A DNA stretch of 64,000 bases from a virus. The translations under genes and the position numbers were made by a program. Positions 1 through 64,000 of this stretch are shown here, in pieces (within the stretch, counting starts at the first letter, position 1; each line of letters opens with the position of its first letter). The notes below the pieces were generated by a model that made no database searches, was not told where the DNA came from, and saw only the letters and a list, made by a program, of their open reading frames with translations. The DNA lies in IMG/VR virus record IMGVR_UViG_3300035698_007508, positions 32,001 to 96,000 of that record, one strand, 5' to 3'.

Positions 1-2106
1 AACGCCAAGGCCAGTGTACCGGTCCAGGTGGGCGACAAGCTGTCACCGCGCTGGGGATTGAAGGGTGTTGTGGCCAAGATCATACCTATGGATCAGATGC
101 CGCGGCACGCCGGTACCAATGCGCCGTACGATCTGCTACTCAACCCCATGACCATTCTATCACGCGTTGCAGCGGGAGCCCTTGTCGAAATGCAGCTTGG
201 TAAGCTGGCCAAGCTGCGCGGCAAGGGCTTCAAACTCCCGCAGATGCCGCCGGAAGAGGGCTGGTCCGCCTGGGCGCAACGTCAGCTACTTGAGGCAGGC
301 GTGGACGAGAAGGATCAGATATTCGATCCCGAGCTGGGTCGAGCACTGAACAAGCCCGTCGCTACCGGCAACATGTACTGGATGGCGTTCCATCACCTTT
401 CTGAGAAGAAGCTGAGTGAGCGTGGCTCGTCCGGCCTGGGCTACACACAGGATGAACTGCCGGCCCGCGGTGGGTCTGAGACGCAACAGGCCAAGAAGAT
501 GAGTCAGATGGACATCACGCAGCTTCTGGCGCACGGTGCTACCGACGTGGTCAAGGATGGGCAGATCATCCGCGGCGCCCGGAACGAAGACTACTGGAAG
601 GCGCTCAAGCTGGGCCGCCCGCTACCGACTCCCGACGTACCGTTTGTGTACAAGAAGTTCCTGAACCTGTTGAACGCCAGCGGCATCAACATCGAGCAGA
701 AGGGCGATACGTTGCGGTTGCTGCCTATGCTTGACGAGGACGTTGATCAATTGAGCCACGGTGCAATCACGACCAGCGCGAGGGTGGACGACAAGATGGA
801 GCCCATCAAGGGTGGGCTGTTTGATCCCGGGCGTACGGGCGGTGCAATGGGTAAGTTCTGGTCGCACATTGACCTGGTCGAGCCAATGCCCAACCCTGTC
901 TTCGAAGAGCCGATCCGGCGCCTGTTAGGCCTGCGCAAGCAGGACTTCACCGATATCCTGGCCGGGCGTCAGGAACTCAACGGCCAATCAGGCGGCAAGG
1001 CTATACGTGATGCACTAGCCGGTATCGATATCGACGCGCAGATCAAGGAGCACCGGGGTAACATCCGTAAGTACCGCGGCGCCAACCGGGACAACTCGAT
1101 CAAGATCCTGGGATACCTGGACGCCGCCAAGAAGCAGGCCATCCACCCATCCAAGTGGATGTTGACCAAGCTTCCGGTACTGCCGCCCGTGTTCCGCCCT
1201 GTATCCCGTCTGGGCGATATCACGATCGAAGCTGACCTGAACGAGCTGTATCGCGATGCGATCGAGGTCAACAACGCTATCGGCACATTGCGTAAGGATC
1301 TACCCGAGTCGGAACTACAGGACGAGAAGGAAGCGCTGTACCGTGCAGTGAAGGCCGTGACAGGGCTTGGCGATCCAATCACACCCGAGGGACGGTCCCG
1401 CCGCCTTAAGGGCGCGCTCAAGAACGTCATCGGTGATTCACCAAAAAGCGGATTTTTTCAAAGTAGAGTTATCTCCAAGCCTGTTGACCTGGTTGGGCGT
1501 GCAGTCGTAACGCCGGATCCGACGTTGGACATGGATAGTGTAGGATTGCCCGAAGACTCTGCCTGGGACCTGTATCACGACTTTGTCGTCCGGCGGCTGG
1601 TGCGCCAGAACGTACCGTCGCACCGCGCACTCAAGATGATTGAGGATCGTGAGGCCCCAGCCAAGGATGCATTGAACCTGGAAATGCAGTCACGGCCTAT
1701 CATCATGGACCGTGCGCCGACCTGGCATCGATTCAATCTACTGGCGTTCCGGCCACATCTGGTCGAGGGTAAGACCATGCACGTGAGCCCGTTGATCACC
1801 AAGGGCTTCAACATGGATTTTGACGGTGACGCCGTGAACTTCCATGTACCGGTGTCAGACAAGGCTGTGGAGCAGACATACAGCAAAATGCTACCGAGCA
1901 AGAACCTGTTCAGTCTGACCGACTTGAAGTCGCCCCGCCACACCCCGCAGCAGGAAATGGCGCTTGGCCTGTACCTGCTGACCCGTGCCAAGACCGCTCG
2001 GGAGTCCAAGACTTTCGCTACGGTAGCCCAGGCGCGCCGGGCGTATAGGGCCGGAGAGATTGGCGCCAACGATCCGATCAACATATTGGAGTTGAAAGAT
2101 GCCTAA
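1..2106 (+). CDS. rpoBC: Phage multi-subunit RNA polymerase, fused beta C-terminal region + beta' N-terminal region (5'-truncated)
   Basis: Frame is open from base 1. Beta motifs: GDKLSPRWGLKG (cf. GDKMAGRHGNKG), LLNPMTILSR, HHLSEKK, GINIE. Then beta' motifs: GGLFD..HIDL, KLPVLPPVFRP, DLNELYR, KPVDLVGRAV, DRAPTWHR, and the catalytic NMDFDGD at 1810-1830. Confidence 0.95.
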   Translation, partial: NAKASVPVQVGDKLSPRWGLKGVVAKIIPMDQMPRHAGTNAPYDLLLNPMTILSRVAAGALVEMQLGKLAKLRGKGFKLPQMPPEEGWSAWAQRQLLEAGVDEKDQIFDPELGRALNKPVATGNMYWMAFHHLSEKKLSERGSSGLGYTQDELPARGGSETQQAKKMSQMDITQLLAHGATDVVKDGQIIRGARNEDYWKALKLGRPLPTPDVPFVYKKFLNLLNASGINIEQKGDTLRLLPMLDEDVDQLSHGAITTSARVDDKMEPIKGGLFDPGRTGGAMGKFWSHIDLVEPMPNPVFEEPIRRLLGLRKQDFTDILAGRQELNGQSGGKAIRDALAGIDIDAQIKEHRGNIRKYRGANRDNSIKILGYLDAAKKQAIHPSKWMLTKLPVLPPVFRPVSRLGDITIEADLNELYRDAIEVNNAIGTLRKDLPESELQDEKEALYRAVKAVTGLGDPITPEGRSRRLKGALKNVIGDSPKSGFFQSRVISKPVDLVGRAVVTPDPTLDMDSVGLPEDSAWDLYHDFVVRRLVRQNVPSHRALKMIEDREAPAKDALNLEMQSRPIIMDRAPTWHRFNLLAFRPHLVEGKTMHVSPLITKGFNMDFDGDAVNFHVPVSDKAVEQTYSKMLPSKNLFSLTDLKSPRHTPQQEMALGLYLLTRAKTARESKTFATVAQARRAYRAGEIGANDPINILELKDA

Positions 2107-2923
2107 GCTGTGGGCGTGCAAAGATGGGTCCGTACTGATTGGTAGTGTCGAGGCGCAGGCCGCCGGCGGGCTCAGCTATGTACCGGATAGTTGCGCCACA
2201 GTTAACGTGTACGTACAGGCGTTTTACGACGACTACAGACACACGCATAGGTGTGACGATGCTTGCTTCGGCATTTATCTGCACACAGATAGGACAGTGC
2301 GGTTCCTAGGCTACGCGCAGTTGGATAACTGGATCGATGGCGGCTCCCGCTATAGTCCGTGGTGGTACATCGACTGGTCTACGGTTGACTACAACTGTCC
2401 GTGTGTCCAGTTCGAGGCACGCTGTGCAGAGAATGATCCTATAGACGATTGCGGCGGTGTACACGGTACCGGCAGTATTAGACCCGCAACGGAGTGTCAT
2501 GACGGTGTTGTCACCCTGTGCGTACGTAGCACAGCGGGCCCTAACTGTACCGCTTTGGGGTGCAATGTGATCATAGCCAATACGTGGTATCACATATGGG
2601 ACATCGCGGCCTTGACGCCGTGTGTTGGCGGCGCGTCGGTGGCCGCAATCGGACCTGCACGCGTGGAGCCTGCTGATCTACTGTGGGATGCTGCTCATCT
2701 GGCGCACGGGTTCGAATTGCGCGGTACAGATGGCGAAGCGTGGCTGCTGGCGGCCACCGACACTGACATAGAACGTGAAGCGCGCAGGGCGCACGCGGAT
2801 GAACGCGTGGCAATCTGTAAAGAGTGTCCACATTTCACGTCGGATTCCTGCGGTATCTGGAATGCGGACATGGCCGCGATACGCTATGGGCTAGATATAT
2901 GTCCGTTACGTAAATGGTGGTAA
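2099..2923 (+). CDS. Cys-rich hypothetical protein with C-terminal RxxICxxCP...CPxxKW motif (DUF6171-like)
   Basis: 274-aa ORF overlapping the RNAP stop by 8 nt; about 17 Cys; ends RVAICKECPHF..CG..CPLRKWW. Confidence 0.6.
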   Translation: MPKLWACKDGSVLIGSVEAQAAGGLSYVPDSCATVNVYVQAFYDDYRHTHRCDDACFGIYLHTDRTVRFLGYAQLDNWIDGGSRYSPWWYIDWSTVDYNCPCVQFEARCAENDPIDDCGGVHGTGSIRPATECHDGVVTLCVRSTAGPNCTALGCNVIIANTWYHIWDIAALTPCVGGASVAAIGPARVEPADLLWDAAHLAHGFELRGTDGEAWLLAATDTDIEREARRAHADERVAICKECPHFTSDSCGIWNADMAAIRYGLDICPLRKWW

Positions 2924-2986
2924 AATGAGTTGCATACATCGTGGCGACTGTAGTACCGTAATATGCACATCTTGGAAGGAGACAAC

Positions 2987-3607
2987 ATGACACAGAGACT
3001 TGACTACGTGAAGTTACAGGCCGTTATGGACGGTTTTCAGAAGAAGGCGTTCGTCGCTATGCCCGGCGGGGCCGATCCAGCCGCAGGCGGGATGCAGTCA
3101 CAAGCACAGGCCGCACCACCCGGTGGCGCACCTATGGACCCGGCCGCGATGGGCGGAATGCCGATGGACCCGATGGCGGGCGGCGGTATGCCGATGGACC
3201 CGGCGGCAATGGGCATGGGCCCAATGCCCGGCTCGGTTACGATGTCCATCCCTGAACTCATTGAGTTCATTGCCGTCGTGAAGGGTGACGGAGCTGCGGC
3301 TGCGGGCGAGAAGCCTAAGAAGAAGGACGACGAAGCAGCACCGGCGGCCGGCGCACCGGCCGAGGCCGATCCGATGGCGTCGCTGAACCAGAAACTTGAC
3401 CAGCTCTTGGCGGCCGCCGGCGGCGGTATGCCGATGGACCCGATGGCAGGCGGTGGCGGTATGCCACCAATGGCCGACGGCGGTGGTATGCCGATGGACC
3501 CGATGGCGGGCGGCGGTATGCCAGCTGATCCGATGGCGGGCGGCGGTATGCCAGCTGATCCGATGGCTGGCGGAGCGCCGATGGGCGGAGCGCCGCCACC
3601 TATGTAA
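2987..3607 (+). CDS. Low-complexity Gly/Met/Pro/Ala-rich protein, putative internal head protein
   Basis: SD GGAAGGAG before ATG 2987 (preferred over 2963); leader ending FQKKA; GGMPMDPMAG repeats. Confidence 0.75.
   Translation: MTQRLDYVKLQAVMDGFQKKAFVAMPGGADPAAGGMQSQAQAAPPGGAPMDPAAMGGMPMDPMAGGGMPMDPAAMGMGPMPGSVTMSIPELIEFIAVVKGDGAAAAGEKPKKKDDEAAPAAGAPAEADPMASLNQKLDQLLAAAGGGMPMDPMAGGGGMPPMADGGGMPMDPMAGGGMPADPMAGGGMPADPMAGGAPMGGAPPPM
3421..3570 (+). repeat. Five tandem ~30-nt coding repeats (GGMP[M/A]DPMAG); two more at 3151-3210
   Basis: Units at 3511-3540 and 3541-3570 differ at one base (cggcggtatgccagctgatccgatggc[g/t]gg); in frame with the CDS; no spacers. Confidence 0.9.
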
Positions 3608-3615
3608 GGACTAAC

Positions 3616-3873
3616 ATGGCAAATGGACGACCTGGACGGGTACGCGTGTTGCAGGGGGTCAAGCAGGTTCTGCTGGACACGCACGAAGCTACCGTCATCG
3701 AATTCCGGGACCAGTTTGGGGATCTGAACGCGTTGATCTCACGTCATTTCAACGATGACATGTGGATCTTCACGACCAAGGCCGATCCGGACTGGCACAC
3801 GCACTTGGTGCGGTTGGGCTATGCGCCAGCTGATATGAACGTACATCAACTCGTACAGAACTTGAAAGGCTGA
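3616..3873 (+). CDS. Hypothetical protein
   Basis: 85-aa ORF, AAGGA SD, tightly packed between neighbours. Confidence 0.7.
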   Translation: MANGRPGRVRVLQGVKQVLLDTHEATVIEFRDQFGDLNALISRHFNDDMWIFTTKADPDWHTHLVRLGYAPADMNVHQLVQNLKG

Positions 3874-3874
3874 C

Positions 3875-4279
3875 ATGAATGATACACCCGCATTGAGCTA
3901 CGTTCCGCCTTGGGTCCGCGACCTAATGGTAGGCCTTTGTACCGCCGCCGTACTCGCATCCGTAACCCTAGTCTTACGCCTGGACAAGACCGTCGCTACG
4001 TTTGTCGAGTCGCACGTGGAGACGCATAGGCAGCTGGACAGGATGATTACGGAGTTGAAGAACAATACCGTTCAGACCGCCCGCGAAGTCAACCTACTGC
4101 ACGACGATTTCCTTGAGTTCTCGGCCGGCACTACTGCTAACCGTTACACCATCTACAACGCGTTTACGGATCAGAAGAAGAGTGCCGAGGAGCTCAGGGA
4201 AGTATGGAACGCTATTCACGAGATCAAGTTGGACGTGGTCAAAATACAGAGCGATAGCGAGCGCATTACGCACGAGTGA
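3875..4279 (+). CDS. Single-pass membrane protein with cytoplasmic coiled coil (holin-like topology)
   Basis: Hydrophobic stretch LMVGLCTAAVLASVTLVL followed by helical heptad-like sequence; function not established. Confidence 0.55.
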   Translation: MNDTPALSYVPPWVRDLMVGLCTAAVLASVTLVLRLDKTVATFVESHVETHRQLDRMITELKNNTVQTAREVNLLHDDFLEFSAGTTANRYTIYNAFTDQKKSAEELREVWNAIHEIKLDVVKIQSDSERITHE

Positions 4280-4282
4280 CGT

Positions 4283-7243
4283 ATGCAGACAACCATCGGA
4301 CAGGTACTTGTAAACGACGCGCTTCCCGAGGAAATGCGGAATTACGGTCGGATATTGACCAGCAACGAAGCTGATGACTTGTTGGGCGCGGTTGCGCGTG
4401 ACCACCCCGAGGACTACCGTGATATCTCCCATGCACTGGTACAATTGGGCCGCAACGCCGCGTTCGAAGAGTCAGCAACGCTGTCCCTGTCTGACATGCA
4501 GGTCCCGTTTGACCGTAAAGAGCTGTTCGATCATGTACGCACTCAGACCCGTAAGATCATGGCGTCCAAGGATATGACTGACGATCAGAAACAGCAAGCG
4601 CTGGTTAGCGTATACGGGCAAGTCCAGAAATTCTTCGTCGATAACACGTACAAGGATATGGCGGCCAAGGACAACCCATTCGCGCTACAGGTACTGTCTA
4701 AGGCCCGCGGTAACCCGTCCCAGCTTGCAGCACTCATGACTACGCCTGGTACGTATACCGATGCATATGGCAACGTGATTCCCGTTTTCGTCCGCCATTC
4801 CTACGCCGAGGGCCTGAGCCCTCACGAGTACTGGGCGGGTACGTACGGCGCTAGGCAGGGTGTGATATGTTTGCATCCCGATACGGAGGTATTATTAGCC
4901 GATTTTACGGTCAGGAGGTTATCCGAGATCCGCGTTGGCGACACAGTATTAACAGATACTAATGAAGGCTTGGTACCTACTGCAGTACGTGCTGTGCACA
5001 ATAACGGGCTACAGCCTATGTATGAATTTACGTTCCGTAAGAATGCGAGCCAGTCTTACGTGCATGTCACGTGTACTGACCAACACAAATTCAAGGCGCG
5101 TTTGTGGAAGTCGGGCGCACGAGGCACGCCGCGAAAACTGCTTGAACCGCAGCTACGTCCTTTGTCAGACGCACGGTACCAGCGCAGGAAATGGAATAAT
5201 AATTACGTGGCAGTGCCAGCTGGAGGCGCGTGCGTTGGAGGTAAGCACGAACCGTTGGCATTACTATTGGGTTTGATGCTGGGTGACGGGTGTACAACCA
5301 AGTCTACACGTGGGCGATATAGTATCAGCTGCGCTGATCAGATTCTGATACGCGATGTACACGATTATATGGCAGAGCACGGTGTAGAACTGGTTAAAGT
5401 CGGTGGTGACAATTATAACTGGGTATTGAAACAGGCTTCAGCTGTATTCAATACCACACATACCAGCTTGACGAGCTATATGGGCGGAAAGTATGCACAC
5501 CAGAAAACATTACCGGTAGATATATATACGTGGGATACACACAGTATAGGCGCATTGGTAGGCGGATTGATAAGCGCTGACGGTAGCTTTACGCGCAGCG
5601 AAACAAGTAAGTGGATGTGTATACAGTGCACATCCAGAGATATGATCGCAGAACTGCATCGCGTACTGGAACTCAGACTAGGCGTATGGTGTAACCCTAT
5701 TTACCGTGTGGATAAAGCTGACAAACAGCACGCAGTACACGATCAATACGGTTTCACGATCACGCACCCCGATTCACTATGCAAACTTAGAGCGTGTATC
5801 ACGCTTGTAGGTATAAAGCGTGAACAGTTTGCAGCGTGGGATCTCAAGCCAGGTACGCGCTATAGTCCGCACGGTTTTCGTATACAGGGGCGTAGACTTG
5901 TCGGTATGCAGCCTGCACTAGATCTAGAAGTTGAGCACGTTTCTCATACATTTGTACTGGCGAACGGACTTATATCGTCTAATAGTACGAAATTTGCCAC
6001 CCGTGACGCTGGCGATCTAGGTAAGCAGTTCAACCAGGCGGCCATGCGTATGGTCGTGACCGCGAATGACTGCGACACGGCGAGCGGTATACCGGTCTCC
6101 ACCGACGACAAGGATACGATTGGTGGGGTACTGGCGCGTAAGGCCGGCAAGTACCCACCCGGCACCGTAGTTTCCAAAGAGGTACTTGAGGATCTGCAGG
6201 ACCTGGACAGTATCGTGGTGCGGTCTCCGCTCACCTGCGGCTTGTCCCAGGGCGTGTGCAAGCAGTGCGTCGGGCTCCGTGAGAATGGGGCCTTCCCGAA
6301 CACGGGCGATCATGTAGGTATCAACGCGGCCAGTGCGCTGGCCGAACGTATCGCCCAAGGAAGCTTAAATGTGAAACATTCTGGCGGCATGTCCAAGGGC
6401 GATACGGGCGAGAAAGTTTACGCTGGCTTCGATGTGATCAATCAGCTGTTCCAGGCACCCAAGACGTTTCCGAACCGCGCCGCCATCGCCACGATGGACG
6501 GCCGTGTTGATCGTATCGAGCCCGCCGCACAGGGCGGTCAGAACATCTATATCGACGACGAGCTCCATTACGCGTTGCCTGACGCCAAGGTAACCGTGCA
6601 GGTAGGGGACCGGGTCGAGGCTGGTGACCAGCTGTCCAGCGGTATTCTTAATCCCCGAGAGGTCGTGCAGTATAAAGGTATCGGCGAGGGCCGGCGTTAC
6701 TTCACGGAACGGGCGGCCCAGGCATTCCGTGAGAGCGGGTACAGCATCAATCGCCGCAATCTCGAAATCCTGGTTCGCGGTATGATGGATCACGCGGTGG
6801 TAGATGATCCCGACGGTTCTGGCGATTACCTACCAGGCGACATCGTGTCCTACAACGCTCTGGCCCGCGGGTACCGGCCACGCAAGGACGCGCAGCAGTT
6901 GGACACGGACAAGGCTATCGGACAGTACCTGGAACAGCCGATCCTGCACCACACGATCGGGACGCGCATCACCCGCGCTATGGCCAAGCAGTTACGTGAC
7001 TTCGGACACACACGTGTACTGGCGCACCCGTCGGTACCATCGTTTTCCCCGACGATGGTAGGCCTGCGTGCCGTACCGCAGCAGGAGTCAGACTGGATGG
7101 CACAGATGGGCTCCAGCCATTTGCAGAAGAATTTGCTCAAGAACGTACAGCGTAATGCTGAGTCTCAGACGCACGGCCTACACCCGGTACCGGCGTTGGC
7201 TAAAGGTGTGGACTTCGGAGATACAGAGGAGGTCGGGTACTGA
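4283..7243 (+). CDS. rpoC: Phage RNA polymerase beta' C-terminal subunit, intein-containing
   Basis: TTIGQVLVN start (cf. TTVGR); SKARGNPSQL; YAEGLSPHEYW..YGARQGV bridge helix; NDCD and CGLSQGVCKQC Zn ligands; trigger loop AQGSLNVKH; INRRNLEILVR. Confidence 0.93.
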   Translation: MQTTIGQVLVNDALPEEMRNYGRILTSNEADDLLGAVARDHPEDYRDISHALVQLGRNAAFEESATLSLSDMQVPFDRKELFDHVRTQTRKIMASKDMTDDQKQQALVSVYGQVQKFFVDNTYKDMAAKDNPFALQVLSKARGNPSQLAALMTTPGTYTDAYGNVIPVFVRHSYAEGLSPHEYWAGTYGARQGVICLHPDTEVLLADFTVRRLSEIRVGDTVLTDTNEGLVPTAVRAVHNNGLQPMYEFTFRKNASQSYVHVTCTDQHKFKARLWKSGARGTPRKLLEPQLRPLSDARYQRRKWNNNYVAVPAGGACVGGKHEPLALLLGLMLGDGCTTKSTRGRYSISCADQILIRDVHDYMAEHGVELVKVGGDNYNWVLKQASAVFNTTHTSLTSYMGGKYAHQKTLPVDIYTWDTHSIGALVGGLISADGSFTRSETSKWMCIQCTSRDMIAELHRVLELRLGVWCNPIYRVDKADKQHAVHDQYGFTITHPDSLCKLRACITLVGIKREQFAAWDLKPGTRYSPHGFRIQGRRLVGMQPALDLEVEHVSHTFVLANGLISSNSTKFATRDAGDLGKQFNQAAMRMVVTANDCDTASGIPVSTDDKDTIGGVLARKAGKYPPGTVVSKEVLEDLQDLDSIVVRSPLTCGLSQGVCKQCVGLRENGAFPNTGDHVGINAASALAERIAQGSLNVKHSGGMSKGDTGEKVYAGFDVINQLFQAPKTFPNRAAIATMDGRVDRIEPAAQGGQNIYIDDELHYALPDAKVTVQVGDRVEAGDQLSSGILNPREVVQYKGIGEGRRYFTERAAQAFRESGYSINRRNLEILVRGMMDHAVVDDPDGSGDYLPGDIVSYNALARGYRPRKDAQQLDTDKAIGQYLEQPILHHTIGTRITRAMAKQLRDFGHTRVLAHPSVPSFSPTMVGLRAVPQQESDWMAQMGSSHLQKNLLKNVQRNAESQTHGLHPVPALAKGVDFGDTEEVGY
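4868..5983 (+). mobile_element. Intein (372 aa) with LAGLIDADG homing endonuclease, inserted in the beta' bridge helix
   Basis: Starts CLHPDTEV; block B TDQH; LAGLIDADG motifs LLGLMLGDG and LVGGLISADG; ends HTFVLANGLISSN followed by +1 Ser. Removal restores GARQGVI-STKFAT. Visibly more AT-rich than the flanks. Confidence 0.95.
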
Positions 7244-7413
7244 TGGGTACGCTATCCAAACATTATGGGACTGGTGCAGCCACGGGGTTGACAGGTTACT
7301 TATTGACCCGTATGCTCTTACCACGGTCTGAACAGCCCGAGAACCGTTCGTTGAGTGAGGCAGATCAATTTTACGAAGTGGAGGCCGACGCAGGTTGTTG
7401 GCGTCCGCTATAG
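7243..7413 (+). CDS. Small 56-aa protein with Gly/Ala hydrophobic segment (below the ORF-track cutoff)
   Basis: TGATG overlap with the rpoC stop; GAGGAGG SD about 10 nt upstream; MGTLSKHYGTGAATGLTGYLLTRMLLPRSEQPENRSLSEADQFYEVEADAGCWRPL. Confidence 0.55.
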   Translation: MGTLSKHYGTGAATGLTGYLLTRMLLPRSEQPENRSLSEADQFYEVEADAGCWRPL

Positions 7414-7440
7414 CGGTTCGCGTAAGCGTGTAGAAAATAC

Positions 7441-7469
7441 TTGTCTACTGCGACAGAATGACCCATACT
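7441..7469 (+). promoter_or_regulatory. Candidate sigma70-type promoter TTGTCT-N17-CATACT
   Basis: In the short AT-richer intergenic gap upstream of the head-gene cluster (GAGGAG SD, ATG 7496). Confidence 0.35.
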
Positions 7470-7495
7470 GTGCGGCATAAATCGAGGAGAGTATC

Positions 7496-10348
7496 ATGAA
7501 GTTGGCTGACGTTCTGGCGACCCCGCCAAATAGCTTGATCAAGGACGCGGATATCGAGAGTCCCGACGAGGCGCAACTGGAGCGGGACTTTGCGAGCATG
7601 GCGTTCGTGTTCTTGCGTGACCGAGCCCCGGCGCTTATGCCCTATCTATTAGGGTTCGAGGTCGTAGACCGCGAAGAAGACGGTTCCCGCGCTATCGGTA
7701 TCTTTGGATTCAAGATCTCCGGCGAATACTACTACGTCCCCGCGTTCTTCGTGAACCAGCAGGTCAAAGGTATGGACCTGTTGTTCGCCAAGAAGACCAA
7801 CAGTTTCATGCCGCTGCGTGAGACCTGGATCAATCATTTGCTCGACAAGTCCACGTTACAGCTCGGCGAAGGCCGTAACGACAAGAAGCTGCGCGAAGAC
7901 TTCGAGAACCCCAATTTCGACTTCATCTCGTCACCGCCTGGTACGACCAAGCTGGCCAACGCCGGACTCGGTTACCTGTTCACAGCAGAGGAACTGGCTA
8001 AGTTGGGTCAGATTGTCACACCGGCACAGACGTCGGGTATCCCGCGTCCCCTGATGATGGCACAGCAGGCACAACCGGGCGCACAGCCGCAGCAGGACCC
8101 GAACGCCAGCGGCGCAGCTGTACAGCCACCACCAGCGTCCGGCGTCGTGCCGGTAGGTAACGTGGCCACACTTCAACAGGCTGGTCAGGTACTACCCGGG
8201 AACGTCACCGGTCAGACACCGCAGTTCCCCGGTAAGGCTGCAGGCGTTAGCGCACGCGGTAAGCGAGACGGTAGCGGTCCATACGGTGCTAGTGCGCAGC
8301 GTTCGTTGACCGGTGATAAGGGCGTACGTCAACTTGCTGGCGAAGAATGTCCGATGGCGGCCGGCGGCACCAAGGCCGATTCAGAACTCACACCGGCGGA
8401 AGCCAAGGCGCGTAAAGCGTGGAAGTCTAGCCAAAAACAGGCCGGGTGGCACGTTGGCCAGTGTCACGAAGCATGGAACGATATACAGGGCGCCGTCGCG
8501 GAAAGCATGGCCAAGGATGCCGCTTTTCAGATGGACTGGGCCGGGTTCGTCGCAGCTCTCAACAAGCAGACCCTTGACGATTGGCACAAAACGGCTGACG
8601 GTAGCCCTCTTCTTTCATACATCGCGCACCACGGTGGTCCACGGGCTGCACGTGCGCTGATGACGTCGCTGGGTAACGTGAAGTTCGCCAACGCGGCCCT
8701 TCTTTTTTACCCATCAGTCGAGTCCCTGTACGTGCACGAGTTCGACGCCAGCCTACAGCCCGAGAAGCGTGCAGCTACGATCAGCGTGGTCAGTAGCGGC
8801 GAGATGGATGGACCATGTTGCCCTGAAGACGCTTCCGACGCCGAGCGTAAACGTCTGGTACGCGATAGTTTCAGCATCATCGATCGCCGTGACTCCGAGT
8901 CCAAGTCGGAAGTGTTCGACGCTGCGTACGAGAAGCAGTACTCTAATCCGACCGAGAGCGGTACCTACGACTTGTTACTGCCAACCGGTAGTACGGCCGA
9001 GGCCTGGGTTCTACAACAGGCGGGCGGACAACCTGGTAAGGGCCTGGTAGTTGTCGAGCCGTCCAATCGTTTCTTCTTCACTGCCGATCCATCCCGCGTA
9101 TACGTACGCGGGGAACAGCGGGACGGTGATGGCCCGTACGCTAAGGCCAAGTCGCTGGGTAGCATGCAATCGGACGAGCGCTACATCCTGGTCAACGAGC
9201 GCGGCGACGCAAGCGCGCCATTCCGCGTACAAGCCGTGGTGGCCGAGAACGGTGAGCGCGTACGCATCCGTGTGAACTTTGAGACCTGTGTGGATCACGC
9301 GAAGTCACGTGCTGGTACGTTCGACGGTATCAGTGATGGTTACTATGACGATCGCACCAAGTACCTGCAGCTGTCCGACGACTCCAGTCCGAAGCTGCGT
9401 AAGGCCAATGAGAACCTGATTGTGTCCAAGGCATGGAAGGTAGTGAGCCTGGTCGACAAATACGATTACGCTCGCCCACCCAAGGCTATGGACGATCCGG
9501 AAGAGCGTTCCGCCGCACGTTCCGCCGCGGAGAATGCGTACGACGCGTTCTCACCCGGTGACCCTATTGACTTGGAAGAGGCATTCGGCAAGCACGCGAT
9601 CCATCGACTGACTGTTGAGGCTGCGGACCAGGGTAACACCTTCTATAGCTACTTCGACGGTTACACCGACGGTCCGTGGACGCAGAAGCAGGCCATGCTC
9701 AAGCTGGTTACCAAGTACGGCATGAGCGTTGACGACGCCGAGGACACGATGCTGGACGCCGTGGCGAACATGAAATCACGCAAGCTGATCAAACTGGCGC
9801 AGGGTGTCGGTATCGGCATGAACATGCCGCAACCCCCGAGCGCTACCGGCTCTGACCCGAGCACGGGAGTTCCGATCGAGGAACCGTGGACTGGTACCGA
9901 GACCGGCGAAATGCTGGGCGCACCGCCGCTGGCTGATACGATGGAGCCTGGCTACGCTGTCGGCGGGCAGACCGAGAACGAACTGTCCAGCGGTGGGCAG
10001 CAGGACGCGGGTCAGGAAGCTATGGCCCTGTCTGAACAGGCTGCCCAGACCGGTCAGAAGAACGTGTTCGATCACGCGACGATCGGTGGACTGGTACGCC
10101 TGTACGACGCTTCATCTGTGATCGATCAGTACGTACCCGAGCTGATCAAGGCGCTCGACCGCGTCGGTCGTATTCTCTTCATTTTCTACTGGAAGAACGA
10201 GGACTTCGCGGAACGTTACGGCAAGGAAGACCTGGCCGAAATGGAAGACCTGATCCGCGGTGTGTTCAAATCGTTCGGCGACTTGGTGCTCAAGTTGAAG
10301 CAGAAGTCGGTCGGTTCCGACGACAGCAAGGACGTGTTGGCGATATGA
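7496..10348 (+). CDS. Large multi-domain hypothetical protein, putative processed head/inner-body protein
   Basis: 950-aa ORF with strong SD; globular-looking N- and C-terminal blocks separated by Q/P/A-rich linkers bounded by K-x-A motifs. Confidence 0.75.
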   Translation: MKLADVLATPPNSLIKDADIESPDEAQLERDFASMAFVFLRDRAPALMPYLLGFEVVDREEDGSRAIGIFGFKISGEYYYVPAFFVNQQVKGMDLLFAKKTNSFMPLRETWINHLLDKSTLQLGEGRNDKKLREDFENPNFDFISSPPGTTKLANAGLGYLFTAEELAKLGQIVTPAQTSGIPRPLMMAQQAQPGAQPQQDPNASGAAVQPPPASGVVPVGNVATLQQAGQVLPGNVTGQTPQFPGKAAGVSARGKRDGSGPYGASAQRSLTGDKGVRQLAGEECPMAAGGTKADSELTPAEAKARKAWKSSQKQAGWHVGQCHEAWNDIQGAVAESMAKDAAFQMDWAGFVAALNKQTLDDWHKTADGSPLLSYIAHHGGPRAARALMTSLGNVKFANAALLFYPSVESLYVHEFDASLQPEKRAATISVVSSGEMDGPCCPEDASDAERKRLVRDSFSIIDRRDSESKSEVFDAAYEKQYSNPTESGTYDLLLPTGSTAEAWVLQQAGGQPGKGLVVVEPSNRFFFTADPSRVYVRGEQRDGDGPYAKAKSLGSMQSDERYILVNERGDASAPFRVQAVVAENGERVRIRVNFETCVDHAKSRAGTFDGISDGYYDDRTKYLQLSDDSSPKLRKANENLIVSKAWKVVSLVDKYDYARPPKAMDDPEERSAARSAAENAYDAFSPGDPIDLEEAFGKHAIHRLTVEAADQGNTFYSYFDGYTDGPWTQKQAMLKLVTKYGMSVDDAEDTMLDAVANMKSRKLIKLAQGVGIGMNMPQPPSATGSDPSTGVPIEEPWTGTETGEMLGAPPLADTMEPGYAVGGQTENELSSGGQQDAGQEAMALSEQAAQTGQKNVFDHATIGGLVRLYDASSVIDQYVPELIKALDRVGRILFIFYWKNEDFAERYGKEDLAEMEDLIRGVFKSFGDLVLKLKQKSVGSDDSKDVLAI

Positions 10349-11364
10349 TCTTGGGCAACCGCGATATCCGGACCCCGTTCATCAGCGAGGGCGATGATCC
10401 GCTGAACGTGGTATGCGACTGGCCGCACCAGGTCGCCGTAGCCATGCGGGATCAGAATATCAAGTATCGTCGGTTACCTAAGGTACTGAGAGACACGCCT
10501 GAGTGTAAGTTGATTTGTACGCATGCCGAGTTCTTGACCGCGTTCGCGCAGTCAGAGGCTGCGGCGCGGAAGAAGTACAACCTACACCACATCGCTGACG
10601 GTTGGTTTACGCGTCGTGGTGAGTCGCTGGGTAGGGATTATGTGGATCCTATGTTGCTCGGCGGCGCGCCTCACGGGGTGACCGCGGCGCTATGCGGGGA
10701 AGAGGTATTGATGCAGAAGTGCCCGATAGAACTGATTGAGATCTATGAGAAGCTGTTCTACCATTGCCGCGCCGCAGACGGCACGATGGTGGCTTCGCCA
10801 ATCCGTAAACGTATCTTGGCACTCAATGGCCAACCTACGTTGACGCCCCGTGCGACAGCGCAGGACAAATGGAAAGCCGTGGCGGCGATTTTCGACTATT
10901 CAACGCTCGTCGAGTACTGGGGCTTCTGGGAGATTGACACGGCCGGCTCGTTACCGGACGCTGTACGGTTCATGCGCCAGAAACGTTATGGACAAGAGCA
11001 TATGTTTGAGCGTATTATGACGGGGCAAATTGATGATGAACAGACACTTGCAATGGTAAGCCAGAGTATGGAGCACGAAAAGCAACAGTTTGAGATGGGC
11101 GCTGGTGCCAGCGAGAACGTGTGGGCACAGCTATTCGGTCGTGTATTGCAACTGGTGGCGCCGGAACTAGCTCCGCTGCCACAGTCCGAAGCGCAGATGC
11201 AGTCCCAGAGTGCTGCACTGACCCGCAAACTGGAGGCGCAGCGCAACGTGCATACCATCGATGTAGAGGACGCTGGTCCTGCTGCTGGCCGTGACGCACG
11301 CAATCAACAGATTCAGCAACACTTAGAGGCTGAAGCAGCAAGACAGGAGGCACCGGTACAATGA
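10345..11364 (+). CDS. Hypothetical protein
   Basis: 339-aa ORF with ATGA overlaps at both ends. Confidence 0.75.
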   Translation: MILGNRDIRTPFISEGDDPLNVVCDWPHQVAVAMRDQNIKYRRLPKVLRDTPECKLICTHAEFLTAFAQSEAAARKKYNLHHIADGWFTRRGESLGRDYVDPMLLGGAPHGVTAALCGEEVLMQKCPIELIEIYEKLFYHCRAADGTMVASPIRKRILALNGQPTLTPRATAQDKWKAVAAIFDYSTLVEYWGFWEIDTAGSLPDAVRFMRQKRYGQEHMFERIMTGQIDDEQTLAMVSQSMEHEKQQFEMGAGASENVWAQLFGRVLQLVAPELAPLPQSEAQMQSQSAALTRKLEAQRNVHTIDVEDAGPAAGRDARNQQIQQHLEAEAARQEAPVQ

Positions 11365-12839
11365 TCGATCCAGTACTGAAGGATAAGCTGATGGGAGCAC
11401 TCCAAACCAGCGTTGATCATATCAACGGTGGTATGCAGGCTCAGGAAGCGGTGGTTAAGGCAGCCACCGCCGCAGACTTTAACGTCGAACAGTCCCGCCG
11501 GTTGTGCGAGCTGTTCAACACCGCCCGTACCCTATATCATTTCGAGCGGAACCCCGGCCAGAAGGAGGCGTCATTCGAGCTGATCGACGCCGACGCAGTG
11601 CTTGGTGATATCTTCACCGCACCCGGGACCGCGCCGAAGATTGCGCAGGATGCAGTTCCCGACTATACTGAGTACGATAGTCCTGAACTGATGGTACGGG
11701 ACGGCATGGTAGTCGAGGCCGCCGCCGAACTTTGGCCCAAAGCGGCCGAAGCGCTCCCGAGCCTGGATATGCAAGCCCGCCGGGCATATCGCATCATAGA
11801 TACGCAGCGTGGACTGGCCGACCAGACGCAGTCCGAGTGTAGGCAGGCCGAGATTCACATATCGCAGTCATTGAGTAAACTTGCGGCGGCCATCGGGCAA
11901 GACTTCAGCTTGAACGGTCCGGCACGCTATGCGCGATTCCTACGGGCCCGTGACGGCCAGGAGGATCAGCCCGTAGTGGCTAAGCTGGCAGAGTTCCTAC
12001 CGGCCTACGTCAAGGTCAGTGCAGGCGATCTGGCGGCCTGTGGCCGTATCGTCGAGGACCGCGACCTACAGCCGTGGTTCGCACACATCGATTTTGCGCG
12101 TCAGATGGAGCATCAGGCTACTGCCTCGTTGGCCATTGCACGCACTGTGGCGAAGGAAGCACAAGCCTTCGAGGATGCCTTCGTCGGCATGGTCGGCGGA
12201 CAGCGACATGAACCAGATGTAATTGAGACCCTTCTCGCCCCTTTTGTGGAAAAACGTAGCGCCGAAGGCGCCGGCACGTACAGCATACCGACGCTGGACG
12301 TGGGTGCTGCGTTTGGACTGACACCGGAGCGCACGACGCCTGCGAGCCTGCGTGGCGAGGGTAACAAGAACCTCGGTACCCGCACCGTAGAGCGTCAGCC
12401 GGGCTTGGCCGGTAAGCTGCTTGGCGGCACCGGTGGTATCGTCGGCGAGGCCACGAAGGATTACGTGACGTCCGGGATCAAGACGTTGGGACAACGCGGC
12501 GTGGCCGAGAACCGTACGATCACGGACCGGTTAAAGAATCAGCAACGCGAAGTACTGCTACAGGACCTGCTGGCCACCGATCCGTTTATCAGCGAAGCCG
12601 ATCCACAATCTGTGGCTAATGGGTACCTGACGATCATGCAGGTAGCGCCCGAGGTGTCCACCAACAAGGAAGTGGTCCGTGCGGTGTTGCGGCAGCTGAT
12701 ACACACCGGCGCGCTTAGCACGTTCGACGCGTCGTCGCTGGCCGACCTTGAGAAGACTATTCGCGAAACAGCTGGTACACTACCAGTGCGGCAAACTGTG
12801 GGGGCAATTGGCCGGGACCGCAGTAGTAGACGAAGATGA
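11361..12839 (+). CDS. Hypothetical helical protein, putative head-associated
   Basis: 492-aa ORF, ATGA-coupled; K-x-A motifs confined to the N-terminal ~300 aa. Confidence 0.75.
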   Translation: MIDPVLKDKLMGALQTSVDHINGGMQAQEAVVKAATAADFNVEQSRRLCELFNTARTLYHFERNPGQKEASFELIDADAVLGDIFTAPGTAPKIAQDAVPDYTEYDSPELMVRDGMVVEAAAELWPKAAEALPSLDMQARRAYRIIDTQRGLADQTQSECRQAEIHISQSLSKLAAAIGQDFSLNGPARYARFLRARDGQEDQPVVAKLAEFLPAYVKVSAGDLAACGRIVEDRDLQPWFAHIDFARQMEHQATASLAIARTVAKEAQAFEDAFVGMVGGQRHEPDVIETLLAPFVEKRSAEGAGTYSIPTLDVGAAFGLTPERTTPASLRGEGNKNLGTRTVERQPGLAGKLLGGTGGIVGEATKDYVTSGIKTLGQRGVAENRTITDRLKNQQREVLLQDLLATDPFISEADPQSVANGYLTIMQVAPEVSTNKEVVRAVLRQLIHTGALSTFDASSLADLEKTIRETAGTLPVRQTVGAIGRDRSSRRR

Positions 12840-13189
12840 AGATCCGGACATACAAGAAGTTGGAAGGCGGTATCTACCGCGTATCCATGTACACACAGGA
12901 CTGGTCAGAACTGGATCAACAGCTGATGGCCAAGTTTGACGAGCCTGAGATCGATCTAGGCGGTACGTTTACCGGCGCGCCGTCGCTCGATTTCGACCTG
13001 GACAACGACTTGGTACGGATCATGAGCGAATCACCGTTCTCCGTCGCTTTCGATATCGATGATTACGCGGACGCGCACGACCGCGCCGAACTCTGGGCCG
13101 ATACGATTCAGGCTCGGATCACGAGCGCCGTTTTCGCGCTCCGGTTGAATGCGGACGGATACACCGGCGAAGAGGTCACGGAGGTCTGA
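12836..13189 (+). CDS. Hypothetical acidic protein
   Basis: 117-aa ORF, ATGA-coupled. Confidence 0.75.
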   Translation: MKIRTYKKLEGGIYRVSMYTQDWSELDQQLMAKFDEPEIDLGGTFTGAPSLDFDLDNDLVRIMSESPFSVAFDIDDYADAHDRAELWADTIQARITSAVFALRLNADGYTGEEVTEV

Positions 13190-13190
13190 T

Positions 13191-14246
13191 ATGGACAAAG
13201 AAGCACAATGGGCACAGAACGCATTGGAAGCCGTACGACGTGCCGGATCGCGTGGAGCTGATGCGGTACGCAGTATTCCACAGGTTCGGCAGTTACAAAG
13301 GTCGTTAAAGGACAATCCGCAGCTCAAACAGATGCTGGTCAACAGTTTGATAGGCGCCGGCGCCGGCGCTGGTACGCTCGGCCTGGCTCGTGCGTTCACA
13401 CCGCATGACGAGGAAGAGGATAAGGGAAAGGGCGTCGTGAGTCAGGCGCTACTCGGGGCGTTACTCGGCGGCACGGCAGGTGCGGGCTTTACCGGTATGA
13501 AGCAGTTGTTCAAGCAGCCACCCGCGCCGCCGCCAGCCGCTGCAAGTATGGGCAAGCGAATAGGTAACGCGGCCAGCAACTCCGGTACTGCCACAATAGG
13601 CGCTGGACTACAAAACCCGGGCGCTATCGCCGGCGGAGCACTGGCAGGCGCGACGCACTTCGGCTTTACTAGCATGATGGGGCAACGTGGTTTCCGTACC
13701 GCGCATCCGGTAGTCGATCGCCTACGTGAACTGCGTGCGTCGTCAATGGCACAGAAAGATATGGCACTAGTGTCGGAGATTGATAATATATTGAATAAGT
13801 TTGACAACACTGTAGCCATGCGTCCTGGTCGCTTTCCCACGTTTCGGAAGGCTGTAGGGCACGGCGGCGGGTTACGCGGTAAATTGAATCGGTTGCGTAA
13901 GCCGGCTCCGGGCGCAGTGACACGTAGGCCCACATTCGTTTCCGTGCCCGGTGTACCTCCGAAGGCACGTGGTTGGTTCGGGCGACTGGGTCAGTCGTCT
14001 ACCGGATCCAAAGCTATACGCGACGTCAAGGGCGCAGTGAGGGGTAGGTCTGTATTGAAGCGTGGATTGCGTCGTAGGTCGTTGACTGGGTTACTCGCCA
14101 GTATGATGGGTGGCGCGTATGTCGGCGACAAGATGCAGGACTACCTGGCAGGTCAGGATCACTATGATCCGAACTGGCGTCCGCCGAGTCATACACAGAA
14201 GATCATCCAGCCGTGGACAGACCTAGCAGCGGGAGCTGACAAATGA
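13191..14246 (+). CDS. Glycine-zipper, Arg/Lys-rich protein, putative internal/ejection protein
   Basis: GGAGGT SD then ATG 13191 (MDKEA...); segments LIGAGAGAGTLGL, ALLGALLGGTAGAG, IAGGALAGA and a very basic C-terminal third. Confidence 0.7.
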   Translation: MDKEAQWAQNALEAVRRAGSRGADAVRSIPQVRQLQRSLKDNPQLKQMLVNSLIGAGAGAGTLGLARAFTPHDEEEDKGKGVVSQALLGALLGGTAGAGFTGMKQLFKQPPAPPPAAASMGKRIGNAASNSGTATIGAGLQNPGAIAGGALAGATHFGFTSMMGQRGFRTAHPVVDRLRELRASSMAQKDMALVSEIDNILNKFDNTVAMRPGRFPTFRKAVGHGGGLRGKLNRLRKPAPGAVTRRPTFVSVPGVPPKARGWFGRLGQSSTGSKAIRDVKGAVRGRSVLKRGLRRRSLTGLLASMMGGAYVGDKMQDYLAGQDHYDPNWRPPSHTQKIIQPWTDLAAGADK

Positions 14247-15703
14247 TTGATCGACACGAAGAAGAAGGCCTACGTAAACTCACGTTCTCGGATCAGTTCC
14301 GGCCTGAAGTAGAGGTTGGGCTGCAGCTGGTGGAAGATCCCGCTGTGTTCGCCAAGACAGCGAGTGTCACGTTCGACTGCACGGCGGAAGCCCTGAAACC
14401 GGACAAAGATCATGTGGGTATCCACGCTGTGGCGCTGGGCGATTTCGAGCACTACGGTATGAACCGCAACGGTGACGGTTTTCCCAAGAAAGCATGTCAG
14501 ACCCGGCACGAGACGTTTGTTACGCACGGGCACATGTTCATCGGACACAACAACCGGGACCGTGACCAGGCCGTAGGACAGATCGTCAAGTCCGGTTACA
14601 ACGAGCCTATGGGTCGTATCCAGCTCTTCCTACACGCACACAAGGACAAGTCCCAGGCACAACTGCACAAGTTGGCAACGACCGGCGAACACAGTTTCAG
14701 CATGGCCTGCCGTGTACCATTCGACCGTTGCGACATATGCAATACCTTGCGCAAGTCAGCAGCAGACCCTAACCAGTGCGCGCACATCCGCGACAGCTTG
14801 GGCGAGACGTTTGAGGATGGTAAGGTGGCCTGCACGCAGAACGACTTCCCGACCTGGTTCGACATGAGCTGGGTTGACCGACCGGCGGACCGTATCGCCT
14901 GGAACCTCAAGGTCGCCATGGCACATGGCCGGCAGGATGCTGTCAAACAAGCAGAGTCCAGCGGGTTGTGGGTCCCAGACGAGCTGGAGTGCAATGTGCC
15001 CGGTTACCAGCGTAAACTGGCGACGGTACAGAAGCTGGCCACGCTGGAAGAGAAGTATGCGGCCCTGGCCGCTAGTCAGACGCCACCTCGTGGCTATGAC
15101 CGGTACCTTTGGGACTTACGTAAGGCTGCTGCTTTCGACCTGTCGGATGCGCAGTTGGATCGGCTACGGACGTTCAATCCGGAGCAGGTCTTCGCGAAGT
15201 TGGCCGCGGCTGGGGTTGTGTTGAGCGCACCTGCGTTCTTCAAGTTTGCCCTGGGCCTGGGTTACGGCGAGCTGGCATCAGAAATGCCGAGTATACTGGA
15301 CAATGTACGTGTTGGACTGTTCGGTAGACTGTACAAACAAGGTGGATACCAACGGACGTGTCGGAATACGTATTTCGACGTTGACACCCGTGCGCTCGAA
15401 GCGTATGGTTGGGGCCACAATTCAGAACTGACACAGTTTGTCAGCGAGAAAGTGGCAAGTGCCGGCGCTTTTGTCGGCCACAGCGTAGAGGCGCGGATTA
15501 TTGATGCGACGATTTGTGGTAGACAACCGGAAGTAGGTATGCCAATATCTGTGAAAGTTGCTTCGGGGACTACGGTCCACCGCGGCGCTGAAATTTACGC
15601 GGCGTACAAACTGAGCGCATTAAGCGCGATGGAAGTCTGCCATAAGCAGGCAAACGCGGACGCGCTGTTGGCTTTAGCGGCAGTCCAGAACCTGGTGAAG
15701 TGA
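14243..15703 (+). CDS. Prohead (capsid maturation) protease, HK97/assemblin-like, with Zn-ribbon insert and long C-terminal extension
   Basis: NRNGDGF; His in MFIGHN; Ser in SFSMAC; CDIC..CAH; FDMSWVDRPAD. Lies upstream of scaffold, decoration and capsid genes. Confidence 0.8.
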   Translation: MIDRHEEEGLRKLTFSDQFRPEVEVGLQLVEDPAVFAKTASVTFDCTAEALKPDKDHVGIHAVALGDFEHYGMNRNGDGFPKKACQTRHETFVTHGHMFIGHNNRDRDQAVGQIVKSGYNEPMGRIQLFLHAHKDKSQAQLHKLATTGEHSFSMACRVPFDRCDICNTLRKSAADPNQCAHIRDSLGETFEDGKVACTQNDFPTWFDMSWVDRPADRIAWNLKVAMAHGRQDAVKQAESSGLWVPDELECNVPGYQRKLATVQKLATLEEKYAALAASQTPPRGYDRYLWDLRKAAAFDLSDAQLDRLRTFNPEQVFAKLAAAGVVLSAPAFFKFALGLGYGELASEMPSILDNVRVGLFGRLYKQGGYQRTCRNTYFDVDTRALEAYGWGHNSELTQFVSEKVASAGAFVGHSVEARIIDATICGRQPEVGMPISVKVASGTTVHRGAEIYAAYKLSALSAMEVCHKQANADALLALAAVQNLVK

Positions 15704-15722
15704 AACATAAAGGAGAGTAATC

Positions 15723-17075
15723 ATGGCAACGATGGAACAGATCCTTGCTGAGACCACAGCAATCATGCAACAGAAACAGGCGTCCTTTAAGAAGGGTGCT
15801 ATGTCTGGACAGGATCCAAGCTCAATGCCCGGAAGCGACAAGGACAAGCCGATCCCCGAGGGGAGCGAGAAGCCCGACAGCGAAGTGAATGATGGTACCA
15901 TGGGTCCCACCAGCTCACGTTCGACCGAAGGCGCGGGCGACGATAGTCCCGTAACTCGTGGCGACGCCGTTGATTCCGAGCAGTCGGTCAAGGAACCTAC
16001 CAAGAAACCCGCAATCACCGCTGACGCGAATGCCAAGACGGCCGATGAACATTGTGCGAAACTCGCCAATGACCTGATCGGCAGCATTCACGAGTGGCAG
16101 CAACAGAAGCAGGCCGCAGAAGCTGCATCCGCAACCAAGCCAGCAGCCAAGCCGGCCGAGAAGGGCGCTGGAGCAGCACCTGCAGTTAAGCCCGCAGTTA
16201 AGCCCGTAGCCAAGGTTGACGACAGTACGCCCAAGGAAGCGGCCGGATTCAATATGGACCTGACGCAGGACGTACTCGCCAAGATGGCCGCGATCGCGCT
16301 GTCATATGACGAGGGTGTTACGTTTATGGAAGGTATGCTCCAGAAGTATGCCGGTCAGCAGTACGCGCAGCAGGCCATTCAGTTCCTGACAGATCAGAAT
16401 GAGCAGGCCGAGAAGGAAGCAGCAACTGATCAGGGCTACCAGGATGGTATGCGCATGATCCAGAAGCAGTCTTTCCAACGGGGCCAGCAGTCCATCCTCA
16501 CAGCACTCGCTCAGGCCAAGCAGGCCAACGCGAAGGGTGTGAAGGGTGCGGCACCGACGTTCGATCTCGAAGCACTGGCCAAGCTTGGTCAGGCAATGGC
16601 TGACGGTTCCATCGCTGATGTGATGGGTGCAATGCCCGAAGGCGGCGCAGGCATGGGTGGCGACGTCCCCGGTGCTGAAGCGGCTATGGGCGCCATGGGC
16701 GGCGGAATGGGCGGCGAAATGGGCGGCGAAATGGGTGGAGCACCGATGGAAGGCGCACCTGATGGTATGCCAGCCGAAGGTGGCGAAGAAGAGTTCACCG
16801 TCGAAGATCTTGCAGCTGCGCTTGACATTCTCGTATCCCAGGGTGCTATCGGCGAAGAAGAAGCCCAGCAGATCATGGAATACGTAGGCGCATCCGAAGG
16901 CGGCGCTGAAGGCGCGCCAGCCGAGGGTGCGCCGGCAGAGGGCGGCGAAGCGCCGGCAGAGGCCGCACCGGCAGAGGGCGGCGAAGCACCAGCGAAAGCA
17001 CCGGCGAAAGCACCAGCGAAAGCACCACCGGCGAAAGAGGAGCCCCCAGCTGACGGCGGCGAGAAAGTTGAATAA
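15723..17075 (+). CDS. Putative capsid scaffolding protein (low complexity)
   Basis: Position between protease and capsid genes; Ala/Glu/Gly/Pro-rich and disordered-looking; many K-x-A motifs. Confidence 0.6.
   Translation: MATMEQILAETTAIMQQKQASFKKGAMSGQDPSSMPGSDKDKPIPEGSEKPDSEVNDGTMGPTSSRSTEGAGDDSPVTRGDAVDSEQSVKEPTKKPAITADANAKTADEHCAKLANDLIGSIHEWQQQKQAAEAASATKPAAKPAEKGAGAAPAVKPAVKPVAKVDDSTPKEAAGFNMDLTQDVLAKMAAIALSYDEGVTFMEGMLQKYAGQQYAQQAIQFLTDQNEQAEKEAATDQGYQDGMRMIQKQSFQRGQQSILTALAQAKQANAKGVKGAAPTFDLEALAKLGQAMADGSIADVMGAMPEGGAGMGGDVPGAEAAMGAMGGGMGGEMGGEMGGAPMEGAPDGMPAEGGEEEFTVEDLAAALDILVSQGAIGEEEAQQIMEYVGASEGGAEGAPAEGAPAEGGEAPAEAAPAEGGEAPAKAPAKAPAKAPPAKEEPPADGGEKVE
16986..17036 (+). repeat. 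12-nt tandem repeat GCACC(A/G)GCGAAA encoding (APAK)n
   Basis: Four units, the last with an extra Pro codon; near-identical array at 19571-19630. Confidence 0.9.
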
Positions 17076-17090
17076 CAGTCAACTTTCTTG

Positions 17091-17119
17091 TTGCGCCACC
17101 CTATACGGAGGTGTACTAT
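17091..17119 (+). promoter_or_regulatory. Candidate sigma70-type promoter TTGCGC-N17-TACTAT
   Basis: Just after the scaffold stop and upstream of the decoration/capsid genes. Overlaps the SD and ATG at 17118; if real, GTG 17139 would be the start codon. Confidence 0.35.
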
Positions 17120-17540
17120 GAAATCTGAGGATAGGAACGTGAAAACCACTGCAGACGCACAGACAGTTAAACTGGCGCATGCTGAGACCCTGCTGAAGCA
17201 AGCGGCTGAGTACGTATCGACAGCACAGCCACAGTTGGACAAGTATGCAGAGTTCACAGATCGCTTCGAGAAGCGCGCCCAGCAGGTTGCTGGCGTCCTT
17301 GTCGATCGCGGGATCATCCCGGCGGCACAGTCGGCCCTCCTGTTGCAGAAGTTTGCAGCAGACCCGACGAAGGCCCTTGACATGATCGCGCAGTTGGCCC
17401 GTCTCGTCGGCCCAGATCAGCTGGGCAAGAGCGCGGGTATCCGAGTACCGCAGGGTCGGAAACTCGGACCGTTCGAGGCGCTTGTCATGAACGGCGATTC
17501 GGCGAACACGCATTTCGAAAGTTCTGCGATGGTGGACTAA
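17118..17540 (+). CDS. Small helical head-associated protein
   Basis: GGAGGT SD 6 nt before ATG 17118; 6 of 10 Lys are in K-x-A motifs. Confidence 0.7.
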   Translation: MKSEDRNVKTTADAQTVKLAHAETLLKQAAEYVSTAQPQLDKYAEFTDRFEKRAQQVAGVLVDRGIIPAAQSALLLQKFAADPTKALDMIAQLARLVGPDQLGKSAGIRVPQGRKLGPFEALVMNGDSANTHFESSAMVD

Positions 17541-17572
17541 ACTGAAACAAGAAAGAAAATAAGGAGACAACA

Positions 17573-18106
17573 ATGTTGCTCAACGTGAAAAAGGGACCGT
17601 ATCCCTCGCTGACCCAGATGGACAAGGAACTGCTGCTTTCCGCCGATGAAACCGGCACAGTAGAGCGCGGTATCTGCCTCTATCAGGACACGAGTGATGA
17701 ATGGAAGATTGCCGGGGCCGCACAGGCCGGTAACGCGACAACGCCTGGCGCACTGATCTACTTCGCGCTTCAAGCCGAAGATGATCTGACGGCGCAGATG
17801 GCTGGTGGCGTACCTATCAGTGATAGCGTACAGCCAAAGATCGCCGCAATCTCATGCTCGCCTACGATCGAGATCGAGACGGACATGTTTACCGGAGTGC
17901 TCACCAGCGGGCAGAATCTGTCCGTCGGCGCGGATGGTAAGTTGGTCGCACATACGACCAATGCGACGATCATCGCACGAGTGACCAAGGCTGCGTACAC
18001 CCGCTGGGTGAACAACGCTTCGGCTGTGGCTGGCTGGCGCACGGGTAACAACGTGACTGCGATTCGCGCAATCACGATGTATGCACCGCAAGTGGCAACC
18101 GCGTAA
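17573..18106 (+). CDS. Head decoration/cement protein (putative)
   Basis: 177 aa, beta-rich, directly upstream of the capsid gene; RGICLYQD..WKIAG and SGQNLSVGADGKLVA resemble beta-tulip cement proteins; strong AAGGAG SD. Confidence 0.6.
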   Translation: MLLNVKKGPYPSLTQMDKELLLSADETGTVERGICLYQDTSDEWKIAGAAQAGNATTPGALIYFALQAEDDLTAQMAGGVPISDSVQPKIAAISCSPTIEIETDMFTGVLTSGQNLSVGADGKLVAHTTNATIIARVTKAAYTRWVNNASAVAGWRTGNNVTAIRAITMYAPQVATA

Positions 18107-18150
18107 CCTGACTGGAAAGTCTTTCGGACCTCAAACAAGGAGATAAGGCA

Positions 18151-19122
18151 ATGGAAGCTACCGCACAAGACACCACTCAGAATGTACCTACCGACGTAAT
18201 GAATCGTCGCGTCCTGGATTTCCTGGACCGTGGCGAGACCGTTAAGGTCGCGCAGGCTGCATCTGATTACACCCGTATCCAACTCCGTGAAGATTCCTTC
18301 GCTATGAAGATCATCACGCCGGAGAAGGCTACGGACGACATGCTGGACCGAGACCTGGATGAGCGCCTGCGCATCATCGAGGAATTGGAGCCAGATTCAC
18401 CCGCCGCCAAGTGGGTTCCTCTGCAGGACACCCCGGACGGTGAGTACATCTACGGGTCACGGTACGTCGTGCCTTTCGCTCGTATTCTCACGCCTAAGTT
18501 CGTGAAGGATATCGACGAGTTGCGCACATACCGTCAGGACGTTCGCAAGATCCTGACCCAGAACTCCATCAAAGACGGCCTGGCCGAATACGATGGCAAG
18601 TTCATCGAGACCTGCGTGGCGATCGCTGAGGATACCTCTGGCAGCGTCCCGGGTGCACAGTCCTTCACCGGTAAGGTGCAGTGGACCGCGTACTCTGGCG
18701 GCCTGACGAAGAACAACCTCGTCGAAGCGTTCAAGATGCTCCCCCGCGGCAACAGCAACGGCAAGTTCCGCCTTCGCAACTACATCATGCTGATGAACGA
18801 TGTGACGGCCCAGGACTTGAAGAAGCTGGACGTTGGAGAGATCGGTGACGAGAACGTGAGCCGCATGTGGCGTGAAGGTCTGACGACTGACACAACCATG
18901 GGGCTGAAGGCCATCTTCACGATCAAGGACGACCTCGTCCCTGACAACCGTGTATGGTTCTTCCCCGAACCCGGATTCCTGGGCAAGGCGTACTACCTGA
19001 CCGACTGGACCATGTATATGAAGAAGGAAGCGTTCTTTATAGAGATGTTCAGCTACTGGCTGGGCGGCATGGCCATCGGTAACGTAGCCGGTGTCTGCGT
19101 GGCTGACTTCGATTATTCGTAA
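18151..19122 (+). CDS. Major capsid protein (HK97 fold, putative)
   Basis: 323 aa; strongest RBS context and most biased codons; followed by a strong terminator; protease-scaffold-decoration-MCP synteny; HK97-like layout (LREDSFAMKII, backbone helix KILTQNSIKDGLAEYDGKFI). Confidence 0.75.
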   Translation: MEATAQDTTQNVPTDVMNRRVLDFLDRGETVKVAQAASDYTRIQLREDSFAMKIITPEKATDDMLDRDLDERLRIIEELEPDSPAAKWVPLQDTPDGEYIYGSRYVVPFARILTPKFVKDIDELRTYRQDVRKILTQNSIKDGLAEYDGKFIETCVAIAEDTSGSVPGAQSFTGKVQWTAYSGGLTKNNLVEAFKMLPRGNSNGKFRLRNYIMLMNDVTAQDLKKLDVGEIGDENVSRMWREGLTTDTTMGLKAIFTIKDDLVPDNRVWFFPEPGFLGKAYYLTDWTMYMKKEAFFIEMFSYWLGGMAIGNVAGVCVADFDYS

Positions 19123-19146
19123 GTCGGACACTTGGATTGAACTCAG

Positions 19147-19178
19147 AGGGCCGGACTGGCAACGGTCCGGCCCTTTTT
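19147..19178 (+). terminator. Intrinsic terminator after the capsid gene
   Basis: AGGGCCGGACTG-GCAA-CGGTCCGGCCCT: 12-bp stem (one G-U), GNRA loop, then TTTT. Confidence 0.9.
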
Positions 19179-19237
19179 CTCGTAGAGTTTAATGAGTAAG
19201 TCGCACGGCCTATCGGCCGCAGCATAGGAGAACAATC

Positions 19238-19813
19238 ATGGATAGGTTTTTAGACGGATTCGCGGCCGAGGCCGCGGCGCACGGTATCGCCGCGCATGAC
19301 TTGGAGCAGCTACTCAAGACCGCGGACATCATCGCGATGCGCCTGTCGAGCCCTGACTTTGCTGCTGCCATGGACGCCGAGTTTGCCAAGGCTGGTCAGA
19401 GCGTCAAAAGTGCGCAAAGCGGCGCCGCATTCACAGCGGGGCGGACTATTGCGAATTTACGGGGCACGGTAACAGCGCCATACCAGGCTGTAGGCCGCGG
19501 TTTCGGCGCTTTGCGACGCGCACGTAACAATTTCTTAACGGGTGTGACTGGGTGGGCACCAGCCGGTGCAGCACCAGCGCAAGCACCGGCGAAAGCACCA
19601 GCGAAAGCACCGGCGAAAGCACCGGCGAACACGCCGTTTCAACAGCTCGACCAGGACGCGTACATGCGGTTGCCCCCGGCAGGCCAAGCTGATTACCAGC
19701 GCCGCCTCGCAATTGACCGGGCCGGACGAGCCACGTGGCGCAACATGCATCAGACACCCGGCGCAAGCCGCCACAGCCGTTCGACGTTAGCGTCGTCGGG
19801 ATATGGCTGGTAA
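19238..19813 (+). CDS. Hypothetical Ala-rich protein with APAK repeat
   Basis: AGGAG SD; leader with LLKTA and VKSA motifs; basic C-terminus. Confidence 0.7.
   Translation: MDRFLDGFAAEAAAHGIAAHDLEQLLKTADIIAMRLSSPDFAAAMDAEFAKAGQSVKSAQSGAAFTAGRTIANLRGTVTAPYQAVGRGFGALRRARNNFLTGVTGWAPAGAAPAQAPAKAPAKAPAKAPANTPFQQLDQDAYMRLPPAGQADYQRRLAIDRAGRATWRNMHQTPGASRHSRSTLASSGYGW
19571..19630 (+). repeat. Five 12-nt units encoding APAQ-APAK-APAK-APAK-APAN
   Basis: 19581-19611 is identical to 16996-17026. Confidence 0.9.
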
Positions 19814-19827
19814 AGATAGGGGATACC

Positions 19828-20265
19828 ATGCCGGCACCTACTGGCAATACCGGTTTTCTGTCAGAAATGGACATCCGGATCTGGTTACGGGACCATGATC
19901 CGGCGTCCAACCTTCTGATTCAGGACTGGGAGTTTGGACAGGAAGAGATCCGGACTGCTTGTACGCTGGCCGTAGACTACTGGAACGAAGTGTCGCCCAG
20001 CATGGGCCATTACTGGTACACGCTGTACACGTTCCCGTTCCGCTACCATCTGCTGATGGCGACGTGCGCTAACCTACTGTTTATCGCCGCTAACCTGTAC
20101 CGCCGCAATCGCTTGCCCTATCAGATCCCGGGTGGGTCCGTTGACGATCAGGCTAAGGCACCTGACTACGATACCGCTGGCGATAAGCTGTGGCAGCAGT
20201 ACAGGCAGTGGGTGGCGAGTAAGAAACGTGAGTTAAACACCGGGATGGGCTGGGGACGTATATGA
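19828..20265 (+). CDS. Head-tail adaptor/neck protein (putative)
   Basis: 145 aa, helical, in the neck position after the capsid gene; start chosen at ATG 19828 after AGGGG. Confidence 0.55.
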   Translation: MPAPTGNTGFLSEMDIRIWLRDHDPASNLLIQDWEFGQEEIRTACTLAVDYWNEVSPSMGHYWYTLYTFPFRYHLLMATCANLLFIAANLYRRNRLPYQIPGGSVDDQAKAPDYDTAGDKLWQQYRQWVASKKRELNTGMGWGRI

Positions 20266-21041
20266 CCCAGGTGTTTGACACATTCGATGTATTACCGCAT
20301 TATGCTACCGGCTTCGTATTCAGCTGGACCATCAACCCGGCCCTGACCGCGGACCCGCCGTGGGTGTGCGAGGTTCAGCGTGCCGAGACACCGGACGGGC
20401 CCTGGGTGGCCATGTCTCCGGAGATCGAGGATCAGTACCACTGGGCGGCGGACGGTAAGATGGTGGCGCCCAAGGATCCCGTACTGTATTTCCGGGTCCG
20501 GGCTGTGATCGGCGGCACCACCTACTTCTCCCACGTACGCCAGCCCTACGGTGATCTCAATCGCCGTGAATTCTTGATCGTCCAGCATATGCAGCGCCAG
20601 GAGCTACGCCAGATGCAGGGTATGTCCGGTGTTTGTGGACTTATATGGGTCAAATCGATCTTCGGCGCCAAGTGCACAGAGTGTACAGACTTCGTCGGCG
20701 GGAACCCCACCAACTCCAATTGCAGCACTTGCTTCGGCACCGGCCGGGTCCCGGGCTACCACGGCCCGTATCCTACGTGGTTGACATTCAGCCCGGCTCA
20801 ACGCAAGAAGCACCTGCCCAACGATAAGAAGGGCGTGCATGAGGACTACACTTTCACCGTGCGTATGGTCGGCACGCCCCGCGTCAAGAAGGATGATATT
20901 CTGGTGGACATCGCCACGGACAAGCGGTATTATGTCGACACGATCGTGAACGTTGCTGAGATGCGTCGGATTCCGATCGTACAGCAGATAGTGGCGAACG
21001 AGATACCCGTATCCTCGCCACTGTATCGACTAGGAGAGTAG
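20262..21041 (+). CDS. Head-closure/neck protein with Zn finger (putative)
   Basis: FN3-like N-terminus; CTEC...CSTCFGTG; C-terminal KKDDILVD..KRYYV typical of head-closure beta-barrels. Confidence 0.5.
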   Translation: MTQVFDTFDVLPHYATGFVFSWTINPALTADPPWVCEVQRAETPDGPWVAMSPEIEDQYHWAADGKMVAPKDPVLYFRVRAVIGGTTYFSHVRQPYGDLNRREFLIVQHMQRQELRQMQGMSGVCGLIWVKSIFGAKCTECTDFVGGNPTNSNCSTCFGTGRVPGYHGPYPTWLTFSPAQRKKHLPNDKKGVHEDYTFTVRMVGTPRVKKDDILVDIATDKRYYVDTIVNVAEMRRIPIVQQIVANEIPVSSPLYRLGE

Positions 21042-21707
21042 ATGAGCGGCCCCGAGTACACAAAAGGCGTTGACAGATCGGTTATCGGCTGGGAAAGTAC
21101 TATCGGCATGGTACGGAAGAATCCGACTATGCTGTACGGGATCTTCACCGAACTCGTACGTAACATTTTCTCTGACGACATCGTCGGAGCAGCTGCGCCG
21201 CACTGGAATGCGGACAAAGCAAAGACTCAGGTTTGGATCGACCAGGAACAGGTGTGGGAAGATGAGTCCCCCGCTTTCAGGCCGGCGATATACGTCAGCT
21301 TGAGCGCGCTTAAATTCACCACCGACGCTGGTAACGCTCGTGGTCTCCAAGGTCTGGAATTAGCTGAAGCCGAATATGAGTACCAGTTACGCTGCACAGG
21401 GCAAGTTACCTGGCATCACATAGGTAATACGAAAGGCGAAGGATTACTTCTGGCGGAAACGACCTGCGATCTGATAGGCGCATTTGCGGACCCGATACGG
21501 CGTGAATTTTGTTTTGACAAGTTCAACGTAATAGGGTTCAATCCTACAAGCGTAGAGAAAGAAGCCAGAGAAGTCTTCCGAAGCACGGTCACGGCAGCGT
21601 TCGAATTTCAGGAGTGTTGGACACTCAAGTTGGAATCGGCGAAAATCAAACGGATCACGTTTGACGCTGGACAGCGCGTTTTGGATCTGATAGGTTCTGG
21701 AGCATGA
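21042..21707 (+). CDS. Tail terminator/completion protein (putative)
   Basis: 221 aa immediately upstream of the sheath; RPAIYVSL motif and alpha/beta pattern. Confidence 0.45.
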   Translation: MSGPEYTKGVDRSVIGWESTIGMVRKNPTMLYGIFTELVRNIFSDDIVGAAAPHWNADKAKTQVWIDQEQVWEDESPAFRPAIYVSLSALKFTTDAGNARGLQGLELAEAEYEYQLRCTGQVTWHHIGNTKGEGLLLAETTCDLIGAFADPIRREFCFDKFNVIGFNPTSVEKEAREVFRSTVTAAFEFQECWTLKLESAKIKRITFDAGQRVLDLIGSGA

Positions 21708-21738
21708 ACTGGGATAACAGAAAGTAAGGAGTCTGGTA

Positions 21739-24700
21739 ATGGCCTACATTCAACCACAAGTACAGGTGTTTCAAGAGTTTCAGCAGCTTCCACAGAGCGT
21801 GGTAGCCAACCTGAACGCCTTCGTTCACGGCCCGAACTACCGGCTACTGCGCTACGCAGAGGCTAGTGAGAAGGCGCTGATTGGTCTGGGAAGTTATGAT
21901 CCCGACGCCAATGCGACGTTTGCCTTCCCTAACCAGCCCGCTGGTTCGACTGTCGATCTTGATTACGTCAAGCTATACATGGAAGATGTGTGGGCCCGCT
22001 ATGCCACGATCTCCGGTGCTTCGACGACCCGGCTGGCAGCGGTCAGTTCCGCCGCACTGAACAAGTTGCGTGCTATTCCCCGCGTCGAGGACGCTGAGGA
22101 ACCGACCACGACCGACGGTGTGACAATGCAAGCGTCCGGGTATGTTTATGACAGCCCCGCACTCCCCGAAACCTTCTACCTGACCCCATCTGGCGGCGCG
22201 GTAGGTGGTGCCTGGACTCGGCTCAATGCCAGTCCTGTGGCGGTCGCCGTAGCCGACGCGTGGGACGGTGATGACGCTGTATTCGGGTACCGCAGCGAGT
22301 CCGAAGGCCAGGCCGGCACGATTAGTGTACCGACGGCCGATACTCCGCTGGTGAGCGGTGTTAAGGTCCAAGGCCCGTACGGCGTTGTACTGGATATGAA
22401 TCTCGGTGGCCGTCTGGCCGGTCTGATCGCATACACCGGACAGCCCACGAACGCGCAGACCGTTTCGATCGGTGGCGAGACCCTTACCTTTAAGACAGTG
22501 CCTGTGAGCCTGACCAACGACGTCCTGATCGGCGCCGATGCCCAGGCGACATACGACAACCTTAAGACCAAGGTTGAAACACTGGAGCCCACGGGCGTGT
22601 ACGAAGTGGTACATGCATCCGTGGATAGCGACAACGGTAACCTGTGGGTGATTGGCGGCGCTATGCTCGTCATGCCTACGGCTACGGTTGCAAATGCAAC
22701 GGTATACGCCGCATTCGCATTTGCCGGCGTGCGCCAGCCTACAGTACTGACGTTCCGTAATACGCTGGGTACCGCAAGCTTCACCATGACTGTCGATCCG
22801 GACACGCTGGGTGACTCGATTGACCGTGCCATTGATGATGCTACGCCTTTGCGTGTTAACTACACGCTTGGGTCCGACATGGTCGCAGGCCTGAATACGA
22901 CGTCCCGTGTTTGTTCTATCGAGTTCGAGGCCGGCGTGACCACGCTTGGTGAACTTCGCGCAGAGTTGGTCGGCGATTCCGATATCGCCGCTGCTTTTGA
23001 CATCGGTGAACTGGATGCCAACGACACAGACGAAGTCGTGGATCTCGTTATTGACGAGACTGAGGCACCCGTGACCGCCGACATTGACGTAATGATGGTG
23101 CGCGATGCGTACCGTATCAAGGTCTTCCCGAACGAGGTGACGTGGGCTACCGGTAACGGTTACGCACACTCTAATCACTTCAAGAGTCGTGGCGTGCAGG
23201 TCGGTGACCGTCTACGTTACAGTGTGGTTGGTGCAGACAGCGTGACCTATGAAGGCTCAACACAGGTAGCAGCGCTCGAAGCTGATACACTGGCGGCTAA
23301 GATCAACGCACCTACGTTCGACGTGAATAACGGCGCCACGCAGACCGGTACGCAACTGGTTCCGCACACCGGTGCCAACATCATCGTCAAGGGTGCCGAC
23401 AATCAGATCGCCTGCGAAGGTTCCGAGACGCGGGTTTACGCCCTGTCTGACACGAACCTGTATTTTGGCGGTGACTACTCCGGCGGTGTACTGAGTGATA
23501 TCTTCACGATCACGATCACCGCAGCCGGGGCCCCTGGTACCGCACGTTGCACTGTTACGAACCAGAGCGGTACGTACACGCGTACGCTGGTTCCGATCAG
23601 CACGATCAATTGGGATCACGCGGATTCCGCCGCTATGGGTATGGTCGACCTCGGTAATAACCTGTGGGCAGTATTGCATGAGGACGCAGCTTCAGTCGAG
23701 TTCCAGACGGGTGATACCTACACGTTTGACACCGCACTGGCTTCACCCTGGGCAGCAATTTCGTCAGCACGTATCGCGGCCTCCGGCGCCTACACAGGCC
23801 CGGTTGACACGACGTACCTGGTGAAGGTTGTACGCGGTGGTGTATTCGACCGTACTCACAACGTGATCGACGGACTCCACAATCCTAACGCATTGGTCAT
23901 CGATTACGGCGGACACCTACTGTCACGCGCCCAGGACGGCGATACAGTGACGGCCGGTGGGGTTGTTTTCGAGTTTGATGACGACGCTTCCGTGACCGGT
24001 AGTAATACGCGGGTTGATATCAGCGGTTCAAGCGCGATCGACACCGACTGGGCACTCCTGGTCGCGGCCGTGAACGCCAGCGCCGGTGCTGTATACGCCA
24101 GCCAAGACACTACCGCCGACACAGTAACCATCCGCGGTTCCTACAACGCCGTCGATGGTAGCTCTATGAGCGCGCCGGGTGACGCTGGTGTTGAGTATCG
24201 CGTGTACGGACTGCAGCTGGTTTCACAGCTGGACTACGACGCGGGCGAATGGGCACTGGGCGATATCGACGACGAGTACATCCTGCGCTGCACGGCGGCT
24301 GGCACGGTGTTGAACGCGCAGTTCACGCTGGAGTCACTCCAGGGTGACGCGCAGACACTGGTCGAGTTCGCTGGTACTGGTTCGAGCCACGCAGTGACGG
24401 CCGGCACCGCTGGCCTGTCCTTGTATTTCGACAACGAGAGCGAGACCCCGACTGTGAACGTCGGCGATTACTGGGTTGTGCGTGTGAACGCTACCCGCCC
24501 CCGCGTACAGATCACGGATACGGCCGGCGTTGACCAAGGCACCTACAAAGTCGTGGACAACGGTGTTGACTTCGACGTGGGTCTGTGGGGCGTACAGGCG
24601 AGCTTCGCCAGCAATCCGAACACTGAGGGTGGCTTCGCTACCAACGGCGGGCTGGTGACTGGTGACATCTTCTATATCGATGCTGACGCTGCGAGCGACG

Positions 24701-26352
24701 GCCCGATCAAGACTCTGGTACTTGCGGACGATCTGCCTGCGGCAGTGACCACAGGTCTAGCAATTGACGACAGCGGTGCAGTGGCCACGTACTCGGCCAA
24801 TTACTCACCAAGTCTGTTCACGGCTAACCTGTACTTAGTACAGAGTGCCGCCGAGGTCAGCTCTAAGAAGCTGCAGTCGCCACCTAACTACAACTGGGAA
24901 GCAGCACTGACCGGTGTATCCGTCAATCAGGATATCGCCGTGCAGGACGCATCCTGGACGGAACTGGATGGCTCGATGCCTTACCTGCCGGTCTATGCTG
25001 GTAGCATGTACGTGGAATACCGTGCACTGCTGGCCGACTACGCAGACGGCATCTACTCACTCAGCGACATCGGTGACGTTGTTACCGAGCTGGGCGTGGT
25101 CCACCCTGACAACCCGCTGGCACAGGGCGTGTATAATGCGCTGCTGAACTCGGGTGATCAGTCGGTCTACTTCATGGCTACCCCGTCAGACGATCTGGCT
25201 GGTTACAGCGCAGTGCTGGACCAGGCATCCAAGACGGACGTGGTTTACGGTTTCGCGCCGCTGACGCAGGATATGAACATCCTGGCAGCAGTGGAGGCAC
25301 ACATCAACGACCTGTCGGGCGCCGAGAACAAGCGCTGGCGTATCGGCTTTGTCGGTACCGCGCTGCCGGCCGACACCGTGGTCTACGATGCATCGACCTT
25401 CACACCGGCGGGCACCGCATGGCTCGCAACCGTAACGGATAACCCGGCTGTCGCCGGCACGCAGAACACCGTGGTCCAACTGACCAACGGTTCGCCGAAT
25501 TGCGTAGCCGATGTCAAGGCAGGGGACGAGATCCGTGTAAACTTCGCGACCGACGCATGGGGTGACGAGACCTACGAGAGCTACACTGTGGCAAGCGTTG
25601 TCTCCAACACCAAGGTGATCCTGACCTCCGGGCCGGCGGCACCTATCACGATTGCCGCCAAGGTGGAAGTGGTACATCCGAACAGCACAGCGCAGATCGC
25701 TACAGCCGTAGCGGCACGCTCCAGCTACTTCGGTAATCGCCGCATCTACCACGTGTTCCCGAGCGTCGGGTACATGGACGGTGTTATGCAGACTTCCGAA
25801 TTCATGGCCGCAGCGATGGCCGGACTGGTAAGTTCAGTACCGCCGCAGCAGGGCCTGACCAACATCTCGGTCAACGGATTCACCGATCTGCCGTCCGTAT
25901 ACGGTACGTACACTCGTGCACAGCTGAACGAGATGGCTGCTGGTGGTACGTTCATACTGATGCAGGATATGGCCGGTGGTGAAGTCTATGTACGTCACCA
26001 GATCTCTTCCGCTACCACGGACGGGAACCTGTTGACGACTGAGCTCAATGTAACCAAGAATCTCGACTCAATCAGTTACTACTTCGCTGGCGTGCTGCAG
26101 CCGTTTATCGGCCGTTACAACATCACGCCGGAGTTGCTGGTCGTGCTGAGAACGCAGGTGAAAAACGGCTTGAACTACATGGCAAGCGACCAGACAGGCG
26201 CAGGATTGCTCGGCCCGATGATCATCGGTGGCGAGAATACTGCAATCCGCAGTCTCGAACAGCATCCTACGCTGCAAGATCACGTCGTTATCGTCGTCGA
26301 TATACAGCTACCGCTGCCGATGAATGTGATTCAGCTACGCCTGGTTGTGTAA
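21739..26352 (+). CDS. Contractile tail sheath protein, very large (1537 aa)
   Basis: N-terminal MAYIQPQVQVFQE; C-terminal sheath core (AAAMAGLVSSVPPQQGLTN, YTRAQLNEM..GG, VRHQIS, ELNVTKNLDSI); followed by a tube-sized gene. Confidence 0.85.
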   Translation: MAYIQPQVQVFQEFQQLPQSVVANLNAFVHGPNYRLLRYAEASEKALIGLGSYDPDANATFAFPNQPAGSTVDLDYVKLYMEDVWARYATISGASTTRLAAVSSAALNKLRAIPRVEDAEEPTTTDGVTMQASGYVYDSPALPETFYLTPSGGAVGGAWTRLNASPVAVAVADAWDGDDAVFGYRSESEGQAGTISVPTADTPLVSGVKVQGPYGVVLDMNLGGRLAGLIAYTGQPTNAQTVSIGGETLTFKTVPVSLTNDVLIGADAQATYDNLKTKVETLEPTGVYEVVHASVDSDNGNLWVIGGAMLVMPTATVANATVYAAFAFAGVRQPTVLTFRNTLGTASFTMTVDPDTLGDSIDRAIDDATPLRVNYTLGSDMVAGLNTTSRVCSIEFEAGVTTLGELRAELVGDSDIAAAFDIGELDANDTDEVVDLVIDETEAPVTADIDVMMVRDAYRIKVFPNEVTWATGNGYAHSNHFKSRGVQVGDRLRYSVVGADSVTYEGSTQVAALEADTLAAKINAPTFDVNNGATQTGTQLVPHTGANIIVKGADNQIACEGSETRVYALSDTNLYFGGDYSGGVLSDIFTITITAAGAPGTARCTVTNQSGTYTRTLVPISTINWDHADSAAMGMVDLGNNLWAVLHEDAASVEFQTGDTYTFDTALASPWAAISSARIAASGAYTGPVDTTYLVKVVRGGVFDRTHNVIDGLHNPNALVIDYGGHLLSRAQDGDTVTAGGVVFEFDDDASVTGSNTRVDISGSSAIDTDWALLVAAVNASAGAVYASQDTTADTVTIRGSYNAVDGSSMSAPGDAGVEYRVYGLQLVSQLDYDAGEWALGDIDDEYILRCTAAGTVLNAQFTLESLQGDAQTLVEFAGTGSSHAVTAGTAGLSLYFDNESETPTVNVGDYWVVRVNATRPRVQITDTAGVDQGTYKVVDNGVDFDVGLWGVQASFASNPNTEGGFATNGGLVTGDIFYIDADAASDGPIKTLVLADDLPAAVTTGLAIDDSGAVATYSANYSPSLFTANLYLVQSAAEVSSKKLQSPPNYNWEAALTGVSVNQDIAVQDASWTELDGSMPYLPVYAGSMYVEYRALLADYADGIYSLSDIGDVVTELGVVHPDNPLAQGVYNALLNSGDQSVYFMATPSDDLAGYSAVLDQASKTDVVYGFAPLTQDMNILAAVEAHINDLSGAENKRWRIGFVGTALPADTVVYDASTFTPAGTAWLATVTDNPAVAGTQNTVVQLTNGSPNCVADVKAGDEIRVNFATDAWGDETYESYTVASVVSNTKVILTSGPAAPITIAAKVEVVHPNSTAQIATAVAARSSYFGNRRIYHVFPSVGYMDGVMQTSEFMAAAMAGLVSSVPPQQGLTNISVNGFTDLPSVYGTYTRAQLNEMAAGGTFILMQDMAGGEVYVRHQISSATTDGNLLTTELNVTKNLDSISYYFAGVLQPFIGRYNITPELLVVLRTQVKNGLNYMASDQTGAGLLGPMIIGGENTAIRSLEQHPTLQDHVVIVVDIQLPLPMNVIQLRLVV

Positions 26353-26376
26353 TAGCGGTCAAACAGGAGAAGGACA

Positions 26377-26871
26377 ATGGCAGGAGTCAATGATATATTT
26401 GGGTACAAGCGTAACACAAAGCCCCAATCCGTGTTTTCGACGGAAGAGTCTATGTTGACATTCGGCGGTGTGGATGTTGGCGAGGCCGCAGTAGGATACC
26501 TGGTACAGCAATGGCAGACCAATTACCAGCAGCAGGTGCAGGAGATCTTTGAGATCGGTACAAACGCACTGTACTGGGTGAAGGGTCGTCCGGTTGGGCA
26601 AGGCACGATTGGGCGCATCATAGGTGAACACAGCGCGCAGGCCCCGGGCGGCGGGGGAAAATTCTTCCCTAAAAAAGCATACGACCTTTGCAAGGGCGGT
26701 GCTATGATCGAGATCACGGCGAAATCTGGGATGTGTGATAAAGCCGGAGCGGAACTCCACATCACAATGGACGGTGTGGTCGTGACCAGCATCGGCTTCG
26801 CAATGCGCGTACAGGACGTGATGATTAACGAGAACCTCGGCTGGCGTTTCGCTTCGCTTGAGGTAGGCTAA
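26377..26871 (+). CDS. Tail tube protein
   Basis: 164 aa directly after the sheath; LVQQWQTNYQQQVQEIFEIG..GRPVGQGTIGRI; beta-sandwich pattern. Confidence 0.75.
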   Translation: MAGVNDIFGYKRNTKPQSVFSTEESMLTFGGVDVGEAAVGYLVQQWQTNYQQQVQEIFEIGTNALYWVKGRPVGQGTIGRIIGEHSAQAPGGGGKFFPKKAYDLCKGGAMIEITAKSGMCDKAGAELHITMDGVVVTSIGFAMRVQDVMINENLGWRFASLEVG

Positions 26872-26939
26872 GAGTTACACATACGACGCTGGGGCCGAAC
26901 GCCGAAGGCTGCATTGCAGCCAGTGCTTACACAATCTCT

Positions 26940-26985
26940 ACCCCGGTCTAGGCGGATTACTTCGTCTTGGCCGGGGTTTCGTTTT
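26940..26985 (+). terminator. Intrinsic terminator after the tube gene
   Basis: CCCCGGTC-T-AGGCGGA-TTAC-TTCGTCT-T-GGCCGGGG then TTTCGTTTT; 15-bp stem whose G-U pairs favour the + strand RNA. Confidence 0.75.
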
Positions 26986-26996
26986 AGGAGCCTATT

Positions 26997-29396
26997 ATGC
27001 CGCAACAGACCGGTCACGAAATGGACACGGTGCTGGGTCTACAGCTACCACCGGGTCAGCGAGGTTACGACGAAACAGCGAATATCGCCGGCCAAGCACA
27101 GAGCCAGGCGCAGAACCCGTACAACACGCAGTTTTTCTCGGGCGTGGTTATCCGCGCCAGCACCGGTGCGTACGATACCATCGTACGCACATCGTTACAC
27201 CCCAAACTACCGTGCCTACAGTGCGCCAGTTCTCTTGGCAGCATGGCCGGCTTCGGCGTAACCGACGACCACCTGATCAGCGAAGGTGAGCAGGTATTGG
27301 TATTCGTGCGCGATCCCCGCTGTAAGTTCGGGATCATCATCTGTGTGATCCCGCCTATGTATATCGGCGGCACCACCGAACGTATGCAGGTAGGCATGCT
27401 GGAGCCAGAATCCGGCGCCGCCCAGTTCACAGAGCAGGCACACATCGAGCCGCACAAGTCCCCGTCCGAGCTGCACACGCTCTCCTCCGGCGGCGGACGC
27501 GCTACAGACGTGTTCCCGGGCAATCAGGCATGGCATAACGAGCTGGGTATCGGTATTGCCATCCGTAACCTGATGGCACATCTGAAGGCATCGGACCGCG
27601 CCAAGATCGAGACGTTCATACTGGACGATCTGGTACGTGTGGTCAGTGGGCAGTATCAGCACTTCCATGCGCTAGGTGCCACGCATATCCACAATTCGAA
27701 AGGTAACTGCACGATGGAGCTGTCGGGCTCGCAGCATCAGTGCGAATTGCAGGGCTACTCCACCTACGACACTCCGTTCACCAAGCGCGTAGATGTCGAC
27801 AATACTGGCGCCAAACAGACCGCGTGGGACCTCAAACAGCCAGATCAGACGATGATACGGCGGCTGTCGTACTTCCTGGGCCATTTGCCCGGTATCCTAC
27901 AATTCTTCATCACAGCCCCGGAACAGGGCTCGCCCATGCGCTACGAGACCAAGGCCAAGGACGCTGGCCTGTTCCACCTGGGCATCGAGGATAATGGCCG
28001 TATGATCGTCCGCAGCGCGTCTGACATTGTACTGGAGCGTACGGACCATATACAGGCACCCAAGAAGCTGCACGAGGCCTGGGACCCCGCAGGGAGCCGG
28101 CATCCGGGGCCTGGGCCGAAGAAGCCGTGGGAATGGGGTGACGAGGACTTGCGTGCGCGTCCGTTACAGCAGCGTGACGCATCCAAGGCGTGGTTGCGGG
28201 CGATGTATGCTGGATTCATGGGTAGTCCCGACGACTGGTACACGCCAGAGGAATCAGAACTTACGCCGTCGCGGAAATACGACCGCGTATCAGGTAGCGA
28301 AGAAGACTACGACCTCAAGGAACACACCCGTAAGACCTGTAGCGTGACGCTGCGTAAAGACGGCGGAATTACCATGCGTGAGCATGCCGGCGCCGAGGTT
28401 TCGCTGATTGATGGCCGCGTAATAATCACCGCCCCCAAGGGCGTGGAGATCCGATCTGGCAAGAGCATCGTCAACCTGGCCCAGGAAGACGTCGTGATCA
28501 AGGGCAAGGATAGCGTCGATATCTCAGCCACCGACCACGACGTACGCATCAAGGCGCAGCGTAATCTACACGCGTGGTCCGGTCAGAACATGCTGCTGGA
28601 GTGCGATGCCGATGGCGAGATGTCTCCGGACGATAAACCGCCGTCCGTGGTCGGCGAAGACTTCCAGGCCCGTGGTCTGGTACTGAAAGCTACCAAGAGT
28701 CGTGTCCTGGCCTGGGGTAAGACGGTGCACCTGGCCGCTATTCGCGATGTGTTTGTCGAGACTATAGAACGGGCTGCGGGTAATATCACCATGGCAACGC
28801 GTTACCTCCAGATGGCGTGTCGAGCGTGTGTTATAGCCAGCAGTCCCGATACCGGATTGGCGTTGACCAAGAATCAGGCATTACTATTTGGTAACACTAC
28901 ATCGCTCGTAGGTAAGTCAAGTGCGAACGTGGTCAGTGGTGACAAGGCTATGGTACCGCTGCACTGGGCTGATATAGGGTTTACGCCACATGCGCAGGTC
29001 GTGCCGACGCTGCAACGCATACAAGACTACCGTACAGATTATAGCTGGCTCGCACCGTTTGAGCCGGAAGTGCGTGATTCATGGATGTTCTCATTCCGTA
29101 ACGCTCGTCAGGCCGGTACCGAGAGTACCGCGCAGGAAGAGTTCCGGGTTTACGAGTCACTGTGGGCGTATCAGTCACGGAATGGCGGTACGGCTGTAAA
29201 ACCGTGGAAAGAAGAGCCAGTCAACGAAACGTTTCCTTGGCCTGCCAAGGAACATTACGAAGGTGAGCCGTACTTTGAGCTCGATGAAGAGCTGAACGTG
29301 GCGGACACGAAAACGGGAATGCCCAAGGCGATGGCGAAGCGCGCAGGTAAAGGCGCTACGATGACGCCCAGGGATTTCCACAAATACATAGGTTAG
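26997..29396 (+). CDS. Baseplate central spike (gp5/gpV/VgrG-C-like)
   Basis: OB-fold-like N-terminus (FSGVVIRAS..EGEQVLVFV..GIII) and beta-helix-like run (SVTLRKDGGITMRE..VIITAPKGVEIRSGKSIVNLAQEDVVIKGKDSVDISA). Confidence 0.65.
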   Translation: MPQQTGHEMDTVLGLQLPPGQRGYDETANIAGQAQSQAQNPYNTQFFSGVVIRASTGAYDTIVRTSLHPKLPCLQCASSLGSMAGFGVTDDHLISEGEQVLVFVRDPRCKFGIIICVIPPMYIGGTTERMQVGMLEPESGAAQFTEQAHIEPHKSPSELHTLSSGGGRATDVFPGNQAWHNELGIGIAIRNLMAHLKASDRAKIETFILDDLVRVVSGQYQHFHALGATHIHNSKGNCTMELSGSQHQCELQGYSTYDTPFTKRVDVDNTGAKQTAWDLKQPDQTMIRRLSYFLGHLPGILQFFITAPEQGSPMRYETKAKDAGLFHLGIEDNGRMIVRSASDIVLERTDHIQAPKKLHEAWDPAGSRHPGPGPKKPWEWGDEDLRARPLQQRDASKAWLRAMYAGFMGSPDDWYTPEESELTPSRKYDRVSGSEEDYDLKEHTRKTCSVTLRKDGGITMREHAGAEVSLIDGRVIITAPKGVEIRSGKSIVNLAQEDVVIKGKDSVDISATDHDVRIKAQRNLHAWSGQNMLLECDADGEMSPDDKPPSVVGEDFQARGLVLKATKSRVLAWGKTVHLAAIRDVFVETIERAAGNITMATRYLQMACRACVIASSPDTGLALTKNQALLFGNTTSLVGKSSANVVSGDKAMVPLHWADIGFTPHAQVVPTLQRIQDYRTDYSWLAPFEPEVRDSWMFSFRNARQAGTESTAQEEFRVYESLWAYQSRNGGTAVKPWKEEPVNETFPWPAKEHYEGEPYFELDEELNVADTKTGMPKAMAKRAGKGATMTPRDFHKYIG

Positions 29397-29404
29397 GAGA
29401 CATC

Positions 29405-30205
29405 ATGGACGAACAGAAAAAGACAATCGAACACCCACGCGGGTTGCAGCAGAAGCTGCGGGAACACATGAAGGAGACAGGCCAACTGTCATCGTCTGAC
29501 GTGGCCGCATTCCAGCGTGGTGAGGATTCAGGCGACGAGAAGCCACGTGTACAGGGTGCGATGCAGGAAGCGACTGTGATCACGGAACCGACGGTGGACA
29601 AGACCGACCCGCTTATCAAGGCCGCCGAGGGCGAGACCGATACGGAGCAGGTCGCTAAGGCTGCGGAAGAGACCGCTATCCAAGATCTCAATCCCATGGA
29701 ACGTGTGGCGCAACGTCGGAACAAGATTATCGTCACACCCCAGGACAAGGAGGCATTTATATCAGCCGTGATCAATAACACACGAATGGAGCTGACCTTC
29801 CCGATCTTGGGCGGTAAAGCCGCGGTACGCGTGCGTTCCCGCAAGGTACCCGAGACCCGGGCCATCATAGCCCGTGAGCGTTTTGAGCTGGACACCGGTA
29901 TGATGCAGACCCGTATGGATTACACGTTGCGGCTCCGTTCCATGATTATGGCCGCGCAGATCGCTGAGTTCCGTGGCGAGCAGTATCCAGAGCTGGCTAA
30001 ACCGTTGATGCCCGTAGCGCAGGCCGAGAGTGCGACTACTCCGCCGGGCTGGGTGAACTGGATTGATCATTGGGCAGAAGTGGGCGATGGTACACACGCG
30101 TTACTCTGGAACTGTGTACAGACTTTCGAGGACAAGTATTGGCGCATGGTGGAAGATGCACAAACCGCGGATTTTTGGCTGCCCGCAGCATTTACCTCCG
30201 AGTAG
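29405..30205 (+). CDS. Tail assembly chaperone (G-like, putative)
   Basis: Acidic helical 266 aa upstream of a tape-measure-like gene; carries a -1 frameshift signal near its end. Confidence 0.6.
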   Translation: MDEQKKTIEHPRGLQQKLREHMKETGQLSSSDVAAFQRGEDSGDEKPRVQGAMQEATVITEPTVDKTDPLIKAAEGETDTEQVAKAAEETAIQDLNPMERVAQRRNKIIVTPQDKEAFISAVINNTRMELTFPILGGKAAVRVRSRKVPETRAIIARERFELDTGMMQTRMDYTLRLRSMIMAAQIAEFRGEQYPELAKPLMPVAQAESATTPPGWVNWIDHWAEVGDGTHALLWNCVQTFEDKYWRMVEDAQTADFWLPAAFTSE

Positions 30206-30600
30206 CCGAGCTGCTGCGGGCTGCGCATCCGCCAATTGAAATGAATTTGCACCGGCATTCCGGTGTCGCCCTAAGGCTAAGGGCCGATGTACTGGACTCA
30301 ACCACTAGGTTGGGTGCACGTTTGCAGTATATGCAGGCGTGGGCATCAGTACATGCCCACCCGAAGGCTGACATCGAAAGCGCAGGTGACACGCTGCGCT
30401 CAATGTACTATGATGCATTGAATGAGTTACCGTATTTGACCGGCGGTAAGTCGGGCGACGAGGTACAACAGGACGAGCGGATGGCAGCCGTACAGCGATA
30501 TCAAGAGCACCGTGACAGAATAATTCAGCCTGGGAGCAAACCAGCGCCGAAGCTTGAGCGCCCAAAATCGGCCAAGAAACATAGGCAGATACCGGTATGA
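30070..30600 (+). CDS. -1 frame extension of the tail chaperone (GT-like; coding from about 30175)
   Basis: No SD before its internal ATG (30241); stop overlaps the tape-measure ATG (ATGA). Confidence 0.6.
   Translation: MGRSGRWYTRVTLELCTDFRGQVLAHGGRCTNRGFLAARSIYLRVAELLRAAHPPIEMNLHRHSGVALRLRADVLDSTTRLGARLQYMQAWASVHAHPKADIESAGDTLRSMYYDALNELPYLTGGKSGDEVQQDERMAAVQRYQEHRDRIIQPGSKPAPKLERPKSAKKHRQIPV
30169..30221 (+). promoter_or_regulatory. Programmed -1 ribosomal frameshift signal
   Basis: Heptamer G GAT TTT (30169-30175) in the zero frame, 5-nt spacer, perfect 10-bp stem GCCCGCAGCA (30181-30190)/TGCTGCGGGC (30212-30221); the -1 frame stays open to 30600. Confidence 0.75.
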
Positions 30601-33600
30601 TACCAACAATCTATGGCATGATGGATATGAGCCAGTACACTGACTTAGTGAGCGGCCAGCAAACGCCGTACGCTGGTCCCGCACAAGCCGCGGGAGCGTT
30701 ACCGTCTCCACAGGCATTCAGGGCCATGCAGCAGCCTCCCCAGCCGTTCAACAACCAATGGGGTAATATGTTGTACCAGGCGAGCGCCCCGCTTATCGCA
30801 CACGCACTGGGATACGATAACGCCGTGTTTGCGCCGCAGATGGGCGGCGGTATCAGTGGTTTTAACGCGGAGTATAGCGCTGGCTTCACAACACCGTACA
30901 GGCGGGTCGGCCAGCAGCGTGCAGCGCAGCAGACGGCTATGCAGTTCGGCAATGACTTCGCGGCGGTCGCGAATCGGTTAGGCTTCCGGCCTAAGGATAT
31001 GTCGGCGGGTGAGTTCCAGGAAGCGATCTCTAACTTCGCGGGCGGGACATGGGGACAGGTAGCTGCGGAGTTCGCGGTTCAGTCGCCGATGGTGCAGAGC
31101 CTAATGGGTGGTAATCCCATCGAAGCCTATAACCTAATGGCCCGAGCGGGAGCCGGCGCCATCTCACCCGCGGGCTCTGTACTCGATATCGTGAGCCCTA
31201 CAGGCGAACTCAATGCCGCGTTACCGTTGCAAATGGAAGAACACCGCTGGGAATTGTACAGCAAGCTGTCCGACGCTGTGTACGGCTACGACCAGGCGTA
31301 CGAGGATCCTAAGACTGGCGAGATCAAAACAAGGCGTGCCAAGGGGACGACGCCTAACATGGGGTTCACCAAGGGCTTTCGTACTGAAGACGTGATAGGC
31401 GGCTTGCACGAATACATGACCAAGCGTGATTTCGGGTACATGACCGAAGACGGGCCCAGGATGTACCGCAGTATCAAGCAAGATCCGGACGCGACCCCGG
31501 AGGAGAATAGTGCGCGGTTGGTTGACCAACAGGCCGAGATGACCTCGGAACACCTTGACATGCTAGGCGCGGCCCGAGACGCGTTCGGATCCGAGAGCGT
31601 GGCCCAGCTGACGGCCAACCTTGAAAAGTTCACGCGGGGCGGGGTTAACCGGATTGATCCAAAGCGGCTGAAAGAGACGATCGACAATATGACCGCTACG
31701 GCTATGGCGCTGGGTATCGAGGGTACCACGTTCCTGGAGACCGCACTTGAGGTACAGACTATGTTGAGCGGAAGCGTAGGTCTAGCATTAGGCGGCAGCG
31801 CCGGGGCGATGCGCACAGCGTCCGGGCGGACGATCGGTGGTTGGGGCGCCACAAGCGTAACACAGGGTTTTATGAACCAGGTTGGCGCTATGGCATCGCT
31901 GCGTGGTGACATGACACGCAACGGACTGCTGGATGCTGCGGCTGACCAACAGGCGTTATTTAATCTCGGTATGTCTTCGGTGCAGGGTAAGGATATCCAA
32001 TTGATCGAGTGGATGCGTGAGAATGGTATGGTGGACGAGAGCGCGTACGCCGCACATCGTGAAGCCATTCAGTTCGCCGACAAGTCCGCGCAAGATGCGG
32101 CGGCGGGAGCGATTTTCAGAGCCAGCCCGTTCGGATCATTGCAGGACGCCCGCGCAGCTATGCGCGATCCGGGCTTCGCGATCGCGATCGGCCAGGATAT
32201 GGAAAAGTCCGGCGCCGGTAGTTGGAACATTAAACAGGCATTGGATACCGCACAGCAGCGCGAAATGCCCGAACGTACCCGTCAAATGACGGTACAGCGC
32301 GAACGTAATCAGGTAGAGCAGTTGCTCCGACTTACCGGTATACGCATGCCGCGTGATGGCGCGGCGGTTGAAGCACGTGTTGAAGCCATGGCTGAAGCCA
32401 TACTGGACGCTGGTGGTACTGAGGCCGATGCTAATTTGCTCAAGGAACAGTTCAAGAGCCAGGGTATGTCCGGTGTACGGGCGTTGATGGCTGGTGAGGA
32501 GTATGCAGAATATCGCGGTGCGGCCGAGCAGGCTGGGCAGCACGCGTATGACATGGCAACGTTAGACTACTTGAACGAGCGCGTAGGGGATCGGTCCCGT
32601 GGTTCCCAGGCCAGCGAGATCCTGGCGCAGTTGCCGCAGCTGCGCAAGTTACTCGGCACGAACATAACAACGGACCAGAGGCGGGCCGCCGCGGACGTTA
32701 CGAGCAAGCTTAAAACCGGCGATATTGCGGGCGCGCAGGCCGCGCTGGACATAATGAAGGCTGGACCCGGACTTACTGATACGCAGTCGCGATCGGTAGC
32801 TGATGCAAACCAGCGAGGCCGTGAGCGTTATGCGCAAATGGCTAACGCCGTAGACGATACTGGAGCAGTATATAATTTACAGACAGTGCGTGACGAGATC
32901 GAAGACCGGAACCTGTACGCAGCACAGGCCATGGAAGAGTACATGGCGGTTGCTAAGTTCGATAGTGTGGATCAGGAGACCAAAGCTAAGATTGCGGCAC
33001 AGATTGACTCCAAAGATTATGAGCAGGCACGGCACACAATCAACGCTCAGCGCGAAAACTTGACCGAGGGCGAAATACAACAGCTCAACGAGTCCATCAT
33101 GGGTATTGTGACGCCAGAGGCCACTATTGAGCAGATTTCAGCTGCGACGGGGTGGACTGAGACCCGGCCAGAATTCGGTATAAGCGAGGAAGAGGTCAGG
33201 CGACTCGGTGGTCAGAATTTATTGGCCAAGACGCAGGCTGGCGCCAAGGCCGGTGTTCCTGGTAGATATGACACGTCGGAGACACAACGTAAGGCCGACC
33301 AGCTATTAGCCGGTGTGGCGAAGCAGGCGGACAAGCTGGCGCCGTTACTAAGTGATAGGCGGGACGCGACCGACAAGTATCGCCGCAACCTGGGTCAGAG
33401 GATCGTCGATTGGGGCGCGGGTCGCAACGATACTACGGTACTGGACATAATGTATATGCGCGCTCCCGATGAATTGACAGACGAGCAGCGAGCCGTTATG
33501 TCGGACGCGGATTTGGCTAAACATCAGAAATTGGTCGATGAGTACCAAGAGGCTGACGACAAGTTCGGTGATTTGGATCTCGATACGCTATCAGGTATGA

Positions 33601-34040
33601 CTGATACGCAAATTAAAGAGCAGTACGGGGACGACGCCGACAAGATAAAGGCGTTGAAGTTCGCTACCGAACACGGCCCGATAGCCAAAATGATCAAACT
33701 GCAGAAGGCTGCTAAGACTGATTCGATCGCAGACAAGCCAGCTATTGACGTCGAGAGCACGGCGATAACTGCGTCAGAGCGTAGCTTAGGCGCCGCCACG
33801 CAGGGTGAAGATCCGTTCCTTGCATCCGTGGGCGGCGCGATTGGCGCAGTACGTGGTTTCCTCGGTACCGGCGAAGAGCCGTACGTTAAGCGCGCCGACA
33901 GGGCTGACGACGAGAAGGATGTCAAGCGTCCCAAGCAGCCAGAGAAGATGGAGATGTCCGGGACGGTCACTATGATCAATAAGGCTGGCACACCTATCGG
34001 CACAATGGACGTCGGTGGTGCGGCGGCGAGTAGGGGATAA
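30597..34040 (+). CDS. Tape measure protein (putative)
   Basis: 1147 aa, Ala/Gln/Glu-rich and helical; follows the frameshifted chaperone and precedes baseplate genes. Confidence 0.6.
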   Translation: MIPTIYGMMDMSQYTDLVSGQQTPYAGPAQAAGALPSPQAFRAMQQPPQPFNNQWGNMLYQASAPLIAHALGYDNAVFAPQMGGGISGFNAEYSAGFTTPYRRVGQQRAAQQTAMQFGNDFAAVANRLGFRPKDMSAGEFQEAISNFAGGTWGQVAAEFAVQSPMVQSLMGGNPIEAYNLMARAGAGAISPAGSVLDIVSPTGELNAALPLQMEEHRWELYSKLSDAVYGYDQAYEDPKTGEIKTRRAKGTTPNMGFTKGFRTEDVIGGLHEYMTKRDFGYMTEDGPRMYRSIKQDPDATPEENSARLVDQQAEMTSEHLDMLGAARDAFGSESVAQLTANLEKFTRGGVNRIDPKRLKETIDNMTATAMALGIEGTTFLETALEVQTMLSGSVGLALGGSAGAMRTASGRTIGGWGATSVTQGFMNQVGAMASLRGDMTRNGLLDAAADQQALFNLGMSSVQGKDIQLIEWMRENGMVDESAYAAHREAIQFADKSAQDAAAGAIFRASPFGSLQDARAAMRDPGFAIAIGQDMEKSGAGSWNIKQALDTAQQREMPERTRQMTVQRERNQVEQLLRLTGIRMPRDGAAVEARVEAMAEAILDAGGTEADANLLKEQFKSQGMSGVRALMAGEEYAEYRGAAEQAGQHAYDMATLDYLNERVGDRSRGSQASEILAQLPQLRKLLGTNITTDQRRAAADVTSKLKTGDIAGAQAALDIMKAGPGLTDTQSRSVADANQRGRERYAQMANAVDDTGAVYNLQTVRDEIEDRNLYAAQAMEEYMAVAKFDSVDQETKAKIAAQIDSKDYEQARHTINAQRENLTEGEIQQLNESIMGIVTPEATIEQISAATGWTETRPEFGISEEEVRRLGGQNLLAKTQAGAKAGVPGRYDTSETQRKADQLLAGVAKQADKLAPLLSDRRDATDKYRRNLGQRIVDWGAGRNDTTVLDIMYMRAPDELTDEQRAVMSDADLAKHQKLVDEYQEADDKFGDLDLDTLSGMTDTQIKEQYGDDADKIKALKFATEHGPIAKMIKLQKAAKTDSIADKPAIDVESTAITASERSLGAATQGEDPFLASVGGAIGAVRGFLGTGEEPYVKRADRADDEKDVKRPKQPEKMEMSGTVTMINKAGTPIGTMDVGGAAASRG

Positions 34041-34042
34041 GC

Positions 34043-34582
34043 ATGTCTGAAATATTTGGAAATGAATCTGGATCCCGAGGTTGTTTTAGGGTGTTCCTAT
34101 TGAAGGCTGACGCATCGCGTGGCGCTATATTAGAGATGCCGAGCGGTGAGTACCCCAAGCGAAATAACTACGCTGATCCGTTTCTTGTCGTAGGTTTCTC
34201 AGCTGCGCAAGCCGAGGCTGTCAGCTTTACCAAGGTGTTCGGTGGACGAGTTTATACTTACGCATTCGGACACGATCCGAATGCTAGTTGGTTAAATGTT
34301 GATATACTTGGTTTCCTGACCGGAAAAGGTATCGTAGCGCAGAAAGGTACGTCCGGGGGTACTGACACTTCTGGCGACGTGATGCAATCATTGATGTACA
34401 ACGCGTACGCTAATGATCGTGTATCTGTGTCGCTTCAGTACGCGAAACTAGGATTAGGGTCGGGGGCTAACGCGACCCCCATGCGCGGCTTTGTGGTCGG
34501 TATCTCGACGCAGACCGCGGACCCCATGCACAGTTTACAGCGTTTCACCGTGCGACTCGCACTTGTGGAGGCTCAAGGATGA
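34043..34582 (+). CDS. Tail tube initiator-like protein (putative)
   Basis: 179 aa right after the tape measure; tube-like beta pattern (FTKVFGGRVYTYAFG). Confidence 0.4.
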   Translation: MSEIFGNESGSRGCFRVFLLKADASRGAILEMPSGEYPKRNNYADPFLVVGFSAAQAEAVSFTKVFGGRVYTYAFGHDPNASWLNVDILGFLTGKGIVAQKGTSGGTDTSGDVMQSLMYNAYANDRVSVSLQYAKLGLGSGANATPMRGFVVGISTQTADPMHSLQRFTVRLALVEAQG

Positions 34583-35442
34583 TCAATCACGCACGCACAC
34601 TGTTACTCAATCAGAACGACCTGGCAGGTGGATTGCAATCGGGTACACCCGGCGCCGAGCTGGTGGACCCTGACTTCCAGCCGCAGACTCTCCCACAGAT
34701 CCTGGTGGACGTCCGTACCGCTATGCTGCCGGTGGGTTACACAGCTTACCAGCGCAACATGACGTTGGCCTATGTCATGCGGTTACTGCACGCCCCGGAA
34801 CTGGAGCCGTTCACATTGGCGCCCGATACCCGTATAACGTACGACCTGGACGGCGATACAGCGTCACGGTTACGCGATAGTGCGATTACCCTACACACAT
34901 GGCAAGCTCAGGCGTGTGATGTGGAGCTGCGTTACGCGATCTCCGCAACCGAGCGATGGACGAGCCTTGGTACGATCATGACCTGGACTATCGCCCATAC
35001 AGATGACAGTCCTGATCGTGTGACTGTCCAGTGTAATGATGCAGAACCGATATCGGTACCCGCGATGTTCAGCAATAACTATACCGCTACCATTGAACTG
35101 ATACCCGGCTACTTGACGTGTAAGCTGTACTCACCGACCAACCAACTGTCGGGTACGTTCAAGTTCGATCTCGTATTCTATGCCCCAGTGGCAGTCGATA
35201 TGCCGGCGTTACTGGAGAAGTATCAGCATCTGGACTTGCGTCAAACTTCGGCACGCATCATCTTCGATACGTACACCCCGTACGAACAGCAGCTTATCGA
35301 GCTACAGCGCATCTGGCAGTATTCGCCGGAAATGACGCTACGGGTAGGTGCTTACACATTGGGGCTCGTATACCAACTCGAACGGCTGAGACTCGGACTC
35401 GGGCTGCCGGTCACACGTTCAACACTACAGCGGGTGTCGTAA
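34579..35442 (+). CDS. Hypothetical baseplate-region protein
   Basis: 287 aa, coupled by ATGA and TAATG overlaps. Confidence 0.7.
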   Translation: MINHARTLLLNQNDLAGGLQSGTPGAELVDPDFQPQTLPQILVDVRTAMLPVGYTAYQRNMTLAYVMRLLHAPELEPFTLAPDTRITYDLDGDTASRLRDSAITLHTWQAQACDVELRYAISATERWTSLGTIMTWTIAHTDDSPDRVTVQCNDAEPISVPAMFSNNYTATIELIPGYLTCKLYSPTNQLSGTFKFDLVFYAPVAVDMPALLEKYQHLDLRQTSARIIFDTYTPYEQQLIELQRIWQYSPEMTLRVGAYTLGLVYQLERLRLGLGLPVTRSTLQRVS

Positions 35443-37010
35443 TGTCGATGGAGCAATATGCATACGCGGTCGTAAAAGGCTACGTGAAAGTTGGTGGTAA
35501 TATCCATCCGGTGTCGTCTTTTCAACTATCGCTGACACATAATGGGATACCATCACTACGTCTGACCATTGATCCGGTACACACCGGGGTGGGTAACGTG
35601 GTGTCAAGCCTGGACGGCGACGCTGCACCAGCTGTGATCTCGCAGTTCATCAGTAAGTTCGATGCACTCAACGCGCTGACCACGAAGAAGACCGGGCGCG
35701 AAGCCACCTTTACGTTTAGCATGACGAGCAAGGACGACAACCAGGAACTGAAGTTGGAAGACTGGCTACTTGTGGCTGTAGGATACGCCGGTATCAGCGC
35801 GTCGGGTGCGTTACAAATGAACCTGGATATCCAGCACCCGGTGCGTAAGTTGGCCGAGGGTAACATTCATCTGATAGGTAGCCATGTTGACCAGAAGTGG
35901 GGGACGGACGTCTTGGCTAACGCTCCTAATGTACTGGCCGGTATCGTAATTGCGTTGCGTGAGTATGCGAGTATGGAACCGACGAATCCAGCACCGCTGT
36001 TTTTCGATGAGCTGCGAGATCGTACACTGGGCCTTATCGACGCGTTGGAGACACATTTGAAATGGGAGGACGGCCCGGGCTGGCCAAACATGCCGTTTGA
36101 TATACTGCAGGCCTCTATACCGCACACGCTACAGGCTTACGTGGCGAACATCCAGGGCCGCGTACCGTGGGGCTGGATGATGCAGGACGTACTGTCCGAC
36201 TGGTACGCGTCGACACGGTGTACGTATTGGAAGGATAGTTTGACATTAACACCGTATACGCCGTGGGAGAAACCGCAAATCACCATAACGGATGCGGATG
36301 TAAGTGACTTCTCGATACCAGCGGTAGACCCACGTCCGATCGCCGGCGTTATCAACCTGTACGACGGTACACTGCTGACAGGCTATACCGCGCTGGCGTG
36401 GCGTGACGCCATATCCAAGATCTTCAGCGATGGGCAGTCCTACATCGAACCGGACCTGCCCGGCACCGTTGACCATCTACGGCTACCGGAGTGGGTACAC
36501 GGACTTGTCGGCATAAATCATAGCGTCGGGGCTGGTACTTCAGCGTTCAGCGGACAAAATGGGATGAATATGCCACTGAACTCGCCTGACGCGCTCGGTG
36601 GACACGGTCCTGCTGATCCTGTCAGTATCGAGTTCTTGACCGAAATCCGGACTGCGCTTGAGTATTTCTGTAAGCAGACGTTCTGCCTTGGCTTTAAGCA
36701 GATGACTCAAGTATCTTTGCGGTGTCGATTGATGTTGAACGCGGCGGGCGGCGTGGATGGCCATATCGCACCCGGGTACGTGTGTGAGTTTAAGTCAGAT
36801 CCCAAGGCCGCAACAGAGGCAGGCTTGAAGTCCGGTGGTGGCGGTGGTACACTATTGAAGTTCTTTGTGACTAATGTGTCGCACGAGGTTGACTGTGTTA
36901 ACCATACCGCCGTGACAAATGTGAGTGGACGTTATTTGCATCGGGATGCCGGGCCAGACCTGGTGGCGATCAAGGGCGGGATAGCGCCGAATTACCTGTA
37001 TTCAGCATAG
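35442..37010 (+). CDS. Baseplate hub protein (gp27/gpD-like, putative)
   Basis: N-terminal VSSFQLSLTHNGIPSLRLTI and C-terminal IAPGYVCEF...FFVTNVSHEV resemble hub proteins. Confidence 0.55.
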   Translation: MSMEQYAYAVVKGYVKVGGNIHPVSSFQLSLTHNGIPSLRLTIDPVHTGVGNVVSSLDGDAAPAVISQFISKFDALNALTTKKTGREATFTFSMTSKDDNQELKLEDWLLVAVGYAGISASGALQMNLDIQHPVRKLAEGNIHLIGSHVDQKWGTDVLANAPNVLAGIVIALREYASMEPTNPAPLFFDELRDRTLGLIDALETHLKWEDGPGWPNMPFDILQASIPHTLQAYVANIQGRVPWGWMMQDVLSDWYASTRCTYWKDSLTLTPYTPWEKPQITITDADVSDFSIPAVDPRPIAGVINLYDGTLLTGYTALAWRDAISKIFSDGQSYIEPDLPGTVDHLRLPEWVHGLVGINHSVGAGTSAFSGQNGMNMPLNSPDALGGHGPADPVSIEFLTEIRTALEYFCKQTFCLGFKQMTQVSLRCRLMLNAAGGVDGHIAPGYVCEFKSDPKAATEAGLKSGGGGGTLLKFFVTNVSHEVDCVNHTAVTNVSGRYLHRDAGPDLVAIKGGIAPNYLYSA

Positions 37011-37015
37011 GAGCA

Positions 37016-37720
37016 ATGATGAACTACCCAGAGTATGACAGCTGGCAGGCGGACCCCACCCCCGAGAACCTCGGTGCGGTCATGCGCGCAGTTGATCCCG
37101 TGCTCGTCAGCGAGGTCCAGCGTTATGCTGGGCCCAAAGACATTTTACACGTCAAGGCTAAAGGCCTGGCGATCAAGGCCATCCGGTCTTACGACGCGAC
37201 CAAGGGCGCCAACCTCCGGTCATGGGTCACGACCCAGTTGCAGCCATTGTCCCGCTACGGCCAGCAGCTGCAGCCTGTGCGCGTGCCGGAAGCAGTACGG
37301 CGTCAGGCTGCGGAAGCGCACACCCAGTCAGAGCGCTTGCACGACGACCTGGGCCGTATGCCTACCGATACGGAGCTGGCGGACCACATGGGCCTGTCGG
37401 TCGCCAAGATCCAGAAGCTACGCAGCCGGGTGCGCGCAACCATGTCTGAATCGCAGATGACCGCGCCGAAGGGCGGCGTACCGGGCGCCATGCCGGCAAC
37501 TCAGTTCCCATCCGGAGCCGACTATGCGTTCGAGGCTGTGTACCAGGACTTGGGGCCGCGTGAGAAGGTCATTGTCGACTGGAAGACAGGCTCCCACGGT
37601 AAAGAGCAGTTGAGCAACCAAGAGATCGCACAGCGGCTGGGCGTTTCACCCGCCCTGATTACGCAGATCACCGGCCGACTGGTGGCGCAAATTCAGGAGG
37701 TAGCGAGCCATGGCGTTTAG
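37016..37720 (+). CDS. Phage RNA polymerase sigma factor (sigma70 family, group 3/FliA-like domain set)
   Basis: Region 2 KAIRSYDATKGANLRSWV; region 3 LGRMPTDTELADHMGLS; region 4 HTH LGPREKVI..LSNQEIAQRLGVSPALITQI. Confidence 0.88.
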   Translation: MMNYPEYDSWQADPTPENLGAVMRAVDPVLVSEVQRYAGPKDILHVKAKGLAIKAIRSYDATKGANLRSWVTTQLQPLSRYGQQLQPVRVPEAVRRQAAEAHTQSERLHDDLGRMPTDTELADHMGLSVAKIQKLRSRVRATMSESQMTAPKGGVPGAMPATQFPSGADYAFEAVYQDLGPREKVIVDWKTGSHGKEQLSNQEIAQRLGVSPALITQITGRLVAQIQEVASHGV

Positions 37721-38102
37721 CGAAGCTGTTGGATTTGTAAAGGGCTACTTGGAGAAACACGAGGAGCAGTTGCGTACTGGTACGCGTCTGGAGTGGGCGA
37801 TGAACGCTGACGTCGCGGACATCGATACCCAGTTCTCCAGTACGGCGGAGAACGGGGAGTGGGCCGGGATGTATGCGCAATCCCGGCCAGACGTGAACAA
37901 GCTTATCGGTGTGCGTACCAAGATTGCATGGTTGGCCGGAGCACGCCGTGATATGCGTACCCAGTTCGCGTGCGGCAGGCTCTGTCGGTTACGCACACAG
38001 CAGGACCACGATCGCATAGCCCTGTCCCAGTACACCTGGGCCGCTAAAGGGCTGCAACGCTTATTGGGTATTGTCAACATCGAGCGGAGCCAGAAAATAT
38101 GA
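37710..38102 (+). CDS. Hypothetical protein
   Basis: 130 aa, overlapping both neighbours; GGAGG SD. Confidence 0.7.
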   Translation: MAFSEAVGFVKGYLEKHEEQLRTGTRLEWAMNADVADIDTQFSSTAENGEWAGMYAQSRPDVNKLIGVRTKIAWLAGARRDMRTQFACGRLCRLRTQQDHDRIALSQYTWAAKGLQRLLGIVNIERSQKI

Positions 38103-38593
38103 TGAGGGCTTACACAGCAGATTACGCAGATCGTCAGATCGACCTGGAGTTTATGCAGTCGATCTTACGGCCCACCGGTACCACGGCGCTGGACCTGTCG
38201 TTTACGGCCCAGGACGCTCGGGCTGTCACCGGTATGCAGAAATTGGCGCAACGGTACACCATCTTACTGCTCACGCAGCTTACGGACGTGCAATTCGCCA
38301 CGGATCAGGGAACTACGTTTTGGCAGGATATGCTACGTGGTGCGGCTCAGAACAGCGGGCAGGTTGCGATGGCGTTCAACTTCGCCAGTATTGACGCCGT
38401 GACGCAGATGCAGGTTGAGGATGGCGACGACACGTTCGGGCCCATCCCGGACGATGAACGGATTCAGACAGCAACGCTATTAGATTTCGATGTTAATGTG
38501 GTTACCGCGACGTTGTACCTACGCGTATTGTTGCGTAGCCGCACGGGTGACGCGTACACATACGTACTGCCTACCACGGTAGCGAGGAGATAA
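38099..38593 (+). CDS. Baseplate wedge subunit gp25/gpW-like
   Basis: VTGMQKLAQRYTILLLTQL...DQGT and DDERIQTATL..LYLRVLL; directly upstream of a J-like gene. Confidence 0.7.
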   Translation: MMRAYTADYADRQIDLEFMQSILRPTGTTALDLSFTAQDARAVTGMQKLAQRYTILLLTQLTDVQFATDQGTTFWQDMLRGAAQNSGQVAMAFNFASIDAVTQMQVEDGDDTFGPIPDDERIQTATLLDFDVNVVTATLYLRVLLRSRTGDAYTYVLPTTVARR

Positions 38594-38595
38594 TT

Positions 38596-40251
38596 ATGAC
38601 TACAACACTTAACAATGTGACCCAAGCCACGTTTGAGCAGGCCGAGGCCACTGTGATCGCACTTATGCGTGAGGCATACCCGGCCTTGGACTTACGCCGT
38701 GGCACCGTCCTACGTGAGTTGCTGGTACGTCCGGCCAGCGAATTCTACGCATTGGAGGATGACCGTTATAACCATCTGCAGTTGACACGTTCGTTGGCGG
38801 AGATTGCGGCCAACCCCGGTGAGGCCACTTCGGACGACGTAAACCACGTACTGGCCAATTTCAATATGACCATGCGGGTGGGCTCCACCGCACATGGTAC
38901 GCTGCTGGTCAGGGTCCAGTACGACCGGGGTTACTACATACCTGCTACGTTCCTGGTCGAAGTATCAGGCGGTATCCAGTACAAGGTGGAGCAGGCGTAC
39001 AACGTCAGTTCGGATACCAGTGTGGCCGCGGGCCATATTCAGCTGCAGGGGCCCACGACCGACCAGTCTTACTACTTCCTACTGCCTGTCGTGGCTGTTG
39101 CGGTAGGCGCGACTGCTAGCATTACGGCCGGTACCGCGGTGGATGCGGTCACGGCCTTTCACGGTTTCATCGCTGCTGAGGCATATACTGACTTTACGGG
39201 CGGCACCGATCCAGAGACCGTGAACCAGCTGATCACGCGTATGCCGGCCGCCATTTCCAACCGAAGCTTGGATAGCCGTAATGCGATCGAGGCTATCTTG
39301 CGCAGTCCGGAAGGCGGCGGATTCGACGACACGTTGCAGGAACTGTCTGTACAGGGTTATGGTGATCCAGGCCAGCTGCGTGATAAACACAACGCGCAAG
39401 GCGTGGCTATGGGCGGTAAGGCCGATATCTATGTCCGGACGTTCCGGCAGCCCGCGACGGTTGTACTGGAGAAGACAGGTACGCGTATCGCGTCAAATAC
39501 GTACCAGTTCACGCTCGGCCGTGACGAGGCGCCCGGGTTCTATGCTGTACGCATGGTGACTGATGCCGGAGTAGCTGCGTCGCCGTTTCTGGATTTCCAG
39601 ACGTTGCCGGCGGTGGGCTCTTACGCGCTTCTCGACACCCGTGGCAGCTCTGGCCTGTCTGCCACCATTCATGATATCGACGCGACCAACTCGATCGTAG
39701 AGACGGCCGGCACTGTCTTCCAAACCAGTACCATTACTGTGAGTCACGTCGCTACCGGCACCGAGGATATGCATGACTTCCGAGTCGAGCTCTACGTAGC
39801 GCCGGAACTGGCTGCGATTCAGGACTACGTGGATCTTGATACCGTACGCAGTGTGAAGGCCGACCATCTAGTCCGGTGCCCGTTTATCTGTCTGGTAGGT
39901 GTGCGCGCTACCGTGACAGCTGCACCAGGCGCTGCGTTAGACCTCACAGCCATGCGGACAGCGGTTGCCGACTACATCAACAGTCGTAGCTTCGTAAACG
40001 AGTTGACCGAGAGTGAGATCCTAGGCGTGCTACACACGTTCCAGATTGCCCGAGTGGATACCAGCGACGATACCCAGCGGGGTTTCGAGCTGCAAGGCGT
40101 CATCCGTGATGCCACGGGTACGGTACACACGCTGGGCGGCCACACATTGGATATCGAAGCTTATGCCGATGCTCAGAACCTCATCTTACCCGCGACTTGT
40201 GTATTCGCCGCACACGCGGAAGACATCATCATCAACGTGAGTAGCACATGA
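38596..40251 (+). CDS. Baseplate J-like protein (gp6/gpJ/gp47)
   Basis: LDLRRGTVLRELLVRP; GSTAHGTLLV; GGTDPETVNQLITR; GGKADIYV. Confidence 0.8.
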   Translation: MTTTLNNVTQATFEQAEATVIALMREAYPALDLRRGTVLRELLVRPASEFYALEDDRYNHLQLTRSLAEIAANPGEATSDDVNHVLANFNMTMRVGSTAHGTLLVRVQYDRGYYIPATFLVEVSGGIQYKVEQAYNVSSDTSVAAGHIQLQGPTTDQSYYFLLPVVAVAVGATASITAGTAVDAVTAFHGFIAAEAYTDFTGGTDPETVNQLITRMPAAISNRSLDSRNAIEAILRSPEGGGFDDTLQELSVQGYGDPGQLRDKHNAQGVAMGGKADIYVRTFRQPATVVLEKTGTRIASNTYQFTLGRDEAPGFYAVRMVTDAGVAASPFLDFQTLPAVGSYALLDTRGSSGLSATIHDIDATNSIVETAGTVFQTSTITVSHVATGTEDMHDFRVELYVAPELAAIQDYVDLDTVRSVKADHLVRCPFICLVGVRATVTAAPGAALDLTAMRTAVADYINSRSFVNELTESEILGVLHTFQIARVDTSDDTQRGFELQGVIRDATGTVHTLGGHTLDIEAYADAQNLILPATCVFAAHAEDIIINVSST

Positions 40252-41897
40252 ACCAAACACCGTCATTGCCCATAGCAGACCTGGCCCCAGCCGGCGACAA
40301 AGCGTTCGACTGGTTGGGTAAACTGTGGACATCTATCTTCGACGACAGCGACCTGATCCGTAACTGGACGACGGCGCAGGCCCTGCTATCGACACAGCTG
40401 TATCTCAACTTCCTGGAGACACTCCAGCTGCCCGACCGTACCAAATCGCCTGTGTTCCACCGGGACCGCTGGCGTATGCTGACGATCAAACAGTCCGAGC
40501 AGAACACCGGACCCGCTGTGGCTCTACGCCTGGGTAGCACGTACACGCCCGTGGTAGGCCCACAGGTCAGCGCGCCGTTCACGCCCGGGACTACGCCGCA
40601 GATCGGCGGCCACGCCGCTATTACAGGCCTCACGGCCTACCCGCTGGATACAGATATCACACAAGTTTCTACGGTCATTGTCGACGATATCGTGACACCG
40701 ACCAAGGTACTGGTCAGCGGCGTGGACTTCCGTATCGAAAATGGTACGATCCTGTTCTACAACTACAATGACCCGTTCACGCTGGGATTTCCATCCCGTG
40801 CGATCCACACTGCCGCAGGTGATGACGTGGAGATCGCTTTGTGGGCCGGTGACGCGCTCGTAGACCGCGACTACGTGTACAAGCACCTTGGGTACGTCCT
40901 GGGCCTGCGGGATGTGTCCAGCGAGTTCTACAGCACGTATCTGAATGCACTGTGGGACGTGTATAATAACGGCGCCAGTATCGCATTGTTCCGCAGCGGT
41001 GTGGCGGCGTTACTCGATGAGCCCTACATTCAGGAGCAGTGCGAGATAGTGCAGCAGGTGCTGACCAGTCCCCGCCGCCAGGTCATCACGGACAAACACG
41101 TATATAAAATTCCGCAATCTGCGACTTTAAGGGCCCAAATAGTCCGCGGCGCCGTACTACATACCGGTGAATTGCTGACCGAAACACTACACATTTGGGA
41201 CAATTTGGATCCAACCCGACTGTCGGCCGACGCCCAGGACGCGGCGCAGCTCCGGGCAGATGTACCGGCCTTCTTCCTACCCTCTGGCTTCTTCCGTGCC
41301 GAGCTCAAGCACGGCCTGGGTGTGACCTGGGAGCTCACACCACTCACGTATAGTGGTCAGGACACTAATGGCAATCCGAAGCTGCGATTCACTGTTTACG
41401 GAGCAGATTACGACATCGAGGCGTTTTGGTCCGACTTCGATGCGTACTGCGAAACACATAACATATCAGGTCAGACTTGCTTTACGGATGAGCTGCATGG
41501 TACATTGACTCCGGTAGTTGGGGCAGAATGGGGAACGGTATCCCCGTTCGAGTACTTCCTGTCCAATTACTTGAAAGCGAATCTGCTGATTGTGGCGGTC
41601 GATTCGGATAAGCTGAGTGCACAGGGTCGTCAGACACTGCATCTGCTGGGTAACCTGCAGAACGGGATACCGGCACACACTTGCTTTTTCGTGGTGGACC
41701 ATCAGAGCGTCGGACCAGACCCTTACGACCTGGCTGAGCAGACAGAAGATAGTGTGCTGCCGATACTGGCAATGCCGCTGTACGAAATGGCCGGCACAGG
41801 AGTGTACGTTAAGACTAACCTGCGGTACGGTGATGCGAGACCACGCATCGCCTGGGTACCAAAATGTCGGAGAGAAACGGATGAAGCGAATACATGA
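40248..41897 (+). CDS. Baseplate wedge protein (gp7/gpI-like, putative)
   Basis: Follows J; YKHLGYVLGL...YLNALWDVYNNGASIALFRSGVAALL pattern. Confidence 0.5.
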   Translation: MNQTPSLPIADLAPAGDKAFDWLGKLWTSIFDDSDLIRNWTTAQALLSTQLYLNFLETLQLPDRTKSPVFHRDRWRMLTIKQSEQNTGPAVALRLGSTYTPVVGPQVSAPFTPGTTPQIGGHAAITGLTAYPLDTDITQVSTVIVDDIVTPTKVLVSGVDFRIENGTILFYNYNDPFTLGFPSRAIHTAAGDDVEIALWAGDALVDRDYVYKHLGYVLGLRDVSSEFYSTYLNALWDVYNNGASIALFRSGVAALLDEPYIQEQCEIVQQVLTSPRRQVITDKHVYKIPQSATLRAQIVRGAVLHTGELLTETLHIWDNLDPTRLSADAQDAAQLRADVPAFFLPSGFFRAELKHGLGVTWELTPLTYSGQDTNGNPKLRFTVYGADYDIEAFWSDFDAYCETHNISGQTCFTDELHGTLTPVVGAEWGTVSPFEYFLSNYLKANLLIVAVDSDKLSAQGRQTLHLLGNLQNGIPAHTCFFVVDHQSVGPDPYDLAEQTEDSVLPILAMPLYEMAGTGVYVKTNLRYGDARPRIAWVPKCRRETDEANT

Positions 41898-42519
41898 TAT
41901 CGGTCCCGGGTGCACGGGACGCATTGAAGTGAAGTTGGTGGATGCACACGGCAACTTTCGACCGTTTCTACGACGTTCGAATACCATTGCGTACTCCGCT
42001 GCGGACCTGATGGCTCGTGCGTTAGGCGGAGACGACACGTACCTACCGCGACACATCGGCTTCATCTACGGGACCGGGGCATCGCCGCTTATGGATGACC
42101 CGGATCTACTGCCGGCCGCAACACGCCGGAACCATGACTGGGCCAAGATTGCGAGTGACGTAGCTGCGATCGGTGGCAACATCGCCATCTGCCCATACGC
42201 CATGGCGCCATCGCTGTCACTAGACGGTAACTCCGGGCTATACACGGCCAACGCTGTGACGTTCACCGGTCACACAGGACTCGTGCGGGAGTACGGCTTC
42301 TCGACGACAGGTGCGACGTACGCTGCTGACATAGACACTGTTACGGCCAGTGACCCCGACGCACTCTATTTCTACCAGGCGGTACTGCTGAACAGGTGGC
42401 AGTCGGGCACCGCCATCACGTATACGCCGTTTGCGCGTGCTGCCCTCGGATCGGCACCTTTTACGCCGAAGCCAGACAACTTCGAGCTGGCAGTCTATTG
42501 GACCATCACGTTCAAGTAA
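41881..42519 (+). CDS. Baseplate/tail-fibre attachment protein (putative)
   Basis: GGAGAG SD, ATG 41881; NTIAYSAADLMARALGG..HIGFIYGTG and terminal KPDNFELAVYWTITF resemble fibre-proximal domains. Confidence 0.5.
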   Translation: MKRIHDIGPGCTGRIEVKLVDAHGNFRPFLRRSNTIAYSAADLMARALGGDDTYLPRHIGFIYGTGASPLMDDPDLLPAATRRNHDWAKIASDVAAIGGNIAICPYAMAPSLSLDGNSGLYTANAVTFTGHTGLVREYGFSTTGATYAADIDTVTASDPDALYFYQAVLLNRWQSGTAITYTPFARAALGSAPFTPKPDNFELAVYWTITFK

Positions 42520-42528
42520 GGAGTCATC

Positions 42529-45500
42529 ATGTCATTGTGGGTACAAGTAATCGGATTTGCGAATGGCGAGTACGTTGAGGAGGATACGCTCAACCGGCCT
42601 GTGATTCAGCTGCGTGAGCGTACGGATTTCTTGTACGGCCGCATGCAGGACCTGGCAGGTGCGGGCAATTTCGAAGCACTGCGCCTTGTGGACGTCTCGC
42701 TGGCCAGCGATCAGGACGCGCCGGCAGTCAAGGATATCGTGTACCTGGACCCGGCGACGCGTCTATACACGAAGGCTGTGGCACGGGCCACGATCGAGAG
42801 CAACGTGTTTCAATTGGCAAATGACTCGGCATACGCCGTAGGCATACTGGTCAGTAAGTCCGGGGACCGCGGTACGGTGCTCGTGTCAGGTAAGCTGGCG
42901 CTGACCGATACGGGGCCCTGGGATCTGTCTACGCTGGTAGAGGATGGCGAAGAGTTTCGTCCCGGCCCGTACTACCTGTCCGCACAGACGCCCGGCAAGA
43001 TGACTGCGTACCCTAGCGGTATGGCCATTTACATCGGGTACTTCACAGACGCGGCGGCCACGCCCGGCTCGGGCGGTGTCGCACTAATTAGCCCGCAGTA
43101 CAAGGATGTGGGCGAGGCTCACTTGCATCGTGCATTCGCGCTCGCAGGGCAGCCTGCGGGTACACAGGTGATCACCGGCAGCATCCCGAACGCACAGCAT
43201 ACGCTGGTCGGCCATGACCCGCGCAGTACGAGCCAGAGCGTACACAGCGCGCATACAGGCGCTGACGCTGCTACCGTGCTATTCGACGGTCTGTTCAATT
43301 TCACGCTCGCCAACTACATCGGCCTGCTCGTCACGAACGTGACCACTGCCGAATCCAGCCGCGTAACGGACAATGACACCGACGAGGTCGAGACCGCTGA
43401 CGATATCCTGTGGGATACTGGCGATGACTGGTACATGAGCCCACGTGTGCGTCTGAGCATTCTCGGACCGTTCACCGGCAACGACAGCACGAGCTACACG
43501 CTGACCCTCACCGATTCTACCGGGTTGGCGGTTGCCGGCTCCAACGCGCCTGGAAACGGCACGTACGGCTTTGCGGACGCATACCTTAAGTGGGTATCCA
43601 GTGACCCTACCGAGGGCGATGGTATCGTACGCCTGGTCGGCTACGAAGTACCCGTACCGTTTGGTACCAAGGGTTGCCGTGCGGTCCTGGAGAACGCACT
43701 GGAGGACAGCGGCGTTGCCGATGAGCTGTGGAATTGGTGTGAGGCAGCTACGGAGGACCTGTCGCGGCGTCAGTGGACCGTTACGGTGCCCGATGACACG
43801 CGGGGCTGGCGCGCACGTAAGTTCCGCCAGTTTGCCGCCAATAACCAGGCTGTGAACGGTGGCTTTTCGCTCGTAACCTTTGGGACGTACGCCAACACGG
43901 GCGACCGTCTGGAGGAGGAACTCATGATCGTTGCCTCACGGCTGTACAAGCTGGTATACGCCAGCAACCCCGTAGACGGCGACACGATCACAGTGGGCGA
44001 CGCTACCTATGAGTTTGACGATGATGGTACAGTCAGTGACGCGAACCATATCCAGGTCGTGATTGACTATGCCAGTGCGGATGATACCTACGCTGCGCTG
44101 CGCGACGCTATGCTGGCGTACGGCGCCGAAGGTACGCACGTAGCCACGGATGAAGATACCAACGCGCTGTTCATCGCGGTACTGCCGGCCGAGACTGTTG
44201 CCCTATCCGGTGGTTTCACCGGCACGACCCTGACGCTGCTTGCGGCCGGTACAGCGACTGATATCAGCGCCGGAACCCCGATGCTACTGGTGTACGACAC
44301 CGACAACGTATCACAGGTTCCGGGCGCGCTTGGCTACTGGAATAACGTTCAGTACTTCGTACCGGTCACACTCAAGAACGGCGTCAAACTCATGTTCACC
44401 CCGTTCGACCAGTCTGGTACGGACGTTACGAGTTCGGCGGTTGCCGGTGGCGACTATTGGACCGTGGAACTCGTCGACGAAGCGCCTGGCGCACTGTTCG
44501 AGTACGCGCTGGACATGGACAGTGCGCTGCGTCAGTACTACCCGCCTGTCCCTCTGGCAGCGGCTGCCATGGTCGTCAACGGCGTCGAGATGGAGAGCTA
44601 TGCCACGCATCCGGCCAACCCGGCTTGGCGTCCGGCCTACGGCGGCCTGTATTGGTACGACGACACATACGGCCGCGTACCGTGGCCTGTGGATTGGGTC
44701 TCAAGCGCCGTACCCGGCATCTACCCGACGTTGACTACACTGTACATGGTGCACATGCGCGTACAGGACACGTCGGTTGTCACGAGTTTGCAGCCAGCCC
44801 CGGGCTCACCCATCAGGGTCACACGCTGCGGTACGACTGATCCGGCTACTACAGGCGATCTGATGCTGGATGTTGAACTTACGCTGTCCGAGGAGAACGC
44901 CGGGCTGGATGATTATCTGGTACTTAAGCGTGTACAGGGTACGAAGCTGTTGAAGGGCCCCGTGGTCTCCAAGATCCGCCAAGGTGCGGGTATCGCCATC
45001 AGCTCACCGCCAGGCGTGCCTGAGGGTGCTGGCGAAGTCACGATCAGTCTATCAGACGCGCAGGACTACGCTGGTGACTTCGGAAAGCTGGCGTACCGCA
45101 ATGCCAAGCAGGAACTGATCGGTATGTTCCCGTACACCCGCTTACTGGGCTGGACCACCGGCAACCAGAACGTACCTTCCGGCCTTGTTGCCCAGTTCCA
45201 GGTGCCGTACACGGTACAAGGTGAATACCAAGTGTTCGTGTACATGACCGTCTTCGGTGAAGAGGACATTCCGTTAGTAATCGGCGCAACCAATGCTGTC
45301 AAGTACGTGGGCCTGACGTTCGGTTACTCGGTGCTGCGTGACTATAACCCGTACACCGCGCCGGACAATGATACGTACGGTACGATGCTGGACAACGTCA
45401 TCACGCCTGCCAACGGCGCGGCTCAAGTAGAGATACCGTTGGGTATAACTGGCGGTACCGCGTACGTAGACGCTGATGGTGGCAGCAGCACGAAGGTATA

Positions 45501-45771
45501 CGGCGCGTACGATCCGATGGTGGTACACAACAACCCTAATGAGCCCGACGTGGCGGGGCGTATCGTGCGTATCCTGGATACGGCGTTCCCCAGCGTGGGC
45601 GATCTCAAGGGTAGTGTAGTCACGGATGCACCGCTGTCCAACGTGACGGTGCAGGCTGGCAGCATGGTCGGTATCGAGATACAACGTGCGGGCGTTGCCA
45701 GTGCCGCTTCCGAATACACAGGCGCGTTCGGCATCATGCAACTACGGTGGCGCCTAACCCGTGTTGACTAG
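42529..45771 (+). CDS. Large multi-domain tail fibre/baseplate protein
   Basis: N-terminal LNRPVIQLRERTDFL fibre-anchor motif; cement-like domain; shares a DGDTxTxG..EFD module with the sheath. Confidence 0.55.
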   Translation: MSLWVQVIGFANGEYVEEDTLNRPVIQLRERTDFLYGRMQDLAGAGNFEALRLVDVSLASDQDAPAVKDIVYLDPATRLYTKAVARATIESNVFQLANDSAYAVGILVSKSGDRGTVLVSGKLALTDTGPWDLSTLVEDGEEFRPGPYYLSAQTPGKMTAYPSGMAIYIGYFTDAAATPGSGGVALISPQYKDVGEAHLHRAFALAGQPAGTQVITGSIPNAQHTLVGHDPRSTSQSVHSAHTGADAATVLFDGLFNFTLANYIGLLVTNVTTAESSRVTDNDTDEVETADDILWDTGDDWYMSPRVRLSILGPFTGNDSTSYTLTLTDSTGLAVAGSNAPGNGTYGFADAYLKWVSSDPTEGDGIVRLVGYEVPVPFGTKGCRAVLENALEDSGVADELWNWCEAATEDLSRRQWTVTVPDDTRGWRARKFRQFAANNQAVNGGFSLVTFGTYANTGDRLEEELMIVASRLYKLVYASNPVDGDTITVGDATYEFDDDGTVSDANHIQVVIDYASADDTYAALRDAMLAYGAEGTHVATDEDTNALFIAVLPAETVALSGGFTGTTLTLLAAGTATDISAGTPMLLVYDTDNVSQVPGALGYWNNVQYFVPVTLKNGVKLMFTPFDQSGTDVTSSAVAGGDYWTVELVDEAPGALFEYALDMDSALRQYYPPVPLAAAAMVVNGVEMESYATHPANPAWRPAYGGLYWYDDTYGRVPWPVDWVSSAVPGIYPTLTTLYMVHMRVQDTSVVTSLQPAPGSPIRVTRCGTTDPATTGDLMLDVELTLSEENAGLDDYLVLKRVQGTKLLKGPVVSKIRQGAGIAISSPPGVPEGAGEVTISLSDAQDYAGDFGKLAYRNAKQELIGMFPYTRLLGWTTGNQNVPSGLVAQFQVPYTVQGEYQVFVYMTVFGEEDIPLVIGATNAVKYVGLTFGYSVLRDYNPYTAPDNDTYGTMLDNVITPANGAAQVEIPLGITGGTAYVDADGGSSTKVYGAYDPMVVHNNPNEPDVAGRIVRILDTAFPSVGDLKGSVVTDAPLSNVTVQAGSMVGIEIQRAGVASAASEYTGAFGIMQLRWRLTRVD

Positions 45772-45779
45772 GAGACATT

Positions 45780-46673
45780 ATGGACACGGTTTACCAGGAA
45801 TGGTTGAATCAGAATGCGTATCGTGCGTACCCGCTACGTGAGGACACGTCGCGGGTATCGACAGATGTCATGCAGATCACGCTACCTACGTACCTGTTGG
45901 TCGACTTCATAATCACGGTGCCTGGCGACAGCACTTTTGAGCTGACACTCGGTAAGCTGGCGTTCGTCGGCGGGTTCCTGACGTGCCTGTTCGTTGACGA
46001 CGATGGCGTGACTGTGTGTACGTTGGCCGTGGATACGAGCAGCCACACGGCCTACCAGGCGTACGAGCTCGTAGGGCAGGGGGCGTATGAGGATTGCCGC
46101 GGTAAGGCCGTCCTGGGTGACCTGGCGAAACTCAGGAACGATGTACCCGACGGCGCCTATACGTATAACGACACCGTGCTGGAGGCCAGCGTCGTGCGGC
46201 CTGATATCCGGGGTGTGCGCTCGTTACAGACGGCCAGCGGTGATGTATTGTCCGAGCGTATTTTCGGGCATGTACGCCTGATCGAAGGCGCCAATATCCG
46301 GCTCACGTACCTACCGGATCAGAATGGTATCCGCATCGACGCCATCGACGGCGCAGGCTTTAACGAAACGTGCGAATGCGACGAACAATACCAGCTCCCG
46401 GACTGCGTGCGACGCGTTGGCGGTATCAATGCTGAGGACGTACAGATTGTCGGCGATGGTAAGTGCGTGGATGTCTCGGTGTCTGGTAATACGATCACGA
46501 TCTCTGATACGTGCTCGGAGCCGTGTTGCGGTTGCCCCGAACTGGAGTTCATCACGACTCACCTCGACTTGCTGCAGTCCACCCTAACCCGCGTAGAGGA
46601 GTATGCCGATGTGTTACGCAACCGCACGCTCGAATTGATCACGAGTATGCTGGCAGCAACACGAGGTGGTTAA
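45780..46673 (+). CDS. Tail/baseplate paralog family member 1
   Basis: YQEWLNQNAYRAYPLRED N-terminal motif; Cys-rich C-terminus and coiled coil. Confidence 0.7.
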   Translation: MDTVYQEWLNQNAYRAYPLREDTSRVSTDVMQITLPTYLLVDFIITVPGDSTFELTLGKLAFVGGFLTCLFVDDDGVTVCTLAVDTSSHTAYQAYELVGQGAYEDCRGKAVLGDLAKLRNDVPDGAYTYNDTVLEASVVRPDIRGVRSLQTASGDVLSERIFGHVRLIEGANIRLTYLPDQNGIRIDAIDGAGFNETCECDEQYQLPDCVRRVGGINAEDVQIVGDGKCVDVSVSGNTITISDTCSEPCCGCPELEFITTHLDLLQSTLTRVEEYADVLRNRTLELITSMLAATRGG

Positions 46674-48001
46674 TGTCGAAATTAGGTCTTGAATTCCTAA
46701 CATCCAACGCAGGTACAGCATTCCCGTTCGCGGAAAACGCAACGGGTGTGGCGTATTCTGCCGATATGGTAGCGTATGCTGAGGACACCGTGTTCTTGGG
46801 GGCCGGTCGTATACCCGCAGAAGCTTTCGTCGATGCCGTCCTGATAACGCCGCCGGATGTGACTGGCGTGTACCTGTACAGTATCGCGCCCACAGGTGCT
46901 GGTGGCGCACCCTATACGTTTCGATTTGACAACCAAGACGGTGCGGAGCTGCTGACTACCACGCTCGCTGCGTTACCCGACCTGGTGAACGGGCACGGGC
47001 TCGTGACGTTCGAAGGCGAAGAGTGCGTGATCAGGCTTGTAGTGGGTCAGGCGTTCAACGATTACTTGGCCGGTATGACGCGCATCACTGCATTCGTGAC
47101 GCGGTTACCATTCGAAGCCGCCACGGTTGAGACCCGTCCGGCGCGGCTGCAGTCGGTCCAGATCTATGCAGCCCCGGACGTCGCCAAGTACCCCGAACGC
47201 TACACTGGTGACGTACAACTCGTGGCGGGTTACAACGTCGAACTGGACGCCGAGGAAGCCGAGACAGATACCACAACACTCACGATGGTGGCACTGCCAG
47301 GTACAGGACAGGGCGTAGCGCCTTGTGAGGTGCACCAGGCGGTCACCGGCCGGACCCAGCGTATGCTGAGCCTCGTGCCCGACGCCGCAGGCAACATCCG
47401 CATTGTAGGGGATGACTGCTACGAGATCGTGCCGATCCCGGGCCTGAACACGATTCGCATTGAGGGTAACTGTTACGCATGCTGTCAGTGCGAGGACTAT
47501 GTAGCTACGGCGCGTGCGGTACAGCAGCTGATGGAGCGTACCGACGCCATGCGGCTCGAATTGATTGATATCCACGAAGAGTACTCGGAGCGCCTGGTCC
47601 ACTACGAGACGGTGCACATCCCGACGCTCCAGACCCTGTATGTGCATACACACGGTGTGCGCGGTATCGCCGTACCTGGCGAGATCGGCGGGGCCAGCCG
47701 GCACGGGCACTTCACGATGCAGGTTACGAACGAGAGCGCAGAAGAGGCTACGAGCGTGCGTGTCACTCTGAGCCCGGTAGGCTGTGCCATACTGGCCGGT
47801 GCCGCCAATACTAAGACCGGTGGCGAGACCATGTTGGGCTCGTGGTCGGGTACGATCGGCCCGGGCGATTACGTTAACGTCGTTATCCGGGTCCGTTCGG
47901 ACCAAACTCCGCCACAAGCTATGGAATGGCGTGTGACCTGGTCGATGTGGGATACGGCGCACGAGAAAGCAGGTACAACGCTTTTCACAGGGGCCAACTG
48001 A
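46673..48001 (+). CDS. Tail/baseplate paralog family member 2
   Basis: TAATG-coupled start at 46673; LEFLTSNAGTAFPFAEN; CYACCQC and coiled coil. Confidence 0.7.
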   Translation: MSKLGLEFLTSNAGTAFPFAENATGVAYSADMVAYAEDTVFLGAGRIPAEAFVDAVLITPPDVTGVYLYSIAPTGAGGAPYTFRFDNQDGAELLTTTLAALPDLVNGHGLVTFEGEECVIRLVVGQAFNDYLAGMTRITAFVTRLPFEAATVETRPARLQSVQIYAAPDVAKYPERYTGDVQLVAGYNVELDAEEAETDTTTLTMVALPGTGQGVAPCEVHQAVTGRTQRMLSLVPDAAGNIRIVGDDCYEIVPIPGLNTIRIEGNCYACCQCEDYVATARAVQQLMERTDAMRLELIDIHEEYSERLVHYETVHIPTLQTLYVHTHGVRGIAVPGEIGGASRHGHFTMQVTNESAEEATSVRVTLSPVGCAILAGAANTKTGGETMLGSWSGTIGPGDYVNVVIRVRSDQTPPQAMEWRVTWSMWDTAHEKAGTTLFTGAN

Positions 48002-48687
48002 TGCAATCGAACTACATAGAGTGGTGCAATGAGAACGAAGACCGCAGCTATCCTCTCGAAGAGGGTACTACGCAGCGTGCCCTGTCGGGCCGGCAGTTAC
48101 CGACCGACATCATTGCCGACATGGGTATCCTGGTACCTGCCAGCTACACTGACATCTACGTCTCGTCCGTACGCGTGACGCCCGCTCTCTATAGCGTGTG
48201 CCTGGCCAGCGGTACGGCGCCGTTGTTGGTCTGCGCTGTCCCGACCGCCGGTTACACACCGTACGAGGCCGTAGCCATGGACCCGCAAGTCGAGGACGTG
48301 ACAGGCTGGGTGGTATTCGGTAACCATAGAACCACGGTAGCGGAGCAATACAGCTTCACCGATGCCAATGCCAGCGGTCTGGCGAGTCGGGCTGTACGTG
48401 TGGTCGACTCGCTGCCGGTGCGCCGTATGCTCAAGTATGGTGGATCCACCGCGCAATACATTGATAGGCTGGTCAATCTGGTAGGTGGCAACGCGCTACG
48501 GATCTACCAAGACCCGACAGACGATTCGAACATCATACTGGAGCTGGACGCCAGCAAGTGTGACTCATTTTTAGGCCCGTGCGACGTCTACCCGGATGCC
48601 GGTGGCTGTGAGCTCCCGCCGATCCGCGACATCAACGGCGTAGCCGCCAATTCCAGTGGTGTACTGACGCTGAGGTTCACAGGATGA
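48001..48687 (+). CDS. Tail/baseplate paralog family member 3
   Basis: TGATG-coupled start at 48001; YIEWCNENEDRSYPLEE. Confidence 0.7.
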   Translation: MQSNYIEWCNENEDRSYPLEEGTTQRALSGRQLPTDIIADMGILVPASYTDIYVSSVRVTPALYSVCLASGTAPLLVCAVPTAGYTPYEAVAMDPQVEDVTGWVVFGNHRTTVAEQYSFTDANASGLASRAVRVVDSLPVRRMLKYGGSTAQYIDRLVNLVGGNALRIYQDPTDDSNIILELDASKCDSFLGPCDVYPDAGGCELPPIRDINGVAANSSGVLTLRFTG

Positions 48688-49721
48688 ACACGTACTACCA
48701 AGAATATCTCAACCAGCACGAGCATCGGAAGTACCCATTTACGGACGATGCGCACATGCTGAGTACCAGTGGGCAGCAGTTGAGCGTAGATGTTGTTATC
48801 GACGCCATGCTGTACCCGCTTGATGTGTCAGGGCCGATCCATTTGAGTCTGCTGGACATGGGTGGACGTAGCGTGCAGTTCCAAGCCGATGGCGTGCTGT
48901 GCGCTACCGGCACCTGGGAGACCGGTGATAGTACCGTGGACCTGTACGACACGACCGGGTACGAGCGGCATGTCGGTGTCCTGGTATTGGGCGCTGGGGC
49001 ACTGAATCTGACGGCCGAGACGCCTATGGAGTTCGATGCCGCGGCTACCCCGCTCGTACCTACTTGTGCGATTGAGCTGAATCAGACGGGCGTACGCGGC
49101 TTCGTGACCGATGATGCCAAGCTGACTACCGGTGTTGTGAGTCTGGAAGGCCGTAACGGTGCGGAAGTAACCTCGTACTACGACACACAAGGCCGCGCCG
49201 TCATTCGCGTTGACGTGTATGGCTGCCCGCCGCCGGCGAACGTGGATTGTGATAAACTGCCGGACATTACGACCATACGCATCGAGAACCGTGACTGCCC
49301 GCCCGTACTTGCATCGCCTGGTACCGACGGGGTAATCAACATCACCGGGGCGCCGGGATTCGGTGCTGATGCGCTGTGTAAGGCCAAACGCATACCCGCT
49401 GACGATGGGGAGACACCGGGTGAGGTCGATACCTGTGACGAAGACGGTGATGCCCCGGTTGCGTTTGTATGTCCACCCGATACCAGCTACAATGTGCCGG
49501 TGCATGGTGGTCGGATCATGTTTGTTGCGCCGGGCACACTGGCGTCAGACAACCCGATCAAGATCATGAATGAAACGACGCCCGGTGAGACACCAGAATT
49601 GTCTAGGCTCGACGGCATGCGTAATTTGGATGCCGTGCAACGCCGCGTCAAGCAGTTATGGGGGCTTGGCATCCGTGACCGCGGATTGGTCACATTCAAG
49701 TTGAAAAGGAGTAAGTCGTGA
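48684..49721 (+). CDS. Tail/baseplate paralog family member 4
   Basis: ATGA-coupled; YQEYLNQHEHRKYPFTDD. Confidence 0.7.
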   Translation: MNTYYQEYLNQHEHRKYPFTDDAHMLSTSGQQLSVDVVIDAMLYPLDVSGPIHLSLLDMGGRSVQFQADGVLCATGTWETGDSTVDLYDTTGYERHVGVLVLGAGALNLTAETPMEFDAAATPLVPTCAIELNQTGVRGFVTDDAKLTTGVVSLEGRNGAEVTSYYDTQGRAVIRVDVYGCPPPANVDCDKLPDITTIRIENRDCPPVLASPGTDGVINITGAPGFGADALCKAKRIPADDGETPGEVDTCDEDGDAPVAFVCPPDTSYNVPVHGGRIMFVAPGTLASDNPIKIMNETTPGETPELSRLDGMRNLDAVQRRVKQLWGLGIRDRGLVTFKLKRSKS

Positions 49722-50527
49722 CACCTACCATTCAATGGTTGAACGCGAACCGTTACCGTAATTACCCGTTCCGGGAGGACTGGGTGACGACTATGACCGG
49801 TACGGTCGCTGTGCGTGAGCTCCCCAGCGCTGTGTTTCTCGACCTGCAGTACGTCGTGTACGTGCCCATTGTACCCGACTGGGCACGCCTGTGTTGTAGC
49901 ACGATACAGGCAGACTCGGCATTCAACACACTGACATTCAGCTTCAGGTTGAGTACGGGAACCTTCGGAAGTATTGTCGTTCCGCGTACAGTTACCACGT
50001 CGCCCATGACGCTGATAAGCCAAGGCATTCGGCTGCAAGTGGTCTTCGGGTCTGACGGTATCAACGAGCTCCTGGATGCAATGGAGGCCGATGGTGATAC
50101 CAGCGTACACAACATGGCCGCAAATGACCGTGACATGTTCGAGGCGTCCACGTTGATCCGACAGGACAAGCATCGTGTGACCAGCCTGGTGGGCGATACC
50201 GCCGGGTCTGTCCCGGTGTCCGGCGACGTGTACTGGCAGGAAGGGTACAATACACGTGTGTTCCTACAGCCTAGCCCGCGTCGTCTGACGATCCTGGCCG
50301 AACCCGGCGCCGGCCTGGGCCGCTACTGCGTACGGCGCGAACCCACGCGGGTGGGTTGTGACGAGCTGCTTTTGGCCATCAATGAAGTGTACGCTGATGG
50401 GTACGGTAAGTTCCAACTGGTGGGCACCAACGGTATCGAGATCATTCCGGAGCCGAGTCACAACCGAATCACGGTGAAGACTCACGTGGATCCTGTAGAA
50501 ATAGATTGTGAGGTGGCCGATGCCTAG
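49718..50527 (+). CDS. Tail/baseplate paralog family member 5
   Basis: GTGA-coupled with AGGAG SD; IQWLNANRYRNYPFRED. Confidence 0.7.
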   Translation: MTPTIQWLNANRYRNYPFREDWVTTMTGTVAVRELPSAVFLDLQYVVYVPIVPDWARLCCSTIQADSAFNTLTFSFRLSTGTFGSIVVPRTVTTSPMTLISQGIRLQVVFGSDGINELLDAMEADGDTSVHNMAANDRDMFEASTLIRQDKHRVTSLVGDTAGSVPVSGDVYWQEGYNTRVFLQPSPRRLTILAEPGAGLGRYCVRREPTRVGCDELLLAINEVYADGYGKFQLVGTNGIEIIPEPSHNRITVKTHVDPVEIDCEVADA

Positions 50528-51980
50528 ATCAGCATTTGTGGGTCTGCCCGATGGTTGCCCACCGTTGAGTTTCGACATCAATATCACGCCGGTGAACTTC
50601 ACAATGTGTGCGGTTCCGGACGTGACGATAGCTACCCAGTCCCCGATGACGTTCCACATAGACGTCCCGGATTTGGTGGTACCGCCATTCTGCGCCTGCA
50701 TCCCGACGCAGTTCTTCTCCCGTGACGATTTCACCATCAACATGCACACCCAGATGGTGGGCTTGTACTACACGCTGCGCCCCTTCACGGAAGACCCGGA
50801 CTGCTGCGATCCTGATTTCACGATGAAGTTCAGCCTGGTCATCCCGTGCCTTCCGCTGGACGTTGAGAGTACCGGTACGTTCCAAATCGTCAAGAATGAT
50901 GGCAACGTGAACATGTGGCTCTCCAAGCGTACAGAGACGTGCGTCCTTAAGCTGGAGTACAACTTCAATATACCGTGCCTGCCGTTCAGCATGCAGTCCA
51001 CCGGTACGATCAAGACCACCCAGGCTAAGCAAGGTGACGTGAGCCTGCGCATCACGCGCCAGGATGCGTTGACGTGCGGGTTCGAGTTCAACCTGGATAT
51101 CAAGGTACCGTGCAACCCGTTTGAACTCAAAGCCACAGGGTCCGCCAAGTTTGTGAACAACACTGACGACATAAAGGTGAGCTACTGGTTTTCCAAGGTA
51201 CCGGACACATGTATCTTGCAGATTGACGACCTGAACTTCAACTTCGACATGCAGATCCCGTGTCACGCGTTCTCGATCAGCGCCATCGGTAGCGCCGCAT
51301 TCGTGCAGAATAATGACGACATCCAGCTCAATTGTCGGTTCGAGAAGGAGCCAGAGACGTGTATACTTCAAATCGACAAGTTGAAGTTCAATTTCGATCT
51401 TAAGATTCCGTGTACCACGTTGGACATGCAGTCCACAGGTACGGCTACGATCATGGGCGAAGACATGCACGTGTCGTACTGGATGTCGCAGATACCGGAT
51501 ACGCGCATCCTCCAGGTCGACTCGCTGCGTTTCAATTATGACCTGAATATCCCCTGCATGCCGTTGAAGCGTGAGGTTACGGGTACGGCGTACATGGATA
51601 AGGACACAAAGGTCCCTGATATCGCGATGCTGCTGACCAAGCGTGAGCCGTCTTGCGTCCTTATCCTGGATTACAATGTACACATCCCGTGCTCGCCGGT
51701 CGTGATTGCGGAAGTATCGAACGACGAGCCTGCTGGCCTGAACGGTAAAAAAGAGACGGTACTGTTCACAGCGTATATGGATGAACATTGCACTATGAGG
51801 TGGGGCATCCAGCTGGCACGCGCCGGGTTTAACGGTAATCACACGTACGCACGCGCCCTCAAGTGGGAGAGTAATTGCTTGAAATGGCGCTACGGTATCA
51901 AGTACTATGTTGACGGTCGGTGTTTCTCGGTCTACCAGGATAGCGCTTGGCACGACCTGATTTGCGCCACCTACTGCTAG
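50520..51980 (+). CDS. Cys-paired beta-repeat protein, putative fibre
   Basis: GAGGTGG SD, ATG 50520; six full ~43-50-aa repeats plus a seventh partial, each starting [IV]PC. Confidence 0.7.
   Translation: MPRSAFVGLPDGCPPLSFDINITPVNFTMCAVPDVTIATQSPMTFHIDVPDLVVPPFCACIPTQFFSRDDFTINMHTQMVGLYYTLRPFTEDPDCCDPDFTMKFSLVIPCLPLDVESTGTFQIVKNDGNVNMWLSKRTETCVLKLEYNFNIPCLPFSMQSTGTIKTTQAKQGDVSLRITRQDALTCGFEFNLDIKVPCNPFELKATGSAKFVNNTDDIKVSYWFSKVPDTCILQIDDLNFNFDMQIPCHAFSISAIGSAAFVQNNDDIQLNCRFEKEPETCILQIDKLKFNFDLKIPCTTLDMQSTGTATIMGEDMHVSYWMSQIPDTRILQVDSLRFNYDLNIPCMPLKREVTGTAYMDKDTKVPDIAMLLTKREPSCVLILDYNVHIPCSPVVIAEVSNDEPAGLNGKKETVLFTAYMDEHCTMRWGIQLARAGFNGNHTYARALKWESNCLKWRYGIKYYVDGRCFSVYQDSAWHDLICATYC
50841..51692 (+). 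repeat. Protein-level tandem repeats [IV]PC..G[TS]....C.L....[FY]
   Basis: Units begin IPCLPL, IPCLPF, VPCNPF, IPCHAF, IPCTTL, IPCMPL, IPCSPV. Confidence 0.85.
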
Positions 51981-51988
51981 GAGACGAT

Positions 51989-52384
51989 ATGCAACTCACA
52001 GTCAGATACTACGGTCCGGATCGCACGGACGGATTACAGAGCTACGACCTGCGCGTAGTCGTAACGGACGCTGTCGACATGTCTGACGCGGTGTTTGTCT
52101 GGCAACGCAAGGTCCCGTCTACAACCGATGCTGGTGCTAATGCGCTTGGCGACGAGTTCGTCAGCATCGCTGATCCGGTGGATATGGAGCAGTACCCGGC
52201 CAACGCGCCAGACCTGTTCAACGACGTGCCTTACTACCGCACGAACAATGTGACATTACGCTTTCGCAGCATGGCCGAACTGGAGGACGTACGCACGCGT
52301 ATGGACGCAGACCTGGACGAGCTGGTAGATGCACTCAAGATTGCGGCGACACTCGTCGTCATGGAGGAGAAGACATATGTCTAA
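51989..52384 (+). CDS. Hypothetical protein
   Basis: AGGAG SD, ATG 51989; 131 aa. Confidence 0.7.
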   Translation: MQLTVRYYGPDRTDGLQSYDLRVVVTDAVDMSDAVFVWQRKVPSTTDAGANALGDEFVSIADPVDMEQYPANAPDLFNDVPYYRTNNVTLRFRSMAELEDVRTRMDADLDELVDALKIAATLVVMEEKTYV

Positions 52385-52697
52385 CGACACGCAGGTGTTA
52401 TCAAGGGGGATAGTACGGAAGCTACTGGCTGACCAAACCTTTTACAAGCAGTTTCCGGAGTTCCGGCAGCTTGAGAACAAGCTGCGGACTATGAACGTAG
52501 ATCTCAATACTGGCCGTGGTTGTAAGGGATGTAAGGGCAGGCGAGTCGAGAACAATTTGTTCGGCGACTTCCTGGCAATTCTACGCTCGATCGCGCCAGA
52601 CCGTCTGGCAAAACTGAAGCAGCATTTGGGTATCGGTGGGTTGATGTACAGTGTGCAGGACCCGCGTACCGGTGCTTACGAAACGAAAGTGATATAG
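52377..52697 (+). CDS. Small hypothetical protein with GCKGC motif
   Basis: GGAGGAG SD, ATG 52377; 106 aa. Confidence 0.65.
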   Translation: MSNDTQVLSRGIVRKLLADQTFYKQFPEFRQLENKLRTMNVDLNTGRGCKGCKGRRVENNLFGDFLAILRSIAPDRLAKLKQHLGIGGLMYSVQDPRTGAYETKVI

Positions 52698-52705
52698 GAG
52701 CTGCC

Positions 52706-55051
52706 ATGAGTGACCGAATACAAATGATTCCGCCGCACACCGTCCGTTCACGGGTGCAAATTCTCGCCGAGAAGCAGGACTACAACCACAAGCTGATGAA
52801 CATTCCGGCGATGTGGGCGCGCACGCGGGGCAAAGGCATCAAAGTTGCGATCCTCGACACTGGCCGCCCGAACCATGTGGACCTCAACCCGTCCGGTAGT
52901 TGGACGGCGTACCCAGGTTACACCGAGGACGCCAATGGCCACTCCACCCATTGTGGTGGTATTGTCGCCGCTATCGCCAATAACAGTATGGGCGTGGCCG
53001 GTATCGCCCCGGAAGTCGAAGATTACTACGGTGCTGTGCTGGATAGTGACGGTGCCGGCGATATCCAAGCTATCGCAGACGGTATCCGATGGGCTGTGGA
53101 CGAGCTCGGCGCTGATGTGATCAGCATGAGTCTAGGTATCTCCGCCGGCGCCTCGGTGTTAAGCCAGTGGGAAGATGCTTGCGACTACGCCGTTCGCCAG
53201 GGTGTGGCAGTCTTCGCCGCGGCCGGTAATGAGTACGGCGACGTCGGGCAGCCGGCACAGTACGACTCGGTCATTGCGATCGCTGCAGTCAACAGCCGTA
53301 GGGATCACGCGAACTTCTCCAACACGGGCCCGGAAGTTGACTTCGCGACTGGCGGTGTGGACGTATATTCGACGTATTTGAACAACTCATACGCCAAACT
53401 GAGCGGTACGTGCCTTGCTGGCGGTACTAGGGTATGGACAAACGAGGGATTGAAGTGCATCAAAGATATGGAAGAAGGAGACTTCGTATGGTCTCTTGAT
53501 GAATCTATGAACCTTGTGCCTAGGCGGTGCGTGGCAAGGATTAGCAACGGAATTAGGGAGACACACACAGTAAAGACCGGTAACCAGACAATTGATGGAG
53601 TTACGGAAAATCATCCTTTTCTTGTTGTGCGGCGTACTCCGAAAAACGACAGGGATCTGGATGGCCACGTGTGGAAATTCAGCGGGAGACGCTATGATGT
53701 TGTGGCGCGCTGGATTCCCCTGTCTGACATGGTTGAGGGGGATATGGTTGTTGTGCCAAAGTCTCTTCCAGGTGGTAATGAATTGAATGTTGTTGGTCTA
53801 GCCAGAGAATGCGGAATTGACTGCGACAGTATAGACGGGGTGGCACTGTGCCAGGTTGTGGGTGCATTTATCGGCGATGGATCATATGTCCGTGACAACA
53901 GGAGAGCAAACACCCAAGGAATCACATTGGACATCGGACTCAATGATCCGGAGTTGGCTGACAGGTACAAGGCGCTTATTGATGACTTGTTCTGCGTCGA
54001 GTCTCACAATTACGATGGTGACGTAAGAGTTTATTGTGTGGCTGCAGCCCAATTCCTCGCAGGGTTAGGACTAACAGACGGAGCACACGGGAAAAGGTTA
54101 CCACAATGGATTTGGAGTCTGAAATCCAAGTACCGTAAGGCAATGCTTGCTGGAATAATCGATAGCGATGGAACTATAGGTAAAAACGGACGAGCAGTGA
54201 TTTCGATGTGTAATTTGGAACTAATCCACGACATCAAAGCGCTCGCCCAGGGTCTGGGATTCTTGGTATCTAATGTCTTATCCAGAGAGCGAAGGAACCC
54301 ATTCCTTGATGATGTTAGTCGAGCAGGGACGGAACAAGTTGAATGGGTAAATGAGCATACAATCAGTTTGTCGAATCCAGGACGGATAGCTGAATTGCCG
54401 ATGTTATCTTCTTCAAAGAAGCGGAGGGCAATGTCTGCTAGGCATATGGATTTCCGGTGTTTTTATCGTAATTTCCATTTTCATATGGATGATGTTTGTC
54501 TGAAAAGAGTGACTGAGATTTCCTCAAAAGGGGCGGAAGAAGTATTCGACATAACTGTGGAAGGTTCGCACAACTTTATTGCTGAGGGGATTTTAGTACA
54601 CAATAGTATGGCGTGCCCGGCCGCGGCCGCCGTGGGGGCCCTGATCCTGGCTGACGCGCTACAGGGCGGTAAGAAACTATCGCCGGCTGAATTGCGCGCT
54701 AAGCTGCGCAAAATCGCGTATGACGTAGGCGCAGACGGGTTTGATGAGGTATATGGCCACGGTATCCCGATTTTCGGGTCCGGCGGTGACCCATATGACT
54801 CTGACAATGTGCCAGAAGGGCCGGTAGAGGTTCCTGACGCACCCGACACAGGTAAGAAGTTCGGTATCAGGTCTGACTGTGCTACCTGGCGACTGGCGCA
54901 GACGCTGGTATTAGGTATGGCGTATGACCTGAACTGTGGAAAGCATATTGACCAGGCGTGGGCCCGTGCTATTAAGCAGTTGGCGGGCGATATGGCTGGC
55001 CTGGATAAGTTGATTCGCGCACGTGAAGCGGTACTCGACCGCAAAAAGTAA
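52706..55051 (+). CDS. Subtilisin-family (S8) serine protease, intein-containing, no signal peptide
   Basis: Asp in VAILDTG; His in NGHSTHCGG; oxyanion Asn in AAAGNE; Ser in LSGT|SMACP once the intein is removed. Confidence 0.92.
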   Translation: MSDRIQMIPPHTVRSRVQILAEKQDYNHKLMNIPAMWARTRGKGIKVAILDTGRPNHVDLNPSGSWTAYPGYTEDANGHSTHCGGIVAAIANNSMGVAGIAPEVEDYYGAVLDSDGAGDIQAIADGIRWAVDELGADVISMSLGISAGASVLSQWEDACDYAVRQGVAVFAAAGNEYGDVGQPAQYDSVIAIAAVNSRRDHANFSNTGPEVDFATGGVDVYSTYLNNSYAKLSGTCLAGGTRVWTNEGLKCIKDMEEGDFVWSLDESMNLVPRRCVARISNGIRETHTVKTGNQTIDGVTENHPFLVVRRTPKNDRDLDGHVWKFSGRRYDVVARWIPLSDMVEGDMVVVPKSLPGGNELNVVGLARECGIDCDSIDGVALCQVVGAFIGDGSYVRDNRRANTQGITLDIGLNDPELADRYKALIDDLFCVESHNYDGDVRVYCVAAAQFLAGLGLTDGAHGKRLPQWIWSLKSKYRKAMLAGIIDSDGTIGKNGRAVISMCNLELIHDIKALAQGLGFLVSNVLSRERRNPFLDDVSRAGTEQVEWVNEHTISLSNPGRIAELPMLSSSKKRRAMSARHMDFRCFYRNFHFHMDDVCLKRVTEISSKGAEEVFDITVEGSHNFIAEGILVHNSMACPAAAAVGALILADALQGGKKLSPAELRAKLRKIAYDVGADGFDEVYGHGIPIFGSGGDPYDSDNVPEGPVEVPDAPDTGKKFGIRSDCATWRLAQTLVLGMAYDLNCGKHIDQAWARAIKQLAGDMAGLDKLIRAREAVLDRKK
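53411..54604 (+). mobile_element. Intein (398 aa) with LAGLIDADG homing endonuclease at the subtilase catalytic Ser
   Basis: Starts CLAGGTRVWT; block B TENHPF; motifs VVGAFIGDG and MLAGIIDSDG; ends FDITVEGSHNFIAEGILVHN then +1 Ser; clearly lower GC than the flanks. Confidence 0.95.
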
Positions 55052-55059
55052 AAAAAGAC

Positions 55060-55088
55060 TTGACCTACAGATTCAAACACTGCAATTT
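55060..55088 (+). promoter_or_regulatory. Candidate promoter TTGACC-N17-CAATTT with A-tract upstream
   Basis: Preceded by AAAAAGTAAAAAAAG (UP-element-like); would start a ~115-nt transcript ending at the 55167 terminator. Confidence 0.35.
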
Positions 55089-55094
55089 GTACAG

Positions 55095-55208
55095 TGGTTG
55101 GAACGATCGGCCCTGATTTTCAGGTGTCGGAACGGCGTGCGCTCCTCTGCAAGGCCGTTTAGCTCTGTGACCCGCCTGCTTCCTCCGGCAGGCGGGTCGC
55201 TCCTTTTT
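55095..55208 (+). ncRNA. Candidate small RNA with three hairpins and anti-Shine-Dalgarno loops
   Basis: Hairpins at 55107-55130, 55131-55159 (loop GCTCCTCT) and 55167-55200 (loop TTCCTCCG), then a T-tract; no ORF with an RBS. Confidence 0.35.
55167..55208 (+). terminator. Intrinsic terminator
   Basis: GTGACCCGCCTGC-TTCCTCCG-GCAGGCGGGTCGC: 13-bp stem (11 perfect core pairs), then TCCTTTTT. Confidence 0.8.
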
Positions 55209-55315
55209 GTCCCCAAAAGTATCACTATTTCTGACTAAATCAGGCCACTAAATCGGTTATAACTAACTAATAGGGAAGGACTTCCATTGCGGCACCCCGA
55301 TTTTGGGGATCGTGA

Positions 55316-55346
55316 TTGAAATCTGACCCGATTACCTGTATATAGT
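55316..55346 (+). promoter_or_regulatory. Candidate promoter TTGAAA-N17-TATATA(GT)
   Basis: Followed by a small hairpin GTGAAA-CGAGT-TTTCAC (55352-55368), a GGAGGT SD and a 5-codon ORF. Confidence 0.4.
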
Positions 55347-55415
55347 ATGACGTGAAACGAGTTTTCACTCAAATGGAGGTACTATCATGCTACCGCAGGG
55401 CTAAAAACCCGCACA

Positions 55416-55484
55416 TTGACGCACCTCAGGCACTGATTTTGTGTGAAATCGGTGCCTGCGGCTCGTGTCAAGCCGCTCTCTTTT
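55416..55484 (+). promoter_or_regulatory. Candidate attenuator-like RNA switch with mutually exclusive hairpins
   Basis: 13-bp stem 55427-55439/55446-55458. Outer stem TTGACGC/GTGTCAA competes with hairpin GCGGCT/AGCCGC (55458-55476), which is followed by TCTCTTTT. Confidence 0.35.
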
Positions 55485-55490
55485 ACCTAT

Positions 55491-55519
55491 TGGACACCCG
55501 GATCAGATCCTGGTACTAT
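55491..55519 (+). promoter_or_regulatory. Candidate promoter TGGACA-N17-TACTAT with extended -10 (TGn)
   Basis: Lies directly before GGAGG and ATG 55530; the resulting leader would be very short. Confidence 0.35.
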
Positions 55520-55529
55520 TGGAGGCATC

Positions 55530-55955
55530 ATGAATTGTAGTTTCATCAACCCAGCACCGATCGGCGTCAATCCGCCGCTCGATTCCGCCCGCAGACCCAT
55601 CTATCGGGTCACCGCGGGTGACGAAATCAGGCTCGAAACCAAGGTCCAGCTGCACAACGGTGTGGATGCGACGCCTGAGAACTCGCTCGCCAACTTCGAA
55701 CTGCACGATCAGCGCTTCGAGACCGCCGTAACATGGACGGGACAGTGGCGTAACGGTATCGAACTGCGCGATGACGGTATCACAGAGATCCTGTTACCCC
55801 AGGCGGTTGCTGATATATTGCGGCGCGGGGCGTTCGTATTCAGTATGACCATCAGCGACGTGCATGGTAATCACCGACGCACGATCATGTCCGGCTCATT
55901 ACTGGTCGAGTACCAACCGACGTCACCGCATCACAGTATTCCGTACAAAGACTAG
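55530..55955 (+). CDS. Small beta-sandwich protein (BppU N-terminal-like, putative)
   Basis: GGAGG SD, ATG 55530; GDEIRLETKV...GITEILLPQAVADILRRGAFVFSMTISD...GSLLV pattern. Confidence 0.5.
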   Translation: MNCSFINPAPIGVNPPLDSARRPIYRVTAGDEIRLETKVQLHNGVDATPENSLANFELHDQRFETAVTWTGQWRNGIELRDDGITEILLPQAVADILRRGAFVFSMTISDVHGNHRRTIMSGSLLVEYQPTSPHHSIPYKD

Positions 55956-56686
55956 CGCCGGCGCGCTGACTTGATCTGCGGTATCGGCTTGCGCGTTATC
56001 CCATGCTTGCGTTCGGCCATACGCTGGAACGTCGCGGACCGGCCACGCAGGCGCTTATACGTATCCGAACAGGTGCCGCGGTCGTGTTTTATCGCCACGG
56101 TGTCACAGATGCCCACTTTGAGCACCCCACGCGCACGTATGAAGAAGTCCAGGTGCTCTGATAGCTTCAATTCCGGATCCCACGGTACCAGGCGCAGTCG
56201 TTCGGTTCGCGCCATGAAGAAATTGGGGATCACCTCCACCACATCCATACCACAGCGTTGCTCCAGTATGGCCTTACGTAGTAGCATGTGCCGGCCACGA
56301 CTCGGGTCTAACGTGCCGTGGAAACCAAACATCTGCCTCGGCACGTTCTCTACCTGCCCACCCACTATGTCGATGTCCGGATACGTGTCCAGCAGGCCGT
56401 GCAGCGTCTCCAGCTTGGTTTGGACCGTGAAAACAAAGTCGTCGTCGAGCATGACAAGCCTAGGCGTGGTAACGAGCCGCACCAGCTCGTTACGCCCAGC
56501 GGACAGCCCACTGTCATACGGCAATGTGACGGTACGGATGCCTGGCCCGGACACGCGTATAGGCGTATGACTGTCGTCGACGATCAGAATTGGTATATCC
56601 GGGTAGTAGTACCGGATACTCTGTACCAGTCTGTCCAGGTGGTGTGGGCGTTCGAAGGCTTTGATGCAGCATGTGACATCGCTCAT
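55952..56686 (-). CDS. GT-A glycosyltransferase resembling B4GALNT1/2 (beta-1,4-GalNAc transferase) catalytic domains
   Basis: VTCCIKAFER; IVDDS; AGRN..VTTP; LDDDF; PNFFMART; WDPELK..EHLDFF. Confidence 0.85.
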   Translation of the reverse strand: MSDVTCCIKAFERPHHLDRLVQSIRYYYPDIPILIVDDSHTPIRVSGPGIRTVTLPYDSGLSAGRNELVRLVTTPRLVMLDDDFVFTVQTKLETLHGLLDTYPDIDIVGGQVENVPRQMFGFHGTLDPSRGRHMLLRKAILEQRCGMDVVEVIPNFFMARTERLRLVPWDPELKLSEHLDFFIRARGVLKVGICDTVAIKHDRGTCSDTYKRLRGRSATFQRMAERKHGITRKPIPQIKSARRR

Positions 56687-58389
56687 TTACGATACCGCGT
56701 GTGTACTTGGGGTCCTCCGCCTGTCGTACGTCTTTGCTTGATCCTGGATTCGCGGGGCGGTATATGCACGTGATTCCGGCCGCTATGCGTTTGCGATGCA
56801 CTCACTACACGCCGTGCGCGTGTAGTGTCCACACCACTCTCCGGCACGGGCGGCATACCGCACTGAGCCCGGGCCTTGTTTGCACGTTGGCGTATGCACG
56901 CATATTGTGTAACGCCCGCCGGCTTCGTGATGGTTGTCAATCCATGCTTGCGCATCATCAGCTCGGTCCCGATCAGGCCTTTACCGCCACGCAGCTTGCG
57001 ATACGCCTGGTCGGCAGTCTTAATCGCTTTGTCGTGCCCGATCACACATTTGGCCGTGTATCCTACCCGCAGTTTACCGCGTGCGCGTAGGAAAAAGTCT
57101 AGGTGTTCGGCCATTTTGAGGTCCGCGTCCCAACGGTTACGCCGTACCGCATCCGTCTTGGCTATAAAGAAGTTGAGCACGAGATCATACACCTGATAGG
57201 TGCCGTGATCCTCCCGTGGATCTGGCGTGACAGTCAACTGCGACCCGGTGACGTCAATCAGCCCTTCATAGCTGCGCAGACGCCGCGTACCGGTCGTGTC
57301 CTGAACTGCGCCACCAAGTAAGTCCAGATCTGAACCCACCAATGTGTCGTACATGTGCTGTAGATTGGTATCGGGTGTGATGATGAAGTCGTCGTCGAGC
57401 AGTAGGAAGTACGGTGTGGTTACCTTGTCCAACATGAAGTTACGCCCGGCGGCCAGTCCCGTATCGTATGGCAATGCGTGCCAATCTACGTCCGGTTGCG
57501 GGCGGGGGTGCTGGCTGTCGTCGCTCACGATGATCGCCATATCTGGGTGCGCGGCTTTTAATGACTGAATCAACCGAGCGGCCACGTGCGGCGCTTCGAA
57601 CGTCTTAATAATAGCCGTGACATTCTTTTCCCAGTGGGTATCCATGCTGGATATGATCGCGGCCGGTGGCGCGCTGGTGACCGCTCCAGTATGCTCCTGC
57701 ACTGTGGCACGTTCGGCTTTGGTCAACACGCCGGGCGGCTTACGCTCGAATGCGCTGCCGGTCTTGAGTTTGAACGTCTGGCGATGCGCGTCCACGATGG
57801 GCAGGTCCAGCCAGCGTAGTAAGGCTTGCGCTGCATCCCAGTCGAATGTACCGTAGTCAACGCTATACGTGGTGTCCGGGTATTGACTGGCGTGCGCGGC
57901 GAATGCCGTGCGTGCCGCTACCCACTCATGGCACCATTGAGCAGTCACAGTAGGATCGAGTGTACCGCGGTAGAACTTGTATTTGACGCTGGTCAGTGTC
58001 TCGTACGGATCGCGCAGGATCGTGACGATGCGGCCTTCCGGGTACATGGTGTGCAGGTAGTCCAGCATTTCCGAAGAGTTGTAACGCACTTCCTTGCAAC
58101 CCCAGTTGGTGGCCTGCTTGAACATGCTGGTGAGGTAATCACGGTGCGTCTGGAGCAGGCTCTGCTTGGTCCAGCGGTTACACCACGGGTCCCACTTGGT
58201 CACATCACCCGGCTTGTCGATACGTCCGCCCATGGCGAGCAGGTCAGCATAGGCACGCCGTGTGTTGTGCATGAAGCCGTGATGTTCGCCCGTAAGATAT
58301 GTATCCGGGCAGGTATTGATCAGGCGCTGTACCAGTGTCGTACCGGAGCGCGCAGGGCCTAACACCCATATTGGTCGTTCTACTTGCAT
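56683..58389 (-). CDS. Sulfotransferase fused to a B4GALNT-like glycosyltransferase
   Basis: 5'-PSB loop GPARSGTT, WGCKE and 3'-PB ILRDPYETLTS; then VTAIIKTF, SDDS, AGRN, LDDDF, NFFIAKT, EHLDFF. Start at ATG 58389 after a GAGGA SD. Confidence 0.85.
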   Translation of the reverse strand: MQVERPIWVLGPARSGTTLVQRLINTCPDTYLTGEHHGFMHNTRRAYADLLAMGGRIDKPGDVTKWDPWCNRWTKQSLLQTHRDYLTSMFKQATNWGCKEVRYNSSEMLDYLHTMYPEGRIVTILRDPYETLTSVKYKFYRGTLDPTVTAQWCHEWVAARTAFAAHASQYPDTTYSVDYGTFDWDAAQALLRWLDLPIVDAHRQTFKLKTGSAFERKPPGVLTKAERATVQEHTGAVTSAPPAAIISSMDTHWEKNVTAIIKTFEAPHVAARLIQSLKAAHPDMAIIVSDDSQHPRPQPDVDWHALPYDTGLAAGRNFMLDKVTTPYFLLLDDDFIITPDTNLQHMYDTLVGSDLDLLGGAVQDTTGTRRLRSYEGLIDVTGSQLTVTPDPREDHGTYQVYDLVLNFFIAKTDAVRRNRWDADLKMAEHLDFFLRARGKLRVGYTAKCVIGHDKAIKTADQAYRKLRGGKGLIGTELMMRKHGLTTITKPAGVTQYACIRQRANKARAQCGMPPVPESGVDTTRARRVVSASQTHSGRNHVHIPPRESRIKQRRTTGGGPQVHTRYRK

Positions 58390-59483
58390 GCTATCATCCT
58401 CACTACTTGCGGATTTTCGGTCGCGGTACACGCCCAATCAGCGCTTACCTGATTTGAGAGTACCGTGAACCCAGCTGCCTGTACGCGCTTGGCGAACTGC
58501 GGGGTGCGCAGGAACCGGCGATAGTGATCTGTGTGACGCGCATCATCCGGCAATTTAAGTCCATGCGCGTACAGCGGGTCCCGCACCGTACGCGCCTCGA
58601 CCAGCAGTTTTCCGCCGGGCTTGAGCAGCTTGTGGAAGCATGCCAATGCGCGGACCTCGTTACCGAGCGTCACGCTGTGAAGCGTGAATCTGGCATAGAC
58701 GGTGTCGTACGTGCCGTGCTCTTCGGGATAGTGCAGGTGCGTGAAATCATCCCAGCGCCAGATACCATCGGGCAGGTGCTCGCACAGTTTTTGAACGCCT
58801 TGCCTGGACTGCTCGATACCAACCACAGTCATACCCTTGGCCAGGAAGTAGCGAGCGTCACGTCCGTTACCCGGGCCGCACTCCAGCAACTTACCTGTAG
58901 CGTGACCAGCCTCGTAGCACCACTGCGCGAACGCCGATGGCTGCATCGGGGCAGTGTCGGTACCGTAATACGTATCCCAATAGTCGGGTGCGGGTGCCTG
59001 GTCGATACACTTAGGGCTGCTACTGTAGTTCCACTCCCGTACTGGTATGTACCATTTACTGCCGTACTGCGTTTGCAGCATGTGCAGCGGGTTACGTGGG
59101 ATCAGGAACTCACGCCCCAAGAACGTAGTTGGTATCAGATCGAACGTGTCCCACACGTACTGTAATTTCCGGCCCCTGCGGTACAATGGGAGCGTTACGT
59201 GGCCACCCGCCCGCTGGTGGAAGAACAGGTCCAGCTTTACACCAGCCATACGCATGGCCAGTACAGCTGGATTGGTATGCACGTGCTTCGTGTCTTGGTA
59301 AAAGCCGTGCGCGGTCAGGATGTCGACGAACGGGCGCTGTGCATCGCGGCGCCATAGCCCGATGTCCAGGTCGAGGTCATGGTACAACAAGTCGTTGTTA
59401 CGGTAGTAACCGAGTAGTACGCCGCACGACAACCAGAACGGGATAGCAGCCGCTGTCAGAGCGTCGTGCGCACGCAGCAACAT
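58380..59483 (-). CDS. LicD/fukutin-like nucleotidyltransferase fused to a class I SAM methyltransferase
   Basis: FWLSCGVLLGYYR..HDLDLDIG, KLDLFF, QYG..W; then LLECGPGNGRDA, YARFTLH, LKPGGKL. Start codon uncertain (ORF open to 59768). Confidence 0.8.
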   Translation of the reverse strand: MLLRAHDALTAAAIPFWLSCGVLLGYYRNNDLLYHDLDLDIGLWRRDAQRPFVDILTAHGFYQDTKHVHTNPAVLAMRMAGVKLDLFFHQRAGGHVTLPLYRRGRKLQYVWDTFDLIPTTFLGREFLIPRNPLHMLQTQYGSKWYIPVREWNYSSSPKCIDQAPAPDYWDTYYGTDTAPMQPSAFAQWCYEAGHATGKLLECGPGNGRDARYFLAKGMTVVGIEQSRQGVQKLCEHLPDGIWRWDDFTHLHYPEEHGTYDTVYARFTLHSVTLGNEVRALACFHKLLKPGGKLLVEARTVRDPLYAHGLKLPDDARHTDHYRRFLRTPQFAKRVQAAGFTVLSNQVSADWACTATENPQVVRMIACK

Positions 59484-59505
59484 GGTGTGCTTAACGTTAT
59501 ACCGG

Positions 59506-60093
59506 CTAAGTTCCTTGTGCGTTGGTCGGTCGGTGCCATTGGTGGAAGAGTCCCCTGACCCGGTCGCGATGTATCGTGGTGTGTGTGGATGCTCGTGCGT
59601 AGAAGTTGGCATCTTCAGACCCCCATTGTTGGTATTCGTCCCATGTGTTCGCTTGTTCGTACACCCGGCGTGTAACCGCCGCGATGCCTTTTCCATTATC
59701 TCGCCACCTACCAGCTGAGTGGTCAGGTTTCGTGTAAGACCAGCAGATCGGGAAGTATGCGGCGCCATTGCGCGTTGTATCCACGGCCTGCGTGATCACA
59801 TCAGAACAAAATAGCATATCAGTGTCAATGAAGAAGAGGCACGGGTAGCGCGCCAGGCACGCCGCACTGTTCAGCCCTCGCCCGCGGGAGAAGGGCTCGT
59901 TGCTCGGTAACTGCAACAGTGTGTAGTCAATGCGGGATCCGTGCAACAAACCAGGTAGCCAGCCAAGCCGATCGTCCGTACCCCAGTCGGCTACGATCAG
60001 TTCTGCCGGTACGTACGTGCTGGCCGCAAGCGACCGTACGCAGTTCGCGAATAGCGAAGACCGGTTCTTCGATGTTACGCAGAATGAAATCAC
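59506..60093 (-). CDS. Glycosyltransferase (GT2/GT7-C-like)
   Basis: ISFCVTSKNR; VADWG; SRGRGLN; FIDTD; WGSED; FHQWH. GTGA-coupled to the upstream gene. Confidence 0.85.
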   Translation of the reverse strand: MISFCVTSKNRSSLFANCVRSLAASTYVPAELIVADWGTDDRLGWLPGLLHGSRIDYTLLQLPSNEPFSRGRGLNSAACLARYPCLFFIDTDMLFCSDVITQAVDTTRNGAAYFPICWSYTKPDHSAGRWRDNGKGIAAVTRRVYEQANTWDEYQQWGSEDANFYARASTHTTIHRDRVRGLFHQWHRPTNAQGT

Positions 60094-62843
60094 GAGATCA
60101 ACCTCAGACGTTTCTCAGGCTCGTCGCGCTCTGTTCTGAGCACGCGTAACTGGCCCAAGCCTAGTACCCGAGATTCCCAGATGTCCGGACGCAGGCACCA
60201 CATATGCGGTTGTCCTTCCGCGGTGGTGAGTCGGTTGTACTGGTCTACGGTGAAGCCCCGCTCACGTAGTTCGGTAACCACCGCGTTGCGTGTGATAGTG
60301 ATTCCGTGTCTGGCCTTGAGGTACGTGTTGATCGTCGGTAACAGCCGCGTTTCAACCAGGACGACGTGCTCTGTGACGTACACTGCCGCGGTACGATCCG
60401 CGACGCGGTCAGGCAGCCCGTCTATGATCGTGTATTGCTTCTTGGTCCTGAGCACGTGTTGTAACCCCATGAAGAAGTAGTCAATGATGTTGGCGTTGTA
60501 CTCCAGGTAGTGCGGTAGTACCAACTTGTCAACGGCGTCCGTGACATCCGCTCCCATCAGGTCCGCCACGTAATGGTAGGCGGTGACGGCGGGTACCGGT
60601 GCGTCCATCAACAGATCGTAAGGGATGTCCCAACCGCGCATCAGTACGAAGCGTAGGAAGTCCGACATGGTACGTCGCATTGCTGCAATACTGGCGTGGC
60701 TGACCGCCGACAATCTTAACTCAGGTGTGTTCGTGAGCGCGATGAACGCTGTACGCGGCATGTCGCTGATGGGTGCGGCCTGTAGATTGGTGCATGTACC
60801 GATCAATGAAGTGCGAGCACCGCGTATCATTTGCTGCATGGAGCGAGGCGAGGCTGAGCAGATGTTGATAGGCAGTGGGAGTGCACCCAATCCCGAGTAG
60901 TTCCGTAAGGTATTCTGATCTACGAACGCAAACGCGTCAGGCGATCCTGATATCAACTCCGTGAACTGACTGTGGACCGGCTCCCAGATGTACTCCGCGG
61001 GGTCGGCCAGGAACAGGTGTCGCACGGGAGGTACCTGGTCGCGGCGCCTGCAACTCAGGTCCTGTAGTATACACGCCAGCATGTGCGAGATACAGGCGCT
61101 AAGCGCATTGGCGTGTACCGTTTTGGCCTGCCAGAGATTCTTGAACGTCACGATAGCATCCGACCGCTGCTGATACGCGTGAATGCCGGCGTATACCGGT
61201 GTGCACGTAGGCGGTACCAAGATCTTGGTTTGCTGCAGAATCTGTGTACCCTGGCGGGTAATCACCAGATTCGGGAGTTCCAGCTCCAGATCTGGGGATA
61301 TGCCGAACTGGCGCAGCTCGTCATTGACCGCCGGGCGGTCGTTGAATGCAGCACGGATCTCACGCCACTTGAAACCGGCTGTCTCGTAGATGCCGACGTG
61401 TGCATCGACACCTTCCGCGGCATACGCGCTGGCTACGGCCCGTTCGAGTGTTTTGGCGCTGGCGAAGTCACGGTCGATCATGGTAGCACGTACCGGATCG
61501 CAACCCTTGGCGCGCACAGCCATGCGGTAGTGCAGGACCCCGCGCCGGTTACGGACAATCTCTAACGTATCGAATCTGACGTTGCCTAGTCTGATATTCG
61601 CGTCGCAACCCCGTGTTTTGGCACCTTTGAACCCTGTATCCGTACGGTAGACTATGTACCCGTTGGCCAACGTCGCGCAGTCACCGCGGTAGGCGCGGGG
61701 TGTTACCACCAGATCCACCAGTTCGTCCGGGACGTGTCTACGGCGCAGGGCACTGGCTAGTGACGCATTACAGTGCGTCAACGGCGGAACCGTACTCAGC
61801 AGTCGTATGACACTGGTCAGCCCGTCGTGTGCGTACAGGTCATGTAATTCACGTGCTACCCAGGATTCGAGCGTCAGGGCCGCCTCACACAACCGGCGTA
61901 GCCCGGGTACGGTCGGTACCTCGCCTTGCGTGTCGATGACCCGGATCTCCGGACGGTACGCGGTACCGGTCACGACCTGGTCAGCTGTGAGGTACATGAA
62001 CGCCTTGGCGAGGGTTAGCGGTCCCCGTGGGTGCGTGATCAGGTACAGTTTTCGGAGCCCGCGGTATTCGAAGGGTAGTGGCAGATCGTCGACGGACGTG
62101 ACGGGTACGGGCGCCCCAGTGTAGTGGCGGTGGAGTGAGAATACGCCTGTCGCAAGTCGTTCGGACTGTGTGACATACAGTACAGGCTCCTCGCAGCTAC
62201 GCCGATCGACCATGTACATACCGCCTGGCGCCAGCCGGATGTATTCACGGCGCTCAGGATGCAGTAGTGGCTCGACGGCCACTCCCGTCACCTCACCCGC
62301 GTATGTATAGGCATAGAGAAGGTGCGGTTCGTGCCGGTACGCGGCGCGCTCCAGGCTACGTAGTTCCTGCGGTAGCCCATCCTGCAATAGGACGCCCAGA
62401 TCGGACGGTACGGCGCTTTGCAGTAATTTGTCCGTGTGCTGTAGGTGCGTTCGGCACATATAGCCGTCAGTCGAGGTGCCTTGCAGCGCCTGATGCGCAC
62501 GCAGAATGTAGGCCTTGATAAGCGCTTGACTCTGGCGGCGGGTAATGTATTCTTGCTGGTGACACTCGGGACAGTCGTCTGCGAAGGTCGTGCTGAATTC
62601 ACGTCCGGGGCTGAAGAGCTCTAGCGCCTGACTGAATTCCAGTTGACGGACTTGTGCCACCAACTGAACGGCATCGCCTTCGAACGCACAAACTGTACAG
62701 TAGAAGCGGTGAACGCCGGCAGGGTCAAGGACGTGAAGTGATGGTGAGACATTATGGCATAACGGGCACGGCTGGGGGTCGTCAACGCCTCCAGTTATAT
62801 CACAACCCAGTGCCTCCAAGAATGTGTCAAAACATACTCGCAT
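60090..62843 (-). CDS. Primase-like protein: N-terminal DnaG-type Zn-binding domain, remainder divergent
   Basis: CPLCH..SPSL....FYCTVCAFEGDAVQLV...FSQAL. No intact TOPRIM acidic motifs or Walker A motif were recognised downstream. Confidence 0.5.
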   Translation of the reverse strand: MRVCFDTFLEALGCDITGGVDDPQPCPLCHNVSPSLHVLDPAGVHRFYCTVCAFEGDAVQLVAQVRQLEFSQALELFSPGREFSTTFADDCPECHQQEYITRRQSQALIKAYILRAHQALQGTSTDGYMCRTHLQHTDKLLQSAVPSDLGVLLQDGLPQELRSLERAAYRHEPHLLYAYTYAGEVTGVAVEPLLHPERREYIRLAPGGMYMVDRRSCEEPVLYVTQSERLATGVFSLHRHYTGAPVPVTSVDDLPLPFEYRGLRKLYLITHPRGPLTLAKAFMYLTADQVVTGTAYRPEIRVIDTQGEVPTVPGLRRLCEAALTLESWVARELHDLYAHDGLTSVIRLLSTVPPLTHCNASLASALRRRHVPDELVDLVVTPRAYRGDCATLANGYIVYRTDTGFKGAKTRGCDANIRLGNVRFDTLEIVRNRRGVLHYRMAVRAKGCDPVRATMIDRDFASAKTLERAVASAYAAEGVDAHVGIYETAGFKWREIRAAFNDRPAVNDELRQFGISPDLELELPNLVITRQGTQILQQTKILVPPTCTPVYAGIHAYQQRSDAIVTFKNLWQAKTVHANALSACISHMLACILQDLSCRRRDQVPPVRHLFLADPAEYIWEPVHSQFTELISGSPDAFAFVDQNTLRNYSGLGALPLPINICSASPRSMQQMIRGARTSLIGTCTNLQAAPISDMPRTAFIALTNTPELRLSAVSHASIAAMRRTMSDFLRFVLMRGWDIPYDLLMDAPVPAVTAYHYVADLMGADVTDAVDKLVLPHYLEYNANIIDYFFMGLQHVLRTKKQYTIIDGLPDRVADRTAAVYVTEHVVLVETRLLPTINTYLKARHGITITRNAVVTELRERGFTVDQYNRLTTAEGQPHMWCLRPDIWESRVLGLGQLRVLRTERDEPEKRLRLIS

Positions 62844-62893
62844 TTGCGCCTCTTTCGTCGTATGCTGTTAAATATCAATAAGGAGAACATGTA

Positions 62894-64000
62894 ATGGACG
62901 TCCTTCACGACAACAGCTTTCGTACTTGGACCAAAATCGCGTCCGTAGTCGGGGAAGCCAATATCCCGGATTACGTACGACAATATACACCGCCAGATGA
63001 GCAGACTGCAAGCGCTATGTCGGACTCCGACTTTGCTGACCCGGGCAAGCGGGCCTGGCCGATCGACAGTCAGGCTGCTACGTGGCTATCTGCGGCGTAC
63101 ATGTTAGAGAAGGAAGCAGGACCTCTTGCTGCACTCATTGCACGCAGCTTTAATAGGCGAATCGTCAAACCAGTTGGGGCCAAGTTGAAGCAAACAATAC
63201 GTGACTGGCTCGCTACGCCCGCAGTTGAGCCGCCATCTGATGTACCCGTGCCTGGTACGGCGTCTGCGAAGATTGCAGAAGCCGTGCTAGCGTGGGATAT
63301 CAAAGATGACGTGCTCAAATTGGCCGAGGCGTTCGTGGCGCGTACAGGGCAGACCAAGCAGGCAAGCGCTGTTGAAGCCAACTACGGCTGGATCCTCAAG
63401 GACGCATCCGGAGCTGTCACAGCCCGTCGTTACGGCGTGTTTGATGTACTGGGCCTGGGTAAGGCTGCGACCTATTTTGACGCCAACCGCCGGCATTATC
63501 CGCTCGCTATCAGGACCGGTATCGCCCGATTCCTCATGCAGAAGGCTGCGGAGTACGCGGTCGAGTACGAACAGTTGCCGACCAGCGTGTTGCGCGAAGC
63601 CGGGTACGGTGTGCCCCGTAAGTCCGTGATCATGCGCGAACTTAACGAGCGGGCACAACTTGCCAAAGATGCCGAATGCGGGATCCTACTAGCCAACGTA
63701 AACCGATTGATCGGTACCGGCACGGATGCGGAAGTCGCTGAGAACCTGGACAAGATTGCCGAAACAATTGACGCGTTTGATCAGGCAGAAGACCTTACAC
63801 GTTACTACGGTAAGCGCATCACGCACCCGTCTGACTTCCTATGCAGCGTGACCTTCAAAGAGGCTGAGGCCTTCGTCGAGAACACGGTGACATTGCGGAA
63901 ACTATCGTTCGACGTGCGCAAGCTACATACGACACCTGCGTTCCATAAGGCGGCTCAAACCGCCATGGGCGACGACTTCGATAACGCGTTGCGGGGACTC
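62894..64000 (+). CDS. K-x-A-rich protein with two DUF6582-like motifs (3'-truncated; absent from the ORF track)
   Basis: AAGGAG SD 8 nt before ATG 62894; 369 open codons to the window end. Motifs FADPGKRAWPIDSQAATWLSAAY and RRYGVFD..GKAATYFDAN..YP...IARFLMQKAAEY. Confidence 0.8.
   Translation, partial: MDVLHDNSFRTWTKIASVVGEANIPDYVRQYTPPDEQTASAMSDSDFADPGKRAWPIDSQAATWLSAAYMLEKEAGPLAALIARSFNRRIVKPVGAKLKQTIRDWLATPAVEPPSDVPVPGTASAKIAEAVLAWDIKDDVLKLAEAFVARTGQTKQASAVEANYGWILKDASGAVTARRYGVFDVLGLGKAATYFDANRRHYPLAIRTGIARFLMQKAAEYAVEYEQLPTSVLREAGYGVPRKSVIMRELNERAQLAKDAECGILLANVNRLIGTGTDAEVAENLDKIAETIDAFDQAEDLTRYYGKRITHPSDFLCSVTFKEAEAFVENTVTLRKLSFDVRKLHTTPAFHKAAQTAMGDDFDNALRGL

Follow-up and report, generated by a model that had tools for sequence, protein, structure and literature searches.

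Fused and split genes for a bacterial-type RNA polymerase in a phage lineage, with an intein in the bridge helix

Gene anatomy of the polymerase locus

The window analysed here, a 64,000-nucleotide stretch of the record IMGVR_UViG_3300035698_007508 from a large uncultured phage, opens within a gene for a multisubunit RNA polymerase (RNAP) in which beta is fused to the N-terminal half of beta-prime, the remainder of beta-prime being encoded by a second gene downstream (Table 1). The fused ORF extends past the window edge: in full, the gene (G000:C1:29715-34106, equivalent to window positions -2285 to 2106) begins 2.3 kb further upstream and encodes a polypeptide of 1463 aa, referred to below as chain 1. 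Within this single ORF, Pfam models place Rpb2_2, Rpb2_3 and Rpb2_6 ahead of Rpb1_1 and Rpb1_2 (E = 1e-41 for the Rpb2 domains), residues 15-1013 correspond to bacterial beta and cover almost the entire PDB beta chains, and residues 1075-1450 align with residues 162-543 of E. coli beta-prime. Matches to PDB beta and beta-prime chains, with E values from 1e-62 to 1e-47, lie far beyond chance. A sequence-only reading of this DNA had described one ORF passing from beta C-terminal motifs into beta-prime N-terminal motifs and the NMDFDGD active site before stopping, and both Pfam and the motif coordinates bear this out: GINIE, said to end near 696, occupies nt 682-696, and the stop codon occupies nt 2104-2106.

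A MAFFT alignment of the junction against the ends of bacterial beta and the starts of bacterial beta-prime reveals that the C-terminus of beta is joined to the N-terminus of beta-prime, and that the beta-prime N-terminal zinc ribbon has been deleted at the junction; as a single-sequence query against the PDB, the junction alone gave no match. The Met of NMDFDGD is invariant across 6 lineage members, and all catalytic motifs are intact. The large-subunit elements of a two-barrel RNAP are accordingly present, namely a beta with Rpb2 domains that include the catalytic barrel, and a beta-prime with the DxDGD triad, bridge helix and trigger loop, the last two regions aligning with PDB beta-prime chains once an intein is removed.

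Table 1. Features of the polymerase locus and the sigma-factor gene, in window coordinates
Feature	Position (nt)	Strand	Evidence or remarks
Fused beta::beta-prime-N gene, 3' 2.1 kb in window	1..2106	+	Pfam, alignment to bacterial beta/beta-prime
Fusion junction	682..708	+	GINIEQKGD (beta C-terminal motif) directly into beta-prime N-terminus; MAFFT alignment, motif coordinates
Catalytic metal-binding motif NMDFDGD	1810..1830	+	Motif search; Met in place of canonical Ala
g1, 274 aa, acidic, Cys-rich, ORFan	2099..2923	+	No family match
g2, 214 aa, pI 4.1, low-complexity Gly/Met/Pro/Asp repeats	2963..3607	+	jackhmmer
g3, 85 aa	3616..3873	+	jackhmmer
g4, 134 aa, N-terminal hydrophobic helix, ORFan	3875..4279	+	Sequence features
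Beta-prime C-half gene	4283..7243	+	Pfam Rpb1_5; PDB beta-prime alignment flanking the insert on both sides
Intein, 372 aa, LAGLIDADG	4868..5983	+	Hom_end_hint and LAGLIDADG_3 (E = 2e-8) matches; flank alignment
Trigger-loop region (AERIAQGSLNVKHSGG)	6341..6388	+	Alignment with homologues; coordinates computed
Phage sigma-70-family factor	37016..37720	+	phrog_351 E = 2e-8; TIGR02980 SigB/F/G E = 2.6e-12, below that model's cut-off

Beta-prime restarts with MQTTIGQVL at nt 4283, 2177 nt past the stop of the fused gene and just before the TTxG motif, in agreement with the earlier claim of a resumption 2.2 kb downstream, and the resumed ORF matches Rpb1_5. The product, chain 2, is a 986-aa precursor in which residues 196-567 are intein, with a predicted mature length of 614 aa; a four-Cys cluster in this chain is read as a second zinc site. 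The split point falls in a short linker, and L013, a relative in which the polymerase is one chain, is continuous through that same linker. Splicing in trans, with a split intein at the boundary between the two genes, was considered and rejected, as the two ends sum to the uninterrupted one-chain sequence and carry no HINT halves.

Between the two genes lie four same-strand ORFs, as the sequence-only reading had it, but these prove to be filler that varies among loci, not a component of the design. Two of the four recur, and only in the nearest relatives, which form one sub-clade: jackhmmer recovered homologues of g2 from L005, L006, L007 and L008, and weakly from L011, lying beside g3 in the nearest relatives, and homologues of g3 from L005, L007, L008 and L011, lying downstream of the fused gene. 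It is conceivable that g1-g4 encode dedicated small subunits or assembly factors of the polymerase, such as stand-ins for alpha or omega, given that they sit between the RNAP genes on one strand, that no terminator-like site was found on the + strand between those genes, and that g2 and g3 hold the same position in the closest relatives. However, neither g1 nor g4 has a homologue among 18 related loci, none of the four matches a family in Pfam, PHROGs or NCBIfam (nor g1 anything in Atlas), the predicted model of g3 (pLDDT 70) has no PDB fold match, and the gap ranges in size from 0.6 to 4.8 kb, and differs in content, among the loci examined, with three members of the lineage having no gap at all. 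A role for these ORFs as polymerase components is thus very unlikely.

An intein in the bridge helix

The insert in chain 2 sits in the bridge helix of beta-prime, between GARQGVI and STKFATRDAG, and its flanks align to adjacent bridge-helix residues that, when rejoined, give a continuous helix. It starts with Cys1 (Cys196 of the precursor), carries a block B of the TxxH form (TDQH, residues 265-268, nt 5075-5086), and ends in ...SSN followed by Ser+1 (Asn567, Ser568), as expected of a canonical intein. Both LAGLIDADG motifs, LLGLMLGDG (nt 5264-5290) and LVGGLISADG (nt 5555-5584), retain an acidic residue, in each case Asp. The one canonical feature missing is the penultimate His, which is replaced by Ser566; nor does the aligned Npu DnaE intein have it, the residue there being Ala, and the C-terminal block of the present intein resembles those of DnaE inteins. 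From the motifs, and from the occurrence of Ala at the penultimate position of DnaE inteins, we infer that the intein is competent to splice. Orthologues from six loci (L005, L008, L010, L011, L012 and L014) lack the insert precisely and in frame, running from residue 195/196 straight to 568/569.

The base composition of the intein is foreign, with a GC3 of 0.46 as against 0.66-0.70 in the exteins. A homologous intein occurs in ~70 clusters, nearly all of them Rpb1_5 (beta-prime C-half) proteins, at the same site in some; in some relatives it occupies the trigger-loop region, which is uninterrupted here. A scan of viral contigs with the intein alone as query returned one weak, partial match; with nearly all of the ~70 clusters being Rpb1_5 proteins, the intein family seems confined to this phage lineage. 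Inteins are known in the RNAP large subunits of archaea and of eukaryote viruses (PMC1635734), and these are likewise HINT and LAGLIDADG inteins inserted within the most conserved catalytic elements of the enzyme; here, in contrast, the host gene is the C-half of a phage beta-prime. The 372-aa intein had been overlooked in the sequence-only reading.

Distribution, phylogeny and relation to other polymerases

As the record consists of one metagenomic contig, the fusion or the split might be ascribed to chimeric assembly, to a frameshift error or to pseudogene decay. Yet all 120 of the nearest clusters, drawn from JGI, ENA, Logan and NCBI, share this fusion and this C-terminal end, every one of these homologues terminating within 10 residues of the chain 1 C-terminus of this phage. 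Among the best 150 clusters at 50% identity the segment lies at the end of a chain of 1450-3350 aa in nearly all, and the layout is counted in at least 150 clusters at that identity. The closest homologues are 88% and 86% identical. Two cultured phages with complete genomes, Salmonella phage Arash and Vibrio phage D181, also have the two-chain layout, the Arash gene products gp206 and gp216 have both been detected as proteins, and the catalytic motifs are, as noted, undamaged. An assembly artefact was rejected on the recurrence of the layout in these clusters and in cultured phage genomes, and error or decay of any of these kinds is exceedingly improbable. Judged by these homologues, the layout is common to hundreds of related phages; it is no artefact, and this genome is not alone in having it. 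The sequence-only reading had allowed that all relatives might share the arrangement and that it might already have been described; it is indeed widely shared among relatives, but a literature search found no published description of the fused-and-split layout.

The phylogenetic analysis was restricted to beta-prime because PF00562 detected no beta in either Rhizobium phage Y65 or Vibrio phage Va2. In the resulting tree (LG+G4, three bacterial outgroups, an HMM built from the lineage itself), the fused forms constitute one lineage with support of 100/100 and the split forms one clade (91/96), outside which three fully fused one-chain forms branch; for the latter, the AU test does not separate a single clade from a basal grade (p = 0.49). 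By this tree, the fusion and the split both arose inside one phage lineage, upholding the earlier proposal of an independent subunit architecture.

Natural rpoB-rpoC fusions occur in Helicobacter and Wolbachia, in cellular enzymes that have an unsplit beta-prime together with alpha and omega, and the beta C-terminus and beta-prime N-terminus adjoin each other in RNAP. The present fusion likewise joins the C-terminus of beta to the N-terminus of beta-prime, but it differs in having originated in a phage lineage, in the loss of the zinc ribbon, and in the splitting of beta-prime. In cyanobacteria and plastids, rpoC1 and rpoC2 (encoding gamma and beta-prime) are also split at the boundary of the catalytic-barrel and bridge-helix modules. 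There, however, the cut comes after TTxG, whereas here it comes before, as the sequence-only reading had it: RpoC2 residue 42 aligns with residue 51 of this C-half, which by extrapolation places the present split ~10 residues upstream of the RpoC2 start. The split also arose separately from the cyanobacterial one, because those members of the lineage that branch outside the split clade have an unsplit beta-prime.

The nearest cultured counterparts are Arash (gp206, 1525 aa; gp216, 606 aa; OQ632216; PMC10585845), in which the cut between beta::beta-prime-N and beta-prime-C falls at the identical point, along with Vibrio phages D181, D148 and D69, which share both layout and split point. All fall in the same beta-prime clade as this phage and encode an orthologous sigma factor, but are only ~30% identical to it; Arash has nine gap genes, mostly on the opposite strand, and no intein, and in D181 beta is further cut by a homing-endonuclease gene. 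The Arash genes were annotated as 'beta' and 'beta-prime', with no mention of a fusion or a split (PMC10585845). More distant are the phiKZ/AR9-type enzymes, which consist of 4-5 chains with both beta and beta-prime split, occur as two paralogous sets of which one is packaged in the virion, and have no sigma-70 homologue, alpha or omega (PMC7824862; PMC13282480). The present polymerase resembles them in being a phage double-barrel RNAP with a split beta-prime and no detected alpha or omega, but differs in its single set, its whole and fused beta, and the presence of a sigma factor; the AR9 chain matches at E = 0.007 only, the phiKZ/AR9 type being far more divergent.

The sequence-only reading had also suggested kinship with mReC, the group of large, mostly uncultured tailed phages with bacterial-like beta and beta-prime described by Weinheimer and Aylward (2020), and the polymerase could be a re-partitioned branch of that RNAP clade. 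Both groups are large tailed phages whose RNAPs are recognisable by bacterial COG and Pfam models, and in the tree the phage beta-primes, among them the unsplit proteins of Rhizobium phage Y65 and Vibrio phage Va2, group opposite three bacteria, a pattern to which so few outgroups lend little weight. The criteria of the mReC group itself, though, give the proposal no support. Members were selected for a separate beta and beta-prime, each of at least 800 aa, with an NADxDGD motif, and all of their capsid proteins match PF07068 (Gp23) (PMC7481178), whereas here beta is fused, beta-prime is split with a mature C-half of 614 aa, and the motif is NMDFDGD. PF07068 was matched neither by ten head-region ORFs (E <= 0.05) nor anywhere in the record, the latter a weak negative in that the same search matched no control genome either. 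Six related IMG sample numbers were not found in the mReC tables, and the beta and beta-prime rows examined in the mReC table name two different genes (PMC7481178). Membership of the mReC clade is therefore doubtful.

Subunit set, sigma factor and the proposed enzyme

Neither alpha (PF01000) nor omega (PF01192) was matched in this record (~60% complete), in two complete relatives, in Arash or in D181, an absence that rests on Pfam models whose searches matched in 14 of 14 control genomes; the alpha dimer and omega of a two-barrel RNAP are accordingly missing from the detected set. Each genome has one RNAP set. The sigma-70-family gene has orthologues in 5 of 5 related genomes and is conserved across the lineage, and its product is the probable specificity subunit of the polymerase.

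When the enzyme acts is suggested by Arash. In virion mass spectrometry gp206 gave the most spectra of any protein, more than the major capsid protein, and particles also contained gp216 and the sigma factor gp10 (PMC10585845); the RNAP genes, both here and in Arash, lie among head and portal-region genes. By analogy with these proteomic data, the virion probably carries the polymerase for use in early transcription. Alternatively, the enzyme may be unpackaged and made after infection for middle or late genes, leaving early transcription to the host RNAP. With only one RNAP set per genome the same enzyme must act late in any case, and the Arash authors themselves, reporting a particle proteome of 116 proteins, raise the possibility that proteins abundant during infection co-purify (PMC10585845). 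Against this stand the excess of gp206 over the major capsid protein, the presence of sigma in the same particles and the placement of the genes, which together make exclusively post-infection synthesis somewhat unlikely.

The locus likely encodes the sole detected multisubunit RNAP of the phage, a bacterial-type enzyme of two chains, spliced, free of alpha and omega, guided by sigma and probably packaged. Chain 1 comprises a complete beta running without an added linker into the beta-prime N-terminus and through the Asp triad (NMDFDGD), ending in a short surface linker just before TTxG, and chain 2 supplies the bridge helix, the four-Cys cluster, the trigger loop and the clamp's C-terminal portion. 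Chain 2 is translated as the 986-aa precursor, and splicing would have to excise the intein to yield the 614-aa chain before the enzyme could work; upon co-infection, the intein's endonuclease may promote homing into alleles that lack the intein. Both chains would then assemble without alpha or omega, the covalent tether from beta to beta-prime probably substituting for the alpha-dimer assembly platform; the conserved sigma-70-family protein would probably confer promoter specificity, and packaging, by analogy with Arash, would probably deliver the enzyme for early transcription. Historically, beta and beta-prime would have been fused once in the lineage and beta-prime split once in a sub-clade, after which the gap gathered variable genes, here two ORFs common to close relatives and two ORFans.

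More tentatively, the lineage as a whole may possess a minimal, self-contained bacterial-type machine of two chains and its own sigma, lacking alpha, omega and the N-terminal zinc ribbon, with the tether replacing the alpha dimer and the whole injected with the DNA. If so, phage multisubunit RNAPs would include a third kind, to be set next to the phiKZ/AR9 and crAss/YonO types; it would also be among the most intein-dense targets known, its chain 1 having at least 10 insertion sites by itself. Published work on phage multisubunit RNAPs centres on the phiKZ/AR9 type, with its many chains and no sigma, and a 2026 review has sigma-encoding jumbo phages using their sigma factors with the host enzyme; this lineage encodes a core enzyme as well as a sigma, partitioned in a manner not known from cells. 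The present window adds one more member, set apart by the bridge-helix intein and two gap ORFans. The lineage offers natural tests of the minimum needed for assembly of a bacterial-type RNAP, in particular whether a tether can suffice where alpha and omega are missing, and of where the large RNAP subunits tolerate cuts or interruptions, questions that its cultured members (Arash and Vibrio phages D181, D148 and D69) make accessible at the bench.

Architecture of the two polymerase genes

The window covers bases 32001-96000 of an IMG/VR virus record, and its first ORF is truncated by the window edge; the full gene (positions 29715-34106 of the record, itself 126,754 bp with an estimated completeness of about 60%) encodes a polypeptide of 1463 aa, here chain 1. 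Its single frame holds Rpb2 domains 2, 3 and 6 followed by Rpb1 domains 1 and 2 (Pfam), and against solved structures residues 15-1013 match nearly all of bacterial beta (E to 1e-62) and residues 1075-1450 correspond to residues 162-543 of E. coli beta-prime (E = 3e-47). Domain order and structure-chain alignments thus confirm the fusion of beta to the N-terminal half of beta-prime claimed in a sequence-only reading, whose GINIE, NMDFDGD and stop landmarks are all exactly placed. An alignment of lineage members with three bacteria, covering where beta ends and where beta-prime begins, shows ...SGINIEQ-KGD, the C-terminal motif of beta, leading directly into the beta-prime N-terminus with no extra linker; all members aligned have lost the zinc ribbon at the beta-prime N-terminus (CxC...CxxC, ~32 residues; window 682-900). 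A single-sequence search with the junction stretch alone gave no match, and the region is therefore divergent. The C-terminal half of beta-prime retains a four-Cys cluster (DC...TC...VCKQC), which reads as a putative second zinc site.

Chain 1 ends in ...NDPINILELKDA, and the TTxG motif opens chain 2, the C-terminal half of beta-prime, bearing out the earlier placement of the cut before TTxG and of the resumption at MQTTIGQVL. In 5uh5_D, a beta-prime chain of 1316 aa, residue 665 pairs with chain 2 residue 2. Chain 2 residue 51 pairs with residue 42 of cyanobacterial RpoC2, and the rpoC1/rpoC2 cut lies, by extrapolation, about 10 residues downstream of the phage cut, so that the module boundary is shared but the residue is different. 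The one-chain relative L013 is continuous across the split site, with about three linker residues there; the two genes therefore sum to a whole beta-prime, with nothing lost. Split-intein halves were considered, and none lie at the gene boundary, the two chains together being a complete beta-prime.

Four plus-strand ORFs (g1-g4) are indeed present between the polymerase genes, at 2099-4279, and no library searched gave any of them a family name. Iterated searches of 18 related loci restricted homologues of g2 and g3 to the nearest sub-clade and found none of g1 or g4. The closest relatives have 1.4-2.4 kb between the polymerase genes; the distance falls to 0.6 kb in Vibrio phage D181 and rises to 4.5-4.8 kb in Salmonella phage Arash and other relatives. 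The four genes are variable filling, outside the polymerase design. Most of g2 consists of GGMPMDP-like repeats surrounding a short conserved helix, and the gene has a GC of 66%. No plus-strand terminator-like site was seen between the polymerase genes, which makes co-transcription likely. Only one match to a sigma-70-like promoter (TTGACA, 17 nt, TATGCT) turned up in the first 7.6 kb, within the 250-nt gap 3' of the chain 2 gene.

Features of the polymerase region and of related loci (window coordinates unless stated)
Feature	Position	Strand	Remarks
GINIE	682-696	+	chain 1
NMDFDGD	1810-1830	+	chain 1
Chain 1 stop	2104-2106	+	
g1	2099-2923	+	acidic, Cys-rich
g2	2963-3607	+	acidic low-complexity repeat protein, pI 4.1
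g3	3616-3873	+	predicted model, no fold match
g4	3875-4279	+	N-terminal hydrophobic helix
Chain 2 ORF	4283-7243	+	986 aa, begins MQTTIGQVL, carries Rpb1_5
Intein	4868-5983		chain 2 residues 196-567
Promoter match	7288-7316		
Sigma-70-family protein	37016-37720	+	phrog_351 E = 2e-8; TIGR02980 E = 2.6e-12, below model cut-off
Three-gene polymerase of Vibrio phage D181	L003 5712-7256, 7538-8155, 8206-11226		

An intein in chain 2 and inserts in chain 1 homologues

Chain 2 is interrupted by an intein, absent from the sequence-only reading, that matches the Hom_end_hint and LAGLIDADG families. It has Cys1 as N-terminal residue, a TDQH block, two LAGLIDADG motifs with an Asp in each, and a C-terminal ...HTFVLANGLISSN followed by Ser+1; the Npu DnaE intein aligns with its last block, the penultimate His being missing in both. 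The flanks GARQGVI and STKFATRDAG pair with neighbouring bridge-helix residues of bacterial beta-prime, and the insert is precisely absent from six orthologues. GC3 is 0.46 in the intein versus 0.66-0.70 in the exteins, which points to a recent arrival. Window 53411-54604 is as low (GC 0.467, GC3 0.455), and blastp (E <= 0.01) found no similarity between it and the intein.

Homologous inteins occur in about 70 protein clusters (27-46% identity), nearly all beta-prime C-half proteins, at the same site in some, three residues off in one, and in the trigger loop rather than the bridge helix in three (P0171, P0180 and P0188 in the C-half alignment). One intein family therefore uses at least two or three sites of one protein. 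Among the 120 nearest chain 1 homologues (clusters P0003-P0122), about half have one to four in-frame inserts of 150-650 aa each, with intein-like ends, at ten or more sites and in chains of up to 3350 aa. These sites lie near chain 1 residues 97, 349, 392-402 (the commonest), 587, 618-636, 752-788 (within the GDKL/KGVV barrel motif), 925-930, 1244 and 1372 (immediately behind DFDGD).

Distribution and history of the rearrangement

The fusion is found in 16 distinct IMG/VR loci and in the cultured phages Arash (gp206, gp216) and D181. A cluster search of 5.8 billion proteins gave 120 best clusters (52-88% identity), every one with Rpb2_6 and Rpb1 domains within one protein and a C-terminus no more than 10 residues from chain 1's own end; in the best 150 matches (E < 1e-105, representatives at 50% identity) the segment is nearly always at the extreme end of a chain of 1450-3350 aa. 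An assembly artefact is excluded, since fusion and end point are common to all 120 clusters and to cultured phages also. The fused-and-split feature is real and conserved, and the enzyme is probably functional.

In three IMG/VR phages beta and an entire, unsplit beta-prime share one ORF of 2105-2496 aa (L012:1-6432, L013:9719-16036, L028:8920-16407). In a beta-prime tree (1065 HMM-match columns, IQ-TREE LG+G4, three bacteria as outgroup) the fused lineage is monophyletic (support 100/100), and its sister is the unsplit, unfused beta-prime of Rhizobium phage Y65 and Vibrio phage Va2. The 13 split forms make one clade (91/96), with a single change in 88% of bootstrap trees, and the one-chain forms fall outside it (grade versus clade, AU p = 0.49). 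A single fusion, then a single split, is the most parsimonious history. Cellular parallels are the rpoB-rpoC fusions of Helicobacter and Wolbachia for the former event and the cyanobacterial rpoC1/rpoC2 split for the latter. In the close relative L011 the gene order is inverted, the beta-prime C-half gene (6538-8400) lying upstream of the fused gene (9275-15595), and in phage D181 a free-standing gene, with an annotation as homing endonuclease, divides beta into two parts.

Subunit set and relation to known polymerases

In every genome tested there is a single RNAP set, and neither alpha nor omega was detected there (14 of 14 control genomes matched). For a sigma-70-family protein, whose gene is located within the structural region, an orthologue exists in each of five related genomes tested, among them the Arash region that encodes gp10, a protein detected in virions. 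Thirteen head-region ORFs at 7496-21707 are without a Pfam match, a weak PHROG prohead-protease match lies at 14243-15703, and the capsid module is highly divergent. In the proposed working of the enzyme, chain 2 would excise its own intein by splicing, the two chains would then join, with the covalent tether substituting for the alpha platform, and promoter targeting would fall to the phage sigma. Among the proteins of Arash particles, gp206 had the highest number of spectra, and gp216 and sigma were also detected, with a warning from the authors of possible carry-over of abundant proteins (PMC10585845). Given both the detection and the caution, packaging of the enzyme in the virion for early transcription is plausible but unproven.

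Kinship with the mReC phages (multisubunit-RNAP-encoding Caudovirales), suggested in the sequence-only reading, is not supported by the defining traits of that group. Inclusion in it required beta and beta-prime as separate proteins, each 800 aa or longer, together with NADxDGD, and all mReC phages have Gp23-type capsids; in the table rows examined, the two subunits are two different genes (PMC7481178). The window phage instead has a fused beta, a split beta-prime and NMDFDGD, and no Gp23-type capsid was found in it by a profile search that also left the control genomes unmatched. It departs from mReC in each respect tested (separate genes, motif, capsid) and is therefore not filed there; that its polymerase is a re-partitioned mReC branch seems rather unlikely. 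The two may have a common deeper origin. The phiKZ and AR9 enzymes are built from more chains, come in two sets and lack a sigma (PMC7824862; PMC13282480), whereas the window phage has two chains, one set and a sigma-70-family gene.

The Arash paper labels the genes 'beta' and 'beta-prime' without remark on their layout (PMC10585845), and no account of a fused and split partition was found in the literature searched, relative to which this partition is a new form of phage multisubunit RNAP. Within its very large family the window itself is unremarkable, its own peculiarities being the bridge-helix intein and two gap ORFans.

Follow-up and report, generated by a model that had tools for sequence, protein, structure and literature searches.

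Locus and polymerase genes

The stretch of DNA analysed here (the window) comprises 64,000 nucleotides, positions 32,001 to 96,000 of IMG/VR record IMGVR_UViG_3300035698_007508, a virus record of 126,754 bases that is ~60% complete and has a G+C content of 57%. Positions 1..2106 (+ strand) hold the 3' part of a gene in which RNA polymerase beta is joined to the N-terminal half of beta', the fusion stopping downstream of the catalytic NMDFDGD motif. The whole gene encodes 1463 aa and starts 2286 nt upstream of the window, and its full ORF is present in the genome record. Positions 1–2106 matched Pfam Rpb2_6, Rpb1_1 and Rpb1_2, as well as beta' chains in the PDB (E 2e-53), and the catalytic NADFDGD loop is present as NMDFDGD (residues 604–610), which identifies a bacterial-type beta'. 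The beta part of the fusion could be aligned to solved beta chains, including a flap-tip-like segment; since this tip segment is alignable to the bacterial flap-tip helix, a second contact, via sigma region 4, may be possible.

The C-terminal half of beta' is encoded by a separate gene (4283..7243, + strand), which also encodes an intein containing a homing endonuclease (Pfam Rpb1_5, Hom_end_hint, LAGLIDADG_3 and LAGLIDADG_2). Profiles for alpha (PF01193) and omega (PF01192) gave no match in the record of the window or in four complete relatives; matches were obtained in 14/14 control genomes, and divergent versions could escape both profiles.

The phage sigma factor

A divergent sigma70-family factor of 234 aa is encoded at 37016..37720 (+ strand), ~35 kb downstream of the polymerase genes, within a baseplate/tail gene block that includes a baseplate wedge gene (38596–40251). 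It was identified by Pfam, phmmer, Foldseek and PHROG. Pfam Sigma70_r3 scored 36.3 bits (cut-off 25.3), Sigma70_r4_2 scored 22.6 bits, below its cut-off of 25.7, and the region 2 profile gave no match; phmmer aligned residues 26–226 to sigma F and SigA in the PDB (E ~1e-6), the AlphaFold2 model matched SigA chains in holoenzyme structures with a Foldseek probability of 1.0, and the gene was assigned to the PHROG sigma family. The protein thus has the domain 2, 3 and 4 architecture of the sigma70 family, by profile or by fold, and is the sole sigma detected in the record.

A single-sequence scan of IMG/VR with the phage sigma gave no match, and relatives there were recovered by profile-based scans. 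The sigma family is large, with 140 proteins at E ≤0.001 on contigs of up to 203 kb. In region 2.3, pairwise alignment sets VTTQLQ against ATWWIRQ, so that the W433/W434 pair is seemingly absent as far as a sequence alignment can indicate, and W70 is invariant in the sigma family. An ATAAG-type promoter box was not enriched in this genome (7 copies of GGNATAAG, 1 of them intergenic), and k-mer enrichment in 51 intergenic gaps produced no convincing promoter motif.

Clamp helices and sigma region 2.2

The beta' clamp helices are the canonical docking site of sigma domain 2, and in bacteria the acidic sigma residues D403 and E407 face the basic clamp residues R275, R278 and R281. In the window the clamp helices, a coiled-coil hairpin, lie at 1231..1353 (+ strand; residues 411–451 in the translation of 1–2106) and are acidic. 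The AlphaFold2 model places two helices at residues 412–430 and 436–454, with block-mean pLDDT of ~87–95, and HMMER aligned the segment with solved beta' chains gap-free over helix 1, opening a single gap in the loop. The E. coli clamp and sigma strings used for reference were checked against the residue names in the papers cited below.

On the HMMER alignment the substitutions relative to E. coli are R271D, R275V, R278A, R281T, R293Q and R297E, the same six that a preliminary description of this DNA had listed; the clamp and region 2.2 peptides quoted in that description were both found by translation, at 1231–1353 and 37139–37183. Net charge of the clamp is −6, compared with +4 in E. coli (E. 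coli positions 263–282 and 288–303). Although the helical hairpin is present, the canonical basic residues R275, R278 and R281 are replaced by V, A and T, and position 280 is Gly; the acidity comes from 271 and 274 and from helix 2 (E289, E291, D294, E295 and E297).

The region 2.2 helix of the phage sigma (residues 41–58; 37136..37189, + strand) is basic where sigma70 is acidic or neutral. Its central segment, DILHVKAKGLAIKAI, covers residues 42–56 (nt 37139–37183) of the ORF at 37016–37720. A gapped register produced by HMMER (one-residue insertion; D42=D403, V46=E407) was rejected for an ungapped one, because the near-invariant L44, A48 and A55 then coincide with sigma70 L404, G408 and A415, because the alignment is gap-free from K54 on, through the C-terminal half of the helix and the next loop, and because AlphaFold2 gives one unbroken helix over residues 41–58 (mean pLDDT 87.6). 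The adopted register sets I43=D403, H45=I405, V46=Q406, K47=E407 and K49=N409, and rests on conservation and a predicted helix rather than on a solved structure. It upholds the change of D403, Q406, E407 and N409 to I, V, K and K put forward earlier: the helix is there, but its acidic/polar face is replaced by these four residues, and the net charge over 401–419 is +4, compared with −1 in E. coli. Several of the changes on the two sides (R275V, R278A, R281T and D403I) remove a charge without swapping it.

These positions fall on a published interface. In the open complex (RPo) of sigma32, solved at 2.49 Å, sigma32 D77, E81, I84 and M87 make the interface with beta', whose side consists of R275, R278, R281, L282, L285, I291, E295 and M298 (PMC10216364); by spacing and residue identity the four sigma32 residues map to sigma70 D403, E407, I410 and M413, and our E. 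coli clamp numbering agrees residue by residue with this list. The sigma70 changes E407K, L402F and N409D and the beta' changes R275Q, E295K and A302D weaken the sigma–core interaction (PMC3326312, PMC8321222), and the effect that had been ascribed to R275Q and E407K beforehand is stated in these papers.

Relatives and pairing

Related beta' loci in IMG/VR numbered 468, and scans of whole records allowed beta' and sigma to be paired in 78 genomes (75 IMG/VR records, Salmonella phage Arash, Vibrio phage D181 and the window). A maximum-likelihood tree of the beta' N-part, from which the clamp-helix columns were left out, resolved two clades, both with 100% SH-aLRT support: clade A (59 genomes, including the window) and clade B (19 genomes, including Arash and D181). 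Within clade A, identity to the beta' N-part of the window falls to ~33%. The phage collection searched contained no cultured clade A phage, its best matches being ~30% identical.

Arash and the Vibrio phages D69, D148 and D181 likewise fuse beta to beta'-N and encode a sigma of the same family within a structural gene block, at identities to the window of ~30% for beta' and 27–28% for sigma. They differ in belonging to the sister clade, in having Glu at sigma 407 and, in Arash, in a clamp with R278, K280 and R281. In Arash, the beta (Gp206), beta' (Gp216) and sigma (Gp10) proteins were all detected in the virion by mass spectrometry (PMC10585845). Virion packaging is shown only for Arash; in the window phage, the sigma gene is seen to lie among baseplate genes.

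Sigma was found in 45/45 records that are at least 90% complete and hold this beta' (15/15, 11/11, 8/8 and 11/11). This bears on the idea that the phage sigma redirects the host core, as T4 gp55, SPO1 gp28 and phiEco32 gp36 do, and that the phage polymerase is sigma-free as in phiKZ-like phages. The jumbo phages described so far, which have either a polymerase without a sigma or sigmas without a polymerase (PMC7824862), would fit such an arrangement, as would the separation of the sigma gene from the polymerase genes and its place among baseplate genes. The joint occurrence of sigma and polymerase in every near-complete genome speaks against it, as do the co-packaging of sigma with beta and beta' in Arash virions (PMC10585845) and the Lys at the E407 position, a change known to weaken the sigma70–core interaction. 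Sigmas of phages that lack a polymerase also retain the acidic surface, those of cyanophage S-H34 and Microcystis phage MaAM05 reading DL(F/I)QEG. Use of the host core is, on balance, improbable.

Distribution of charge in the two clades

On the clamp side, the position of E. coli R271 is D/E in 58/59 clade A genomes and variable in clade B (D6, H4, N3, G2), that of N274 is D/E in 51/59 and mostly hydrophobic in clade B (L11), and that of R281 is D/E in 47/59 and mixed in clade B (K/R 7, D/E 5). Position 275 (R in E. coli) is never basic in either clade and is neutral in clade A; position 278 (R in E. coli) is never basic in clade A (N, T, A, V; few D/E) and K/R in 11/19 of clade B, and was basic in 1 of the first 62 genomes compared. 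E295 of E. coli is retained in 53/59 clade A genomes and is mostly Leu in clade B (L13). On the sigma side, position 405 (I in E. coli) is K/R in 51/59 of clade A and mixed in clade B (K9, E5, R4), position 407 (E in E. coli) is K/R in 47/59, with Q/H in the others, and E/D in 17/19 of clade B, and position 409 (N in E. coli) is K/R in 58/59 and variable in clade B (V5, K4, T3, R2). At 403, 406, 407 and 409 the clade A sigmas read T/L/A, S, R/K and K/R.

Clade A retains clamp E295, A/S at 302 and a hydrophobic residue at 282, and L at 410 and L/I at 413 of sigma. Clamp positions 270 and 280 remain basic in this clade (56/59 and 50/59), and both lie off the R275 face on an idealised helical wheel drawn by hand. 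Clade B combines a neutral or basic clamp with, in most genomes, a bacterial-like Glu at sigma 407; its clamps are intermediate and weakly charged.

The summed charge of clamp 275, 278 and 281 was set against the residue at sigma 407. It was negative in 40, zero in 8 and positive in 0 of the 48 genomes with a basic 407; negative in 8, zero in 3 and positive in 2 of the 13 with a neutral 407; and negative in 0, zero in 9 and positive in 8 of the 17 with an acidic 407. Like charges on the two sides occurred in 0/65 informative genomes.

A global shift in composition was rejected as the cause of the acidic clamp, the overall charge of the beta' N-part being equal in the two clades (A +1.97, B +1.87 per 100 aa). 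The signed charge shift, A minus B, was −2.67 for the clamp helices and +0.43 for the other 262 beta' columns, and +3.01 for region 2.2 and −3.40 for the remainder of sigma 1–110; any difference in sigma domain 2 runs towards lower basicity in clade A, and residue 47 has the largest charge shift among 77 scored sigma columns. The charge reversal is local, not compositional. It is also a lineage trait and not a peculiarity of one genome, and its conservation in 59 related genomes, with beta' N-parts down to ~33% identity, argues that the pattern did not arise by chance. An acidic clamp and a basic region 2.2 co-occur across the clade of the window, so that the lack of co-occurrence among homologs which the preliminary description would have counted against its proposal was not observed, and set beside the sister clade this pattern supports the proposal made there that both partners changed in compensating directions.

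Number of events and statistical tests

The reversal traces to a single evolutionary event. One genome, G096, has K407, E281 and D271 and lacks the remaining clade A changes. A second, independent origin in this genome was rejected, since its placement as sister to clade A was not worse (AU p 0.77); the tree constrained to place it with clade A exceeded the quick free tree by 11 log-likelihood units, and G096 appears to be intermediate, not separately derived.

Statistical covariation between the two sides is weak because the reversal maps to one event. Six independent pairs on the tree gave a sign-test p of ~0.25, and charge covariation over all clamp × sigma column pairs, scored on independent tree pairs, offered too few informative pairs for significance. 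Clamp net charge and sigma net charge correlated weakly (raw Spearman −0.22, p 0.08; r ~−0.1 by phylogenetic contrasts, p 0.4–0.7). When columns were simply counted, those with a large shift showed no significant excess in the clamp helices (Fisher p 0.26–0.52) or in region 2.2 (Fisher test likewise not significant).

The single event and the lack of significant fine covariation would both fit two changes that are unrelated to each other: the clamp might have become acidic to exclude host NusG/RfaH or other clamp-binding proteins of the host or its defences, or for contacts with DNA, and the basic residues of sigma might serve a role other than docking. NusG binding does require clamp R270, R278 and R281 (PMC12364105), and many other beta' columns differ in charge between the clades, e.g. 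260, 263, 303, 494 and 518. The NusG residue R270 is, however, still basic in 56/59 genomes, the changed positions coincide with the solved sigma–clamp interface, their signs are complementary, with no like-charge case among the 65 informative genomes, and both charged sets are conserved over 59 genomes. We consider it unlikely that the two changes are independent.

The single event would equally fit neutral co-drift, in which the interface is held mainly by retained contacts (clamp L282, E295 and A302; sigma 410 and 413) and the charged rim drifted to a new complementarity with no selected role in insulation. The hydrophobic and conserved core of the interface (E295 in 53/59, A/S at 302, L at 410, L/I at 413) and the intermediate, weakly charged clamps of clade B are in keeping with this course. 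The strong conservation of both charged sets in clade A suggests selection instead, possibly for mutual fit alone, and makes drift a rather doubtful account. It differs from the reading preferred below only in its consequence for cross-talk with the host.

Proposed mode of sigma docking

In clade A the positions that differ make up the charged rim of the solved interface and shifted in opposite directions in the two partners, while the hydrophobic centre was kept; canonical docking with inverted salt bridges would be the simplest reading. The phage sigma would then serve initiation as a subunit of the bacterial-type RNA polymerase that the phage itself encodes in two genes, and would dock on the clamp helices of beta' with standard geometry but inverted electrostatics. 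Basic sigma residues 405, 407 and 409 would, in this lineage, face acidic clamp residues 271, 274 and 281, and the inverted salt bridges would most plausibly join sigma 407 to clamp 281/278, aided by 405/409 and 271/274. A likely consequence would be lower cross-binding with host sigma factors and the host core, perhaps also with host NusG. Judged from sequence comparison and predicted folds, initiation by the phage's own sigma through reversed-charge canonical docking, with a likely reduction of cross-binding to host components, is the explanation we hold to be somewhat favoured. Both the contact between the sigma and clamp surfaces and the insulation of the pair from the host by the reversal are what we infer from these comparisons.

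A private holoenzyme does not require the swap, since clade B phages have a sigma and a polymerase of their own with an unswapped interface. A stronger form of the preferred reading is that salt-bridge inversion created a natural orthogonal sigma–core pair, able to assemble amid host subunits without cross-talk either way, perhaps for packaging into the virion, and that the sister clade represents the state before the inversion; we put this forward tentatively, as a conceivable rather than a probable outcome.

Comparison with known systems

Bacterial holoenzymes (E. coli sigma70 and sigma32; PMC10216364, PMC8321222) use the same pair of elements, arranged in the same order within each protein. 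The window phage shares with them the clamp hairpin and the region 2.2 helix, predicted with high confidence, as well as E295, A302 and the hydrophobic centre. It differs in a charged rim of opposite polarity: the clamp has lost R271, R275, R278, R281, R293 and R297, with acidic residues at 271, 274 and 281 in its lineage, and in sigma D403 has become neutral and E407 basic, with further basic residues at 405 and 409 in the lineage.

A phage lineage with bacterial-type beta and beta' has been known since 2020 (PMC7481178). The mReC phages (Weinheimer and Aylward 2020, PMC7481178), likened to the window phage by their description, are likewise uncultured tailed phages, with contigs of up to ~235 kb and a beta/beta' distinct from cellular lineages; the paper reports a deep-branching multisubunit RNA polymerase and leaves sigma factor and promoters unmentioned. 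The non-virion polymerases of phiKZ and AR9 are also multisubunit enzymes with their own promoter-specificity subunit (gp68 and gp226; PMC7618050, PMC9209446), independent of host sigma. Neither gp68 nor gp226 is recognisable as sigma70-family by sequence, whereas the factor described here belongs to that family by Pfam, HMMER and fold.

phiEco32 gp36, a sigma that acts on the host core, binds the basic groove of the clamp through five acidic residues (PMC12276001). Like the sigma of the window phage it is a small divergent phage sigma, and its domain 2 sits on the clamp helices by electrostatics, but where gp36 presents acidic residues the window phage sigma presents basic ones. The literature searched contained no description of a charge-reversed sigma–clamp interface; in it the sigma of these phages appears only as an annotation line, and in the Arash paper (PMC10585845) only as a virion protein entry.

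Significance

The contact between sigma region 2.2 and the clamp helix is a drug target. To our knowledge every bacterial holoenzyme has it as its primary anchor, and its polarity, acidic sigma on basic clamp, is treated as universal. If the proposed docking is correct, a lineage with this geometry kept and this polarity reversed would show how a second bacterial-type transcription machine can coexist with that of the host, its subunits unexchanged. The sister clade, with cultured Arash and Vibrio phages D69, D148 and D181, provides a natural control with an unreversed interface, and the reversal, if true, would be directly usable in synthetic biology as a rule for designing orthogonal sigma/core pairs.

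Architecture of the split RNA polymerase genes

The N-terminal part of beta' is encoded by P0001, the ORF at window positions 1–2106 that belongs to the fused beta/beta'-N gene, and its N-terminal zinc-binding domain seems, from the protein sequence, to be absent (window ~800–900, P0001 residues ~270–300). In E. coli beta', the GGLFD and WSHI motifs are separated by ~45 residues, four of them cysteines. The corresponding spacing in P0001 is ~14 residues, with no cysteines, and this short form was common to all 21 aligned relatives. Outside the clamp helices, beta' residues 260, 263, 303, 494 and 518 (window ~778–1554) were far more negative in clade A (59 genomes, including that of the window) than in its sister clade B (19 genomes).

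The second beta' gene (4283–7243), which encodes the C-terminal half, bears an intein, made up of a Hint domain and a LAGLIDADG homing endonuclease, at approximately residues 196–470 of the protein. Both beta' gene halves are separated by four ORFs of 274, 214, 85 and 134 aa within 2099–4279, which could be extra polymerase subunits or mobile inserts; the two largest (274 and 214 aa) had no match in Pfam. No homolog of alpha (PF01193) or omega (PF01192) was detected in the whole record or in the related phage genomes G001, G002, G003 and G008, and each of these two profiles matched 14/14 genomes used as a control.

Sigma factor and promoter recognition

Region 2.3/2.4 of the phage sigma, a divergent sigma70-family factor of 234 aa (ORF 37016–37720), seems to lack the Trp pair conserved in sigma70 (residues 67–84, window ~37214–37267), and carries in its place the family-invariant motif QPLSRY, of which P77, L78, R80 and Y81 are invariant. 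These residues hint that the −10 element would be read in another way by the phage sigma. The GGNATAAG promoter box was not enriched in the whole record (7 copies, 1 of them intergenic), and simple k-mer counts in 51 intergenic gaps produced no convincing alternative motif.

A second, weaker sigma-like match, covering profile positions 53–217 with E-values from 1e-13 to 2e-8, was found in three related phage genomes, G030, G031 and G032 (loci L153, L154 and L155), where it sits within long open frames (627 and 538 aa). In some clade A phages, a larger protein may include a fused sigma domain.

What the first reader, a model, noticed from the sequence alone, without database searches (positions are those of the whole stretch)
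7496..19813. A K-x-A motif marks head-associated proteins: candidate prohead-protease cleavage code
Counted by hand, Lys followed two residues later by Ala: 16 of 26 Lys in the protease (11 of 14 after its catalytic domain), 6 of 10 in 17118-17540, about half in the scaffold, and 13 of 21 in 62894-64000. Controls: 7 of 49 in the RNAP ORF and 1 of 9 in the tube. In the capsid protein the motif sits at the end of the N-terminal arm (TVKVA|QAAS). Several proteins have short leaders ending in it (MDKEA, FQKKA, IKDA, LLKTA). Established: T4 gp21 and phiKZ gp175 cut many head proteins after short motifs ending in Glu. Inference: this lineage uses K-x-A instead, shredding scaffold-like segments and trimming propeptides, and the motif predicts which unknown genes are packaged in the head.
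Basis: partly seen in the sequence, partly recalled or inferred. Interest (0 to 1): 0.85.

Follow-up and report, generated by a model that had tools for sequence, protein, structure and literature searches.

The report
Lys-x-Ala head-protease cleavage code
The head-building proteins of this uncultured phage and its many relatives carry far more Lys-x-Ala than chance allows, most likely marking where the phage's own capsid protease cuts, a rule unlike the cut-after-glutamate rule of studied phages, though no cut has been measured.

Summary
Every hand count was reproduced: 16 of 26 Lys in the protease, 16 of 32 in the scaffold-position protein, 6 of 10 in 17088-17540, and 13 of 21 in 62894-64000.

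The excess is 4-5 times what composition predicts. It is confined to offset +2, to Lys (not Arg) and to Ala (not Gly or Ser). It does not depend on codon choice or genome GC. It recurs in the same syntenic proteins of 26 related contigs, of Salmonella phage Arash and of Vibrio phage D69, and in more than 200 protease homologs.

The 486-aa protein has a T4 gp21 / herpesvirus-assemblin fold. Its two invariant K-x-A sites lie in the two disordered segments that flank the catalytic domain. A K-x-A 8-9 residues before the conserved capsid-protein core is kept in 133 of 134 homologs while the middle residue varies.

The same blind scan on T4 recovers its known I/L-x-E code.

The best reading is that K-x-A is the cutting signal of this protease family, with P1 Ala as in herpesviruses. 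Cleavage is inferred, not shown.

The claim that the motif predicts packaged proteins is only weakly supported. I found no publication of this rule. This scan has flagged the same motif on several other genomes.

The parts
14243..15703 (+). Prohead protease precursor, 486 aa. It has a disordered leader (1-38), a catalytic domain (about 40-217), a disordered linker (218-231) and a helical C-terminal domain (233-486). 16 of its 26 Lys are K-x-A.
   Evidence: PHROG 18299 'head maturation protease', E 2e-5. AlphaFold model with mean pLDDT 83.8. VIA-align: T4 gp21 5jbl Z 10.1, rmsd 2.9, 126 residues aligned; herpesvirus proteases Z 6.2-8.8. Counts.
14354..14362 (+). K38-T-A40, invariant. It sits at the end of the disordered N-terminal leader. 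Proposed site where the protease removes its own leader.
   Evidence: K-x-A in 100% of 109 aligned homologs and invariant in A1. pLDDT is below 50 for residues 1-20 and 23-38.
14909..14917 (+). K223-V-A225, in the disordered linker between the catalytic and C-terminal domains. Proposed release site, analogous to the herpesvirus R-site.
   Evidence: K-x-A in 98% of 109 homologs. pLDDT is below 50 for residues 218-231. Herpesvirus R-site architecture from PMC4498786.
14699..14710 (+). S153-M-A-C156, an invariant motif holding the candidate catalytic serine. In relatives it is the commonest intein insertion point.
   Evidence: S153 and M154 are invariant. Inteins are inserted directly before C156 in at least 10 long-form homologs. 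The catalytic role is inferred, not mapped residue by residue.
15723..17075 (+). Scaffold-position protein, 450 aa, Ala-rich with an acidic G/M/E/P-rich tail. All 16 K-x-A sites lie in its first 276 residues.
   Evidence: Counts. It lies between the protease and the capsid gene, as T4 gp22 does. 11 homologs carry 9-19 sites each; two positions are 100% conserved and 43% of sites lie in private columns.
17118..17540 (+). Small 140-aa head-module protein (150 aa from the TTG at 17088). 6 of its 10 Lys are K-x-A.
   Evidence: Homologs in 8 loci carry 4-6 sites each, 4.35 times expectation.
11361..12839 (+). 492-aa head-module protein, homolog of Arash gp220 'structural protein'. 7 of its 18 Lys are K-x-A. 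Candidate core or internal protein.
   Evidence: Shuffle p 0.0075. 22 family members carry 7-16 sites each, 2.96 times expectation; K33 is conserved in 91% and K173 in 86%. Arash gp220 has 10 against 3.0 expected.
7496..10348 (+). 950-aa virion protein, homolog of Arash gp218 'structural protein' and probably not the portal. 12 of its 54 Lys are K-x-A, including a leader site K16-D-A18 (nt 7541-7549).
   Evidence: Shuffle p 0.0155. The family shows 2.42 times expectation, and the K16 site is conserved in 63%. Arash annotates gp204 as the portal.
18151..19122 (+). Major capsid protein, 323 aa. The proposed mature form starts at Q35 (289 aa).
   Evidence: Its profile hits the phage G major capsid protein gp27, PDB 6wkk, E 3.5e-5. 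It is 31% identical to Arash gp226 'major capsid protein'. The AlphaFold model failed (pLDDT 36).
18244..18252 (+). K32-V-A34, the proposed propeptide cleavage site of the capsid protein.
   Evidence: K-x-A is present in all 15 aligned capsid proteins, the query and 14 homologs including Arash and D69. It is present in 119 of 120 further homologs, 8-9 residues before the conserved Y/F-T-R..RED anchor. The middle residue varies (V, K, M, T, Q, I, L, R, E) and the upstream leader varies in length and sequence.
62894..64000 (+). K-x-A-rich protein outside the head module. It runs to 64090, beyond the window, and lies upstream of the polyvalent multi-enzyme protein. Candidate packaged cargo or targeting protein.
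   Evidence: 13 of 21 Lys in the window, 14 of 22 in the full ORF, p <= 0.0005. Its ortholog in a complete 210-kb relative has 13 against 3.4 expected.
19238..19813 (+). Ala-rich 191-aa protein with LLKTA at residues 25-29. Not enriched overall; membership is doubtful.
   Evidence: 2 of 6 Lys, expected 1.4. A homolog was found in only one locus.

Best explanation
**Proposal.** K-x-A, more fully [L/F]-x-K-x-A followed by S/A/E, is the recognition and cleavage signal of the phage's own capsid-maturation protease (14243-15703). This enzyme has the T4 gp21 / herpesvirus-assemblin fold.

**Proposed sequence of events (inferred).**
1. The protease is made as a 486-aa precursor. Its C-terminal helical domain takes it into the prohead core, together with the scaffold-position protein, the 492-aa and 140-aa proteins and the cargo proteins.
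2. After shell assembly the protease cuts after the Ala.
3. It frees its own catalytic domain at K38-T-A40 and K223-V-A225.
4. It cuts the scaffold-like proteins into many pieces, at 6-16 sites each.
5. It removes a leader of about 34 residues from the capsid protein at K32-V-A34.
6. It trims or separates cargo proteins.

**Shown here.** The motif excess and its exact specificity; its conservation and turnover across the lineage; the protease fold; and the position of the invariant sites at domain boundaries.

**Inferred.** That the motif is cut at all; that the bond cut follows the Ala; that this protease does it; and the order of events.
For: 1. **Excess.** Observed K-x-A is 4-5 times composition in the protease and neighbouring proteins.
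2. **Sharp profile.** There is a spike only at offset +2 (39% Ala against 9-17% elsewhere), with no +3/+4 or heptad periodicity.
3. **Residue specificity in the head families.** K-x-A 2.74 times expectation, against R-x-A 0.93, A-x-K 0.74, K-x-G 0.90 and K-x-S 0.62.
4. **Not a DNA motif.** Codons at the sites mirror overall usage, and the signal holds from 39% to 63% GC.
5. **Lineage-wide.**
   - 120 protease homologs: 1833 sites against 446 expected.
   - 86 further representatives from 50%-identity clusters: 3.38 times expectation.
   - The same syntenic families are enriched in 26 IMG/VR loci, Arash and D69.
   - In a complete 210-kb relative the same set tops the list.
6. **Density is kept while positions move.** 43-56% of sites in three families lie in alignment columns shared by under 25% of members, yet each protein keeps 7-19 sites.
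7. **Fold.** T4 gp21 Z 10.1; herpesvirus proteases Z up to 8.8.
8. **Sites at boundaries.** The invariant K38-x-A40 and K223-x-A225 lie in the two low-confidence segments that flank the catalytic domain. This mirrors the protease-linker-scaffold precursor of herpesviruses (PMC4498786).
9. **Capsid-protein leader site.** It is kept in 133 of 134 homologs with a variable middle residue.
10. **Extended logo.** P1' is enriched for Ser/Ala and excludes Pro, Leu and Ile. P5 is Leu/Phe.
11. **Positive control.** The same blind pair scan on T4 gp67/68/21/22 puts I-x-E and L-x-E on top (gp22 16 against 5.8 expected). That is the experimentally established gp21 motif (PMC9026906).
Against: - No direct evidence of cleavage exists for any member. 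The Arash proteomics paper and its supplement give no peptide-level data.
- Many sites lie inside confidently predicted helices of the protease C-terminal domain, not in loops.
- K82-K-A84 aligns with the NRN..YPK motif of T4 gp21, so it is probably a structural Lys.
- The packaged-type RNAP carries 13 K-x-A (8.5 expected) without obvious avoidance.
- Depletion in the mature capsid protein was seen in 15 diverse sequences (8 against 19.1) but not in 119 closer ones (178 against 188).
- In Arash the enrichment is much weaker (protease 7 against 3.2).
- The catalytic residues were not mapped by residue-level superposition.
- Homologs are phylogenetically related, so pooled counts overstate independence.
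Confidence: 0.68

Rival explanations
1. K-x-A is a short binding motif, not a cut site. Multiple copies would tether scaffold, core and cargo proteins to the inner capsid surface, the portal or each other, as a capsid-targeting or assembly signal, with no proteolysis at the motif.
For: The motif is multivalent in scaffold-like proteins, and many copies lie in helices. It also occurs in proteins outside the head module that may be cargo. T4 capsid-targeting sequences are short N-terminal signals (PMC9026906).
Against: The two invariant copies in the protease sit in the disordered segments that bound its catalytic domain. The capsid protein carries one copy at the end of a variable leader. Both are the pattern of processing sites. 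In T4 the same statistical signature corresponds to cleavage sites. Targeting and cleavage are also not exclusive.
Confidence: 0.12
2. The motif is cleaved, but by another enzyme: a host protease, or the phage subtilase at 52706-55051.
For: The genome encodes a second serine protease (subtilase matches). Staphylococcal phage 80alpha is a precedent for host-protease processing of capsid and scaffold proteins (from my own knowledge, not checked here).
Against: The subtilase was not found in Arash, D69 or two complete 210-kb relatives that all keep the K-x-A signal (the tool warns that an empty answer is weak). The motif is densest in the head protease itself and follows that protease family across hosts as different as Salmonella, Vibrio and a salt-lake community.
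Confidence: 0.07
3. K-x-A marks lysines for a modification or cross-link, such as acylation, methylation or an isopeptide bond, rather than for proteolysis.
For: The strict need for Lys and not Arg is what a Lys-directed enzyme would impose. HK97-type capsids use Lys-based cross-links (general knowledge).
Against: No candidate Lys-modifying enzyme was seen in the conserved head module. The motif is concentrated in scaffold-like proteins that are normally discarded, and is not enriched in the mature capsid protein. The fixed Ala at +2 and the Ser/Ala preference at +3 resemble an assemblin-type site (PMC4498786).
Confidence: 0.05
4. The enrichment is a by-product of composition or of Ala-rich amphipathic or coiled-coil helices and has no specific reader.
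For: The enriched proteins are Ala-rich (12-19%) and largely helical. L at -2 and E at -1 of the Lys could fit a heptad.
Against: Shuffles that preserve composition fail to reproduce it. There is no excess at +3, +4, +5, +6 or +7 (0.67-1.13 times expectation). There is none for R-x-A or A-x-K. Invariant copies lie in disordered segments. The signal is absent from other Ala-rich proteins of the genome, for example 2963-3607 and 21739-26352.
Confidence: 0.03

Closest known systems
Bacteriophage T4 prohead protease gp21 (PDB 5jbl) with its substrates gp22, gp67, gp68, gp23 and the internal proteins
   Same: - Best structural match to the catalytic domain: Z 10.1, rmsd 2.9, 126 residues.
- A shared N-terminal NRN..(Y/F)PK motif.
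- The same order of protease, scaffold and capsid genes.
- A three-residue motif over-represented in the protease itself and in scaffold and core proteins: T4 gp22 has 16 against 5.8 expected.
- Scaffold proteins cut into many pieces and leaders removed from shell and cargo proteins (PMC9026906).
   Different: - T4 cuts after Glu in L/I-x-E. Here L-x-E, I-x-E and A-x-E are at 1.05-1.33 times expectation, and the enriched motif is K-x-A.
- The protein is 486 aa against 212 aa, with a large helical C-terminal domain and a Cys3-His cluster.
- No Pfam protease family matches, even at E 10.
Herpesvirus assemblin / pUL26 protease-scaffold precursor (MEROPS S21)
   Same: - Same fold: VZV Z 8.8, PrV 8.3, HSV-1 7.5.
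- An N-terminal protease domain joined by a linker to a C-terminal scaffold-like part, with a release site in the linker.
- Sites with Ala before the cut and Ser or Thr after it. PrV has YLQA-T and VQA-S (PMC4498786). Here P1 would be Ala and P1' is enriched for Ser and Ala.
   Different: - Two residues before the Ala the herpes sites quoted have Leu or Val, not Lys. Here that position is strictly Lys.
- Herpes precursors have few sites (R, M and some internal ones). Here there are 6-16 per substrate, as in T4.
- The scaffold is also encoded as a separate gene, not as a nested in-frame product.
phiKZ gp175 / SPN3US gp245 giant-phage prohead proteases
   Same: Extensive processing of many head and ejection proteins at a minimal three-residue motif, self-cleavage of the protease, and N-terminal propeptides on packaged proteins (PMC10052503; PMC9026906). 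Phages of this lineage appear to carry an RNA polymerase in the virion, as Arash does (PMC10585845).
   Different: Those enzymes cut after Glu (A-x-E in SPN3US). A-x-E is not enriched here (1.05 times expectation).
Bacillus phage G gp19 (prohead protease candidate) and gp27 (major capsid protein, PDB 6wkk)
   Same: It is a cultured phage with sequence-detectable homologs of both the protease (tblastn E 2e-6) and the capsid protein (profile E 3.5e-5). K-x-A is moderately enriched in gp19 (8 against 2.5) and gp21 (7 against 2.8), and leaders of the portal, gp20 and gp21 end in K-x-A.
   Different: Enrichment is weaker (28 against 16.6 over the module). The phage G capsid protein has no K-x-A at all. 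The phage G structure paper (PMC7316594) was not held, so its processing data could not be checked.

Membership tests
T4 gp21 / assemblin-fold capsid maturation proteases | Catalytic domain with the gp21 / herpesvirus protease fold | tested here: met
   AlphaFold model with pLDDT 83.8. VIA-align gives 5jbl_A Z 10.1, rmsd 2.9, 126 aligned; 1vzv Z 8.8; 4v08 Z 8.3. Residues 53-226 are covered. Foldseek's top hits are the same families but with E 0.2-0.3.
T4 gp21 / assemblin-fold capsid maturation proteases | Sequence membership in a curated protease family (Pfam Peptidase_S77, S78, U35 and the like) | tested here: inconclusive
   No Pfam family matched, even at E 10. The PDB profile search was empty. 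PHROG 18299 'head maturation protease' matched at E 2e-5. hhalign to T4 gp21 aligned only the NRN..YPK motif, E 0.16.
T4 gp21 / assemblin-fold capsid maturation proteases | Conserved catalytic Ser and His | tested here: inconclusive
   S153, H61, H102 and H181 are invariant in 52 sequences. Inteins target the S153-M-A-C156 motif. No residue-level superposition on a solved active site was available.
T4 gp21 / assemblin-fold capsid maturation proteases | Gene lies in the head module, directly upstream of the scaffold and major capsid genes | tested here: met
   The order is 14243-15703 (protease), 15723-17075, 17118-17540, 17573-18106, then 18151-19122 (capsid protein). The same order holds in 26 loci and in T4.
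T4 gp21 / assemblin-fold capsid maturation proteases | Cleaves itself, the scaffold and the capsid protein during maturation | not testable with these tools
   This needs proteomics or biochemistry. The Arash dataset as published has no peptide-level information.
Glu-ending cleavage codes (T4 L/I-x-E; phiKZ and SPN3US S/A/G-x-E) | Over-representation of x-x-Glu motifs in the protease, scaffold and core proteins | tested here: not met
   In 83 head-family proteins L-x-E is at 1.33, I-x-E at 1.12, A-x-E at 1.05 and S-x-E at 0.98 times expectation, against K-x-A at 2.74. The same scan finds I-x-E and L-x-E on top in T4.
Herpesvirus assemblin-type precursor (S21) | Protease domain, then a linker with a release site, then a C-terminal scaffold-like domain | tested here: met
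   Catalytic domain about 40-217, linker 218-231 with pLDDT below 50 that holds the 98%-conserved K223-V-A225, and a helical domain 233-486. That the linker is cut is inferred.
Herpesvirus assemblin-type precursor (S21) | Cleavage between Ala and Ser/Thr, with a hydrophobic residue two before the Ala | tested here: inconclusive
   The logo of 1022 sites shows Ala fixed and the next residue as Ser 21% (2.9 times), Ala 21% and Glu 14%. The residue two before the Ala is Lys by definition, not hydrophobic. The scissile bond was not observed.

The most novel reading that the evidence does not exclude
K-x-A defines a third specificity class among assemblin-fold capsid proteases. It would have P1 Ala, as in herpesviruses, but a strict Lys two residues earlier. 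It would be shared by a very large, almost wholly uncultured phage lineage: 3296 protein clusters match the protease profile. The class may reach phage G-type megaphages. If so, the motif can be read from sequence alone to find propeptides, scaffold-like proteins and some packaged cargo, including multi-enzyme proteins cut into separate enzymes inside the capsid.
Probability: 0.55. Interest if true: 0.72.

Novelty: new variant of a known kind. Interest (0 to 1): 0.62.

Why it matters
Capsid maturation proteases of tailed phages and herpesviruses share one fold. The phage enzymes whose cutting rules are known (T4, phiKZ, 201phi2-1, SPN3US) all cut after glutamate.

A large phage branch that uses Lys-x-Ala would have three consequences:
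- It would show that specificity in this fold is more plastic than thought.
- It would place a phage enzyme next to the herpesvirus Ala-Ser rule.
- It would give a sequence-only handle on which proteins of these poorly annotated 120-210-kb phages are scaffolds, propeptide-bearing shell proteins or packaged cargo.

The rule is directly testable. Salmonella phage Arash and several Vibrio phages are in culture, and Arash virion mass-spectrometry raw data already exist.

Tried and rejected
**Alternative explanations rejected**
- Composition artefact: rejected by within-protein shuffles.
- Helical or heptad periodicity: rejected. The excess is at +2 only; +5 is depleted.
- Generic basic-small pattern: rejected. 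R-x-A, K-x-G and K-x-S are at or below expectation.
- DNA-level motif: rejected. K and A codons at the sites mirror overall usage, and the signal holds from 39% to 63% GC.
- A T4-type Glu code in this lineage: not found.
- The phage subtilase as the universal reader: not found in four relatives (weak negative).

**Searches that gave nothing**
- The search for related loci with the single protease sequence found nothing; the alignment query worked.
- blastn of the region against phages: no match.
- Pfam on ten head-module proteins, and again at E 10: nothing.
- PHROGs on the other head proteins: only marginal hits.
- A PDB profile search with the protease alignment: empty.
- The ESM Atlas look-up of 7496-10348 was uninformative.
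- A literature search for four spellings of the motif returned no paper.

**Failures and gaps**
- The capsid-protein AlphaFold model failed (pLDDT 36, 12 sequences). The position of K32-V-A34 relative to the HK97 fold therefore rests on alignment only.
- The Arash supplement holds sequences but no peptides.
- The phage G structure paper PMC7316594 is not held.

**Claims dropped or weakened**
- 'Avoidance' of K-x-A in the mature capsid protein is not robust: 0.42 times expectation in 15 diverse sequences but 0.94 in 119 closer ones, because of one conserved buried-looking site.
- Gordonia phage Stormageddon, a distant protease relative, shows no module-wide K-x-A signal.
- ORFs in the genome, the loci, Arash and G001 were called with a simple longest-ORF heuristic, so start codons and short leaders are uncertain.

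Full report
**What is in the window.** The region 7496-19813 is the head-assembly module of a large uncultured phage. The contig is 126,754 bp and the window covers 32001-96000 of it. All genes lie on the + strand:
- 7496-10348: a 950-aa protein.
- 10345-11364, 11361-12839, 12836-13189 and 13149-14246: four further genes.
- 14243-15703: a 486-aa protease.
- 15723-17075: an Ala-rich 450-aa protein in the scaffold position.
- 17118-17540: a 140-aa protein.
- 17573-18106: a 177-aa protein with a marginal head-decoration hit.
- 18151-19122: the major capsid protein.

The capsid assignment rests on two results. Its profile matches phage G gp27, PDB 6wkk, at E 3.5e-5. It is also 31% identical to Arash gp226, annotated 'major capsid protein'. 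Pfam recognises none of these proteins. The nearest cultured relatives are Vibrio phages D69, D148 and D181 and Salmonella phage Arash, at about 31-34% identity in the protease.

| Protein | K-x-A / Lys | Expected |
|---|---|---|
| Protease 14243-15703 | 16 / 26 (11 / 14 in residues 223-486) | 3.2 |
| 15723-17075 | 16 / 32 | 6.1 |
| 17088-17540 | 6 / 10 | 1.5 |
| 62894-64000 | 13 / 21 | 3.2 |
| RNAP ORF 1-2106 | 7 / 50 | 4.4 |
| 26377-26871 (tube-position) | 1 / 9 | 0.7 |

Within-protein shuffles give p <= 0.0005 for three proteins. They give 0.0075 for 11361-12839 and 0.0155 for 7496-10348.

In the seven enriched proteins, 39% of Lys have Ala at +2. Every other offset from -8 to +8 lies between 9% and 17%. 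The remaining about 120 ORFs of the genome are flat at 10.6%. A blind scan of all 400 residue pairs at offsets 1-4 over the whole proteome ranks K-x-A second, after the zinc-finger CxxC.

**Is it composition, helices or DNA?** None of these explains it.
- Across 83 proteins of the five head families in related loci, K-x-A is 2.74 times expectation. R-x-A is 0.93, A-x-K 0.74, K-x-G 0.90 and K-x-S 0.62.
- K..A at offsets 1 and 3-7 is 0.67-1.15 times expectation. There is therefore no helical (i+3/i+4) or heptad signal.
- At the sites, AAG/AAA and the four Ala codons are used in the same proportions as elsewhere.
- The signal is present in relatives from 39% to 63% GC.

**Conservation.** The signal is a property of the lineage.
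- 120 protease homologs (37-77% identity) hold 1833 K-x-A against 446 expected. Each has 11-22 sites, and 44% of all Lys have Ala at +2.
- A full HMM search finds 3296 clusters at 50% identity. Among the best 150, 86 new full-length representatives show 3.38 times expectation.
- In 26 IMG/VR loci, and in Arash and D69, the same syntenic families are enriched.
- In a complete 210-kb relative, the top of the genome-wide list is the protease, the ortholog of 62894-64000, and the orthologs of 11361-12839 and 7496-10348.
- Some sites are fixed. In the protease these are K38, K82, K223, K235, K294 and K334, at 85-100%. In the scaffold-position protein they are K18 and K187, at 100%.
- Yet 43-56% of the sites in three families sit in alignment columns used by under a quarter of members, while each protein keeps 7-19 sites. 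That is the behaviour of a short linear motif selected for presence and density, not of a fold constraint.
- The pooled numbers are not phylogenetically independent.

**Anatomy of the protease.** The AlphaFold model has mean pLDDT 83.8 and shows four parts:
- a disordered leader (1-38);
- a catalytic domain (about 40-217);
- a disordered linker (218-231);
- a confident all-helical domain (233-486).

The catalytic domain superposes on T4 gp21 (5jbl, Z 10.1, rmsd 2.9, 126 residues). It also superposes on herpesvirus proteases: VZV Z 8.8, PrV 8.3 and HSV-1 7.5. Foldseek ranks the same families first but with weak E-values.

The two most conserved K-x-A sites, K38-T-A40 and K223-V-A225, lie in the two low-confidence segments that bound the catalytic domain. 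This is the layout of the herpesvirus pUL26 precursor. In that precursor a release site in the linker frees the protease from a C-terminal scaffold part, and the sites end in Ala followed by Ser or Thr (PMC4498786).

A logo of 1022 sites extends the motif to [L/F]-x-K-x-A. The next residue is Ser or Ala (21% each) or Glu, and Pro, Leu and Ile are excluded.

One invariant site, K82-K-A84, aligns with NRN..YPK of T4 gp21. It is probably structural, so not every K-x-A should be read as a cut site.

**The capsid protein.** All 15 aligned capsid proteins, the query and 14 homologs including Arash and D69, carry a K-x-A at residues 24-35. The leader before it varies in length and sequence.

In 119 of 120 further homologs the K-x-A lies 8-9 residues before a conserved Y/F-T-R..RED anchor. 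K and A are fixed while the middle residue is V, K, M, T, Q, I, L, R or E. The single exception has K-L-G.

Cutting after A34 would leave a 289-aa mature protein. The structure model of this protein failed, so its relation to the HK97 N-arm could not be checked.

**Positive control.** T4 gp21 cuts after Glu in L/I-x-E. It cuts gp22, gp67 and gp68 into multiple fragments (PMC9026906). The identical blind pair scan on T4 gp67/68/21/22 returns I-x-E (15 against 5.9) and L-x-E (16 against 7.0) as the top pairs. gp22 has 16 against 5.8 and gp21 has 7 against 2.6. gp17-20 show nothing comparable.

So over-representation of a three-residue motif in the protease and its scaffold and core neighbours is a signature of a real cleavage code in a phage where the answer is known. 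The signal here is stronger than in T4. The T4-, phiKZ- and SPN3US-type Glu motifs are not enriched here (PMC10052503).

**Interpretation.** The most economical reader of a motif shared by three kinds of site is the protease itself. Those sites are the protease's own domain boundaries, the scaffold-like proteins and the capsid-protein leader. I put about 0.68 on K-x-A being its cleavage signal. Within that, the cut after Ala is favoured by analogy with both T4 (the third motif residue is P1) and herpesviruses (Ala before Ser).

Rivals:
- A non-proteolytic binding or targeting motif (0.12).
- Cleavage by another protease (0.07). The phage subtilase was not found in four relatives that keep the signal.
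- A Lys-modification site (0.05).
- Composition or helix bias (0.03).

- The motif is not a general predictor of packaged proteins. Only about 7 of 130 ORFs stand out.
- The RNA polymerase, whose Arash homolog gp206 was the protein detected most in Arash virions (PMC10585845), is neither enriched nor depleted.
- In Arash the genome-wide total is at expectation (254 against 266). There only gp220, gp225, gp223, gp242, gp222 and gp4 rise above background. All are virion-detected, but 116 proteins in all were detected in that preparation.
- Arash annotates gp204 as the portal, so 7496-10348, the homolog of gp218, is probably not the portal.
- Depletion of the motif in the mature capsid protein is not robust.

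**Novelty.**
- I found no paper using any of four spellings of the motif.
- The reviews read describe only Glu-ending codes for phage prohead proteases.
- The library lacks most subscription journals. The phage G structure paper could not be read.
- Phage G, a distant cultured relative, shows a weaker K-x-A excess in gp19 and gp21 but none in its capsid protein.
- This scan's own notes record the same motif on at least eight other genomes and, in this genome, in the polyvalent protein just beyond the window. I treated these as leads. My tests were run independently on this window and its relatives.
- No cut has been measured anywhere, so this remains a well-supported prediction.

Noticed in passing
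window 14699-14710 (S153-M-A-C156 of the protease); homologs P0002, P0003, P0012, P0051, P0056 and others: 57 of 258 protease homologs are long forms of 600-1189 aa, several with Hint or LAGLIDADG Pfam hits. The commonest insertion lies directly before C156 of the invariant SMAC motif (..FSMA|C...HN|CRVPFD). Others lie before C163 and near G72. The prohead protease gene is an intein hotspot in this lineage; the window's copy has no intein.
   Followed up: partly
window 14729-14785 (protease residues 163-181): An invariant C163-x2-C166-x12-C179-x-H181 cluster lies inside the catalytic domain and looks like a zinc-binding site. I do not know of one in T4 gp21 or the herpesvirus proteases. H181 may be a metal ligand rather than a catalytic residue.
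   Followed up: no
window 15723-17075 (residues about 420-437) and 19238-19813 (residues about 116-130): The same PAKAPAKAPAKAP repeat occurs in the tail of the scaffold-position protein and in the Ala-rich protein after the capsid gene. In this repeat Lys is followed at +2 by Pro, so it does not count as K-x-A.
   Followed up: no
window 7496-10348; Arash record OQ632216 128120-129859 (gp204): Arash annotates gp204, upstream of the RNA polymerase beta gene, as the portal. The window's 950-aa protein is the homolog of Arash gp218 'structural protein' and matches no portal family. Its role is unknown.
   Followed up: partly
window 52706-55051: The intein-bearing subtilase has its closest phage matches in Bacillus and Moorella phages. 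It was not found in Arash, D69 or two complete 210-kb relatives, so it seems to be a recent acquisition of this phage and not a lineage feature.
   Followed up: partly
window 21739-26352: This 1537-aa protein has a tail-sheath PHROG match only in residues 1156-1465. That is far longer than usual sheath proteins. The upstream 1150 residues are unassigned.
   Followed up: no
L029 (Bacillus phage G, JN638751 8137-26601): The phage G portal gp14, gp20 and gp21 begin with short leaders ending in K-x-A (..MAKQA, ..LKKTA, ..RKKLA), and the protease gp19 has 8 K-x-A against 2.5 expected. The motif may reach this cultured megaphage, although its capsid protein has none.
   Followed up: partly
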